Assembly: GCA_013425455.1 (NCBI GenBank)
Contig: JACCLI010000047.1
Coordinates: 1-39,238, forward strand
Direction: 5' to 3'
Length of the DNA stretch: 39,238 nt
DNA from: Candidatus Micrarchaeota archaeon
GTDB lineage: Archaea; Micrarchaeota; Micrarchaeia; Anstonellales; Bilamarchaeaceae
The notes beneath the pieces were generated by a model that did no database searches, was not told where the DNA came from, and worked only from the letters and a program-made list of their open reading frames with translations. Within the stretch, counting starts at the first letter, position 1; the number at the start of each line of letters is the position of its first letter. The translations under genes and the position numbers were made by a program. This document shows, one piece after another, positions 1 to 39,238 of this stretch.

Positions 1-131
1 TCAATGAGATAACCATGTTCTCGATAATCTCCATAATCATAATAGCCATAATAACCTACAGCGGAACGAGGGCGATCTCGACCGCGCTGGGCGGGGAGTA
101 CTCCTTCGCCGGGATAACGAGGATGATATGA
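1..131 (+). CDS. 3' end of a membrane protein, paralog 0 of the CedA/VirB6-like array (partial)
   Basis: The frame from nt 3 reads NEITMFSIISIIIIAIITYSGTRAISTALGGEYSFAGITRMI*. This is the same C-terminal helix plus LGG(E/D)...RMI ending as the downstream paralogs. Its TGA overlaps the next ATG (ATGA at 128-131). Confidence 0.8.
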   Translation, partial: NEITMFSIISIIIIAIITYSGTRAISTALGGEYSFAGITRMI

Positions 132-1009
132 TGAGGGGCGCGGCGATTTTCATAATTCTTCTTTCCCTCTCCTCGGCGGGCTGCGGCATACTGGATGATG
201 ATGCGAACCGGGCGTTCGCGGAGGCGATGCCCATAATAGGCGCGGCTATCGCGATCTCCATCGCAATAGCGGCTCTTGCCTACATGGCCGGGAGCTTCAC
301 AAAGGACCCGCACTTGCTCGTTTTCAGCAAGGACCAACTGTTCCACACATTCGTGTCCGTGCTTCTCGTGATGTCCATACAGGGGATATTCTACAGCGTC
401 TGCATGTTCGCAAGCGGGGCCGCGGGAGGGGAGATGCAAAACACCTCGCTCAACTATCTCCGCGAACTGAGGGTGGACGGAAGCCAGATGCTCACGCAGA
501 TAATGAAGAGGTCGATAGAGTACAAGTTCACGGCGGCTTACTACACCGCATACCAGGTCCCCTACATGGGAGGGGAGAGCTACTGGTGGGAGGCATACAA
601 CAACGCCTACGCGCGCCACCTGGAGATATTGTTCGACTTTGTCATGGCAGGGTATGTGAGCGCGGGGGTGCAGTACACCCTCCTGGGGATGCTGCCCCAG
701 ATTGCGCTGGGGGTGATGGTGCCGCTCGGGCTCCTGCTCCGCTGCATACCAAAGGCAAGGGACTCGGGGAACATGGTACTGGCACTCGCGCTCGCCCTTT
801 ATGTCGTCATACCGTTCACATACGCAGTGCACTCCTCCATGCGTGATACCTCGGTGCCATGGTTCACCGGGGCGCTGGACGATTCGGGCGTCTCGTTTGA
901 GAACGCCGCGCTCTACCTGTTCCAGACTGTGTTCCTGCCCAACCTTTCGCTGGTGGTGTTTGCGACCGCGGTTGGCGGGCTGATGAAGGTCGCGAAGGTG
1001 ATCCCATGA
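128..1009 (+). CDS. Polytopic membrane protein, CedA/VirB6-like paralog 1
   Basis: 293 aa with a signal-like N-terminus (SSAGC may be a lipobox). Shares the family motifs ALAYMAGSFTKDPHLLVFSKDQL and PLGLLLRCIPKARDSGNMVLALALALYVVIP. The family name is inferred. Confidence 0.75.
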   Translation: MMRGAAIFIILLSLSSAGCGILDDDANRAFAEAMPIIGAAIAISIAIAALAYMAGSFTKDPHLLVFSKDQLFHTFVSVLLVMSIQGIFYSVCMFASGAAGGEMQNTSLNYLRELRVDGSQMLTQIMKRSIEYKFTAAYYTAYQVPYMGGESYWWEAYNNAYARHLEILFDFVMAGYVSAGVQYTLLGMLPQIALGVMVPLGLLLRCIPKARDSGNMVLALALALYVVIPFTYAVHSSMRDTSVPWFTGALDDSGVSFENAALYLFQTVFLPNLSLVVFATAVGGLMKVAKVIP

Positions 1010-3291
1010 AGGCGGCGCACATATTTGTACTGGCATTGTTCCTTTCGGCGGCCTTTGCGCAGGCCAGCGGGGAGGAAATACTTGTGCAGACACAGGAGCA
1101 TCCAACGCTGCTAGGGAACATAGCGAAGGACTGGCAGATTTACACAGTGGCGGTGCTGCTGCTGATGGCGGCGCTCGTGGCGCTTGCGTATGCCATCGCA
1201 AACTCGTTCTCGCTGCCGGACCTGAAGGCATGGGCGGACGTGGAGCTCGGGGAGATATTCGCCAGCGCGCTCATACTGATTTTCATAATAGCGGCAATAT
1301 CCTTCATAGATGTGAGCGTGGCCGGGACGATAGGGCCCAGCTTCCCGAGTTCCTGCGCAAAGCCTGGCTTCTGCCCCGCTAACATAGCGTCGGATTATCT
1401 TGAGAGCTACATCCGCGCGGCAGGTTCCGCCTACAAGATCACCATGATAAACAGCATAGACGCCGCGAACGACGCGATGGCAGGAAGCACGGTCGGGATA
1501 CAGGACCTCATATACGGATACCTCACATACAGGTTCAGGGACAACCCGCAGGAGATGATACGGGTGGAGATGTACGACCAGGTCCTGCAGAACCTCGCCG
1601 CGGTGCTGAACGCGCTGCTCGCGCAGAAATTCATGCTCCAGTTCATGACATTCAGCGTGGCGCCCATCGCAATATTCCTCGGCATAGTGCTTCGTTCCTT
1701 CTTCCTCACGCGGAAGATGGGGGGGCTGCTGCTGGCGTTCGGGCTCGGTTTCCTGGTGATTTATCCGCTCACATATGCGCTCGCGTGGTACACGCTGGAC
1801 GCGGCCATTTACGGCGCCCAGAAGGGCCCGAGCGGAAAGCTCACGCCCTGCCCCGAGGTGTGCCTGCCTTTCTCAAAAGTGGTGGACCTTTCCAAGACGC
1901 CGCTGGTGGAGGTTCCCATGGACACGGTGCGGGAGGGATTCCACGAGCAGTGCATGACCGAGCTGGAGCGGGACGGTATAGATGAAACTGGGCGCTCGAA
2001 CACGTGCATGAACGATTGCAGGGACAATGTGGACCCCACGGGGCGCTCGGCCAGCTGCATGGACGGCTGCACGGCGGAAATAGACGAAACGGGAAGGATG
2101 GTATCGTGCATGGGCGACTGCACACGCCTCTACCCCTTCAACTGCGAGGGGAGATGCGCGGAAGATTGTACGGCGCGCGGATATGTGGCGCCCGCGGCTG
2201 AGTTCCCGGACCCGGCCACCGTCGCGGCATGGGACGAGTGCATGCTCCCGTGCATGGAAAGCGAGAACTGCGATGCCACCGTGGAGGAGAAGACATTATA
2301 CTGCCAGGAGAACGAATGCCCTCCCGTAATCGGGGAGCTGGCAAGCGGGCTGGAATATTGCCAGTTATACAATTGCGGCGTGCTGGCTGGATATGCGGGG
2401 AACGAAACCGCATATTGCGAGGGCCAGTGCGTCCCGTTGGACGGCTTCGGAGGAAGCCAGGAAGAGTACTGCAACCACGAGACGGACAACATGCTTGCCC
2501 AGCTGGGGAAGGAGGGCGGCGTGGCGGTAGGAAGCGGCGCGGACTACCATGAGTATGGATATTGCCCCGCGGACCCGTGCGGGTTCCCGATCCCATACCA
2601 CAAGAAGGAGTGCCTGGGTTACCGGGGCGTTCCGAACATATGCAACACAAGGCCGTTCGTGGCCGAAGACCCCGCGTATGCGATGATGGACGCGAGCGAG
2701 CTGGTGGACGGGTGCCCCGCGGAATGCAGGACGCTTGCGCCAATGAAGGCGGGGAGCGGATGCTACAACAAGAAGAGCATAAGGCAGGACGACGGCACCT
2801 ACAAGAATTCTACGATATGCCCTTCGCAATGTATGTGGATGACGGCGGGCGGATACAAGGACCCTACCTGCCCCGCCGAGTGCAGCCGGTTCTATCCTGG
2901 CACTCCGCAGGCGCTCTGGGATGCAAAACTTTCCAGCGAGACCTGCGTATACATAATACCTGATGTTGTTTTTGACGAGCCGGACACGTGCTCGCAATGC
3001 GCGTTCGTGGCTGAGAAGGGGCTCACCATGGAGCCCGCGATGATATGGGACTGCACCGCGTTCTGCGGGGCGCCCAGCTCGACCGTGATGGGGCAGGACC
3101 CTGCGTCCATGACAAACAACATAGGCGGGATGCAGGGGCCGACCGATGTGATTGCCGTGAGCAAGCTGATGGTGCCAGCATATGTGCTCCCGTTCTTCTG
3201 CCTCGCGGTCACGCTGATGTTCATCATGACTTTGTCGCCAATGCTTGGCGGGGACATGGACATACCCGGGATGATGAGGATGATACAATGA
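1006..3291 (+). CDS. Polytopic membrane protein, CedA/VirB6-like paralog 2, with a large Cys-rich extracellular insertion
   Basis: 761 aa with a signal peptide. Motifs ALAYAIANSFSLPDLKAWADVEL and LGIVLRSFFLTRKMGGLLLAFGLGFLVIYP. A ~430-aa Cys-rich insert precedes the last TM helix. ATGA overlaps at both ends. Confidence 0.8.
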   Translation: MKAAHIFVLALFLSAAFAQASGEEILVQTQEHPTLLGNIAKDWQIYTVAVLLLMAALVALAYAIANSFSLPDLKAWADVELGEIFASALILIFIIAAISFIDVSVAGTIGPSFPSSCAKPGFCPANIASDYLESYIRAAGSAYKITMINSIDAANDAMAGSTVGIQDLIYGYLTYRFRDNPQEMIRVEMYDQVLQNLAAVLNALLAQKFMLQFMTFSVAPIAIFLGIVLRSFFLTRKMGGLLLAFGLGFLVIYPLTYALAWYTLDAAIYGAQKGPSGKLTPCPEVCLPFSKVVDLSKTPLVEVPMDTVREGFHEQCMTELERDGIDETGRSNTCMNDCRDNVDPTGRSASCMDGCTAEIDETGRMVSCMGDCTRLYPFNCEGRCAEDCTARGYVAPAAEFPDPATVAAWDECMLPCMESENCDATVEEKTLYCQENECPPVIGELASGLEYCQLYNCGVLAGYAGNETAYCEGQCVPLDGFGGSQEEYCNHETDNMLAQLGKEGGVAVGSGADYHEYGYCPADPCGFPIPYHKKECLGYRGVPNICNTRPFVAEDPAYAMMDASELVDGCPAECRTLAPMKAGSGCYNKKSIRQDDGTYKNSTICPSQCMWMTAGGYKDPTCPAECSRFYPGTPQALWDAKLSSETCVYIIPDVVFDEPDTCSQCAFVAEKGLTMEPAMIWDCTAFCGAPSSTVMGQDPASMTNNIGGMQGPTDVIAVSKLMVPAYVLPFFCLAVTLMFIMTLSPMLGGDMDIPGMMRMIQ
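1978..2121 (+). repeat. Three tandem 51-bp (17-aa) coding repeats, (I/V)D(E/P)TGRxxxCMxxC
   Basis: The Asp codons of the units fall at 1981, 2032 and 2083: DETGRSNTCMNDC / DPTGRSASCMDGC / DETGRMVSCMGDC. Confidence 0.85.
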
Positions 3292-4358
3292 AGCGCCTGC
3301 TGCTGTTGCTGTTCCTGTTTTCACTCTCCTTTGCGGTTGATGAAACGCCGGAATGGATCCCGATAGCGCTTCTTGCTGTCATTGCCGGGCTCGGAGTCCT
3401 CATAATATTCTATCTTATCAGCTATGTTGTTGAGGCGGACCAGATGAGGGCCATGGCCATATCCGAGATGTGGCAGGTGGTCATCACTGGGGTGATGATA
3501 GCGGGGCTGATAGGGGCGCAGGCGCTCGCCACCGAGTTCGGGTCCGGGATGGCAAAGGATTTCGGGGCCGAGGACGGGGACACGCACATGGATTTTGCGA
3601 TAAAGGTGACGCAGGAGACTGTTGCTTACCAGTGGGCAACCCTCATGGACTTCACCAACAACATCGTAATTCCGATGGGCGACCTCGCGTCCCTTTCAGG
3701 CAACTGCTGGCTGTTCGGAGTCGCTTTCACCTATTCGGGATGCTCGAGCATAAACGTGCCCTTCTCGTCCGCATCGCTCGCTGCGAGGACGATGGCCATG
3801 GCGATACTGGCGCTGAATTCCCAGTTGGTGCTGCTCAACCTGGCAAGCAGGTTCTTCTTCCCGGTCCTTCTCCCGCTTGGCCTCTTCCTGCGGACCTTCC
3901 ACGTGACGAGGGGGACGGGGGGCGTCCTCATCGCCTTTGCGGTGGCTTTCTATTTCGTGTATCCGCTGGCGACCATCATAACGAAAGGGATGTCGGACGA
4001 GGTGCCCCTTTCCGCATTGGGCATCCATTATCCTGAACCACCAGCCATAAACCAGGTGGGTGCGGACGAGACGTGGGAGTTCAGCAACGTTTACACGTTC
4101 GAAGTTCCGGCGGAATGCGACCCATTCAAAACCTATGATTATGGGGATGGGGGCCAGGTTGAAGGATTCGGATATACGCAAACGCAGATAAACTATCTCC
4201 TGAACGAGAACATGCTGGACCCGCTGCTGTTCATTTTCATGATAAGTGGAATATTCAACCCCGCGCTTAGCATATTGATGGCGCTTGCGGTGCTGCGGCC
4301 TCTGACAAGAGTATTCGGGACCGAGGTGGACGTCTCAGCCCTCGGGAAGGTGTCCTAG
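3288..4358 (+). CDS. Polytopic membrane protein, CedA/VirB6-like paralog 3
   Basis: Start reassigned to ATG 3288, which gives an ATGA overlap and the signal peptide MKRLLLLLFLFSLSFA. Motif PLGLFLRTFHVTRGTGGVLIAFAVAFYFVYP; C-terminus VFGTEVDVSALGKVS. Confidence 0.8.
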   Translation: MKRLLLLLFLFSLSFAVDETPEWIPIALLAVIAGLGVLIIFYLISYVVEADQMRAMAISEMWQVVITGVMIAGLIGAQALATEFGSGMAKDFGAEDGDTHMDFAIKVTQETVAYQWATLMDFTNNIVIPMGDLASLSGNCWLFGVAFTYSGCSSINVPFSSASLAARTMAMAILALNSQLVLLNLASRFFFPVLLPLGLFLRTFHVTRGTGGVLIAFAVAFYFVYPLATIITKGMSDEVPLSALGIHYPEPPAINQVGADETWEFSNVYTFEVPAECDPFKTYDYGDGGQVEGFGYTQTQINYLLNENMLDPLLFIFMISGIFNPALSILMALAVLRPLTRVFGTEVDVSALGKVS

Positions 4359-4366
4359 GTGTTTTG

Positions 4367-5524
4367 ATGGTGTGCATTGAAGGCGGACTGGACTGGCTGT
4401 ATTCCCTTTCCCTGCTGTCGCTCGGGATGACGCTTGTGGTTATAGGGGTAGCGTATGCGCTCGGGCAGCTGCTGAGCAACCCGCAGTTCAACGTCTGGGC
4501 GAAGACCGAGATATTCCAGGTTTTCGTGTCGTTCTTTTTCGTACTGCTTGTGCTCTTCCTGAGCGACTCCCTGTGCCATTTCAGGTACGGGGACCTGGCG
4601 GGGCTGGGGCCTGCGGAGACCAACCCGACGAGCACCTCCAACCCGTATGCATATGCGCACCCGAGCATCTCGGCTGACGACAACGTGATAAACGCCTCCG
4701 GCAAATATCTCGCGAATGTTGCATATTTCATAAACACGGAGATGAGGGCGGCGCGCTCCCTTTACGGGATTTCCGAGGAGGCGTCCAGGTATTCGCGCAC
4801 CCCCTGCATGCCCGCGGCGACCTTCTGCCTCTACGGGACAAGCGGCTACACCGTGAGGCCGTACTCCGGGCTGAGCAGCTGGGTGCAGATACTTGGGTTC
4901 TCGCTCTATACGGACACCGCGTCCTACCTCACGGTGCTGATACAGATGGCGCTGCTCGCGTTCATATCCGGGGGAGGGATAATGGCATACCTTCCGCTGG
5001 CGATAGTATTGCGCTCGCTTCCGTTGATGAGGCAGCTGGGGGGCGGGTTGCTGGCGATATGCGTCGCGCTTTTCCTCATATACCCGGCGCTCCTGACCAT
5101 GGAATCGCTGTTCTGGAACCCGTACCAGATGCTCGGGGACGGATGGAGCACGCTGGCGGATGCGGCGGACAGCATGGGGAGGGGGTTCACCTATGTGACC
5201 GCGGGGGCATATGCGGAGACCATGGCGGCGGCGCTCTTGCTGGCGGGCGCGCTGCTGGACATTGCGGCGATAATAGCGGTGGTGGTTGCCGCGGGGTTTG
5301 TGAGCGCGGTACTTATGATAATAAGCGCAGGAGCAGTTTCCCAGTGGACGCTGACGAGCCTCCATGCGGCGATACAGGTGAGCATGCAGGCGTCATCCAT
5401 ATCTTTCTTGACGGCAACGTTCCTCCTTTCGCTGAATATAATAGCCATAGGGGCTTCCGCGAGGGAGCTCGGGAGATTGCTGGGGCAGGAAGTTGACCTG
5501 AGCAGATTGATGCAGGTGTTGTGA
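4367..5524 (+). CDS. Polytopic membrane protein, CedA/VirB6-like paralog 4
   Basis: An AGGTG RBS precedes ATG 4367. Motifs VAYALGQLLSNPQFNVWAKTEI and PLAIVLRSLPLMRQLGGGLLAICVALFLIYP; C-terminus LLGQEVDLSRLMQVL. Confidence 0.8.
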   Translation: MVCIEGGLDWLYSLSLLSLGMTLVVIGVAYALGQLLSNPQFNVWAKTEIFQVFVSFFFVLLVLFLSDSLCHFRYGDLAGLGPAETNPTSTSNPYAYAHPSISADDNVINASGKYLANVAYFINTEMRAARSLYGISEEASRYSRTPCMPAATFCLYGTSGYTVRPYSGLSSWVQILGFSLYTDTASYLTVLIQMALLAFISGGGIMAYLPLAIVLRSLPLMRQLGGGLLAICVALFLIYPALLTMESLFWNPYQMLGDGWSTLADAADSMGRGFTYVTAGAYAETMAAALLLAGALLDIAAIIAVVVAAGFVSAVLMIISAGAVSQWTLTSLHAAIQVSMQASSISFLTATFLLSLNIIAIGASARELGRLLGQEVDLSRLMQVL

Positions 5525-6532
5525 ATGGCTGAAGAGGATTTGTTCCACTTTGCTTTTTCGGGATGGGGAGCGGGCGGACCCTGGTTCGTCAACTGCCTTC
5601 TCGCCATCATAGTCGTCGCGGTGATAATGGGCACCGTATACGCCATCTCATACGCATTCAATTTCATGAGCTTGAAGAGGTTCGCGGTTTCGGAGTTCTA
5701 CCAGCTCGCGGCCACGGCGGTTCTTGTGATTTTCCTGGTTGCAATCGTGGAGAACGGGCAGGCATTCTTCCTCTCCAAATATGGGGGGACGGTCATCTGC
5801 CAGGGAGGGGAGATAGACAACACGGTTCAGGCGGCCATGTGCCGCACCGAGGAGAGGCTAACGTATTTCGACAAGACGTTCAATTCCATAAAGGACAGCA
5901 GCGAGCTCGCGGATAAGGAGCTGCGTTACTACTCGTCGATGTCGCTTTTCGGCATAATATTCTGGCAGGGGAACTTCGACGCAAGCCTGCACAAATATGT
6001 GGAGACGCAGCACGCAATAGCCTCCAAGCTCGTCTCGCTCATGATTTCGCTGAACAGCCAGATGTTCGTGCTGAAATACATAAAGGAGAACATGCTCGTG
6101 TTCTTCCTTCCGCTCGGGATAGTGCTGAGGACTCTGCACTTCACGAGGGGAATCGGGGGCTTCTTCATAGCCCTTGCGGTGGCGCTGTATTTCATCTACC
6201 CGGGCATGCTCTTCATAATGGACGCGTCCTATGCGCCCCCTCCGCCGCAGGCGCCCTCTTCCATTTCCAACCGGGCGGACCTGTGCAACATACCTGTTTT
6301 TTCGGGAATGTCCCTGGGCGCCACCACCGCGGAGGGGCAGAGCACGAGGAGCGCCGCTTCCATATCAGTGAGCACCTCCAGCCTCGCGGCGTTCGTGTCG
6401 CAGGTGTTCGTAAAACTGTTCTATGACAACATGGTGGCGCTGGCGATTGCGGTGACGATGATGAGGTACGGGACCATGCTGCTGGGCGGGGACAGCAACG
6501 TTTTCCTGCAGATGATGGGGAGGTGGGTGTGA
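5525..6532 (+). CDS. Polytopic membrane protein, CedA/VirB6-like paralog 5
   Basis: 335 aa. Motifs TVYAISYAFNFMSLKRFAVSEF and PLGIVLRTLHFTRGIGGFFIALAVALYFIYP; C-terminus LLGGDSNVFLQMMGRWV. Confidence 0.8.
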   Translation: MAEEDLFHFAFSGWGAGGPWFVNCLLAIIVVAVIMGTVYAISYAFNFMSLKRFAVSEFYQLAATAVLVIFLVAIVENGQAFFLSKYGGTVICQGGEIDNTVQAAMCRTEERLTYFDKTFNSIKDSSELADKELRYYSSMSLFGIIFWQGNFDASLHKYVETQHAIASKLVSLMISLNSQMFVLKYIKENMLVFFLPLGIVLRTLHFTRGIGGFFIALAVALYFIYPGMLFIMDASYAPPPPQAPSSISNRADLCNIPVFSGMSLGATTAEGQSTRSAASISVSTSSLAAFVSQVFVKLFYDNMVALAIAVTMMRYGTMLLGGDSNVFLQMMGRWV

Positions 6533-9500
6533 TGAGGGGCATTTCTGTTGTTCTGGCTTTTGCTTTCGTGTTCGGGGCGCTCATGCTCGCGGGATGCGTG
6601 GCTCCGCAGCCATCGTTCAGCAACTGCTGCATGTACGACAACGCGAGCAATGATGAGCGATGCATAACTGCGGACAGGACGGAGTACGATGCGCACGGGT
6701 GCAACATGCTGAACATGACGTGCAACGTAACGCTCGGAGAGGGGGACGACACCGAGCTGCTCCCCATCTGCCCGAAATCCGAGCTTCTGAAATGCAACAG
6801 CAGCTGCGTGGGGATGTTCTGCGGCTCTTTTGAATTTGACCCGCGGCCGCCCATCTCCCTTGATGCGGAAGACATGAACGATTCCCGCGACACCGAGAAC
6901 GCCGACAAGGGCCAGTTCGGAGGGACGAGCAAGGGCGGGGCGAAGGGGCTTTATAACGGAGAGTGCCGGCTGCTCAACATGAGCCCGGCGACCCTGCGCG
7001 CCACCGGGAACACGAACGGGGGCTTCGCGCTCAACAGCTTCAGGTTCGGGGTCGGGGACTCCTTTGCGGAATTTGACGAGGCGAACATGTACTATCCGCT
7101 CACGGATTTCGCCTGCAAGATAAACCAGATGGGGACTATAGACAGGTATGCGAATTATGCGATACCGAATTCGCTAACAGAGGCGGGGACGAGGATTTGT
7201 GCGCCTTCCGGGGACAACAAATGGGTGTGCGTGCCGAGCACCAGCTACTCGGACGTTTTCTTTGAGACATATACATATTTTGACTGCGCCACCAAGTGCC
7301 TCCTGCAATTTTCCGGGGATTTCCCGGGCATAGACCCCAACAGCGCCTACCTCACGGAAAGGAACGGGCAGATGCTGGGGAACCCGTTCGCATACGGGGT
7401 TGCGGCGGATTCGCCCTGGGGAAATCTCATCAACGACAAGGACTACAAGAGCTCGGCTGAGGATACGGCATTTTATGATGGTTATCCCCTCGGGTACAAT
7501 TATTACGGGGCGGATTTCGAGAGGGACGACCGCGTGCTGGGCCCGAACAGGGGGGGCATCGAAGGGCTCCTCGCGGAGAAGGGAAGCGGTGAATTCGGGC
7601 TGCAGAGCGACGTGATGGACTATTATTCGGGCGAAACGGCGGACCTGCCCACCATGAGATGGGACCACCTGCTCGAGAACTTCATAACCGTGGAGAGGGA
7701 GCCGCACAGGATGTATGAATTCCTGCTCACCTACCATTCCGTTTATGCGGACCAGTTCCAGAACGGGCATTATGAAGATAATGGAACCTGGAAGAACGGG
7801 GCGGAGTTCGAATGCACCATGGAGGAGAACGGCTGCCTTTCAGGGTATTGCAACATATTCGATTATTCGCGCGGCGTATGCGTGAACATGGATAATTTAT
7901 CAAAGGACGCGAACTGCGACTGCGTGTATGATTATATTGAAGGGGGGGTGGCCTGCACCGGGAAGAAGCTGTTAAGCTCGCCTTCGTGGGACAGGTACAA
8001 CGACGCGACCTCGAACATAGAGGTGGCGACAACCCTTGCCGCTCCCATAGACCGCGTAGGGGATGGCCCCTACACCCACACATCCATGCCTTCCAAGGGA
8101 AGGACGGTGACGTTCAACCTTGATAGTACGGATTACATAAGCGGACTGGCGGAATCGGACAGGGACGACATAGACAGGTCCTTCCTCGTGATATTCCTTG
8201 GCGGGCAGAACGCCTTCCCGACATACACTGCCTACCAGCCACCCACTGATGACACCGCGGCCCTGTGGAACCAGACGCTCACGATTCCGCAGGTCCTTTC
8301 CCCGGAAAAATGGAGCGGCTGCAGCAGGTATTCGGACTGCGGAAAATTCTATACGACCTTCGTGGACCAGTGCGTGCCTACTTATGAGGAGGACCGGGAG
8401 TTCTACAGGACTAGCTTTGGCGTCTGCTATTCCGGCAGCCCTATGACGACCACTTCATCTTCGATTTTTGGGGGGCTGATTGAGACAAGGGTCCCCTATT
8501 CATACGGGCAGTACCTCAAGCCGGACGGGAGCATAGATGTGGAAAACTGGAACTGCCAGGGGCTCTTCAACTTCGACAAGAAGAAAGTGACTGGAAAGGG
8601 CGACCCTTCAAGGCAGGTCTATTGCTACGCGCGGGACAAGGACGGGAACTGCGAGGCATATTCCACCGCGGCGCTTATGATAAGGGGAAGGGATGTTGAG
8701 TATGAGGACGAGGATAGAAATCTGGTGGAGGGGCAGGCGTTCGGGAAATGCATCCTGGATGGGAGCGGCAACCTGCGCACCAAAACATACGGATATTGCG
8801 ACCAGTGCAGCTTCCTGACAATGGCGAAGGAGAAGGTGGTTGCCCTCCCGGAGAACAAGTTAGACCCGGGCTACCAGGCGTTGCGCGTGGATGGAAGCGC
8901 GCAGAGGAAGGACAATAAGTACTGCCCCTCGCTGATGATAAGCACCATTTATTCCCCGGATGCGGCCTTTGAAATAGAACGAGCCTCGTCTCCGCTTGGG
9001 GAGTGGGAGGGGCAGGGAGTGCACGCTTCGAGCGACGACCCGGAGGATTCGTATTACAGGAGCCAGTGCAGGATGCCGGATGGAAGCGAGGTGGGGATGG
9101 AGGAGGCATGGCCGGATTACCTTCCTAATGCGTATTATCTGAAAACAAAACTGAAGGACTACCTGCAAAGGAACATAATGCCGGTGCTGTTTGCGGATGA
9201 TGACGGATTGTACAGGGCACGCACCACGGACAGGGAGCCATACAAGGACAAGCCGGTGCTGCAGCTGGGCCTTAGCGACCATTTTGAAGCCGTCCAGGCG
9301 GGCACGACCACGAACCCATTGATTGCATCTCTCTGGAAGCGCAACCCCTCCATTTTTGACAAATACGGCCTGCCCGGGGACCAGCCATATGCATACACCG
9401 CACAGGGAACCTATCTTGCGGATTCGGTCATGAACCTCGGGGCCGGAATAATAGTTGTGAAGAACCTGAGCACCGACTTCGTGGAGGGCAGCGACATAGT

Positions 9501-10794
9501 GGCCGGGCTGGAGTGGAGGTCCGGTTCTGTGAGGCTCATGTGCCCGAACTGCATGGTAGCGGTCGCCGCCGGATACAGCGACGAGGGCTCCGGCCCCCAG
9601 ACAAGGATGCGGCTTGTCTCACGGCTCTTCGGATACGGAATTAGATACGGGGCCGGGACGCCGCTTTGGGATGACTATTCATACAACCTATCCTGCGCCA
9701 ACGGGGAGGTCGCGTGCATTTATGAGCGCCTGGATTATGTGGATGTGATTGCTGTGAAATGGGGGTTGGGCGGGCGCAATTCCCATTGTGACATCGAGGA
9801 CGAGCAGGAGAGGTTCGCGGCGATACTCGCGGACGAGATGGAATTCGGCTCCAAGATGCTGCGCAGGTTCGGCAAGCCGGTCGTGGTGACCGACCTCACC
9901 ATAACAAGGCACGAGGGCCTGATTTATGATGAAGGAGTGAGGGACTGCTGGAACGAAACGAGCGCCGCCAAATTTATGGAATACCTCGGCCAGCACACCG
10001 AGGACCTGATAAAGAGCGGGCACATCGGGATTATTTACGGGGACTGGACGTATGACCACTCGAGCGGCACCACCGGCCCCACATATGTAAGGACAAAGGA
10101 GAGCGCGGCTGGTGGATACGTGAGCGGATACAGGGGCTCGTTATATGAGGGGACCCTGCTTGCCTCGAGGGACTTCTCCGGGTATGGAGAGATGACCTCG
10201 CTCATGGAGATACCGGTCAAGGAGAACTGCACCTGCGTCCCCTGCACGTCCACCGACCCGGCGGAGATATGCAATGGAAAATTCGCGGGAAGCGGCGCCC
10301 TCTGCGAATGGGAGGGGGAGCGCGTGATGGTCAAGTGGCCGGACGACTGCATAACCGAAGATGCGTGCATGCCCGGGGAGCAGATGGCCGAATACATGAT
10401 GGACTGCGTGCTTGTGAGCGGAGGGCAGGAGACCGAATTCAGCGTGGACGGGGCGGAGGTCGTCGGGAATCCAGAATTGTACAAGCAGATGATCGCATCA
10501 ATAGAGAATACGGTGGACAGGCCGTGCTTCATGAACAAAACCTACGGCAAGACGCAGATCACAAGGTTCCTTTCCCATCCCCTTCTCTTCAGGAAGGACG
10601 GGAACATGAGCTATACCTGCAATCCGCTCTCCGTGGCGCAGGGGGCAATGTGCGGGCCGCTCCCGAGCTTGGACCTTGAGCAGATGAGATGCACCCTGAG
10701 GATAAAGACCGGATGGCTGACGCCCGGCGGGGTTCCGAGCCCCGGAGGGTTGCCGTCGCTGCCAAGCGGGCCTGGGGGGCCCATCGGAGGATAA
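6532..10794 (+). CDS. Very large Cys-rich, acidic surface lipoprotein, with a possible interrupted TIM-barrel/glycoside-hydrolase-like domain
   Basis: A GGAGGTG RBS and TGATG overlap give ATG 6532. Signal peptide with lipobox LMLAGC; many Cys; FGKPVVVTDL and IGIIYGDW strands; Pro/Gly-rich C-tail. Confidence 0.75.
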   Translation: MRGISVVLAFAFVFGALMLAGCVAPQPSFSNCCMYDNASNDERCITADRTEYDAHGCNMLNMTCNVTLGEGDDTELLPICPKSELLKCNSSCVGMFCGSFEFDPRPPISLDAEDMNDSRDTENADKGQFGGTSKGGAKGLYNGECRLLNMSPATLRATGNTNGGFALNSFRFGVGDSFAEFDEANMYYPLTDFACKINQMGTIDRYANYAIPNSLTEAGTRICAPSGDNKWVCVPSTSYSDVFFETYTYFDCATKCLLQFSGDFPGIDPNSAYLTERNGQMLGNPFAYGVAADSPWGNLINDKDYKSSAEDTAFYDGYPLGYNYYGADFERDDRVLGPNRGGIEGLLAEKGSGEFGLQSDVMDYYSGETADLPTMRWDHLLENFITVEREPHRMYEFLLTYHSVYADQFQNGHYEDNGTWKNGAEFECTMEENGCLSGYCNIFDYSRGVCVNMDNLSKDANCDCVYDYIEGGVACTGKKLLSSPSWDRYNDATSNIEVATTLAAPIDRVGDGPYTHTSMPSKGRTVTFNLDSTDYISGLAESDRDDIDRSFLVIFLGGQNAFPTYTAYQPPTDDTAALWNQTLTIPQVLSPEKWSGCSRYSDCGKFYTTFVDQCVPTYEEDREFYRTSFGVCYSGSPMTTTSSSIFGGLIETRVPYSYGQYLKPDGSIDVENWNCQGLFNFDKKKVTGKGDPSRQVYCYARDKDGNCEAYSTAALMIRGRDVEYEDEDRNLVEGQAFGKCILDGSGNLRTKTYGYCDQCSFLTMAKEKVVALPENKLDPGYQALRVDGSAQRKDNKYCPSLMISTIYSPDAAFEIERASSPLGEWEGQGVHASSDDPEDSYYRSQCRMPDGSEVGMEEAWPDYLPNAYYLKTKLKDYLQRNIMPVLFADDDGLYRARTTDREPYKDKPVLQLGLSDHFEAVQAGTTTNPLIASLWKRNPSIFDKYGLPGDQPYAYTAQGTYLADSVMNLGAGIIVVKNLSTDFVEGSDIVAGLEWRSGSVRLMCPNCMVAVAAGYSDEGSGPQTRMRLVSRLFGYGIRYGAGTPLWDDYSYNLSCANGEVACIYERLDYVDVIAVKWGLGGRNSHCDIEDEQERFAAILADEMEFGSKMLRRFGKPVVVTDLTITRHEGLIYDEGVRDCWNETSAAKFMEYLGQHTEDLIKSGHIGIIYGDWTYDHSSGTTGPTYVRTKESAAGGYVSGYRGSLYEGTLLASRDFSGYGEMTSLMEIPVKENCTCVPCTSTDPAEICNGKFAGSGALCEWEGERVMVKWPDDCITEDACMPGEQMAEYMMDCVLVSGGQETEFSVDGAEVVGNPELYKQMIASIENTVDRPCFMNKTYGKTQITRFLSHPLLFRKDGNMSYTCNPLSVAQGAMCGPLPSLDLEQMRCTLRIKTGWLTPGGVPSPGGLPSLPSGPGGPIGG

Positions 10795-10796
10795 AA

Positions 10797-10802
10797 TTTA
10801 AA
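10797..10802 (+). promoter_or_regulatory. Putative archaeal TATA box for a leaderless transcript
   Basis: TTTAAA lies ~25 nt upstream of ATG 10827 in a 32-bp intergenic gap. Confidence 0.5.
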
Positions 10803-10826
10803 GGTGAGCATATCCATAAGAGACAT

Positions 10827-13800
10827 ATGCGGAAGGCTTTGCTGGCCGTGCTTTTTCTCATTCCAGTACTTTTTTCCATAGTCCCGGATTTGGGCGCAGG
10901 GGCTTATGGCGCTTCCGCGCCGGGCATCTCCAACTCACGGGTCCGCATCGACATAAGCGGGGTGCACCTCATAAATCCGCAGGACGTCTGCCCCTCCTGC
11001 AGCATATTCACAACACAGCCTTTCATGGCTCCCTCCATAAACGAGGAGGAGAAGACCGTTTCCGTGAGCATGGGCGTGATAAACGAGAGCGGAGTGACGG
11101 CGGTGGAGGGGGCGACCCTTTTTGCATATGTACAGAAGGCTGACGGGAGCAACTCAAAAAGATGCAGGATATACACCAATGCGAACGGGAGCGCGAAAAT
11201 AAGCTACAACCCGGTCGACTGCCAGGACGGGTGCACTGTCAAGTTTTTCTTCTGCTGCGCCAACCCCGTCGCGCTCGCCTGCGTGCTGGAGCCCTGCCTA
11301 GGCGAGCCCGTCACCGCGTATAGCGACGTCCCAGCATGCGGCAGTGATGGATACGGGGGAGGGGAATGGCCCTCCAACGCCACGGTGGGTGGGCAGGAGA
11401 TACAGCTATACCCGACCCTAGAAGAGGCGGCGATACCCCCGAGGGCAGTGCTGCCCGGATTTGAATACACTTTTACGCTATGCTTCCCTCTCCTCATGAT
11501 ATTCGGCTTCCTGGGTGCGGCGATGTACGCGTCGGGCAGGGACCCGTTCGCGATGTTTTCATTCTATACCCCAAGGTTCACGCGGGGCATGGAGAGGCCC
11601 ATACAGGGAAGGGGATACACCATCCCGGGCTCTTCAATAATCAATGTCGCGATGAAGGCGACGGATCTAGGGACAGGGAAAACCTCCGCAAATGAGATGT
11701 TCGTTAGTTCGATGGAACAGAGCCCGATGGTCGCAAAAACCAAGGGCGCAGCTGGTGAGTTGGGAGGAGCCAAAGGAACCGCAACTGAAAGAGCAGGTGC
11801 AGGAAGGGCTAGTGCAAGCCAGGAGGAGCTTACAAGCAGGACGTCCGCTGACCGGATGGTTGCCGGGGGTTCCGGCGCAGTCATCGGCCAGAGCATCGGG
11901 GTTTCCGAGAGCATGATGCGCCCCGGCGAGGCAGGCGTTGGCGTGGGAACCGCGCTCCTTGCGCTGCTCGGGATAATGCTGAGGTTCTCAAATGCTCCCT
12001 GGCTCACAGGAGGGCTTTCACAAAGATTGATTGGAATTGCCGATGCATGGCAGGCCGAAAGGGTCTCGGGCTATTTCCAAACGAATGCGGCGCCAATAGC
12101 AGGAAGCATGCACGTTCGGTTTGACTCGGAAGGGAATGTCAGCCAGCTCACATATGTAAGCCCGCAAACCGGTGAAACGGTGACGGTTGAGGGTGTCGAC
12201 AAATGCAGGGCATTCGTAGATTCGGTGAGGAACGGCCTTGCCGCGAATGCCCAGGCGGGCGATAATAATGCGATTGATGGCCTGAACCAGTTCAATGAAC
12301 GGGTTGCGAACCTCCAGCACCCTGTGACCGGGGCGCGGGCAATGCTGATTGCTGAGGGAAGCAGGGAGGGTGGCCCTACTGGGGAGGTTCTTGCTGCAAT
12401 GGCAACGCTTGCAGACCCGAGTTCTTCTCCTGACAAGAGGCGCCAGGCCCTTGAAACTATTGCCAATTCGGACCAGGTTTCTGGGGATGTAAAAATAGCG
12501 GCGTTCGTTGCCGCAAGCGACGGAATGAATTATCAGCAGTTTGCCGCTTTTGTTGGTGCGGAAGGTTCTTCTGCGGCCAGGATATTCGGGGAACTAACTT
12601 CAAATTCTGCGGCGCTAAATGAAAGGCTGGACGGGAAGATTGACGGGAACATGCTCGGCGCGATAGGCGCGGCTGCGGAGAGGCTCGAGCAATTAAATGC
12701 CGGCAGGAGGGAAGGCCAGGCGGACAGCCTCGGCATCGGAACTATTGTCGCAAACATGAGGAGCGATATGGGCGAATGCCGTGGGGGCCCGGAAGTGTTT
12801 GTTTTCAGGAGCGGAACGGAAGATTCAGCCGCCAGGATGGCTGCAATGGGCCTCTCCGGAGCCGCATTGGATATGCGCATAAGCCTTGACGCGTTGGGCC
12901 AACGCACCGCAGAAAACGGCGAGGTAACCGACGGAATCGGCCAACGCCTGATTCTCGGCCATTTGAGTGCTGATGCACGCGCTGAGGTGGAGGCTGCGAT
13001 GGACAGCGAGGGCAGGGTGGACATATCCAAGCTAAGCGGAAATGCGAGAGGAGAATTGGGCAGTGTGATAGAACAACAGGTGAGAGGGGCAATTGTCAGT
13101 GAATACAATGTCGCCTACTCGCAACAACAGGCGACGGATTTCAAGAATGGCAACTCGGGGGAGGCACTTACCCTGAGAGACTTCCAGGAGGCGCTTGGGA
13201 ACTATGCGGCGGCAACACAAAGCTCCTACGAGATCATGAATGCGCAGGTTATGGGCCCTGCAAGGGAGGAGGCGCTCGCACTAATAGAGAGGAATCCGAA
13301 TCCAGTGGACAACCTGGGCAGGCTCACCACGATGGTCCTGCCTGAACAACTGGCAGCAAATGATGTGAGGGCTGTCATGGAGAGGCGGGGGATAGACCCG
13401 GAACTGGCAAGCATCATGGTTGGGATAGCGGGGGCGCAGGCGCAAGTAGGCTTCATTAATGGCCGCTATGAGGAACGTCCTGATGGCCAGAGGGAGTACG
13501 TACCGGGCCTCAGCGAAAGGCTTGGATTGCTGGCCATGGGGCCTACGGAATCCTACGGGCAGAGGGCAGACAATGCATATGCCAGCCTTGCTGAGATAGA
13601 CCGGCAGGTGGCTGAATTCAACGGCGCCATACAGACGCTTGACAATCCAAATGCGAGCCCGGAGGAGAAGGAACACGCGAGAGGGGTGGTCGCTGGGGGT
13701 ATGGAGCCATTTTTGGAGTACAAACGGGCCGAAGCCTCGCAGATTCTCGAAAACCCGGAAGCAAGCCAAGCGGACAAGGAATGGGCAACAAGAATTATGG

Positions 13801-14951
13801 CTTTGGACCCCGCCACCGCATTCACTGATGAGGGGCAGCGGGGGACACTCTGGCAGGAATACAATGCCCATATGGGGGAGCAGAAGGACCAGCAAAGAGC
13901 GGAAATGGAATTTGGAAGAACTAGGGAAAGCATATTTGCATCGGGGCCGCCTCTGGGCCAGCCTTCTAACGAACAGGAGAGGATAGCGGCGCAGGAAAGG
14001 GAAGCCGCCCTCCGGCAGGCGGTCGAGCAGTATACAACCTCCGCTTATTCACAAGCTGAAACCAAGCCAGACTCCGGACAGATTATACAGTTTACCATAT
14101 ACGGGGATCCGAATGCCAGGGAGATGCTCGATGCAGCAAGGCCCAACCTTCCCGCCACGGTCCAGGCGCAGCTTGACACGTTCCTGTCTAATACCGCATC
14201 ACAAGAAGAAAAATCACGTGCCCTGGACGTGCTTGTGCCCGCCCTCGATAATTATTATAGATATGCCGAAAATTCTGCCGATGACCGGCTCACTGCAGCG
14301 GACCGCAGCGAAGCTCAATGGGCAGTACACACTCTTACGACTTCCGAGGACTCCTCCGCCCGCCAACAAGCCGCAGAAAGTCTCCGCGAACTGAGAGGAG
14401 TGTCAGGTGAGGCGCAGCCTGGAATAGACGCGCTGATTGCTACGGCAACCGTGCCGCCTTCGCAGTGGACAGACGAGCAAAGGGCGAATCTCGGAGCTGT
14501 GTTGCCCAAGGTCCAGGAAAGGCTGGATATATATTTCGACACCACTGGCTATGACAGGGCGATTTCAAATCCAGATGGAACGAGGCAGGGGCTCATAAAC
14601 GATTATGCGAACGACAGGCAAAGCGAACTGAATGCGACCCGGGATTGGGCACAACAGGCAGGCACCGCTGCAGCCAGAACAGAGTACGAAACCGCGCAGA
14701 TACAGGTATCCCTTCTGGGAAATGAAGCGATAGACCGCTTTTACCAAAACATGGATGCGAACAGGGAGATTGCGGAAAGGGCCGCAAGGAACGTCACGGA
14801 ACGCGGATCAGAGAGTGTCGGGGCAGAGATTGCGGGAAGAGGCGGCTGGAGCTCCGAATACCAGGCTGCCGACAGCGCGTTTGCAGCAAGAAGGGCTGAA
14901 GAAGAGAGGCGCCGCAGGGAGCAGGGAGGCAGCGAAGGGGGGCAGAGGTAA
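10827..14951 (+). CDS. Large membrane-anchored protein: Cys-rich exterior domain, TM segments and a ~1000-aa Ala/Glu/Gln/Arg-rich helical tail
   Basis: Start at MRKALLAVLF (signal peptide). TM segment FPLLMIFGFLGAAMYASGRDPF; second hydrophobic segment LLALLGIML; repeated (N/D)PxASxEEK-like motifs in the tail. Confidence 0.75.
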   Translation: MRKALLAVLFLIPVLFSIVPDLGAGAYGASAPGISNSRVRIDISGVHLINPQDVCPSCSIFTTQPFMAPSINEEEKTVSVSMGVINESGVTAVEGATLFAYVQKADGSNSKRCRIYTNANGSAKISYNPVDCQDGCTVKFFFCCANPVALACVLEPCLGEPVTAYSDVPACGSDGYGGGEWPSNATVGGQEIQLYPTLEEAAIPPRAVLPGFEYTFTLCFPLLMIFGFLGAAMYASGRDPFAMFSFYTPRFTRGMERPIQGRGYTIPGSSIINVAMKATDLGTGKTSANEMFVSSMEQSPMVAKTKGAAGELGGAKGTATERAGAGRASASQEELTSRTSADRMVAGGSGAVIGQSIGVSESMMRPGEAGVGVGTALLALLGIMLRFSNAPWLTGGLSQRLIGIADAWQAERVSGYFQTNAAPIAGSMHVRFDSEGNVSQLTYVSPQTGETVTVEGVDKCRAFVDSVRNGLAANAQAGDNNAIDGLNQFNERVANLQHPVTGARAMLIAEGSREGGPTGEVLAAMATLADPSSSPDKRRQALETIANSDQVSGDVKIAAFVAASDGMNYQQFAAFVGAEGSSAARIFGELTSNSAALNERLDGKIDGNMLGAIGAAAERLEQLNAGRREGQADSLGIGTIVANMRSDMGECRGGPEVFVFRSGTEDSAARMAAMGLSGAALDMRISLDALGQRTAENGEVTDGIGQRLILGHLSADARAEVEAAMDSEGRVDISKLSGNARGELGSVIEQQVRGAIVSEYNVAYSQQQATDFKNGNSGEALTLRDFQEALGNYAAATQSSYEIMNAQVMGPAREEALALIERNPNPVDNLGRLTTMVLPEQLAANDVRAVMERRGIDPELASIMVGIAGAQAQVGFINGRYEERPDGQREYVPGLSERLGLLAMGPTESYGQRADNAYASLAEIDRQVAEFNGAIQTLDNPNASPEEKEHARGVVAGGMEPFLEYKRAEASQILENPEASQADKEWATRIMALDPATAFTDEGQRGTLWQEYNAHMGEQKDQQRAEMEFGRTRESIFASGPPLGQPSNEQERIAAQEREAALRQAVEQYTTSAYSQAETKPDSGQIIQFTIYGDPNAREMLDAARPNLPATVQAQLDTFLSNTASQEEKSRALDVLVPALDNYYRYAENSADDRLTAADRSEAQWAVHTLTTSEDSSARQQAAESLRELRGVSGEAQPGIDALIATATVPPSQWTDEQRANLGAVLPKVQERLDIYFDTTGYDRAISNPDGTRQGLINDYANDRQSELNATRDWAQQAGTAAARTEYETAQIQVSLLGNEAIDRFYQNMDANREIAERAARNVTERGSESVGAEIAGRGGWSSEYQAADSAFAARRAEEERRRREQGGSEGGQR

Positions 14952-14957
14952 TCCCCC

Positions 14958-15269
14958 ATGCCAGAAACCCGCCCGATAAAAAGATTAAGACGGCACCTCA
15001 CGATTGAAAATTTGTGGCTCTATATTCTATCTATAATCAGGAGGGACGGCGAATGCTATGCGTATACGCTCCCGGACCAGATTGAGAAGGATTTCTACTT
15101 CAGACCCAGCAGAGTTATGGTATATATAGTATTGCACATGCTGGAGGGGGAGGGGCTCATCAAAAGCGAGCAGAAGGAGAGGAGGAAATATTACAGATTG
15201 ACGGAGAGGGGGAAGGAAACCCTGACCGAAGCGAAAAAGTATTTCAAATTGCTCTCCGAAACCTTATGA
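14958..15269 (+). CDS. PadR-family winged-helix transcriptional regulator
   Basis: LYILSII...YAY...VYIVLHMLEGEGLI...RRKYYRLTERGKE is the PadR signature. Confidence 0.9.
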   Translation: MPETRPIKRLRRHLTIENLWLYILSIIRRDGECYAYTLPDQIEKDFYFRPSRVMVYIVLHMLEGEGLIKSEQKERRKYYRLTERGKETLTEAKKYFKLLSETL

Positions 15270-16295
15270 GATGCGGAAGCGGAGGAGCGCAGCAACTCCG
15301 CCGAACCCCTTCAATTTGTGCGCGGAATCGCCCTTGGAGGAAAAGAACACTATGTTTGCCTTTTTTGATTCCGCCTCCTCGGTCATCCTTTCTATTTCCT
15401 TGTCCTTGCGCAATGCGTCGTCCAAAACGAGGAGGGATTCCACCGCGCTCATTTCCACCGCCTGCGCCACCTCCTTTTTTCCGTATGCGGCCAGCCCCGT
15501 GCCCTTGTTCACGCGGACCATGAATTCCTCGAACAGCTTCTCCTCCTGTTCCATCTGCGCTTCTCCCGCTATTTTTTCTATAACGCCTTTCTTCATCAGT
15601 TCGTTTATTCCGCTTCTTTCCGCATAGGAGCAGGATTCGAAAACTATCTTTTTGAGGAGGTCGGGGTATTTCTTGGAAACGAAGGATTTGAGCCCGTCCT
15701 TTGCGAAGCCCGGGCCGGCGACGATAAAGCGCTCGTCCGCCCCGGAAACATAGGAAGCGACCTCGCCGTAATACTGCCTAACCTTGTCCTCATAATTATC
15801 CTCCCTCTTGCTTCCCCCGAACCAGATGGTCGGGCCGTATTCCAATCCATATCCACGGAGGATTGCGGTGATGGCTTTCTCCTCGTCCATCACTATTATG
15901 CGGAGGGTGGGGCGGGAGGTCTCCTTCACCGCCTTCTCCAATCTTGAAATTTCGAAATTCTTCCATTCCTTGATTACCTTTACTGTGTCCCCGGCCTCCA
16001 AATCGAAGGTGTGGTGGCGGCCCTTCTGGACGAACTCCTCCGGGTTTCCGGCGATTATGACTCCAGCGATGCGGAGGCGGTTCGCGGTCTCGGCGAATTC
16101 AACGTTTTCCACTCTTAATGTAATAAAAACGGGCTTCCTTTCCTCCTTCCCCTCGCCGAATTTTACGCTGCGGTAAGTCCTGGCTTCCACTAGGTCTCCC
16201 TCCTTGAGGATTCTCTCCAGATGCCAGAGGTCCTCGAGGCGCTGGAGCATGAGCTTCATTTCGCCCGCCTTAAGGTCACGGTGGACTATTCGCAT
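15264..16295 (-). CDS. pelA: mRNA surveillance protein aPelota
   Basis: EDLWHL, RLRIAGVI, GRHHT, AGPGFAK, AAYG, and LKGFGGVAALLRF at the C-terminus. Confidence 0.95.
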   Translation of the reverse strand: MRIVHRDLKAGEMKLMLQRLEDLWHLERILKEGDLVEARTYRSVKFGEGKEERKPVFITLRVENVEFAETANRLRIAGVIIAGNPEEFVQKGRHHTFDLEAGDTVKVIKEWKNFEISRLEKAVKETSRPTLRIIVMDEEKAITAILRGYGLEYGPTIWFGGSKREDNYEDKVRQYYGEVASYVSGADERFIVAGPGFAKDGLKSFVSKKYPDLLKKIVFESCSYAERSGINELMKKGVIEKIAGEAQMEQEEKLFEEFMVRVNKGTGLAAYGKKEVAQAVEMSAVESLLVLDDALRKDKEIERMTEEAESKKANIVFFSSKGDSAHKLKGFGGVAALLRFRIS

Positions 16296-16337
16296 ACAGT
16301 AGATAGTGGGATTGGGGAATTTAAAATAAGTGGGAAC

Positions 16338-17801
16338 TTACTTCCAGAGCTTCAGCCTTCTCTTTGCCTCCTGCCAAAACATCTTTACGTATTGCAATCC
16401 CTGCCTGGCTTTCCCGGTAAGGAGGACCATCTTCCTCAAAAGGGAGCGCCTCGCCTTCATCGGAAGGAGCTTTCCCCCGTCCAGCTCGACGAAGGCGTCA
16501 TAGGAGACCTTCGCTGGGATTTCGCATCCGTTGCGGGAGAAAGAGCCCTTGCGGAGGACCTGCACGAATTCCGAAGATGTGAAGTCCTTCTTTGCGAAAA
16601 CCTCGCGGGCGCGCTCCTTGTTCTTCTCGTCAAAGTGGATTACGAGGCGGCCGTATGAGAGCGGGCTCGCCATCCTCCAGTAGAACGGAACTCCGGAGTA
16701 AACGTGCGTGTCGTGGTCAAAATAATTCCTCTTGCCGAATGTGTGGCGACAGTGGAGGGAGAACGCGTAGGTGATGTTGTTCTGCGTCATCTTCGCAGTG
16801 GTGCCGACGTACTTCGTAACGATGCCTCTGAAGAAATCCTCGGAAATTAGCCTGCCGGAAAATGAGACGGGGCTGTTGGAGAATGTCGGGTTGTATATGG
16901 CGACCATGTCTGCGTATTTCCTTATGAAATCGAAAAGCCACTGCAGGGACTCGCCGGCATCGAGTTCGTTTATGATGCCCATGCTGAGCACGCCCGCGCC
17001 CAGCTGCGTTTCCCCGTAGGGATGGGCGATGCCGAGGGCGAGCTCGTTCCTTGCGCGCATGTCGGATATCCTTCCCAGCAGCTTTTTCCGTTCCATCACG
17101 GGCGCCATCCCGGGGAATTCGCGGACCAGGCGGTCAACCATCATCCCGTAAAAGGAGGAAGCGGTCTCAAGGCTGCTGAAATAGATGTTCATGTGGGGGC
17201 CGTTCGAGCTGTCCGGGTTCCTGTGCGGGAGGGTGAGCTCTATGGAAGGGACTTTCAGGATTCCGCATCTTCTCTCCAGCTCCGCAATCTCGCGGATGTG
17301 TTTGGGGATTACGTGGTTGTGGTATCCGGTGGCGTCTATGTCATAGTGCCAGAGGAGCATCTCGCGGATTATGTTTATCCTTGAGGATGCGCCGTCGTCC
17401 TTCCCTTCGTTCTCTCCCCAGTGGCCGTGCGGGACTACGAAGCGGGTGTTGGGGTCCTTCGCCTTCTGCACGTCCAGTACCTCGTCCTTCACCTTCTCCG
17501 CCCAGGCGTCGCTGACGCGGAACGAGGAGAAGCGGCGCATCAGCTCTCGCTTGGAAAGCGCCTTTCCGCCCTCCCCCTTGGAGGGGTCGGTGAAGAATAC
17601 CTTTGTCCTTCCGAAAAATGAGGTTTTTATGAACACGCAGAAATTGGAATCCGGGGAGTTCAGCCCGCGGTTGAGGATTATCTCCCCTTTTTTGCATAAT
17701 CGGGAGTCGTCTATTATGCCGAAGCCGAGGCCCTGAAGCTCATCAACGAGCTTCTGCCTCTTTTCAATCCCCCTCTGCTGGAGGGAGCGGAAGATTCCCA
17801 C
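16338..17801 (-). CDS. PHP-fold metal-dependent phosphoesterase-like protein with an N-terminal extension
   Basis: PHP metal-ligand motifs appear in order: PHGH, DDG, GYHNH, SIEL, GPHMNIY, IAHPY, DHDTH. Confidence 0.7.
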   Translation of the reverse strand: MGIFRSLQQRGIEKRQKLVDELQGLGFGIIDDSRLCKKGEIILNRGLNSPDSNFCVFIKTSFFGRTKVFFTDPSKGEGGKALSKRELMRRFSSFRVSDAWAEKVKDEVLDVQKAKDPNTRFVVPHGHWGENEGKDDGASSRINIIREMLLWHYDIDATGYHNHVIPKHIREIAELERRCGILKVPSIELTLPHRNPDSSNGPHMNIYFSSLETASSFYGMMVDRLVREFPGMAPVMERKKLLGRISDMRARNELALGIAHPYGETQLGAGVLSMGIINELDAGESLQWLFDFIRKYADMVAIYNPTFSNSPVSFSGRLISEDFFRGIVTKYVGTTAKMTQNNITYAFSLHCRHTFGKRNYFDHDTHVYSGVPFYWRMASPLSYGRLVIHFDEKNKERAREVFAKKDFTSSEFVQVLRKGSFSRNGCEIPAKVSYDAFVELDGGKLLPMKARRSLLRKMVLLTGKARQGLQYVKMFWQEAKRRLKLWK

Positions 17802-17861
17802 ATGCCCACCAACGTATATTTATGTGTGGTAACCTATATAAACGGGATGTGGGCGGAGGTG

Positions 17862-18350
17862 TTACGGAGAGATTTTCTTCCAGAGCTCCCTCTTCGCCTT
17901 CTCGGAAAGGCTCTTGTCCTCCTTGAAGAACCTGAGGAAGAATTCGCGCAGGAGCTCGTTGGTGCGGGCGGGGTCCCTCTTCTTCGCCATCTTCATGTAT
18001 TTGGCGGACTCTGGGCTGTCTAAAAAAAGAAGGCACGCCGCGACAAGGAACAGGGAATCCGTATCCTCGGAAATCTCCAATGCGTGGTGGAGGTCATCCA
18101 TCGCCTCCTCGAATTCGAACAATTCCATGTGCACAGAGGCCTTTGCGCGGTAGTATTTTGCATCCGGCTTAATTTGGAGTGCGCGCTCGAAACATTCCGT
18201 GGCGTATTCGAGCCTCCCCTCGTGCTGGGAGACCATCCCCATCCTGAACCAGGACTCGGGGTCCCATCTGGTCTTCCTGATGGTGTCCTTCGCGCGCTTC
18301 CTCACTTGCTCTTTCTTTCCTGCGCGCAGAAGGGCGAGCGTTTCCTCCAT
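17862..18350 (-). CDS. Tetratricopeptide-repeat protein
   Basis: PESWFRMG...ATECFERALQIKP and YYRAKA...FEEAMDDLHHALEI follow the TPR pattern. Confidence 0.85.
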   Translation of the reverse strand: MEETLALLRAGKKEQVRKRAKDTIRKTRWDPESWFRMGMVSQHEGRLEYATECFERALQIKPDAKYYRAKASVHMELFEFEEAMDDLHHALEISEDTDSLFLVAACLLFLDSPESAKYMKMAKKRDPARTNELLREFFLRFFKEDKSLSEKAKRELWKKISP

Positions 18351-18371
18351 GCGAGCATATGCCCATCAAGC

Positions 18372-18379
18372 ATTTAAAA
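18372..18379. promoter_or_regulatory. Probable bidirectional TATA box (TPR gene / tRNA-Gln)
   Basis: ATTTAAAA lies ~22-25 nt from both ATG 18350 (-) and the tRNA start at 18404 (+). Confidence 0.45.
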
Positions 18380-18403
18380 CGGTTATTGTGTAGTTTAATT
18401 GCT

Positions 18404-18476
18404 AGCCCCTTCGTCTAGCGGTCAAGGATAGCGGGCTTTGGACCCGTTGACACCGGTTCGAATCCGGTAGGGGCTA
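18404..18476 (+). tRNA. tRNA-Gln (anticodon TTG)
   Basis: Acceptor stem AGCCCCT/AGGGGCT (A1-U72), anticodon arm GCGGG-CTTTGGA-CCCGT, T arm ACCGG-TTCGAAT-CCGGT. No encoded CCA. Confidence 0.97.
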
Positions 18477-18533
18477 ATAGGAGTATGGAACGACGGAGGA
18501 GGAGAGGGTTTATAAATCCTTTCCGAGTAATAT

Positions 18534-18854
18534 ATGTGTGAGAAAATGGTTATGAAAGAAAAGTACGTTCCAGAGCAACTCGACATTGTCCCTTCCAGGG
18601 CAGAAAGGGAGGCAGTTGTACCCATAGCCATAAGGCAGATGGACCATTCCGCTTATACAATAGAAAAGCTCAGGGAGAGCGTCACCGCGATGGAGCTCGA
18701 CCACCACAATTTTCCTACTCCTTTTGAGGCCTCTGCCCATACGCAGGTGGCGGAGAGGTGGGAGCGCCTGCCGATAAACAAAAATCACGGTTCCTCGAGG
18801 CACGACCCGATCGGAAGGCTTTTTGAGAATCTCAGGCACTCTGTTTCTGACTAG
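18534..18854 (+). CDS. Hypothetical protein
   Basis: 106-aa ORF filling the gap between tRNA-Gln and the GMP synthase gene, with TTTATAAA just upstream. No recognisable motif. Confidence 0.55.
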   Translation: MCEKMVMKEKYVPEQLDIVPSRAEREAVVPIAIRQMDHSAYTIEKLRESVTAMELDHHNFPTPFEASAHTQVAERWERLPINKNHGSSRHDPIGRLFENLRHSVSD

Positions 18855-18875
18855 AAAACCCGGAAAAGAAATTTG

Positions 18876-19832
18876 TTATTCCATCTCTATTGTGGAAGGC
18901 GGCTTGTTCGTAATGTCATAGACCACTCTTCCGACGCCCCTTATCTCGTTTGTAATCCTTGTGGAGATTGTGGATAATACCCCAAATGGGATTTCTGAAA
19001 AGTTGGCGGTCATTCCGTCCAAACTGCGGACTGCGCGCACGACCACCGTGTATTTGTATACTCTTTCATCTCCGGCGACTCCCACGGTCTTTGAAGGGAG
19101 CACAGCGGCGAAATATTGCCAGGGGCGCTCCATTTTCTTTTCCGCGGATGCGCGGTCCAGTTCCTCTTCAACGATGAAGCAGGCATCCTTTACAATATCT
19201 AATTTCTCGCGGGAGATTTCACCTACTATGCGGACCGCGAGGCCGGGGCCTGGGAAGGGCTGCCTCTCGAAAATGTAATTCGGGAGCCCGAGTTCTTTTC
19301 CAACCATGCGCACCTCGTGCTTGTAGAGTTCGCGCAGGGGCTCGCACAGTCTCAAATCCATATCTTTTGGGAGGCCGCCCACATTGTGGTGGGACTTTAT
19401 TGTCTGCCTCCCTCCGCCGCCGCTTTCAATCCAGTCCGGGGCAATTGTTCCCTGGATGAGCACCTTTACCTTTTCCTTTTTCGCTATTTCCTCGAATACG
19501 CGGATGAATTGTTCGCCGATTATTTTCCTCTTCTGCTCAGGCTCGGAAATTCCTTCCAGTTTCTTGATGAAGCGCTCGCTCTCGCTTGCGATGCGGATTG
19601 GAATGCCCACCTTTCCAGCCGCTTCTTTCACGTGCTGCGCCTCGTTCTTGCGCATGAAGCCGTTGTCCACGAAGACGGAAACGAGTTGGTTAGGAACGGC
19701 GCGGGCGGCGAGGGTGGCGGCGACCATTGAATCCACGCCTCCGGAAACAGCGATTATGCATCTCTCCTTCCCCACTGCTTTCTTTATGTCTTCCACTGCC
19801 TGCGGAATGAATTTTGATGGATTGAATGCCAT
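18876..19832 (-). CDS. guaA: GMP synthase, ATP pyrophosphatase subunit B (archaeal split type)
   Basis: SGGVDS PP-loop, QGTIAPDWIES, IKSHHNVGG, PFPGPGLAVR, YDITNKPPSTIE. No GATase domain. Confidence 0.96.
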   Translation of the reverse strand: MAFNPSKFIPQAVEDIKKAVGKERCIIAVSGGVDSMVAATLAARAVPNQLVSVFVDNGFMRKNEAQHVKEAAGKVGIPIRIASESERFIKKLEGISEPEQKRKIIGEQFIRVFEEIAKKEKVKVLIQGTIAPDWIESGGGGRQTIKSHHNVGGLPKDMDLRLCEPLRELYKHEVRMVGKELGLPNYIFERQPFPGPGLAVRIVGEISREKLDIVKDACFIVEEELDRASAEKKMERPWQYFAAVLPSKTVGVAGDERVYKYTVVVRAVRSLDGMTANFSEIPFGVLSTISTRITNEIRGVGRVVYDITNKPPSTIEME

Positions 19833-19852
19833 GGCTGGATTTCTGGGGCGGA

Positions 19853-19861
19853 TTTTAAATA
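19853..19861. promoter_or_regulatory. Bidirectional TATA box between the divergent GMP synthase B and EndoQ genes
   Basis: TTTTAAATA is centred in a 50-bp gap, ~21 nt from each ATG (19832 -, 19883 +). Confidence 0.55.
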
Positions 19862-19882
19862 GCTCACGGTCAAAAGTGGTGC

Positions 19883-21112
19883 ATGCACATTATCGCGGAC
19901 TTGCATCTCCATTCAAAGTATTCACGCGCGACCAGTGGAAACTCTGATTTGGAGGGTTTGAGCGAGTGGGCGCAGACAAAGGGGATTGGATTGTTGGGGA
20001 GCGCGGATTTCACGCACCCTAAATGGCTGGGGGAATTGAAAAAGAAACTGAAGGATGAGGGGGAGGGGATTTTCTCCTACAAGAATACGAAATTCATGCT
20101 CACCACGGAAGTGAGCAACATATTTTATCGGAAGGATGTGAACAAGAAAGTGCATAACATCCTATTCGCGCCTTCGCTGGAAGTAGTGGGGCAGATCTGT
20201 GAAGGGCTGAAGAAATTTGGAAAATTGGAGGAGGATGGGAGGCCCATCCTGAATTTGGATATTATTGAGATGATGGAGATTCTCCGCGGGATATCGCGCG
20301 AAATCTACGTCGTGCCGGCTCACGCTTGGACTCCTTGGTTTGGGGTGTTCGGCTCAAAATCCGGGTTTGATTCATTGGAAGAGGCGTTCGGGAAATATGC
20401 GAAGGATATTTTTGCATTGGAAACGGGATTGTCTTCCGACCCTTCGATGAACTGGATGCTGAGCGCGCTGGACAGGATCACTCTAATCTCCAATTCGGAC
20501 TGCCATTCCCCGCAGAAATTGGGGAGGGAGGCGAATGTGTTTGAGCTTGAGAGGCTGACGTACAAGGCGGTTATGGATGCGATAAAGACGCGGAAGGGAT
20601 TCCTGAAGACTTATGAGTTTTATCCGGAGGAAGGGAAATACCACTGGGACGGGCACCGTGACTGCAAGGTATGCCTTTCCCCTCCGGAATCAATTAAGAT
20701 GGGGGATTTGTGCCCGGTGTGCAAGAAGAAGTTGACCGTGGGAGTATTGCACAGGGTTGCTGCGCTTGCGGACAGAAAGGAGGGGTTTGTTCCTCCGCAC
20801 TCGGTTCCGTTTACGAGATTGATTCCGCTCATGGAAATTATTGCCTCTGTGCGGGATGCGGGGGTAGGCACGAAGGGGGTGCAGGAGGAGTATTTCAAAT
20901 TGGTGAATTACTTCGGGAATGAGTTTGCGGCGCTGGAGGCGCCGGAAGAGAATCTAATTCTGGCTTCGGACAAGGTGCTTGCAAAAGCAATAGTGAAGGC
21001 AAGGGAAGGGCAGGTTTACTGGAAGCCGGGTTACGATGGGGTTTTCGGGGAGATGAGATGGGAAAAGCCGAAGGAGGACCCGAAGAGCCAGAAGAGCCTT
21101 ATGGATTTCTAA
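19883..21112 (+). CDS. endoQ: Endonuclease Q family (PHP domain plus Zn ribbon) DNA-repair nuclease
   Basis: DLHLHSKYSRATS, PAHAWTPW, ETGLSSD, SNSDCHS, GKYHWDGHRDC...CPVC, PGYDGVFG. Confidence 0.9.
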   Translation: MHIIADLHLHSKYSRATSGNSDLEGLSEWAQTKGIGLLGSADFTHPKWLGELKKKLKDEGEGIFSYKNTKFMLTTEVSNIFYRKDVNKKVHNILFAPSLEVVGQICEGLKKFGKLEEDGRPILNLDIIEMMEILRGISREIYVVPAHAWTPWFGVFGSKSGFDSLEEAFGKYAKDIFALETGLSSDPSMNWMLSALDRITLISNSDCHSPQKLGREANVFELERLTYKAVMDAIKTRKGFLKTYEFYPEEGKYHWDGHRDCKVCLSPPESIKMGDLCPVCKKKLTVGVLHRVAALADRKEGFVPPHSVPFTRLIPLMEIIASVRDAGVGTKGVQEEYFKLVNYFGNEFAALEAPEENLILASDKVLAKAIVKAREGQVYWKPGYDGVFGEMRWEKPKEDPKSQKSLMDF

Positions 21113-21169
21113 CACTTAAAAACACCTACTACCAATATGTTTAAATACCCTTCTTGACCATATATTACC

Positions 21170-22051
21170 ATGAATGGTGCCACCAAAACCCTCAGCCCTG
21201 AGGATAGGGCAATTGCCTTTACACTCAAGAGGGGAAGCGATTCTCAATTCGCAAACAGCATGTTCAAGCTCTCTTCAGACAGGATGCCAGAAGCCGCAAG
21301 GCTCTTCAGGTACCTGGAGAAGGTGGAGGAGGCGAGGGGAACGGGGCACTTTTTCCCGCTAAAATACCTGCTTACGCTGGCAATAGAGAGCAACGAGAGA
21401 AGCCAGAGGTTCTGCCTTATAGGCGGATTCGCGGCCTTCATGTACATAACGGCTGCGGAAGGCGAGCTGAAGGGCCCCACTGAGAAGTGGAGGGGCTCCC
21501 ACGACCTGGACATAATAGCGATAGACAGGGGATTCCCGGCGATGGCGGCGGCAACTTTCAATACCCCGTTGATAAAGGCTCCTTTCCCGAACAAGACCGC
21601 GGTGAACGCATACGACGAGCACGCGGAGTTCCCGTGCGAAATGGACATCTATCACTTTGAAGGCGGAAAGCTCAGGATAGAGGAGTATGTGCTGAAAGAG
21701 AAGGACCTGAGGGCCGTAACATTCGAGAGGCTTGGGGTAAAATTCAATGTGATCTCCTGGGACCAGCTGGTCTCGCTGAAAGTTTATGCTAACAGGATGC
21801 GGGATAAGATAGATGTGGTTGACCTTGTATGCGCCCTTGCGAAGGCGGAAGAGCGCGGAATCAGCGGTGAGCTGGGGGGGAGCCTGGAGGAGCAGTTTGG
21901 AAAGCTTACCGAGGCGGAGAAGGAAGCGGTGAGGAAGGCGTTCGTGGAAGTTATCGCGACAAGGGATGTGAAGGAGAAGTTCGGGGGCATTGTCCCGTAT
22001 TACGGCAGGCAGGAGATAATCAGGGCATACGGGCAGATAGAAAGCCTTTGA
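21170..22051 (+). CDS. Orphan nucleotidyltransferase (Pol-beta superfamily, AbiEii-like motif order)
   Basis: LIGGFA...RGSHDLDII...LKVYANRMRDKIDV. Has its own TATA, TTTAAATA at 21140-21147. Confidence 0.7.
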   Translation: MNGATKTLSPEDRAIAFTLKRGSDSQFANSMFKLSSDRMPEAARLFRYLEKVEEARGTGHFFPLKYLLTLAIESNERSQRFCLIGGFAAFMYITAAEGELKGPTEKWRGSHDLDIIAIDRGFPAMAAATFNTPLIKAPFPNKTAVNAYDEHAEFPCEMDIYHFEGGKLRIEEYVLKEKDLRAVTFERLGVKFNVISWDQLVSLKVYANRMRDKIDVVDLVCALAKAEERGISGELGGSLEEQFGKLTEAEKEAVRKAFVEVIATRDVKEKFGGIVPYYGRQEIIRAYGQIESL

Positions 22052-22094
22052 TGCATACCTCTCTTTTTTAATCGTTATCCAGCAAATCTAACCT

Positions 22095-23585
22095 ATGGAA
22101 CTCCACGAGAGAATATATGAGCTGGCGCTCACGCGCTCCTTTTTCTACCCTTCAAATGAGCCTTATGGGCAGGTTTCGGGCTTCTATGATTATGGGCCGA
22201 CGGGATGGCAGATTAAAAGGAGATTGCAGGCCCTCTGGAGGAGGATGTTCATACAGGAGGAGGGATTTCTGGAGGTGGAATCCTCTATTGTTACTCCGGA
22301 GATTGTATTGAAGGCGAGCGGGCACGTGGAGGAATTCACGGACCCTGTGGTAGAGTGCGAGAAGTGCCACACGAAAGTGAGGGCAGACCATTTGGTCGAG
22401 AGCAAGATTGAGTTCAAGTGGGACGGAAAACTGGAGACGCTCACCGCGAAGATAAGGGACAATGAGATAAAGTGCCCTTCCTGCGGGGGAAGGCTGTCGG
22501 ATGCGTTTGCTTCCAATCTGATGTTCCATACGGGGATTGGGGCGGGGCAGGAGACTGCCTATTTGAGGCCCGAGACCGCGCAGGGCATATTTACCGCGTT
22601 TCCGCGGGTGTTCAGGAACCATGGGGCGAAACTGCCCCTTGCGGTGGGGCAGATTGGGAGGAGCTTCAGGAACGAGATTTCCCCGCGGAGGAGCCTCGTG
22701 AGGATGAGGGAGTTTACGCAGATGGAGCTGGAATACTTCTTCAACCCCAAGATTCCCACAATTGAGGGGTTTGAAAGGGTGCGGGAAAAGAAGATTAGGA
22801 TTCTCACCCGGGAAGAGCAGGAGGGGAGCGGGGCGCCAAAATGGATGAGCGCGGGGGAGATAGTGGAGAGGGGGATTGCGAACGAGATTATGGCCTATTT
22901 CCTGGTTAAGGAATGGGAGTATTATACTATTGCAGGTTTGGCTCCTGATGCGATGTGGTTCAGGCACCTTCGTGCGGATGAGACTCCGCACTATTCCCGG
23001 AGCAATGTGGATTTGGAGGTGGAAACCTCCCATGGGATTGTGGAGATTGCAGGGAACGCGTATAGGACGGATTATGATTTGGGAAGGCATGCGCAGTTCA
23101 GCAAGAAGGATTTGAGTGTGTTTTCCGAAGAGACTAAGGAAAAAGTTGTACCGCACGTGGTGGAGGTCTCGATGGGAGTTGATAGATTGTTCTTCTGCAT
23201 GCTCGAGCACTCGTTTAGGGAGAAATCCGAGGGGAAGGACTGGGAATGGTTTGACTTTTCCCCCTTTGTTGCGCCTTATGACTTATGCGTATTCCCTCTT
23301 ATGAAGAAGGACGGGCTGCGCGAGAAGGCAGAGAGCATCGTGCTTATGATGAGGGAGGCGGGAGTGGAGGCGTTCTTCTCCGATGCGGGGAGCATAGGGA
23401 GGAGGTATGCGAAGGCGGACGAGATTGGGGTTCCTTATGCGATTACTATTGATTATCAGACGCTGGAAGACGATTCCGTAACCATCCGGTTTAGGAACGA
23501 CGGAAAGCAGGAAAGGGTTGCGGTAGAGAAACTGGTGGAAAAGATAAAGAAATTGAAGAAGGAAGGGAAATTGGTATTAGGTTGA
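22095..23585 (+). CDS. glyS: Glycine--tRNA ligase (homodimeric archaeal/eukaryal type)
   Basis: YDYGP, LKASGHV, LRPETAQG, FRNEISPR...RMREFTQME, SIGRRYAKADEIGVP. Confidence 0.97.
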   Translation: MELHERIYELALTRSFFYPSNEPYGQVSGFYDYGPTGWQIKRRLQALWRRMFIQEEGFLEVESSIVTPEIVLKASGHVEEFTDPVVECEKCHTKVRADHLVESKIEFKWDGKLETLTAKIRDNEIKCPSCGGRLSDAFASNLMFHTGIGAGQETAYLRPETAQGIFTAFPRVFRNHGAKLPLAVGQIGRSFRNEISPRRSLVRMREFTQMELEYFFNPKIPTIEGFERVREKKIRILTREEQEGSGAPKWMSAGEIVERGIANEIMAYFLVKEWEYYTIAGLAPDAMWFRHLRADETPHYSRSNVDLEVETSHGIVEIAGNAYRTDYDLGRHAQFSKKDLSVFSEETKEKVVPHVVEVSMGVDRLFFCMLEHSFREKSEGKDWEWFDFSPFVAPYDLCVFPLMKKDGLREKAESIVLMMREAGVEAFFSDAGSIGRRYAKADEIGVPYAITIDYQTLEDDSVTIRFRNDGKQERVAVEKLVEKIKKLKKEGKLVLG

Positions 23586-23589
23586 AGAT

Positions 23590-23853
23590 ATGACTTTGAT
23601 TTCAGAACCGGAAGATTTGGTCTGGAAGGTTAAGACAGGGCGAATGTCTGCGCATGATGCCTTGCTCATTATGAAAAGATTATTTGAAAAGAATGCTAAA
23701 CTAGATGAGGCGAGGAATTTAAGGGAGATAAGGGGATACCTGGAGGACGAAGCAGCAAAAGAAAACATGAGGGCAGTCCTGAAAGCTGGTAGAAGAACGA
23801 GAATGGAAAGAAGAAATCCTGAGCCAACGCATCTGAGAAGGCTGAGGGTATAG
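23590..23853 (+). CDS. Hypothetical small basic protein
   Basis: 87-aa AT-richer ORF right after glyS, with an Arg-rich C-terminus. Confidence 0.6.
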   Translation: MTLISEPEDLVWKVKTGRMSAHDALLIMKRLFEKNAKLDEARNLREIRGYLEDEAAKENMRAVLKAGRRTRMERRNPEPTHLRRLRV

Positions 23854-23859
23854 AAAACT

Positions 23860-24261
23860 CTAATCCTTTATGCCGAGCGCATCCTTGGCAAGGCTCATCT
23901 GGCTTTCAACCGGCTTTATTGCCACTTCGGTGAATGCGTGGTCGGTTTTTCCGAGGATGTAGACGCTCTCCAGGTCCACTTTTCTGTTTGAGAGCTTCCT
24001 TGTGAGCTTTCCCAGTTCCCCGGGCCTGTTCGCCATCTTTATTACGAGGATGTCTGCGACGGTTATCTCCCGTATTCCCACCTGCTTGTCAAGGATTCTC
24101 TTTGCGGAAACCGGGTCGGTGGTCACGATGCGGAAGATTGCGTTGACCCCCTGCCCGTAGGCGGCGATTGCCTCGATGTTCACGCCTGCGCCCCCGATCG
24201 CCTCCGCGATGTTCGCGAGAGTACCAATCCTGTTTTCCACGATTACGGTTATTTCCTTCAT
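23860..24261 (-). CDS. Tandem ACT-domain protein
   Basis: True start is MKEITVIVENRIGTLA, since the longer ORF runs through tRNA-iMet. The second ACT domain is MANRPGELGKLT. Confidence 0.88.
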   Translation of the reverse strand: MKEITVIVENRIGTLANIAEAIGGAGVNIEAIAAYGQGVNAIFRIVTTDPVSAKRILDKQVGIREITVADILVIKMANRPGELGKLTRKLSNRKVDLESVYILGKTDHAFTEVAIKPVESQMSLAKDALGIKD

Positions 24262-24311
24262 ACGGACACCCCAAATCCTTTTTGCGCCCGAAAGACCGGG
24301 CAAAAATGAAT

Positions 24312-24386
24312 TAGCGGGAGGTGGATTTGAACCACCGATCTCTGGGTTATGAGCCCAGCGGGCACTCCAAGCTACCCTATCCCGCT
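24312..24386 (-). tRNA. Initiator tRNA-Met (anticodon CAT)
   Basis: The reverse complement AGCGGGA...CTGGG-CTCATAA-CCCAG...GGTGG-TTCAAAT-CCACC-TCCCGCT-A has A1-U72 and three consecutive G-C pairs in the anticodon stem. Confidence 0.96.
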
Positions 24387-24486
24387 TCAAAATCTAACAG
24401 AAGTGATTCCTATTTTGAGCGACGCTCTTTTTAATTCTTCCATCGTATTTAATTAAATCTGACCTACGGCGATTGCTAATAAAAAT

Positions 24487-24567
24487 CGCGGGGGGTTATG
24501 ATTACCCGTTAAATCGGGTGGGGGTCAGGAGGACCCTCAAACTGGGGGGAGGGTGTCCCTCCCCGCG
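24487..24567. other. GC-rich multi-hairpin element immediately upstream of tRNA-Ser (putative structured RNA or dispersed repeat)
   Basis: The ends CGCGGGG/CCCCGCG can pair. Inner hairpins are ACCCG-TTAAAT-CGGGT and GGGTC-AGGAG-GACCC. GGGAGGG-TGT-CCCTCCC is an alternative pairing for the 3' C-run. Confidence 0.45.
24490..24507. repeat. 18-bp dispersed repeat, copy 1 (GGGGGGTTATGATTACCC)
   Basis: Exact match to 28622-28639; both copies are intergenic. Confidence 0.85.
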
Positions 24568-24574
24568 GTTCGGT

Positions 24575-24659
24575 GCTGGGGTCGCCTAGTCCGGTAGGGC
24601 GGCAGCCTGCTAAGCTGTTCTCCCAAAAGGAGTCGAGGGTTCAAATCCCTCCCCCGGCG
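24575..24659 (+). tRNA. tRNA-Ser (anticodon GCT)
   Basis: Acceptor stem GCTGGGG/CCCCGGC, anticodon arm GCAGC-CTGCTAA-GCTGT, long variable arm CTCC-CAAAA-GGAG, T arm GAGGG-TTCAAAT-CCCTC, G discriminator. Confidence 0.96.
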
Positions 24660-24764
24660 AAGGTCTTGGGTTAGAGTTAGGTAGGACTGCTTCTGTCCGG
24701 AAGTGTCTGTTTTTAAGATTTCCTGTATAAACCCCAAACAACACATTAATACTGGGGTGAAAAT

Positions 24765-25103
24765 ATGGGATGTGGAGAACTTGATGGCGGAACCCGTTGC
24801 CTTGGGGCTATACATGGCCCGGAGGATGTAATTGCGCTATTGCGCGCTGGCGCAATAAGCGAGGCAGAGGCAGAAGAAATAATCAGAACCGGAAAAGAAG
24901 CTGACTTAAATTTTCTGACGTGTGATAGGGTCGGGATTGAAAAGGAAGCTGCACGCAAGCTGGTTGACAAGAGATATGAAAGAGTTCCAGAGCAGCTCAG
25001 GGCAGCCGCAAGCGAAAGCAGGTTCGTGGCAAAGGACAGGGGAGAAAGGATGAAAGGGACAGAAGCCACTGCCCCGGCCAAAGATGGCTTAAAGAAGAAA
25101 TAA
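24765..25103 (+). CDS. Hypothetical protein in a possible small islet downstream of tRNA-Ser
   Basis: 112-aa ORF with a GGGGTG RBS-like sequence, in an AT-richer context. Confidence 0.6.
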   Translation: MGCGELDGGTRCLGAIHGPEDVIALLRAGAISEAEAEEIIRTGKEADLNFLTCDRVGIEKEAARKLVDKRYERVPEQLRAAASESRFVAKDRGERMKGTEATAPAKDGLKKK

Positions 25104-25158
25104 TCTATTGGGCTTTTACGGGAGTGGAGGTCCAAAGTTGAACCTAGAGTGAGAGGCG

Positions 25159-25169
25159 CTCCCCCGGCG
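25159..25169 (+). repeat. 11-bp direct repeat of the tRNA-Ser 3' end (possible att remnant)
   Basis: CTCCCCCGGCG is identical to 24649-24659. Confidence 0.5.
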
Positions 25170-25204
25170 TCTTATTTTTTAAACTTAAAAAGAGGAATAT
25201 CCAT

Positions 25205-25903
25205 ATGCGAAACCTTGCGTTCGCAATCCATCCGCATGAGATGGATGTTGCGATACGAAGGGCGAAGTCCTCGCTTCGGCTGCTTGAGGCCGAGCCATGC
25301 AAGGCACCCAAGGAAAGGAAATGGCCCATTCCGGAGCCGGTGCAGGTGGCTATGCTGAAGGCGATGCACCCGGAGATGGAGGGGGCGAGGATAAAGAGGC
25401 TGCTGCGGGACGGGAGGATGCGCCTGCCGCAAAAGAAGTACCATCTGGAAGAGGTAAAGAGGGCGGCGGTATTGGCGCTGGTTAAGCACCTTGGCAAAAA
25501 CCCCTTGTGCGTGCCGGACGAGGATTTTGAAAGGAATGGGCTGGGATGGCTTGTGAACAGGTACGGCTCGTCCTTCAAGGCGCTGAAAAGCGTCGGTCTT
25601 CTCTCTGAAAAGGACAGGCACGCGCACCGCTTCAAGAAGAAGCCCTGGACCTTCAGCAACAGGGAGAACAGGATAAAAGCACTGCGGGAGGCGGAAGAAA
25701 AGCTGGGCGGGAAGCCACGGGAGACGAGGCTGTGGCACCTCAAGGATGAATTCCCGAAGGTCCATGCGATGGTGATAAACTATTATCACGGCTCGGTCTT
25801 CGAGGCGTACGTGGATGCTGGCCTTGCCACCCGGAAGGATGAGGAATACATGCGCGCCGGGACCGAGAGGCTGAAAAGGAAGATTGCGAGGGAAGGCGGA
25901 TAA
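25205..25903 (+). CDS. Helical-repeat protein (two ~70-aa units, DUF4046-like); paralog of 34053-35312
   Basis: LGK...DFERNGLG...Y...AL, RENR...EKLG, C-terminal DAGL...DEEYMR. Confidence 0.7.
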   Translation: MRNLAFAIHPHEMDVAIRRAKSSLRLLEAEPCKAPKERKWPIPEPVQVAMLKAMHPEMEGARIKRLLRDGRMRLPQKKYHLEEVKRAAVLALVKHLGKNPLCVPDEDFERNGLGWLVNRYGSSFKALKSVGLLSEKDRHAHRFKKKPWTFSNRENRIKALREAEEKLGGKPRETRLWHLKDEFPKVHAMVINYYHGSVFEAYVDAGLATRKDEEYMRAGTERLKRKIAREGG

Positions 25904-26257
25904 CTATTTGTTCTCGCACCTCAGCTGCACATACATGTCCGAGCGGTCCTTCTGGTTTGCCTCCCCATCGTAGGCGAAAAGGGCGACGTCGCACTTGTAG
26001 AGCTGGGGCGGCGTGTTGTGGTTGGAGAAGACCTTTATTCCCTTGGAAAGGGAGCCGCGGGGCTCGCATATCCCGATTCTAAACCTCCCTGTGCCCATCA
26101 TCCCGGTCTGGGAAAGGGAGAGCGCGGGCGGGAGCTTCACGTCCGCCTCGTACCACATGGGCAATTCGCGAGTTGAATCTATTTTTATGATTATTTCCAC
26201 GGAATCCACGCGCCTCGCGGCGAGCGGGCCCGGATAGACTGAGAGTTCCACTTTCAT
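25904..26257 (-). CDS. Small beta-sandwich (Ig-like) protein; probable paralog of 38511-38972
   Basis: An AGGTGGTG RBS precedes ATG 26257. Alternating beta pattern with RIGICEP and QLRC motifs. Confidence 0.65.
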   Translation of the reverse strand: MKVELSVYPGPLAARRVDSVEIIIKIDSTRELPMWYEADVKLPPALSLSQTGMMGTGRFRIGICEPRGSLSKGIKVFSNHNTPPQLYKCDVALFAYDGEANQKDRSDMYVQLRCENK

Positions 26258-26320
26258 TCCCACCACCTGCAATAATTTTACCGGATTAGTAATTTAAGGC
26301 TTGCCTTACAAACTGGGAGC

Positions 26321-26761
26321 GTGATACCCGAATCAAAGTTCATACGGAAAGAGATTGTGCTGCGGAACATGTGGCTCGCGGACGAAGTGAGGCTCACGCG
26401 CAAGTCCATGGTGAGGTGGGTGGCGCTCTCGCTGGGATTGATTTCGGAGAAGGAGAGCAGGGATTTGATTGTGGACCTGCTGGACGTGCTTTTCGAATTC
26501 TTTGCGAAGGGCGAGGAGCCCACGACGCAGGAGATACTGGATAGATTAAAAGTGAAAACGAATGAGGAGCCGAATCCAAAAGCGGTCTATTATCATTTAC
26601 AAAAATTGATGGACCAGGGATTATTGCAGAGGGAGAAGGGGAAGTATTTCATTTCCCGCGAGAATAAACGGCTCTCGGTTGCGGTGAAGGAACTCTACTT
26701 GAAGGAAGTGAACGAGGCGCTGGGCGAGATTACTAAAGCCCTGGAGATGCTGGAGAAGTAA
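26321..26761 (+). CDS. Winged helix-turn-helix protein
   Basis: TTQEILDRL...PKAVYYHLQKLMDQGLLQREKGKYFI. Confidence 0.8.
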   Translation: MIPESKFIRKEIVLRNMWLADEVRLTRKSMVRWVALSLGLISEKESRDLIVDLLDVLFEFFAKGEEPTTQEILDRLKVKTNEEPNPKAVYYHLQKLMDQGLLQREKGKYFISRENKRLSVAVKELYLKEVNEALGEITKALEMLEK

Positions 26762-27259
26762 TCAGGGCCTGCAGCAGGATAAACCCTTCCTGGGCTCCGC
26801 ATGGGATCTCATTGACTGGCAGGCGGGCATCCTTTCGAATGTGGGTTTTTGCCTTATGTCTTCCTTGCCAACGACTATTGTCTTTAGCACTTCAATCACG
26901 ATGGCAATCTTCTTGTCGCAGGTTATCACATTTCCGTCAGGCCCGCGGGCGAACCGTATCTTGTTTATCCTTTCCTGCTGGGAGATGTATTCGGGGTCGG
27001 TTTCGCTGGAGTTGTGGAGCACAAACGTATCCGGGAACCTTTTCTGGATGAGGGGCACTATGCCTGAAAAGGCGCTCTTGTTTTCTTCTATCTCCTCATC
27101 CATGATGTAGGCGTCGTATCTTGTCTCGGAAACCTTGAGGTAGCCGCCCACGCTCACCACTATGTCCACCCTCGCTTCAGGCATCATTCTACTGAAGATC
27201 TCCTTGTACATCCTAACCAGCGATGGGTTGTCCTCGACTATCAAAATCTTCATGGTCAT
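26762..27259 (-). CDS. Orphan CheY-like receiver (REC) domain protein with a C-terminal tail
   Basis: KILIVEDN, phosphoacceptor YIMD, LHNSS, CDKK. Confidence 0.75.
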   Translation of the reverse strand: MTMKILIVEDNPSLVRMYKEIFSRMMPEARVDIVVSVGGYLKVSETRYDAYIMDEEIEENKSAFSGIVPLIQKRFPDTFVLHNSSETDPEYISQQERINKIRFARGPDGNVITCDKKIAIVIEVLKTIVVGKEDIRQKPTFERMPACQSMRSHAEPRKGLSCCRP

Positions 27260-27375
27260 ATTGCTCGCCTTTTGGAAAGTTCCTTATTTGCATGGCATGG
27301 GAATAAAAAGCTAGGTTTTCCCCTCAGCCTGGCGGGATGGGATGTATAAAAAGGTTTTTCATACAAATAAGCCCC

Positions 27376-28620
27376 ATGGATTTCTCGGGATTCTACAAGC
27401 TTCCAGTAAAGGATAGGCTGGCGAAGCTCAGGGAGGCCGGAAAGATTAGTGCGGAAGATGAGAAGGTGCTCCTGGACGGGGACGCCCTGAAAATGGAGGT
27501 GGCGGACCGCATGGTTGAGAACGTGGTGGGCAGGTTCCACCTTCCGTTTGCGGTTGTTCCTGGGTTTGTGGTGAACGGGAAGGAGTATGTGGTGCCGATG
27601 GTGATAGAGGAGCCGTCGGTGGTTGCGGGCTCGGCCAACGCGGCGAAGAGCGCGCGGGAGAGCGGCGGGTTCACTGCGGATGCGGACGAGCCCATAATGG
27701 TCGGGCAATTGCAGATTATGAACCCAAAGAGTGGCGCGCTCGCGAAACTGGAAGCTGCAAAGGGAAAGATATTTGCGAAGGGGAAGGAGTTCGCGGTGGG
27801 AGTGGAGAGGTACGGGGGAGGACTGAAGGAGATAAGGTTCAGGGAAGTGAAGACCTCCCGCGGAAAGATGGTTCTTGTTGAATTCGAGGTGGACGTTCGG
27901 GACATAATGGGCGCGAACACGGTGAATACTATAGTGGAGGGGACCGCGCCGCTCGTGCAGGAGATTATTGGCGGGACCGTGAGGCTTCGCATACTGAGCA
28001 ATTTGGCGGTAAAAAGAAAAGCGAGGGCGAAGTGCACCTGGAAAAAAGAGGTTATTGGGGAGGCAGCAGTGGAGGGAGTGTTGGACGGGTACGAGATGGC
28101 GGCGAATGACGTGTACAGGTGTTCCACTCATAATAAGGGGATAATGAACGGAATAGACGCGGTCGCCGTGGCGACGGGAAACGACTGGAGGGCGGTGGAG
28201 GCCGGGGCGCATTCCTTTGCGGCTTTGGGAGGATACCATCCGCTTACAACATATTGGAAAGATGCGGATGGAAATCTTGTGGGCGAGATAGAATTGCCGC
28301 TTGCGGTGGGGACCGTGGGCGGGGCGATAAACATTAATCCGCTGGCGCAAATCGGGCAGAAGATTCTCGGTGCCAAGAGCGCGCGCGAGCTTTCGATGGT
28401 CATGGCGGCGGTGGGATTGGCGCAGAACTTTGCGGCCCTCCGCGCCCTGGGGATGGAAGGGATTTCCCAGGGGCACATGAAACTGCACGCGAAAAACCTT
28501 GCGGTGATTGCGGGCGCGAGCACCACCGCAGAAATAGACAAGGTTACGGAGAAGATGAAGGAAAGCGGGGTTTATACTGTCGAGAATGCGAAGAAAATAT
28601 TCGAAGAGTTGAAAAAGTGA
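27376..28620 (+). CDS. mvaA: Hydroxymethylglutaryl-CoA reductase, class II
   Basis: SGFYKL, ENVVG, EEPSVVA, DIMGAN, THNKGIMNG, GNDWRAVEAGAH, GHMKLH. Start at MDFSGFYKL. Confidence 0.93.
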   Translation: MDFSGFYKLPVKDRLAKLREAGKISAEDEKVLLDGDALKMEVADRMVENVVGRFHLPFAVVPGFVVNGKEYVVPMVIEEPSVVAGSANAAKSARESGGFTADADEPIMVGQLQIMNPKSGALAKLEAAKGKIFAKGKEFAVGVERYGGGLKEIRFREVKTSRGKMVLVEFEVDVRDIMGANTVNTIVEGTAPLVQEIIGGTVRLRILSNLAVKRKARAKCTWKKEVIGEAAVEGVLDGYEMAANDVYRCSTHNKGIMNGIDAVAVATGNDWRAVEAGAHSFAALGGYHPLTTYWKDADGNLVGEIELPLAVGTVGGAININPLAQIGQKILGAKSARELSMVMAAVGLAQNFAALRALGMEGISQGHMKLHAKNLAVIAGASTTAEIDKVTEKMKESGVYTVENAKKIFEELKK

Positions 28621-28621
28621 T

Positions 28622-28639
28622 GGGGGGTTATGATTACCC
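28622..28639. repeat. 18-bp dispersed repeat, copy 2, followed by G/C-run hairpins
   Basis: GGGGGGTTATGATTACCC, then AAGGGGG-GACT-CCCCCTT and CCTCTT-GGG-AAGAGG. Confidence 0.85.
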
Positions 28640-28687
28640 TAAAGAGAAGGGGGGACTCCCCCTTCCTCTTGGGAAGAGGGGTTCTAA

Positions 28688-30091
28688 ATGAAGGAATACT
28701 TGCATTTGTTTGCGCTTGTGCTGTTTTCTATTGGGTTCTTTTTGGTCGGCTACCAGGGGATTTCCGAGCAGGGGTACGGGAAATTGCTTGCGCTCGGAAT
28801 CAATGACGTGCAAACCGCCTACTACATTGCGCTGGGGAGCGTGGTGGTTGCACCGCTTCTTCTCTATTTTGCGTTGAAGACGGTTGGGCTTTCGGACTGG
28901 AAGTGCATGTTCGGGGGGCTGTTGCTTGCGACCGCGCCAGTGGCGATAAACAATTCAATAGTTCTTGCTGACCCGGAGGCATCCCTCATGATGGTGGGTG
29001 CGGCTGCGGCGATTCTTGTTGCGGGATTGGTTTCGCAATTAATCAAAAACAGGAGGGCGGGGCTGGTTTTCCTGCTGGTGGTGGCTGGGGCCGCTATTTA
29101 TCTGGGAATGACTAATGGGGCCGGCGTAAATTATTATGTGGGGGAATATTCCCTATTGCTCCCCTTTTCGTTCGCATTGCTCATAGAGGGGATAAAGGAG
29201 AGGCGGGAGGATAAGGTTGGGCCGCCAATATTCGGATTTGCGGCGTTGCTGTTCTCGCATCCACTTGGGGCGGCGATACTCGCCTGCACCAGCGCGCTGG
29301 GGCTTGCGGAGCTCTGGAAGGAGAAGGAGAGGCCCCTTCTCCTGGAATTCCTCGCGGTCTATTCACTGTGCCTGGTGTTCGCGCAGGGGGACCCCTTAAG
29401 GAGCGCGGTGGCTGGGCTTTTCGGATTCATTGTTTTCTATGCGATAATGATAATGTACAATGTGAAAATGAGGGATGTGGCGCAGCCTGCGGCGATACTG
29501 CTGATGCTGGTTGCGGTGCTTTCCATGGCGGGGAACCTCTCCGCGCACAAATTCGAGGGAAATGTGCTGCCCGTGCCCTCGGAGGAAACCGTCGGGATGT
29601 ACAAATGGGCGGAAGGAAAGGGGGAGATGGGCATATTCGCCTATCCCAATGCATTTGAGTATTATGCGGGAAGGGAGGCGAAGGTGCTGGACCCCCTGGG
29701 GACGGAGTGGGCGGATAACGTGATATTCACATATGATACACTGGACGCAGGGGTGGAGGGGAGCCCGAATTTGTTCTATTATATGGCTACCAGCACCGCA
29801 CAGGACAATTCCCAGTATGCAATTTACAGGAACGGGGATTACGGGCTGATGATGAGGATAATGGATGGGAGGGTGGACCGGAGCGACGCGGACCTCGTAG
29901 ACATAAATCGGCAGATGAGAATAAAGACGATACCGTTTACGAAAATAAAGATTCTGGACGGGAACTTATCCTATTCGGATGCGAAGAACAGGGTGGTCAA
30001 CGTACTGGATATAGAAGGGAGCGTGCTTGCGGAAGGGATGAAGAAGGCCAGGGAGTATTCCCTCCCCGGAGCGTTTGTGGTGAGGGGCTGA
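28688..30091 (+). CDS. Polytopic membrane protein, possibly a degenerate AglB/STT3-like (GT-C) protein
   Basis: About 10 TM segments then a soluble domain. MYKWA...FAYPNAFEYYAGRE sits where the WWDYG region would be, but WWDYG itself is absent. Confidence 0.55.
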   Translation: MKEYLHLFALVLFSIGFFLVGYQGISEQGYGKLLALGINDVQTAYYIALGSVVVAPLLLYFALKTVGLSDWKCMFGGLLLATAPVAINNSIVLADPEASLMMVGAAAAILVAGLVSQLIKNRRAGLVFLLVVAGAAIYLGMTNGAGVNYYVGEYSLLLPFSFALLIEGIKERREDKVGPPIFGFAALLFSHPLGAAILACTSALGLAELWKEKERPLLLEFLAVYSLCLVFAQGDPLRSAVAGLFGFIVFYAIMIMYNVKMRDVAQPAAILLMLVAVLSMAGNLSAHKFEGNVLPVPSEETVGMYKWAEGKGEMGIFAYPNAFEYYAGREAKVLDPLGTEWADNVIFTYDTLDAGVEGSPNLFYYMATSTAQDNSQYAIYRNGDYGLMMRIMDGRVDRSDADLVDINRQMRIKTIPFTKIKILDGNLSYSDAKNRVVNVLDIEGSVLAEGMKKAREYSLPGAFVVRG

Positions 30092-31062
30092 TGTGGAGCT
30101 TCATAGGAATACTGCTGTTTTCCATCGTTGTGACGGTCGCGTTCTCCGAGTTGCTCATTCCGAGGTTGAAAAGGTTCGGGATTACTGGAAAGGATGTGAA
30201 CAAGGAGGGGAGGCCGGAAGTTGCGGAGATGGGCGGGCTGGCAATAGTCGCGGGATTTACGGCGGGAGTGTTGCTGGCGATAATGCTGAATACGTTCAAT
30301 GGATTGGAGTTCAACATAACTTATGTGCTTGCGGCCCTTGTGACCATACACGCGATGGGCTTCATAGGAGTTGTGGATGATTTGCTGGACATTCCGCAGG
30401 CGGTGAAGGCGTTCCTTCCCCTTGCGGCGGCCGTTCCGCTTGTGGCGGTGAGCGCTGCGGGGAGCACCGCGATGACGATTCCTTTTGTAGGTTCGGTGGA
30501 TTTGGGGATATTCTACATAATTTTGCTTATTCCCATAGGGGTGGCGGTTTCCTCAAATTTGACCAATATGCTTGCGGGCTTCAACGGGATGGAGGCGGGG
30601 ATGGGGGGCGTGATGATGCTTGTTATGGCGCTGCTTGCCTATCTGAACGGCTCGAACGAGATGCTGGTGCTGTTCCTTCCGATGGTTGGGGCGCTTGTGG
30701 GCTTCCTGAAAAACAATTGGTATCCGGCGAAGGTGTTTCCCGGGGATGTGGGCAATTTGACCATAGGGGCGGTGCTCGCCTCCGGAGTGATAATAGGGAA
30801 CATGGAGAGCGCTGGGGCGCTCATAATGATTCTTTACGTGGTGGACTTCTTCATAAAGGCGTACAATAAGTTCCCAAGCAGCAAATGGTGGGGGGAGCTC
30901 AAAAATGGGAAACTTCGCCCTGTGGAGGGGAAGGTGCGGGGATTTGCGCAATTAGTTATGAAAATGAGCGGGGGAATAAGCGAGAGGAACCTCACGCTCG
31001 TGTTCATAGGGATGCAAATAATAGTGGGATTGGTGGTTTTCCTCCTTTATGCGAAACTCTAG
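30091..31062 (+). CDS. UDP-GlcNAc:polyprenol-phosphate GlcNAc-1-P transferase (Alg7/AglH/MraY family)
   Basis: GKDVNK...EMGGL, GVVDDLL, NMLAGFNGMEAG, YPAKVFPGDVG. Confidence 0.9.
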   Translation: MWSFIGILLFSIVVTVAFSELLIPRLKRFGITGKDVNKEGRPEVAEMGGLAIVAGFTAGVLLAIMLNTFNGLEFNITYVLAALVTIHAMGFIGVVDDLLDIPQAVKAFLPLAAAVPLVAVSAAGSTAMTIPFVGSVDLGIFYIILLIPIGVAVSSNLTNMLAGFNGMEAGMGGVMMLVMALLAYLNGSNEMLVLFLPMVGALVGFLKNNWYPAKVFPGDVGNLTIGAVLASGVIIGNMESAGALIMILYVVDFFIKAYNKFPSSKWWGELKNGKLRPVEGKVRGFAQLVMKMSGGISERNLTLVFIGMQIIVGLVVFLLYAKL

Positions 31063-31745
31063 TGCTTTGGGGATTTTTCCTTCATCTTTTCATATTCTTC
31101 CACATTCCCTATGTCATGCCAGTAGCCGGAGAGCGTGTAGGTGTTGATGCATTTTCCGGAGGAAAGAAGGCGCGGGAAGACGTTCTTGGCGAAATCCTCC
31201 TTTTCTTTTATTTGGGAGAATACTCCGGGCTCCAGAATGTAGATTCCGGTGTTTATCTTATGAGTAAGTAATGGCTTCTCCTGGAATTCCTCCACTTTTC
31301 CGTCTTTTTTTGTCTTGATTACGCCGTACTCTATTTTGGTGTGGTGATCCTGGACCGCGATGGTTGCGGGGCAGCCGGACTTCTTGTGGGAAGCGAGCAT
31401 CTCCCTGAAATTTATGTCCGTGAGGTGGTCGCCCATTGTAACGAGAAAAGTTTCGTGGGGCTTCTTTGCGTGGAGGAGGGCTCCCGCGGTTCCGCGCTCT
31501 TCCTCTTCCTCAACATATGAGATGGATACGCCCAGTTTCTTCCCGTCCCCGAAATAGTCCTTTATGTCCTGGCGCAAATAGCCAACGAACAGGGTGATGT
31601 CGGTTATGCCGGATGCCTTCATATGCTCGATTATGTGCTGGAGGATGGGCTTTCCCTCTTCTATGGGAAGCATTGGCTTTGGCATCTTGTATGTGTATGG
31701 CCTTAGGCGGGTGCCTTTCCCTCCGCAAAGAATGAATGCTTTCAT
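31059..31745 (-). CDS. Sugar-phosphate nucleotidyltransferase
   Basis: MKAFILCGGKGTRLRPYT...PKPM, GTAGAL, EKP, INTGIY, YWHDIG. Confidence 0.9.
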   Translation of the reverse strand: MKAFILCGGKGTRLRPYTYKMPKPMLPIEEGKPILQHIIEHMKASGITDITLFVGYLRQDIKDYFGDGKKLGVSISYVEEEEERGTAGALLHAKKPHETFLVTMGDHLTDINFREMLASHKKSGCPATIAVQDHHTKIEYGVIKTKKDGKVEEFQEKPLLTHKINTGIYILEPGVFSQIKEKEDFAKNVFPRLLSSGKCINTYTLSGYWHDIGNVEEYEKMKEKSPKH

Positions 31746-31750
31746 GTTTT

Positions 31751-32365
31751 TCACCTTATGTAAAGTCCTATTAACGCGCCTACTATAGCGCAAATTATGT
31801 TGGTGGTCCCTTTTGTGCCTATCCCCCTTTCCTCCAAAACCCCGAAAAGGGTGTCCACTATGCTTCCTGCGAAACCAGCGATGGTTATGAGGAGGGCGGC
31901 GGTGGGGGAGAGGCCGAAGAGGAAGATTGCACCTATCCCTATGAGGGCTGCCCCCAGCAAAGACATCACGAAGCCGAGGATGCTCACCGCGCCGGAGGTG
32001 CCGGGCTTCACCCGCTTGAATCCATCCAAGGAGAGGGGCTCTCCGGACAATACCCCTAATTCGGAGGCGAACTTATCGGAAGTTACGGCCGCGATGGAGG
32101 CGATGTAGGGGAGGGGGCCCACATAAACGGAAAGGCCGGCGCAGATTGCCGGTACCAATCCATTGGAGAGGACATTCTCCCAGCTCCGGTCGTGCTCGTA
32201 TATGCCCATGTCCTTTTTCTCATAATAGCCGTATTTTGTAACGAAGATGGCGAGCATGAGGAAGAAGAGCATCATCGCGAGGTAGGGGGCGCCACCGAAA
32301 ATGAAAATGGCTGCACCGAAGATTATGGCAAGGGTGAGCCCGGGCTTGTCCAGCATCGCGACCAT
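31751..32365 (-). CDS. DUF92/TMEM19-family membrane protein
   Basis: RSWENVLSNG, SDKFASELG, PGTSGAVS, GSIVDTLFG. Confidence 0.88.
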   Translation of the reverse strand: MVAMLDKPGLTLAIIFGAAIFIFGGAPYLAMMLFFLMLAIFVTKYGYYEKKDMGIYEHDRSWENVLSNGLVPAICAGLSVYVGPLPYIASIAAVTSDKFASELGVLSGEPLSLDGFKRVKPGTSGAVSILGFVMSLLGAALIGIGAIFLFGLSPTAALLITIAGFAGSIVDTLFGVLEERGIGTKGTTNIICAIVGALIGLYIR

Positions 32366-33340
32366 TCAATCCACCTTTATGGTTGTTCCCTCTATAGAGA
32401 ATTTACTCTGGAGGAATTTCCCAATTATATTTATAGAGGTTGCTGTATGGCTGGAGACCCTGGAGGTTTTGTAGGAGGTTTTTCCTGCCATTGCCGCATA
32501 AATGAGCAATTGGTCGGCGAGGCGGTGGTCAACGTCCACATCGCCCTCTTCCTTTATTCCGTTGAAGCACTCCTCTCCCACCTTCTCGGAAGGCTTTCCC
32601 TTTTCGCCCATCACCTGGAAGCCTACGAATCCCCTCCAGGCGAGCATTGAGTTGCCGGGGTCCCTGCATTCCTCTTCCCGCACGTATACCTTATTGATAG
32701 CATTATGGGCGAATATTTTCTTCTCCCGGATTGCGATGGGCATGGGGAGGTTTGCGAGGGAGATGATTACTTGCGTAGCGGGAAAAGGCACGCGGGTCCA
32801 GTAATCGGTGGACCTGGGCTTGGAAGGCTTTACTTTTAAGCGGATTTCCCCGCCTCCGGAGGGGTAATAGCCGGCGCGGAGCATTTCCGATTCTATTTCG
32901 CAGCCCATGTACCCTAAGGCGGGAAGGAAAACCCTCTCAAAATAATCGTAGGAGGGGGCCTTGGGGTTGTGGGTGCCCCCGATAATTTTTACTTCCGAAG
33001 GCTTGGAGGCGGAAAGGAGCAACGGGAGGATTGTTTGGGCGACGAGGACTGAGGAGCCGGCGGTGCCGATGTTGAAGTCATATTTGCCCCCTATTATGCC
33101 GGAGGGGGTATAAGAAATCTCCTTGGAATCCTCTTCCGCGCCCTCTAAAGTGCCCCTTGCGATGGAGCGGACGGCCTTTGCGGCCATTAAATGCTGGGGG
33201 CGGAGGCCGGGCTTGTCCCTTTTTGCCCTGATGTTGAAGATGCGGACCGGAGTATTGGTGAGGGCGGAAAGGGTGAGGGCGGTGCGGATTATCTGGCCGC
33301 CGCCTTCGCCTGCGCCGCCGTCTATTTCTATCATTTTCAT
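32366..33340 (-). CDS. rtcA: RNA 3'-terminal phosphate cyclase
   Basis: IDG..GEGGGQIIR, IRAKRDKPGLRPQH, GGT...AP, GYYPSGGG, LADQL, and the catalytic His in SSHTAT. Confidence 0.95.
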   Translation of the reverse strand: MKMIEIDGGAGEGGGQIIRTALTLSALTNTPVRIFNIRAKRDKPGLRPQHLMAAKAVRSIARGTLEGAEEDSKEISYTPSGIIGGKYDFNIGTAGSSVLVAQTILPLLLSASKPSEVKIIGGTHNPKAPSYDYFERVFLPALGYMGCEIESEMLRAGYYPSGGGEIRLKVKPSKPRSTDYWTRVPFPATQVIISLANLPMPIAIREKKIFAHNAINKVYVREEECRDPGNSMLAWRGFVGFQVMGEKGKPSEKVGEECFNGIKEEGDVDVDHRLADQLLIYAAMAGKTSYKTSRVSSHTATSINIIGKFLQSKFSIEGTTIKVD

Positions 33341-33344
33341 TCTC

Positions 33345-33620
33345 TCAGCTCTTTTTGATTTTCCATTTCTCTATTATCGCAAAAATCTCATCTTTCCTCT
33401 GAAAATTAAGGCTTACCTCCAAACCATAACCGGTCGGTTTTTTAATAAGGAAATTATCCTTTATCAGTTGTTTAGCGGCATCCTCTATTTTATCCTTAAG
33501 GTGGCTGGGTGCGCCCTTTGCAATATTGTCGAAGCTGGTGTGCTTTGCCTTCCACCAGCCGTGGCGGGCGAACTTGTCGAGAATCCATGGGATAATGTCC
33601 TCGTTTCCCAGCTCAGGCAT
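33345..33620 (-). CDS. Small basic archaeal winged-helix-like protein
   Basis: Start MPELGNEDII. Pattern W...HT...KG.P.H...A.K.L.K...IKKP...VSLN. AT-rich. Confidence 0.7.
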   Translation of the reverse strand: MPELGNEDIIPWILDKFARHGWWKAKHTSFDNIAKGAPSHLKDKIEDAAKQLIKDNFLIKKPTGYGLEVSLNFQRKDEIFAIIEKWKIKKS

Positions 33621-33683
33621 CGATGTACACCAAAATATACATTCAACGTATGGTTTTATAAACATATACGACGTTAGAATGTT

Positions 33684-34010
33684 ATGGAAAAATCATTGTT
33701 TGTGAATTTCCTTGGGGACACGCCGCTTGTGAGGGTGATGGACTTCTTCATAGGGAACAGCATATTCGACTACACAAAAACAGACATTGCGGAGAACTCG
33801 GATGTATCCAGAGCTTCCCTATATACTGTATGGCCGCAGCTTGAGCAATACGGGATAGTGAAAGCGAGCAGGAAAATTGGGAACACTACATTATACCGCC
33901 TGAACAAAGAAAACCCGGTTGTGCAGAAGCTTATTGAGCTGGATTTGAAGCTGAGCAGGGAATATGCGGATACGGGAGAGAAGGTTGCGGCGAAAGTTGC
34001 GAACAGGTAA
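33684..34010 (+). CDS. Winged helix-turn-helix protein
   Basis: FDYTKTDIAENSDVSRASLY...LEQYGIV...RKIG...LYRLN. TTTTATAAA lies upstream. Confidence 0.85.
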   Translation: MEKSLFVNFLGDTPLVRVMDFFIGNSIFDYTKTDIAENSDVSRASLYTVWPQLEQYGIVKASRKIGNTTLYRLNKENPVVQKLIELDLKLSREYADTGEKVAAKVANR

Positions 34011-34052
34011 GTGGAAACCTATTTAAGCACTTAAATACATAATAAATAACAT

Positions 34053-35312
34053 ATGCTGATTACCATAAACCTCTTGCCGAAAGGAAGTGCTCAGACCAAG
34101 GTGCGGGAGCCTTTGGTGGAAAAACCAAGGAAAAGGAGGGAAATCCCTGATTGGCTGAAGGTTACGCTAGTCAGGAACAGCTGCGACTCCATAAATTTCT
34201 GGAAGGTGGCGGAAGAGGCGGGCATGAGAACGCAGTTCCTGGAATTCGCGGAGATGCACTGCAACAGGGAAAGGGAGGAAAGGCTGGCTTACGGCGGCAG
34301 GCCGAACAAGCGGGTGAAGGGAATCATAGCGCAGGCATTCGAGGACATGATGGGAAAGGCAAGCAATGTGCAGATACTCGATTGGCTGGAGAAGGGATAC
34401 ATCTGCATATACCGCTACAAGTGGGGCAGGGAAAGCGTAAGGAAACTCGCGGTCATTGGGCTGGTGAATGCCCTGGGGAAAGATGTGCGCGAGACGACGC
34501 AGGACGACTTCAATGATAATGGGCTGGGCGGGCTGCTCACGAACTATTACAGAGGCTCGCCTTACGAAGCCTTGAAGGATGCGGGCTATCTCATTCACCC
34601 TTGGGAAATGAAAACAGCGCCGCACATCTATGAGAATAGGGACAACCGGGTTGCGGCCATACAATGGGTGGTTGAAAAAATGGGGGGAGACCCTAAGACC
34701 ATCACCTCCGACGATTTCCACGAGAACGGCCTTCGCGGCGTGATGCCTTATTACGAAACATTGTGGGATATGGTCTCTGATGCGGGTTATGATGTGAAGC
34801 CGTGGGAGATGGAAATGACTCCAACCTCCTTCTATGCAGAAAGGGAAAACAGAATCGCCAGGGTGAGGTGGCTGGTGGAGAAGCTTGGTAAAGAAGTGAC
34901 GGGAATAACGCAGGATGACTTCAACGCCAATGGGCTAGGCAGGCTATTGGAGGGTTACTACGGCAATTCTCCGCACAAAGCGCTTGTTGACTCCGGCTAT
35001 GATGTCAAGCCGTGGGAGATGGCGAGGGTTCCTTTTGGGACCTATGATGAGAAGAAAAATAGGGCGGATGCAGTAAAATGGCTTGTTGAAACGCTGGGAA
35101 AGAGGGCAAGGGACATTACTGTGGCCGATTTCTACAATAATGGATTCTCCGGATTGCTTAAGTATTATAATGACTCTCCTTATTCTGCGCTTCTTGAAGC
35201 CGGATTGGTTTCTGAGGCGGATGAAGAATATATGAGGTCAAAACAACACACGCATAAGGGGAAACAGGGAACTGAGATGCCTAGCCCTCCCTCTAAGGGA
35301 AGTGAGAATTAG
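34053..35312 (+). CDS. Helical-repeat protein with four ~70-aa units (DUF4046-like)
   Basis: Units of NR..A..WLVE.LGK...IT.DDF..NGL..LL..YY..SP..AL.DAGY.VKPWEM. Confidence 0.8.
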   Translation: MLITINLLPKGSAQTKVREPLVEKPRKRREIPDWLKVTLVRNSCDSINFWKVAEEAGMRTQFLEFAEMHCNREREERLAYGGRPNKRVKGIIAQAFEDMMGKASNVQILDWLEKGYICIYRYKWGRESVRKLAVIGLVNALGKDVRETTQDDFNDNGLGGLLTNYYRGSPYEALKDAGYLIHPWEMKTAPHIYENRDNRVAAIQWVVEKMGGDPKTITSDDFHENGLRGVMPYYETLWDMVSDAGYDVKPWEMEMTPTSFYAERENRIARVRWLVEKLGKEVTGITQDDFNANGLGRLLEGYYGNSPHKALVDSGYDVKPWEMARVPFGTYDEKKNRADAVKWLVETLGKRARDITVADFYNNGFSGLLKYYNDSPYSALLEAGLVSEADEEYMRSKQHTHKGKQGTEMPSPPSKGSEN

Positions 35313-35334
35313 GCCAGCGCACGTATGCGCTGGC
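35313..35334 (+). terminator. Perfect 9-bp hairpin directly after the stop codon
   Basis: GCCAGCGCA-CGTA-TGCGCTGGC. There is no clear U-tract, so the function is uncertain. Confidence 0.4.
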
Positions 35335-35483
35335 TGGCAAGGCGACCAGTTTCCTCCCCAAAATACGCAACCTACTCTTAGGAAGTACCATATATATAAA
35401 TCTTTGGGGGGTGTGTCTGAATGGAAACAGACGTGGATTTGCCGTCTTTTCCTTTAAAAAAGTATCCGAACAAAGGAGAACCC

Positions 35484-35663
35484 ATGATAGAGATTAATCA
35501 CGATAGGTGCATACAGTGCGTGGGATGCGCGTCCGTGTGCCCCGTGCTCGCAATAGAGCTGGTGGGGCTGAGGATGAAGACCTATCCGGAGAAGTGCATA
35601 AGCTGCAAGGCTTGTGTGAGGGTTTGCCCGGCGGATTGCATTAAACTAATAGAAAAGAAGTGA
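35484..35663 (+). CDS. 2x[4Fe-4S] ferredoxin, probable GGR electron donor
   Basis: CIQCVGCASVCP and CISCKACVRVCP. AGGAG RBS. GTGA overlap with the reductase. Confidence 0.93.
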   Translation: MIEINHDRCIQCVGCASVCPVLAIELVGLRMKTYPEKCISCKACVRVCPADCIKLIEKK

Positions 35664-36883
35664 ATCCTATGGATTACGATTATGATATCATAATAATAGG
35701 GGGAGGACCCGCGGGGGCTTCCATGGCGAGGATTGCCGCCCAGAACGGAATGAGCGTAATGATTTATGATAAAAGGAAGGAATTGGGCGAGCCGGTGAGG
35801 TGCGGGGAGGGGCTCGGGCAGAGGGAGGTGCTCGCGCAGGGGATAGATTTGCCGAGATGGTGCTTCTCAACGGAAATCCACGGGGCGAAGGTGATTGCGC
35901 CCAATGGGAAGAGCATAACCTGGAAGAGCAAGGATACGAAGGGATGGGTGCTCGAACGAAAAATGTTTGACAAGTGGCTAGTGGAGCTGGCCGTGGAGAA
36001 GGGCGCGAAGGTGAAGACTTATGCCAGGGTTACGGATTTGGTGAAGAAGGACGGGAAAATAGATGGAGTGATGGTCTCGCAATGGGGCAAGGAGCCGTTT
36101 GAGGTCCGGGCGCCACTGGTGGTTTCGGCGGAGGGGATGGAGGCAATCGTTGCCCGTAAGGCGGGGCTGAAGGCCATGTCCACGCTCTATGATGTGGATA
36201 CGTGCTACCAGTATGAGATGAAGCCCTACGACCATGAGAATCTGATAGAACTCTATTTTGGGAACAAGATTGCACCGAGGGGGTACGTATGGATATTCCC
36301 GAAGGACGCGAAGAAGGCGAATGTGGGAATAGGGATAGGCGCGCACCTCACGAACTGGAAAAAAGGAGGGAACGTGGATGGGGCGGACCCCAAAATCCTT
36401 ATGGACAGGTTCATAGAGAACCATCCCCAATTGAAGGATTCCAGCGTATTGCAGGACTTCGGGGGGGTTATTTCGGTCGGGGCGCCGATAGAGTCATTCG
36501 TGAAGGACGGGTTCATGTGCATCGGGACCGCGGCGAAGCAGGTGGACCCCATACACGGGGGCGGGATTGCGCTTGCGATGGAGACGGGCATACTGGCTGC
36601 GGCGATTGCGAAGAAGGCGCATGGGAAGAAGGATTACTCGGAAAAGGCGCTGAAGGAGTATGAGAGCATATGGAGGGCCGGGCCGGGGAAGAAGATGGCG
36701 AAGAGGCTGCTCTTAAGGAAAGTGATGGAGGAAGTGAACGATGATGATTTGAACCATATCTTCAATACCATTACGGATGCGGATTTGCAGAAGGTAATGG
36801 AGGGGAGCTTTGCCGGGCCTGTGGCGAAAGTGGTTGGCGGAAGGCCGCAATTATTGCGTATTCTGAAGGCTCTGATTAGCTAA
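35660..36883 (+). CDS. Geranylgeranyl reductase / digeranylgeranylglycerophospholipid reductase
   Basis: IIGGGPAG, RCGEG, GYVWIFPK, ANVGIG, DPIHGGGI. Confidence 0.92.
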   Translation: MNPMDYDYDIIIIGGGPAGASMARIAAQNGMSVMIYDKRKELGEPVRCGEGLGQREVLAQGIDLPRWCFSTEIHGAKVIAPNGKSITWKSKDTKGWVLERKMFDKWLVELAVEKGAKVKTYARVTDLVKKDGKIDGVMVSQWGKEPFEVRAPLVVSAEGMEAIVARKAGLKAMSTLYDVDTCYQYEMKPYDHENLIELYFGNKIAPRGYVWIFPKDAKKANVGIGIGAHLTNWKKGGNVDGADPKILMDRFIENHPQLKDSSVLQDFGGVISVGAPIESFVKDGFMCIGTAAKQVDPIHGGGIALAMETGILAAAIAKKAHGKKDYSEKALKEYESIWRAGPGKKMAKRLLLRKVMEEVNDDDLNHIFNTITDADLQKVMEGSFAGPVAKVVGGRPQLLRILKALIS

Positions 36884-38229
36884 ATTATCGGGCGGAAGGA
36901 AAGCTCGCCGTTCTTTGCGATGGGCATGGCTGCCCCGTTCTTTCCTGCCAGTTTTACGAAGTACATCGCCATGTCGGCAAGGTCTATCATGAGCTGGCAC
37001 CAGTCCTTTGCATATTCCAAAAGCTGGCCGTCCACCTTGTCCGGGAGCTTCTTCTGCCTACGGATGCGCTTGAGGTCCGCATCGCATTTCTCCCTCATCT
37101 CCTTCATACGCTCTATGCGCTCCACGACCCTTTTCATTATCTCCTGCTTGAAATCCACGGGAAAGCGCCTCACCTCGCGGAGCTCCTGCCAGATGGATGA
37201 GCCAACCACGCCGACGCTGGTGCGTATCCCGAGTGGACCGGACTCTGTCTGACAAACCATTGGGTCGAAGAGGCTGTGGAGGTATGTGCCGTGCCGTTCG
37301 ATGTCCTGGATGGTTGCGACGCCTGGGTTGAGGAGGAAGAATTCCTCGCCCCCGTACCTGGAGGCGAAGCCGCCCGCCTCGGAGCGGAGCCTGGAGCCAA
37401 GTATGCCCATCACCTCGTCAGCGGTGCCATGCCCGTAAGTGTCGTTGAATTCTTTGAAGTCGTCTATGTCGATCATGGACGCCGCGAAGCGCCTTTTTCT
37501 CACTATGCTGGCGATGGCCATCTTAAGGAGCACCTCGTTGAGGAACCGCCTGTTCCAGAGGTTTGTGAGCGGGTCTATGTTCTTGATTTCCTCGTCGCGC
37601 TGGGTATAGAGCTCCTGCCAGATGAGGCGGGCCATTCCAACAAGATAGTCCAGCTGTTCGTTGTCCCTGCTCCCCGAAGGGTTCACGAAGCCCTCCACCG
37701 CGACCATGTGGGTGACATCCATGTGGCCCCTGGACATGTTTCCGAGGGGTATCCAGCAGCCGCAGTTGCCGAATGAGGTGGTCAGGCTTTCCTCCCGCAT
37801 GTTGAAGTCGTCCGGGTCGGAGGTAAATAAGGATATCTTGTCCCCGTTGAAAATTACGGTCTGGCCGCCCAGTATCTTGCCTATGCGGGGGTCCGTGCGC
37901 ATCATGAACTCCCTCTGCTCGCTTCCGATGGGGGTGCCGCCCACCCGCGACATCAGGCGGAGGCCGTCGTCCTTCGCCTCCCAGAGCTCCACCTTGGAGA
38001 GGTTCGGGTCGGTGGTGAGAATCTCCTTCATTATGAAGTTGCGCCGGTTGTGCCTGTGCCCCACCATGTGGAGCCTGCGTACGACTGAGCTCTGGGAGCG
38101 GAAAAAGGATGTTTGGGGGTCCTTCAGGCCGAATTCCTTGGGGGCTGGCGGAGGCTGGGATGCCCTTGTATCCTGGCAACCCGGGCTGGGTGGAGCTGAA
38201 AGTCTGGATTTATCATTCATACTATTCAA
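36880..38229 (-). CDS. GAF-like plus GGDEF (GGEEF) diguanylate-cyclase-domain protein
   Basis: DPLTNLWNRR, MIDIDDFKEFNDTYGHGTAD, RYGGEEF, TSVGV, ADMAMYFVKLAGKN. Confidence 0.9.
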   Translation of the reverse strand: MNSMNDKSRLSAPPSPGCQDTRASQPPPAPKEFGLKDPQTSFFRSQSSVVRRLHMVGHRHNRRNFIMKEILTTDPNLSKVELWEAKDDGLRLMSRVGGTPIGSEQREFMMRTDPRIGKILGGQTVIFNGDKISLFTSDPDDFNMREESLTTSFGNCGCWIPLGNMSRGHMDVTHMVAVEGFVNPSGSRDNEQLDYLVGMARLIWQELYTQRDEEIKNIDPLTNLWNRRFLNEVLLKMAIASIVRKRRFAASMIDIDDFKEFNDTYGHGTADEVMGILGSRLRSEAGGFASRYGGEEFFLLNPGVATIQDIERHGTYLHSLFDPMVCQTESGPLGIRTSVGVVGSSIWQELREVRRFPVDFKQEIMKRVVERIERMKEMREKCDADLKRIRRQKKLPDKVDGQLLEYAKDWCQLMIDLADMAMYFVKLAGKNGAAMPIAKNGELSFRPII

Positions 38230-38305
38230 CCAACTATAACTACTAATTAATGCACCACATCTGTTTTTATTTGTTTCCCTACTTCCATAGGGGCAGGTGG
38301 AACAA

Positions 38306-38398
38306 ATGTTCGCTTTCGATGAAGACGAGGACTGGGAGGACGAGGACTTCGACGACGAGGAATGGGGAGAGGACGGAGAAGAGGAGGAAGAGGGCTAG
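38306..38398 (+). CDS. 30-aa hyper-acidic microprotein MFAFDEDEDWEDEDFDDEEWGEDGEEEEEG
   Basis: AGGTGG RBS, ATG 38306, TAG 38396-38398, and a downstream hairpin plus T-tract. Below the ORF-track length cutoff. Confidence 0.65.
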   Translation: MFAFDEDEDWEDEDFDDEEWGEDGEEEEEG

Positions 38399-38423
38399 TC
38401 TTTCCCTTGCGTTTTTTCTTGTA

Positions 38424-38448
38424 GCCCGCTCTTGCGGGCCCTGTTTTT
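38424..38448 (+). terminator. Hairpin plus T-tract, putative terminator
   Basis: GCCCGC-TCTT-GCGGGC followed by CCTGTTTTT. A T-rich stretch also lies just upstream. Confidence 0.5.
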
Positions 38449-38510
38449 CACTTTCCGGAGAGGGAATAGTGTTAAAAATTTACGGGAATAATGTTCTCTA
38501 AGGTGTTCTA

Positions 38511-38972
38511 ATGGGAATTATGGACTACTTCCTGGGTGGAAAGAGAGAGGAGCCGAGAAAGGCTGCGTCTGGTGCGCCTATGGCCACGAAGCCGGTGGAG
38601 AAGCCGTTTGCGATATCCACAAAATTCAGCGCACTGAGGCTCAGGACCGGGAGGAACAGCAAGATATTCATAGAGGTGAACGTGAAGAACATAAGCCCCA
38701 CGAAGCAGCTGGTTTCCGTGGATTTGGGGCTTCCCCTGAACTCCAAGATAGGGTTCGACGTGAACTGCAACCAGAACTATATCGAGAAGAGATTGGGGGA
38801 GATCGCCCCGGGGGCGGCTGCGGACTTCACCGTCCCGATTTATGCCTCAAGCCTTACGAAGGAGGGGAGCTACACCGTGGAGATAAATGCATTCTCGCAC
38901 TATATAGATTACAAAAAGGTATTGTCCCAGATGAAGAAGAAGGTTGCGCTGAGGGCAGTCTCCGGGGCTTAG
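38511..38972 (+). CDS. Small beta-sandwich (Ig-like) protein; probable paralog of 25904-26257
   Basis: IEVNVKN, DLGLP, RLGEIAPG, VPIYA...T.EGSY.VEI, VALR. AGGTG RBS. Confidence 0.7.
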   Translation: MGIMDYFLGGKREEPRKAASGAPMATKPVEKPFAISTKFSALRLRTGRNSKIFIEVNVKNISPTKQLVSVDLGLPLNSKIGFDVNCNQNYIEKRLGEIAPGAAADFTVPIYASSLTKEGSYTVEINAFSHYIDYKKVLSQMKKKVALRAVSGA

Positions 38973-39238
38973 CCGAGGAGGGCGGAGAGCGCCCCCTTAA
39001 CATTTTCCATATAACCTGGGGCGGAAAAGGGCTCGCCGTGCCCGGGGAAGAATTTTTCTATTTTTAATTTGGAGAGCCTCTCATAAGATTGCAGAAGCTG
39101 GAACGGGTCGCTCCTTGGGAGGGAGAGGTTGGGGAGCATCAGGTCCGGGAATACTGTGTCCCCGGAGAATAAATATTTCTTTTCCTTAAGATAGATGCAG
39201 ATTGCGCCGGGGCAGTGGCCGGGCGTATGGAGGATGCG
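38969..39238 (-). CDS. Metallo-beta-lactamase-fold hydrolase (partial, C-terminal part)
   Basis: The reverse strand reads RILHTPGHCPGAIC...LFSGDTVF...FFPGHG...ALLG*. Confidence 0.88.
   Translation of the reverse strand, partial: RILHTPGHCPGAICIYLKEKKYLFSGDTVFPDLMLPNLSLPRSDPFQLLQSYERLSKLKIEKFFPGHGEPFSAPGYMENVKGALSALLG

Follow-up and report, generated by a model that had tools for sequence, protein, structure and literature searches.

Short helical hairpins stapled by paired cysteines have been described in plants and in mitochondria. The plant alpha-hairpinins are presented in PMC7191063 as peptides of the pattern C1X3C2XnC3X3C4, whose two antiparallel helices are joined by the bonds C1-C4 and C2-C3. 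The small Tim proteins of the twin-CX3C type adopt, according to PMC3759932, a helix-loop-helix structure with an outer and an inner disulfide, and their reduced form can bind Zn. The alpha-hairpinins are single-rung, four-cysteine secreted peptides. Small Tim (twin CX3C) proteins, like the CHCH (twin CX9C) proteins, also carry one rung only; Mia40/Erv1 oxidises them in the intermembrane space of mitochondria, where they reside. Among membrane proteins, CedE is described in PMC11868833 as a VirB6-like paralog of CedA with five transmembrane (TM) helices.

Here we describe what is probably a longer arrangement of this kind in a 39,238-nucleotide stretch of DNA from a Candidatus Micrarchaeota archaeon (hereafter the window), where the membrane protein called paralog 2 carries a ladder of 20 cysteines. 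Each 2/2 rung of the ladder (the slash standing for the turn between the two arms) shares the logic of the paired C-x3-C helices of alpha-hairpinins and of the disulfide-stapled helix-loop-helix of the small Tim and CHCH proteins. Unlike them, the ladder has five nested rungs (three to six in its relatives), adds 1/1 and 3/3 rungs, uses return-arm spacings of 4 or 5 besides 3, and is embedded in a 761-aa archaeal protein. The host protein, as distinct from the ladder, would resemble VirB6/TrwI and CedA/CedE in its predicted five-helix polytopic core and large outside loop, whereas the operon differs from known VirB6/CedA systems in having six tandem paralogs and two giant proteins. A literature search found no paper on the Micrarchaeota operon that carries the ladder protein.

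Results

The ladder protein and its operon

The ladder is found in a conserved Micrarchaeota envelope operon of eight genes, six for VirB6/CedA-like paralogs and two for giant proteins (Table 1). The designation paralog 2, introduced by the original prediction, is correct within the window, and the operon has a further upstream paralog that is truncated by the contig start. Paralog 1 shows 69-82% identity to the syntenic genes of genomes G096 and G094, and the orthologs of giant protein A have 53 cysteines as well in 4/4 syntenic loci. Because its open reading frame overlaps that of protein A by 106 nt, the true start of giant protein B may lie downstream. The seven proteins of the cluster yielded nothing usable when scanned against Pfam and NCBIfam, with no match for paralog 1 or for either giant protein, and no Pfam family for any of the five complete paralogs. 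VirB6/TrbL or CedA/CedE profile membership was not found above cut-off in these scans (Pfam for the five paralogs; CedE for paralog 3 only, a weak NCBIfam match with E 0.0021 and 17.9 bits where the cut-off is 400). For paralog 4, a feature look-alike in the ESM Atlas, a CedA1-domain cluster at 0.90, offers a lead only. Neither a VirB4-like ATPase nor a pilin gene was recognised beside the operon in the window or in the 16 kb upstream of it in G099; DUF87-type ATPases are encoded on other contigs (C34, C3 and C50) of the fragmented, 87-contig assembly.

Table 1. Coordinates of the operon genes and of the parts of paralog 2 within the window
Feature	Position	Strand	Basis or remark
par0, upstream sixth paralog, last 42 codons and stop	3..131	+	truncated by contig start; frame-3 translation matches par0 C-terminus at the syntenic G094 locus
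Paralog 1, 293-aa polytopic membrane protein	128..1009	+	ORF; family loop motif LRCIPKARDSGN
Paralog 2, ladder-bearing membrane protein, 761 aa, 41 Cys	1006..3291	+	ORF
Clade-specific insertion holding the ladder, residues 287-519	1864..2562	+	between invariant CPEVC and family-wide Cys module
Outbound arm, residues 316-388, Cys 1-2-2-2-3	1951..2169	+	three 17-aa units x-[IV]-D-x-T-G-R-x-x-x-C-M-x-x-C-x-x
Cys-free tip, residues 389-411	2170..2238	+	translation
Return arm, residues 412-489, Cys 3-2-2-2-1	2239..2472	+	opens W-x-x-C-x3-C-x5-C
Family-wide conserved Cys module of ectodomain, residues 520-700, CPxxC motifs	2563..3105	+	Cys (near-)invariant in 72 sequences
Paralog 3, 358 aa	3282..4358	+	ORF; synteny
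Paralog 4, 386 aa	4364..5524	+	ORF; synteny
Paralog 5, 335 aa	5525..6532	+	ORF; synteny
Giant Cys-rich protein A, 1423 aa, lipobox-like N-terminus	6523..10794	+	ORF; 53 Cys from Met at 6532
Giant protein B, 1420-aa ORF	10689..14951	+	ORF; synteny

Paralog 2 starts with a signal-like N-terminus and has hydrophobic spans at about residues 42-71, 76-111 and 209-261, with an Arg/Lys-rich loop, LRSFFLTRKMGG, separating two hydrophobic spans. Its ectodomain, at about residues 270-714, holds 38 cysteines and is closed by the last TM helix (715-749). From this predicted topology, the ladder would lie outside the cell. Searches gave 16 homologs of paralog 2 and 686 family members at E<=0.001, and the cysteines flanking the ladder insertion (C282, C286 and C520) are invariant across 72 sequences. 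The full-length AF2 model, built with these 72 mixed sequences, has a mean pLDDT of 80.8; the Cys module mostly reaches 82-97 per 10-residue block, with a dip near residues 689-696, and pLDDT falls below 50 at residues 329-365 and 439-482. Aligned to TrwI (7o3v_F) by VIA-align, paralog 2 gives a Z of 7.3, which is within helical-protein noise, at an rmsd of 5.3 A over 228/261 residues (model 34-743); this row has the widest coverage among the single-domain VIA-align rows, with a Z tied with short helical matches. In Foldseek, 8rtd_L came at rank 24, with an rmsd of 7.1 over 264 columns and E 1.3. PDB sequences gave no hits at E<=10 to a profile of the 72 paralog 2 family sequences.

Homology to small Tim, CHCH or alpha-hairpinin proteins was not detected: paralog 2 (761 aa) matched no Pfam family at E<=0.01 and no NCBIfam family, and the ESM Atlas, which is without a model of paralog 2, had no usable match for ladder residues 295-506.

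The cysteine ladder

Bases 1951-2472, which start with the codon for Cys316 and end with that for Cys489, encode exactly 20 cysteines in the groups 1-2-2-2-3 / 3-2-2-2-1. They lie at residues 316, 334 and 338, 351 and 355, 368 and 372, and 380, 384 and 388 on the outbound arm, and at 412, 416 and 422, 433 and 438, 452 and 457, 471 and 475, and 489 on the return arm. The translation thus confirms the mirror-symmetric 20-cysteine ladder claimed in the original prediction in count, coordinates and motif order: C, CMNDC, CMDGC, CMGDC, CEGRCAEDC, the tip TARGYVAPAAEFPDPATVAAWDE, CMLPCMESENC, CQENEC, CQLYNC, CEGQC and C. It had also been proposed that 17-aa outbound repeats are matched by return repeats of about 17-19 aa, and the Cys-to-Cys periods of 18, 17 and 17 against 19, 19 and 18 agree with this. 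The outbound motifs CMNDC, CMDGC and CMGDC face CEGQC, with three intervening residues, and CQLYNC and CQENEC, with four, so the return-arm spacing in the 2/2 rungs is 3 in one and 4 in two. With a return spacing of 3 or 4 admitted, the 2/2 rungs resemble the known hairpins in having a pair of C-x3-C motifs with a loop between them. On the return arm, Tyr precedes each Cys group after the opening one.

Cysteine makes up 11.5% of the ladder segment, against 1.36% over the 579 long open reading frames of the genome. Tandem Repeats Finder reported no arrays in bases 1800-2700, and from this lack of a tandem repeat in the DNA the ladder repeats can be taken as old at that level. Seen in a single sequence, the mirror pattern goes only weakly beyond chance: when the order of Cys groups was shuffled in paralog 2 alone, a palindrome at least as long arose in 5.85% of 2000 shuffles (p ~0.06), and 30/137 other family members with at least 6 Cys groups have palindromic runs of at least 8 groups. 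A whole-protein palindrome statistic was rejected as the main argument, being weak per single sequence and also flagging the distant members P0116 and P0125, which have irregular gaps.

Matched arms in orthologs

The ladder is borne by 15 orthologs, which fall into five architectures with 12 to 24 cysteines. Five sequences have the form 1-2-2-2-3 / 3-2-2-2-1, four 1-2-3 / 3-2-1, three 1-1-2-3-3 / 3-3-2-1-1, two 1-2-3-2-2-2 / 2-2-2-3-2-1, and one 1-2-3-3 / 3-3-2-1; the form beginning 1-1-2 has one additional single cysteine per arm compared with 1-2-3-3. In all 15 orthologs the two arms carry equal numbers of cysteines. A mechanical rule for mirrored spacing (Cys spacing <=6 versus >6) found an exact mirror in 9/15; two more follow if a C-x4/5-C pair that trails beyond the ladder is disregarded, which makes 11/15. 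The spacing mirror fails in the other 4/15, where one single cysteine of the return arm stands 4 residues after a pair although the arm numbers remain equal; in P0004, for example, the closing single cysteine is 4 residues from its neighbour versus 17 on the other arm. All 20 cysteines are invariant in 5/5 orthologs of the same architecture, down to 38% identity. Groups with an odd number of cysteines (one or three), which local bonding cannot satisfy, always come back at the mirrored position.

In a tree built from the non-ladder columns, the 15 ladder rows form one clade (SH-aLRT 98), and parsimony on this tree requires 6 architecture changes, the minimum possible being 4. Co-variation of the arms in orthologs had been named beforehand as the check on the hairpin, and it is borne out: the arms match in 15/15 sequences, through five architectures and six inferred changes, and no ortholog varies them independently. 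As a comparison of sequences, this pattern provides strong evidence for the ladder, whereas the pattern in a single sequence is weak.

An order-wide search found matches at E<=1e-40 in 32/176 genomes, with ladders only in 5/7 other genomes of the same genus and in the window's own genome. Two same-genus genomes (G095 and G099) and one of another genus (G105) have non-ladder sequence at the insertion site. A homolog search limited to residues 295-506 returned only the two closest orthologs. A metagenome scan recovered 32 loci, three with a ladder of known type and three cut before it, and revealed no new ladder architecture. Judged from these genomes, the ladder was inserted into the paralog 2 ectodomain at the level of the genus.

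Predicted structure of the ladder

An AF2 model of residues 295-506, made with the five same-architecture sequences only (model residue + 294 = protein residue), has a mean pLDDT of 88.8 and a pTM of 0.64 and consists of nine short helices. Four are outbound (residues 305-323, 332-341, 349-357 and 366-390) and five are on the return side (403-419, 426-437, 448-456, 467-474 and 485-500), and 16/20 cysteines are placed in helices, the other four directly after return-arm helices. Five VIA-align rows align 42-46 residues across model 5-210 to contiguous stretches of 42-47 residues in solved chains; the first and last model helices are therefore packed together. Other rows cover the tip hairpin (model 62-130 and 63-148), with model residues 69-130 aligning to helical hairpins. 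No similar solved structure was found for the ladder model (best VIA Z 5.0; no Foldseek hits at E<=0.001). In saposin-like folds, nested disulfides link the first and last helices, and a helical domain closed in this way invites comparison; however, saposins are compact lipid-binding bundles of four or five helices with three bonds, unlike the ladder, and 3rfi_A (Z 4.3, 74 aligned, model 59-147) is no match. Saposin-like and Rad50 hook-like readings of the model were both set aside, the matches being too weak.

When the arms were given to ESMFold2 as separate chains, they docked at 0.55, 0.56 and 0.55, the best of three controls scoring 0.00, with at least 99% contact agreement among the runs and a partner pLDDT of at least 88. 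The docking mark was reached by 116/157 solved complexes and 2/215 mismatched pairs, but at or below 0.60 by only 18/157 solved complexes and by both passing mismatches. The result is graded as weak support; these benchmark counts hold only roughly here because a custom alignment was used. Recall of a known complex is unlikely, since no similar solved structure was found. Two predictors, AF2 and, at its weak grade, ESMFold2 docking, thus bring the arms together in the helical hairpin that had been proposed, and in prediction (AF2, VIA-align and docking) each motif has a helix of its own and the helices run antiparallel.

Discussion

We consider that residues 316-489 form, with a probability of roughly 0.65, an extracellular rod, a helical hairpin whose two arms are cross-linked rung by rung in a nested manner. 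Each short outbound helix would carry a C-x3-C motif, or C-x3-C-x3-C at the top, and would face an antiparallel return-arm helix with the matching number of cysteines. Nesting would assign the pairs 388-412, 384-416, 380-422, 372-433 and 368-438, followed by 355-452, 351-457, 338-471, 334-475 and 316-489. Each 2/2 rung would then correspond to the helix-loop-helix of twin-CX3C proteins or alpha-hairpinins (C1-C4, C2-C3), in a stack five deep, and one of the six VirB6/CedA-like paralogs would bear the rod on its ectodomain. For the C1-C4 and C2-C3 bonds, the mirrored co-variation in 15/15 orthologs is indirect support. The length of the rod may evolve as rungs are gained or lost on the two arms in step, or as an entire sub-hairpin is inserted at the tip. 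We infer the outside location, the exact pair list, the disulfide chemistry, the rigidity and the role as a tunable protruding strut. In the 86%-complete genome, VKOR and Thioredoxin_4 (DsbA-like) gave no match, and the thiol-redox genes seen were one small thioredoxin and a DsbD_TM match below cut-off; an oxidising pathway was therefore not identified.

The same hairpin could instead have its arms bridged by a metal, Zn or Fe-S, held by cysteines from both arms without disulfides. According to PMC3759932, small Tim proteins of the twin-CX3C type take up Zn 1:1 when reduced; VKOR and DsbA-like genes gave no match in the 86%-complete genome; and S-S and S-metal-S bridges are equally compatible with the co-variation and the models. 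However, 1/1 rungs are present in 15/15 sequences, two of them in three sequences, and two thiolates cannot form a tetrahedral site; the six ligands of a 3/3 rung are an awkward count, and the predicted extracellular location also speaks against a metal, so we regard this arrangement as unlikely. Pairing of the arms between protein copies, giving a swapped ladder in a longer oligomeric stalk, seems to us less probable again. An antiparallel dimer would preserve mirror symmetry and co-variation equally well, and the paralogs probably oligomerise, provided the VirB6-like lead holds, but AF2 confidently models the monomer as a closed hairpin and the Cys-free tip is short (20-23 residues) and turn-like, with invariant G, P and W.

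Local redox pairs of the C-x-x-C type are common in other proteins, and this precedent is what favours a chain without any hairpin, in which local C-x3-C bonds or redox pairs would make the repeats independent beads on a string. Groups of one and three would then strand unpaired cysteines, the arms would have no cause to co-vary as they do in 15/15 sequences, and the docking of the separated arms (0.55 versus 0.00 for controls) would be unexplained. Moreover, cysteines at i and i+4 of a helix, as predicted here, are generally held to have a geometry unfavourable for an intrahelical disulfide, and we consider such a chain very improbable. A chance origin of the symmetry, arising simply because the sequence is rich in cysteines and repeats, has in its favour the shuffle value of p ~0.06 for paralog 2 alone and the palindromic runs in 30/137 other members, but it is already disfavoured and appears close to negligible: five distinct outbound arms each have their own mirror, where random pairing would match all five at 1 in 120, and all 20 cysteines are invariant at 38% identity.

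The original prediction stands as regards matched arms (15/15 orthologs) and a helical hairpin (two predictors), while the ten nested disulfides and the display of a tip loop toward a partner cell that it also proposed are putative. The role of a spacer fits poorly, because the hairpin ends where it began, and the ladder is therefore an appendage and no linker. The tip as a conserved ligand site is unsupported as well: G392, P396 and W409 alone are invariant (13 sequences), and a further sub-hairpin replaces the tip in two orthologs. Such replacement speaks more for a structural cap than for a ligand loop.

Most likely, the ladder is a rod with cross-links and adjustable length, borne by a cell-surface machine of a tiny symbiotic-type archaeon. 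It is possible, though doubtful, that the whole constitutes a modular rod of stacked nested disulfide rungs, altered within one genus by matched insertions and deletions on distant arms (12 to 24 Cys), that serves as a protease-proof, species-tuned strut on a hetero-oligomeric VirB6-like machine by which host-dependent archaea reach or bridge a partner cell. The evolutionary problem is that the two arms, separated by about 100 residues, change their number of rungs and nevertheless always match; because intermediates would carry unpaired cysteines, the ladder makes a natural case for studying compensated change. It would also extend the two-bond CX3C hairpin of mitochondria and plants to a ten-bond ladder, which could be a template for rigid, length-programmable rods. 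Finally, within a Micrarchaeota envelope operon that is conserved but so far undescribed, the ladder marks a part that is exposed and evolves fast, and so offers a handle on this machine.

Results

Mirrored cysteine groups in the query protein

The genome, assembled as 986 kb in 87 contigs and 86% complete, encodes in this window a membrane protein of 761 residues with 41 Cys in all. By the public names of homologs, it belongs to the Micrarchaeota, Candidatus Bilamarchaeaceae. Residues 316–489 hold exactly 20 of these, arranged on an outbound arm as C, CMNDC, CMDGC, CMGDC and CEGRCAEDC and on a return arm as CMLPCMESENC, CQENEC, CQLYNC, CEGQC and C, with a Cys-free tip of 23 residues between the arms. 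The original prediction of 20 Cys in mirrored groups was thus confirmed, every group that it listed being present in the ORF. The Cys-to-Cys period is 18/17/17 residues outbound and 19/19/18 on the return. The segment has an acidic pI of 4.05, and Cys make up 11.5% of its residues versus 1.36% across 579 long ORFs of the genome. No DNA tandem repeat was found in the ladder region. The palindrome of group sizes extends by one further step on each side, to 2-1-2-2-2-3/3-2-2-2-1-2 (the slash marks the tip), the added pairs being CPEVC (residues 282–286) and CPADPC (residues 520–525). These pairs flank the ladder insertion and, judging from their placement in the sequence, may face one another at the base of the rod.

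Positions of the features discussed (window coordinates unless a contig is named; G000 is the window's own genome)
Feature	Position	Strand	Remarks
Sixth paralog, last 42 codons	3–131		Cut by contig start
Query ORF	1006..3291	+	Membrane protein with the ladder
CPEVC pair	1849–1863		Invariant
Cys ladder	1951–2472		Residues 316–489
CPADPC pair	2563–2580
First giant ORF	6523..10794	+	Lipobox-like N-terminus, 53 Cys
Overlap of giant ORFs as listed	10689..10794		106 nt
GGDEF ORF	36880..38229	-	449 aa, diguanylate-cyclase domain, PF00990, E 2.3e-22
Second tandem set	G000:C26:13060-19705	-	Six Cys-poor ORFs (1–5 Cys each) belonging to the query's membrane family
Lone further paralog	G000:C53:26620-27549	+	Followed by a TM and coiled-coil ORF cut by contig end

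In the query sequence alone, the mirror pattern exceeds chance only weakly: an equally long palindrome arose in 5.85% of 2,000 shuffles of the Cys-group order within the protein, and palindromic runs of at least 8 groups are found in 30 of the 137 other family members that have at least 6 Cys groups. The main weight for the pattern is carried by the relatives and not by the single sequence. In two distant family members of ~1345 residues each, P0116 and P0125, the Cys groups form a palindrome of 20 groups (shuffle p ~0.001), but the gaps are irregular and most groups hold a single Cys; with 137 tests made, this may reflect either chance or a hairpin principle recurring within the family.

Co-variation of the two arms

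A homolog search returned 16 sequences, of which 12 are full-length orthologs; with two more from genome searches and the query itself, this gives 15 ladder-bearing proteins. The original prediction had named co-variation of the arms among orthologs as its test, and the arms do co-vary, being matched in all five architectures observed.

Ladder architectures among the 15 proteins (Cys per group; the slash marks the tip)
Architecture	Proteins
1-2-2-2-3/3-2-2-2-1	Query, P0001-P0004
1-2-3/3-2-1	P0006, P0009, L013, L014
1-2-3-2-2-2/2-2-2-3-2-1	P0005, P0007
1-1-2-3-3/3-3-2-1-1	P0008, P0010, P0011
1-2-3-3/3-3-2-1	P0012

All 20 Cys are invariant in the five sequences that share the query architecture, at identities down to 38%. 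When Cys spacings were sorted mechanically into two classes (<=6 and >6), nine of the 15 proteins gave an exact mirror, and two more did so once a trailing C-x4/5-C pair located outside the ladder was set aside. The spacing mirror fails in P0004, P0008, P0010 and P0011, in each because one single return-arm Cys lies just 4 residues behind a pair; even there the number of Cys per arm is equal. The odd groups, of one or three Cys, recur without exception at the mirrored position, and local bonds cannot satisfy them.

In a tree computed on the membrane core plus the last 200 residues, with the ladder excluded, the 15 proteins form a single clade (SH-aLRT 98), on which the architecture changes 6 times (minimum possible for five states, 4). 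Monophyly of the four 1-2-3/3-2-1 proteins is rejected (p-AU 3e-51), while that of the two six-rung proteins is not (p 0.09); through every change the arms stayed matched. The 1-1-2-3-3 form has one more single Cys per arm than the 1-2-3-3 form. The six-rung form carries six extra C-x3-C groups inside the tip, between the outbound triple and the W-x-x-C-x3-C-x5-C return triple, both conserved, a layout that insertion of an entire sub-hairpin would give. Only three residues of the tip (G392, P396 and W409) are invariant, and its exchange for a sub-hairpin in two orthologs suggests that it serves as a structural cap; the probe of the original prediction, directed at a partner cell, would be a hypothetical role.

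Structure predictions

Full-length AF2 prediction with 72 mixed family sequences gave a mean pLDDT of 80.8, with the membrane core, tip rung and conserved Cys module confident and residues 329–365 and 439–482 under 50. Residues 295–506 alone, with five same-architecture sequences, reached a mean pLDDT of 88.8 (pTM 0.64), and no stretch fell below 50. This model contains nine helices, at residues 305–323, 332–341, 349–357 and 366–390 outbound and 403–419, 426–437, 448–456, 467–474 and 485–500 on the return; 16 of the 20 Cys lie within helices and four directly behind return-arm helices. No whole-ladder look-alike was found among solved structures (best VIA Z 5.0 over 48,161 chains; Foldseek 0 matches at E<=0.001). 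Five VIA-align rows (1tfe_A, 5w7g_B, 2lo0_B, 7wmp_A, 4itr_A) place 42–46 aligned residues spanning model positions 5–210 onto contiguous stretches of 42–47 residues in the solved chains, so that in the model the first and last helices would have to pack side by side. Other rows cover the tip hairpin (model positions 69–130, 62–126 and 63–148).

Residues 302–392 and 401–502 were also submitted as separate chains to a predictor other than AF2. The arm-pairing scores were 0.55, 0.56 and 0.55 versus 0.00 in three of three controls, a verdict of 'weak support', with contact agreement between runs of at least 99% and partner pLDDT of at least 88. Of 157 solved complexes, 116 attained the predictor's mark, as did 2 of 215 mismatches; with a score of 0.60 or less, only 18 of the 157 complexes did so, along with both passing mismatches. 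These counts are only approximate here, because our own alignment was the input. The prior for arm pairing was high, both 'chains' having been cut from a single polypeptide.

Genomic setting

The query belongs to a tandem array of six paralogs, of which five are complete in the window. The paralogs share a five-helix core with the basic loop L-R-x-h-x-x-T/M-R-x-x-G-G; at E<=0.001, a 50%-clustered library contains 686 members of the family, with up to 128 ectodomain Cys. Two ORFs of ~1420 residues follow, and the second of these overlapping ORFs probably starts further downstream. The 53 Cys of the first giant protein are kept in all four syntenic relatives at 37–75% identity, by which its Cys framework appears as constrained as that of the ladder. 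Gene order is identical in the four syntenic genomes (G094, G096, G098 and G099). The ladder is a local insertion, bordered by CPEVC and by a family-wide Cys module from C520; unrelated Cys-poor sequence occupies this position in G095 and G099 of the same genus and in G105 of another, and G099 retains the remaining operon despite lacking the ladder.

In the second tandem set, four of six ORFs were matched by the query protein and two assigned from their own sequences. The set adjoins ORFs of 740 and 322 residues, the former without a Pfam match. As c-di-GMP cyclases are uncommon in archaea, the GGDEF ORF may have been acquired by transfer or may reflect a problem of contig binning.

Three leads tie the paralog core weakly to VirB6/CedA: a VIA-align match of the query model to TrwI 7o3v_F (Z 7.3, rmsd 5.3 A, 228/261 residues aligned), an NCBIfam CedE hit on paralog 3 (E 0.0021, far below cut-off), and an Atlas look-alike cluster, in part annotated CedA1, at 0.90. 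Each falls short of the membership threshold. The cited text describes CedE as a VirB6-like CedA paralog with five TM (PMC11868833). No VirB4-like ATPase or pilin gene adjoins the operon in the loci examined.

Discussion

The nested hairpin rod of the original prediction is supported as a structural reading by arm co-variation and two predictors, while for the cross-links themselves we infer disulfides, for which the one-Cys rungs argue. Reduced twin-CX3C motifs can bind Zn, so that Zn held by Cys could take the place of disulfides, yet the one-Cys rungs disfavour this. Neither a VKOR nor a Thioredoxin_4 (DsbA-like) gene was matched in the 86%-complete genome, in which DsbD_TM scores below cut-off only and the one thioredoxin is a 119-residue frame; Cys-rich ORFs are nevertheless numerous there. 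The arms might also pair between protein copies, in a swapped, intermolecular arrangement.

For the intramolecular disulfide-linked hairpin, known precedents exist. Alpha-hairpinins are described in the cited text as C1X3C2-Xn-C3X3C4 antiparallel helices with bonds C1-C4 and C2-C3 (PMC7191063), and the small-Tim twin-CX3C as a helix-loop-helix (PMC3759932); each rung with two Cys per arm follows the logic of both. The ladder would be a nested, multi-rung form of the CX3C-stapled helical hairpin already known. Five hairpin units would be nested, a single bond 316–489 closing the base and the rung of three Cys per arm capping the stack beside the tip, to give ten cross-links within 174 residues. 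With the basic loop inside and the final TM helix closing the ectodomain, the topology points to a location outside the cell. Our literature searches, covering main texts, found no published account of the Micrarchaeota ladder or its protein family, and its bearer is an undescribed Micrarchaeota envelope protein. The ladder would form a stiff, protease-resistant appendage projecting out of a conserved ectodomain module, and, as rung number ranges from 3 to 6 among close species, its length would differ between them accordingly.

Follow-up and report, generated by a model that had tools for sequence, protein, structure and literature searches.

A probable GAF-GGDEF diguanylate cyclase, lacking the RxxD feedback site, in a freshwater-sediment genus of Micrarchaeota

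The window, that is, the whole stretch of 39,238 nucleotides analysed here, carries archaeal genes for a geranylgeranyl reductase (GGR), an HMG-CoA reductase, an eRF1-family protein and a protein with a GMP synthase C-terminal domain. Between the GGR gene and a conserved hypothetical gene, p153, lies a gene encoding a GAF-GGDEF protein. The features of this locus are listed below, with residue numbers counted from the ATG at 38220, which makes them 3 lower than in the frame starting at the TTG at 38229.

35660..36883 (+): geranylgeranyl reductase (GGR) family gene, convergent neighbour, whose stop overlaps the cyclase stop
36880..38220 (-): GAF-GGDEF protein, whole coding sequence, 446 aa, ATG at 38220, stop TAG 36880-36882
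36883..36990 (-): GGDEF last helix (ADxAMYxVKxxGKN) and terminal beta hairpin, residues 411-446 (alignments, model)
36991..37194 (-): charged helical hairpin insertion, residues 343-410, about 68 aa (alignments, model)
37195..37578 (-): GGDEF domain, first part, residues 215-342, with the DxLT, NxR, DxD..K..ND..GH...D and RYGGEEF motifs
37339..37353 (-): GGEEF active-site motif, residues 290-294 (alignments)
37369..37380 (-): EAGG, residues 281-284, at the position of the RxxD inhibitory site (alignment to WspR)
37579..37659 (-): linker helices, residues 188-214, modelled as helices 188-205 and 209-214, connecting the sensor with the DxLT at the beginning of the cyclase domain
37606..38067 (-): GAF-fold sensor, residues 52-205, by structure model; its sequence family is found in this genus only
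38068..38220 (-): N-terminal leader, residues 1-51 (model pLDDT, alignments, dN/dS)
38306..38398 (+): 30-aa ORF, 65% Asp/Glu, between the cyclase gene and p153, seen only in this genus
38511..38972 (+): p153, conserved hypothetical gene in divergent orientation, present in most searched genomes of the family

The frame taken as a gene in the preliminary description (36880..38229, minus strand) is open and is kept in all 8 genomes of the genus. Public gene calls (P0001, P0125) start at the ATG at 38220 and give 446 residues; the TTG at 38229 is an alternative start adding 3 residues (449 aa), inside an open frame of 504 aa. Five parts make up the protein, namely a Pro-rich leader predicted to be disordered, a sensor of GAF fold, a linker helix, a GGDEF domain and a helical hairpin placed before the last helix, and neither a signal peptide nor a membrane segment is visible in its sequence as judged by eye. 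The best Foldseek match of the full-length model (pLDDT 80.5) is the GAF-GGDEF cyclase 4zmu (E 9e-12, 422 columns). The homodimer prediction for two copies of residues 36-446 (score 0.01, mark 0.42) carries no information on dimerisation. None of the 23 runs listed is an RNA run, which weighs neither for nor against activity.

GGDEF domains are typically bacterial, and a 2018 census doubted the bacterial-type response regulators of unfinished archaeal genomes, including a REC-GGDEF protein of Micrarchaeum (Galperin et al., 2018, PMC5847659), so that an assembly chimera or bacterial contamination had to be considered, in line with a GC content slightly higher over the gene (0.587) than nearby (about 0.50-0.55). 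Nevertheless, run X1 yields contigs that together cover the stretch evenly (depth 8.45-9.19), and an independent 988-nt contig (36723-37710) bridges the GGR junction; no chimera is seen across position 36880, where the preliminary description had allowed for one. The overlap that it reported between the stop codons of the two genes is exact (GGR TAA at 36881-36883, cyclase TAG at 36882-36880). In each of the 7 other genomes of the genus the cyclase gene is found at the same place, in one case on a 1.03-Mb contig: of the seven loci fetched, all 5 that extend far enough on the GGR side have GGR next to it, and all 6 that extend far enough on the opposite side have p153/MBL there. The ferredoxin-GGR-cyclase block between RTC and p153 is found in this genus only. 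In addition, the sequence of the N-terminal domain is present in 8 of 8 genus genomes but in none of the 53 genomes from the rest of the order, and it retrieves 5 matches among 1.84 billion cluster representatives, with just three other close clusters. The genome itself is 85.8% complete with a contamination of 0.2%. By the conserved slot, the bridging contig and the stop overlap, chimerism or contamination is refuted as far as the present data reach, and we leave it next to no probability; the gene is genuine and resident in the chromosome of a micrarchaeon.

Two other readings of the locus were tried and rejected. The neighbouring p153 does not appear to be a hidden PilZ-like receptor, as its N-terminal RxxxR is not conserved in orthologs and it has no match in Pfam or PADLOC. 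Similarly, a defence system finds no support in PADLOC, which assigned no family to the cyclase or to any of p153, p419 and the acidic ORF.

Residues 1-35 of the leader are Pro-rich, with pLDDT below 50, and are predicted to be disordered, as had been proposed; a helix then runs into the sensor, and the second half of the leader (FRSQSSVVRRLH) is conserved among close orthologs in the alignments. The domain that follows was described beforehand as a GAF-like sensor, and its fold supports this, though it is undetected by Pfam: none of the GAF models (PF01590, PF13185, PF13492) matches, and GGDEF is the sole family in the protein at E<=0.01. The model of the N-terminal domain (pLDDT 84.7, pTM 0.83) superimposes on the GAF chain 3eea_B with a Z of 13.7 (rmsd 3.0, 132 aligned), the first 31 matches all being GAF or phytochrome-GAF chains. 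Foldseek on the same domain is weak (best E 1.2e-3), and comparison with Atlas structures yields TM values of 0.57-0.68, mostly to clusters carrying GAF domains. The polar residues conserved in the sensor alignment (H55, R56, E78, W80, E81, R88, R103, D110, R112, T170 and H171) are compatible with a putative ligand pocket.

The GGDEF domain is recognised by Pfam (PF00990; E 2.3e-22, 79.9 bits against a cut-off of 23.8, unbroken over profile positions 2-130 of 161) and by TIGR00254 (E 9.2e-24, 84 bits against a cut-off of 37.4). Its fold retrieves 111 PDB matches at E<=0.001 with Foldseek, the rows listed all being GGDEF-domain proteins (for 3tvk the TM, normalised to target, is 0.87), and HMMER matches to PleD and WspR structures lie between 1e-11 and 1e-13 across the core. 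The domain contains DPLT (216-219) with N223 and R225, the core motif D251-I-D253-x-F-K256-x-x-N259-D260-x-x-G-H264-x-x-x-D268, the active-site loop formed by R288, Tyr and GGEEF (290-294), and the last-helix motif ADxAMYxVK423xxGK427N. The metal-binding Asp (D251), the guanine-specific Asn (N259) and Asp (D268) and the last-helix Lys (K423) are all present, and we take their counterparts in PleD to be D327, N335, D344 and K442, respectively. Among 12 aligned family members the catalytic motifs are invariant or almost so, with GGEE in 12 of 12; in the window protein the GGEEF is preceded by Arg (R288), and this protein and its 9 nearest relatives keep Asp268, Asn259 and the full GGEEF set. The preliminary description had called the cyclase apparently catalytically intact and, every canonical GGDEF motif being there, the domain indeed looks competent; the enzyme very probably makes c-di-GMP.

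Departures from this set occur in three orthologs. At the position of the guanine-binding Asp (D268), that of G004 carries Asn and that of G001 (P0123) carries Ser; in that of G002, Lys replaces the Arg that precedes GGEEF. These are deeper orthologs, the window's own clade being catalytically invariant.

The solved cyclases PleD (1w25/2v0n) and WspR (3bre, 3i5b) share with the window protein the Mg-binding Asp, the guanine-binding Asn and Asp, the Arg-x-GGEEF and the last-helix Lys. In contrast to these receiver-regulated, RxxD product-inhibited enzymes, the protein has EAGG in place of the inhibitory site, and its C-terminal helix comes only after an insertion. HMMER aligns this EAGG with RSSD of WspR, and RxxD five residues ahead of GG[D/E]EF occurs in none of the 19 family rows, as against 12 of the 34 from other Micrarchaeota and 100 of the 109 nearest bacterial matches (six rows were excluded because their GG[DE]E is not contiguous). 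The absence of RxxD, as first noted, is therefore borne out, and product feedback is probably absent because there is no such site. To call the cyclase "unregulated", as was also done, is however an overstatement, as the loss is limited to product feedback and a conserved GAF-fold sensor lies upstream.

The charged helical insertion before the last helix, which had been put at about 60-70 residues, has 68 in the window protein and 65-90 across all family members. The model has helices at 359-387 and 398-425, the hairpin interrupting the GGDEF fold, and HMMER aligns residues 412-434 as a separate segment to the last helix of the solved cyclases. Searched alone against Pfam, the insertion matches no family over cut-off, the sub-threshold matches to BEX (0.029) and GapR (0.07) looking like chance. 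The hairpin is a conserved, family-specific addition, and we would guess that it provides a dimer or partner contact. An insertion of 68 residues could also be harmful to the fold or to the active dimer, a point against a catalytic reading.

The cyclase evolves fast. Within the genus its identity is 28-79%, against 88-91% for GGR, and relative to G007, which at 10 contigs is the most contiguous genome of the genus, its dN is 0.69, against 0.067 for GGR, which is about ten times faster. This high divergence, together with the catalytic substitutions in some orthologs, could suggest a decaying remnant, that is, a gene once acquired and drifting to loss. Nevertheless, none of the 8 genomes has an interrupted frame, the catalytic residues are invariant within the window's clade, and the dN/dS ratio relative to G005 is 0.19 at an unsaturated dS of 0.65, with 0.15-0.32 in each region (leader 0.32, insertion 0.21, GGDEF core 0.17). 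The cyclase is under purifying selection, and decay seems to us very improbable.

In a quick tree of 166 rows and 171 columns, from which two fragmentary rows and one duplicate had been dropped, the 19 family rows form a single clade (SH-aLRT 99) on a stem of length 0.98. The position of this clade among the 110 nearest bacterial matches and 37 other Micrarchaeota rows has a support ranging from below 80 to 81. Therefore, of the GGDEF phylogeny proposed in the preliminary description, the family clade stands firmly, whereas its placement points neither to a particular bacterial donor nor to an origin shared with the other Micrarchaeota. A search for related loci in genome contigs retrieved bacterial loci only, with 29-46% identity to the GGDEF core.

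The preliminary description also pointed to partner domains. EAL, HD-GYP, PilZ and MshEN have 0 matches in the genome of the window (85.8% complete) and in 0 of 8 genus genomes. Neither c-di-GMP-I nor c-di-GMP-II riboswitches were found in the genome; for RF01051 this blank is uninformative because that search was silent in every control genome. In a sample of 61 genomes of the order, GGDEF is present in 36, EAL in 1, PilZ in 1, MshEN in 0 and the HD-GYP type (HD_5) in 14, whereas in a phylum sample of 301 genomes GGDEF is present in 129 and the HD-GYP type in 31, with 109 of the 129 GGDEF-positive genomes devoid of HD-GYP. The catalytic motifs, surveyed in 46 ORFs of the order, are intact in 35 of the 39 GGDEF ORFs fetched from outside the genus. 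A messenger with neither a visible sink nor a visible reader is odd, and this speaks against the c-di-GMP reading.

These absences from the genome and the genus would fit a GTP-binding domain that is no c-di-GMP synthase in vivo, and that either yields a different nucleotide product (linear pppGpG or a mixed cyclic dinucleotide) or serves as a non-catalytic scaffold for GTP or a partner. The fast evolution of the protein points the same way; the Ser at the guanine-binding Asp in the G001 ortholog recalls the "Hypr" signature of cGAMP-making enzymes, and some archaeal GGDEF proteins are reported to cause catalysis-independent phenotypes (PMC13725321). None of the 20 MAG proteins selected in that study, as described there, carries this Ser signature. 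Against both variants, Asp268, Asn259 and the GGEEF set are retained by the window protein and its 9 closest relatives, and the GGDEF core has a dN/dS of 0.17 in the close pair. We regard this alternative as unlikely.

The idea of a cyclase "aimed at a bacterial partner", raised in the preliminary description, is baseless because the known hosts of cultured Micrarchaeota are archaea, and these are not known to have c-di-GMP receptors. More generally, an active cyclase could make its product for a host or partner cell, or for a shared biofilm, and not for its own circuit, which would explain why feedback site, phosphodiesterase and receptors are all missing for an enzyme that is an orphan across the genus and devoid of RxxD. 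Indeed, Micrarchaeota rely on host contact and on the host's biofilm, according to PMC8975820, and cyclase genes are reported to be 1.7-fold commoner in sediment-attached ultra-small MAGs (PMC9938205). Such export appears quite improbable to us, as the sequence has no visible secretion signal or membrane segment, the gene has no linked transporter, the hosts reported for cultured Micrarchaeota are archaea (PMC8975820), and the missing domains may be unrecognised archaeal families.

We favour, as the probable reading, a cytoplasmic sensor enzyme native to a genus of Micrarchaeota from freshwater sediment, with a ligand-controlled GAF domain and a GGDEF domain making c-di-GMP. The GAF-fold domain would bind a small ligand, whose signal would pass via the linker helix to control the GGDEF domain, and the latter would condense two GTP into c-di-GMP, as in bacterial GAF-GGDEF cyclases; catalysis, product identity, a dimeric working state, ligand control and the downstream pathway are what we infer. 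A wider proposal, conceivable but doubtful, is that c-di-GMP is a real second messenger in much of Micrarchaeota, read and removed by unrecognised archaeal families, and that the genus invented a sensor cyclase of its own that is free of feedback and bears a novel GAF variant as well as a hairpin; this cyclase could control host attachment or life in the host's biofilm.

Among known systems, Dcsbis/PA2771 of Pseudomonas aeruginosa (4zmu) has the same order of parts (GAF, linker helix, GGDEF) and the same catalytic motifs, and its GAF domain matches the N-terminal domain with a Z of 10.7. In contrast, the identity is 17-18%, and the protein described here has a Pfam-invisible GAF, a 68-aa hairpin, a Pro-rich disordered leader, no RxxD and an archaeal host. 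In the same phylum, the response regulator reported by Galperin et al. (2018, PMC5847659) also has a GGDEF-fold domain, but it is described as receiver-linked and catalytically dead (REC plus inactivated GGDEF), whereas in the cyclase the sensor has a GAF fold and the active site is intact.

The novelty claimed beforehand, that c-di-GMP signalling is essentially bacterial, is outdated: archaeal GGDEF proteins, mainly from DPANN MAGs, are reported to act as cyclases when assayed in Salmonella and E. coli, where several of them were active (Sidorov et al., Sept 2026, PMC13725321). The gene is a further case of these published cyclases, which likewise are intact GGDEF genes, mainly of DPANN, on contigs with flanking archaeal genes. 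The cyclase family of the genus was not seen among the proteins of that study, whose main text does not name Micrarchaeota and whose supplement gave, for the terms searched, MBI5036943.1 as the sole Micrarchaeota match, with the aberrant motif RIFHPSGDEF. The same authors list among the open questions the frequency of archaeal GGDEF, its co-occurrence with EAL/HD-GYP and the receptors (PMC13725321). The locus offers a clean, vertically kept and selected example of an archaeal GGDEF gene. If the enzyme is active, the genus would be a minimal system to fish for archaeal c-di-GMP effectors, the partner search space being small because the genome is roughly 1 Mb, and it would give a chance to learn what a cyclase does when it lacks product feedback and carries a hairpin insertion. 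The order and phylum census gives the first numbers on GGDEF, EAL, PilZ, MshEN and HD-GYP in Micrarchaeota; while Sidorov et al. (PMC13725321) call GGDEF "occasional" in Archaea, it is present in 129 of the 301 Micrarchaeota genomes sampled here.

The open frame at 36880..38229 on the reverse strand yields a protein of 446 aa from the ATG at 38220 used by public gene calls (P0001, P0125), from which residues are numbered here. The Pfam GGDEF profile matches it with an E of 2.3e-22 (79.9 bits; cut-off 23.8), although only positions 2-130 of its 161 are covered. TIGR00254 is concordant (9.2e-24), and a phmmer search of PDB sequences retrieved 29 cyclases at E<=1e-8, with the LOV-regulated cyclase 8c05 as top match (E 3.9e-17). 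In the same search, residues 412-434 formed a separate second stretch aligned to the last helix of the PDB cyclases. Therefore, an insertion of ~68 residues precedes this helix, in agreement with the ~60-70 aa proposed in the preliminary description. The intact GGDEF gene reported there in an archaeon is confirmed, and its reading as a predicted diguanylate cyclase is well supported.

The complete set of canonical motifs, as first described, was recovered: DxLT, N223/R225, D251/D253/K256/N259/D260/H264/D268, R288-Y-GGEEF and K423/K427, which we take to be equivalent to the PleD active-site residues. These motif residues are invariant or nearly invariant across the family. The inhibitory RxxD site is indeed absent, its position being occupied by EAGG; RxxD is found in 0/19 family rows, 12/34 other Micrarchaeota GGDEF rows and 100/109 of the nearest bacterial matches (six rows lacking an uninterrupted GG[DE]E are not counted).

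Departures from the catalytic consensus occur in three deeper orthologs within the genus. Asp268, the guanine-binding residue, is replaced by Ser in the G001 genome (L030, G001:C5, P0123; also carrying NDRITH and GGEEL) and by Asn in G004 (L029, G004:C13), while G002 (L033, G002:C88) has Lys instead of the Arg that precedes GGEEF. According to PMC13725321, Ser at the guanine-binding Asp is a signature tied to cGAMP-making GGDEFs.

The AlphaFold model, built from a 12-row alignment (mean pLDDT 80.5), displays the following segments, including the disordered leader anticipated from the sequence:

Residues 1-35: disordered segment
Residues 35-52 and 56-70: helices
Residues 74-177: beta sheet
Residues 188-205 and 209-214: helices
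C-terminal part: GGDEF fold, containing long helices at 359-387 and 398-425; the latter continues into the canonical last helix

The top full-length Foldseek match was the GAF-GGDEF cyclase 4zmu (E 9e-12, 422 columns). Modelled alone (pLDDT 84.7, pTM 0.83), the N-domain is predicted to be a GAF fold: VIA-align superposed it on 3eea_B (Z 13.7, rmsd 3.0, 132 aligned), rows 1-31 were GAF domains or phytochromes throughout, and the ESM Atlas leads likewise indicate GAF. Foldseek with this domain was marginal (best E 1.2e-3). The suggestion of a GAF-like sensor therefore holds at the level of predicted fold, though without a Pfam match to GAF.

The genome comprises 986 kb in 87 contigs (completeness 85.8%, contamination 0.2%), and the window is the whole of one contig. 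It carries genes of archaeal context, encoding a geranylgeranyl reductase family protein (GGR), HMG-CoA reductase, an eRF1-family protein and a GMP synthase C-terminal-domain protein. The stop codons of GGR (TAA, 36881-36883) and the cyclase (TAG, 36882-36880) overlap, as previously noted. On the other side lie two forward-strand frames:

38306-38398 (+): acidic ORF of 30 aa separating the cyclase from p153; Asp/Glu make up 65% of it, and it has two Trp and several Phe
38511-38972 (+): p153, a conserved hypothetical protein (loci L144-L172)

A chimeric assembly, named in the preliminary description as one outcome that would refute its reading, can be excluded within the limits of such data. 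The sequencing run X1, a metagenome of freshwater sediment, may represent the source sample; its Logan contigs tile the stretch at a depth of 8.45-9.19, and one of them bridges the junction (36723-37710) with one differing letter. In X2, from a separate study, a 3837-nt contig covers 37803-39232 with 55 differences. Moreover, an ortholog occupies the same slot in 7/7 other genomes of the genus, adjoining GGR in 5/5 loci reaching that side and p153 with an MBL-fold gene in 6/6 reaching the other; one of these loci sits on a 1.03-Mb contig. A close ortholog, MCX6768716.1, is labelled Candidatus Micrarchaeota.

Full-length relatives are few: nine proteins share 60-89% identity, a tenth has 42%, and the generic GGDEF matches that follow cover only 19-50% of the query. 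Among 1.84 billion cluster representatives, the N-domain retrieved its own cluster, three more at 39-44% identity and one weak match of 52 residues; in the 61 genomes sampled from the order, it was found in all eight of the genus and 0/53 others. In 27 p153 loci from other genera of the family, the gene immediately upstream of p153 is RTC or DUF92 in 11 cases and never GGR or the cyclase; this comparison indicates that the block of ferredoxin, GGR, cyclase and acidic ORF between RTC and p153 is specific to the genus. In a quick tree, the proposed GGDEF phylogeny recovered the 19 family rows as a single clade with SH-aLRT 99 and a long stem, with no well-supported sister group. A C-terminal tail, roughly SAPS...DPxQLSLPGxQNSHP, is conserved in more distant members (P0010, P0121, P0123, L028, L029) and lacking in the window's clade.

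The cyclase is a sensor under selection yet fast-evolving, as shown by its dN/dS of 0.19 against the G005 genome (dS 0.65) and by a dN of 0.69 against G007, compared with 0.067 for GGR. By region, dN/dS against G005 is 0.32 in the leader, 0.15 in GAF, 0.17 in the core and 0.21 in the insertion; neighbouring genes show 0.07-0.11.

The window's genome, at 85.8% completeness, yielded one GGDEF match, and the proposed search for EAL, HD-GYP (HD_5), PilZ and MshEN gave no match to any of them. The RF01786 riboswitch was not found in this genome either, and the RF01051 search gave 0 matches, a blank of no weight because its control failed as well. Across the order sample, GGDEF is present in 36/61 genomes, EAL and PilZ in 1/61 each and MshEN in 0/61. 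HD_5 occurs in 14/61, none in the window's genus; 12 are over the cut-off, 10 of them also GGDEF-positive, and the HHExxDGxGYP motif is found in two of four loci inspected. The core catalytic set is kept in 39/46 GGDEF ORFs fetched from the order, and in 35/39 of those from outside the genus. In the phylum sample (301 genomes, one of them, G080, unpublished), profile matches alone place GGDEF in 129 genomes (113 over the cut-off) and 66/129 genera, and HD_5 in 31, of which 20 are also GGDEF-positive. These counts are descriptive only, as related genomes are not independent.

The sole EAL domain found in the order sample (L005/L014, G009:C44) is fused to a degenerate GGDEF (SGDKF) in an 868-aa frame on a short, putatively archaeal contig. 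GGDEF proteins of other genera in the order (L002-L013, L035-L061) are mostly 350-480 aa, with an unassigned N-terminal half of ~200 aa and varied GGDEF insertions. Two genus members have a second, short GGDEF-only gene (L003, G004:C4; L007, G003:C29; open frames of 232-243 aa), not found in the window's genome.

The novelty claimed for an archaeal c-di-GMP cyclase has been largely overtaken by a 2026 paper, which reports that archaeal GGDEF proteins, mainly from DPANN, show cyclase activity in bacterial assays and poses their occurrence, phosphodiesterases and receptors as questions still to be answered (PMC13725321); as far as its text shows, it does not treat the present family. PMC5847659 lists a Micrarchaeum regulator with a receiver and an inactivated GGDEF, and doubts such genes. 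Ecological context is provided by PMC9938205 and PMC8975820, the latter making no mention of c-di-GMP. The remaining interest lies in a genus-specific GAF variant with a hairpin insertion, an absent feedback site and a cyclase without recognisable partners.

The acidic ORF is near-identical in 6/7 genus genomes first checked, also adjoins p153 in G003, and is conserved even where cyclase identity falls to 28-35%. Neither Pfam nor PADLOC matches it, and a filter-based search did not recover it at the 27 p153 loci from other genera. The elevated summed contig depth over this ORF reflects acidic low-complexity sequence that is common to other organisms. Other frames in the window include:

1006-3291, 3045-4358 and 16338-17801: further long ORFs
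6523-10794 and 10689-14951 (+): a pair of giant ORFs (1423 and 1420 aa) that overlap
34053-35312 (+): p419, about four internal repeats of ~75 aa

The giant and other long ORFs match no Pfam family at E<=1e-5, and p419 no Pfam or PADLOC family. The p419 repeats follow the pattern DDF..NGL...YY..SPY.AL.DAGY...PWEM, and only a subset of genomes in the genus carries p419 upstream of the ferredoxin gene. p153 is present in 36/41 genomes of the family searched, usually adjoining an MBL-fold gene, and its Atlas leads point weakly (0.85-0.86) toward CARDB-like beta-sandwich proteins.
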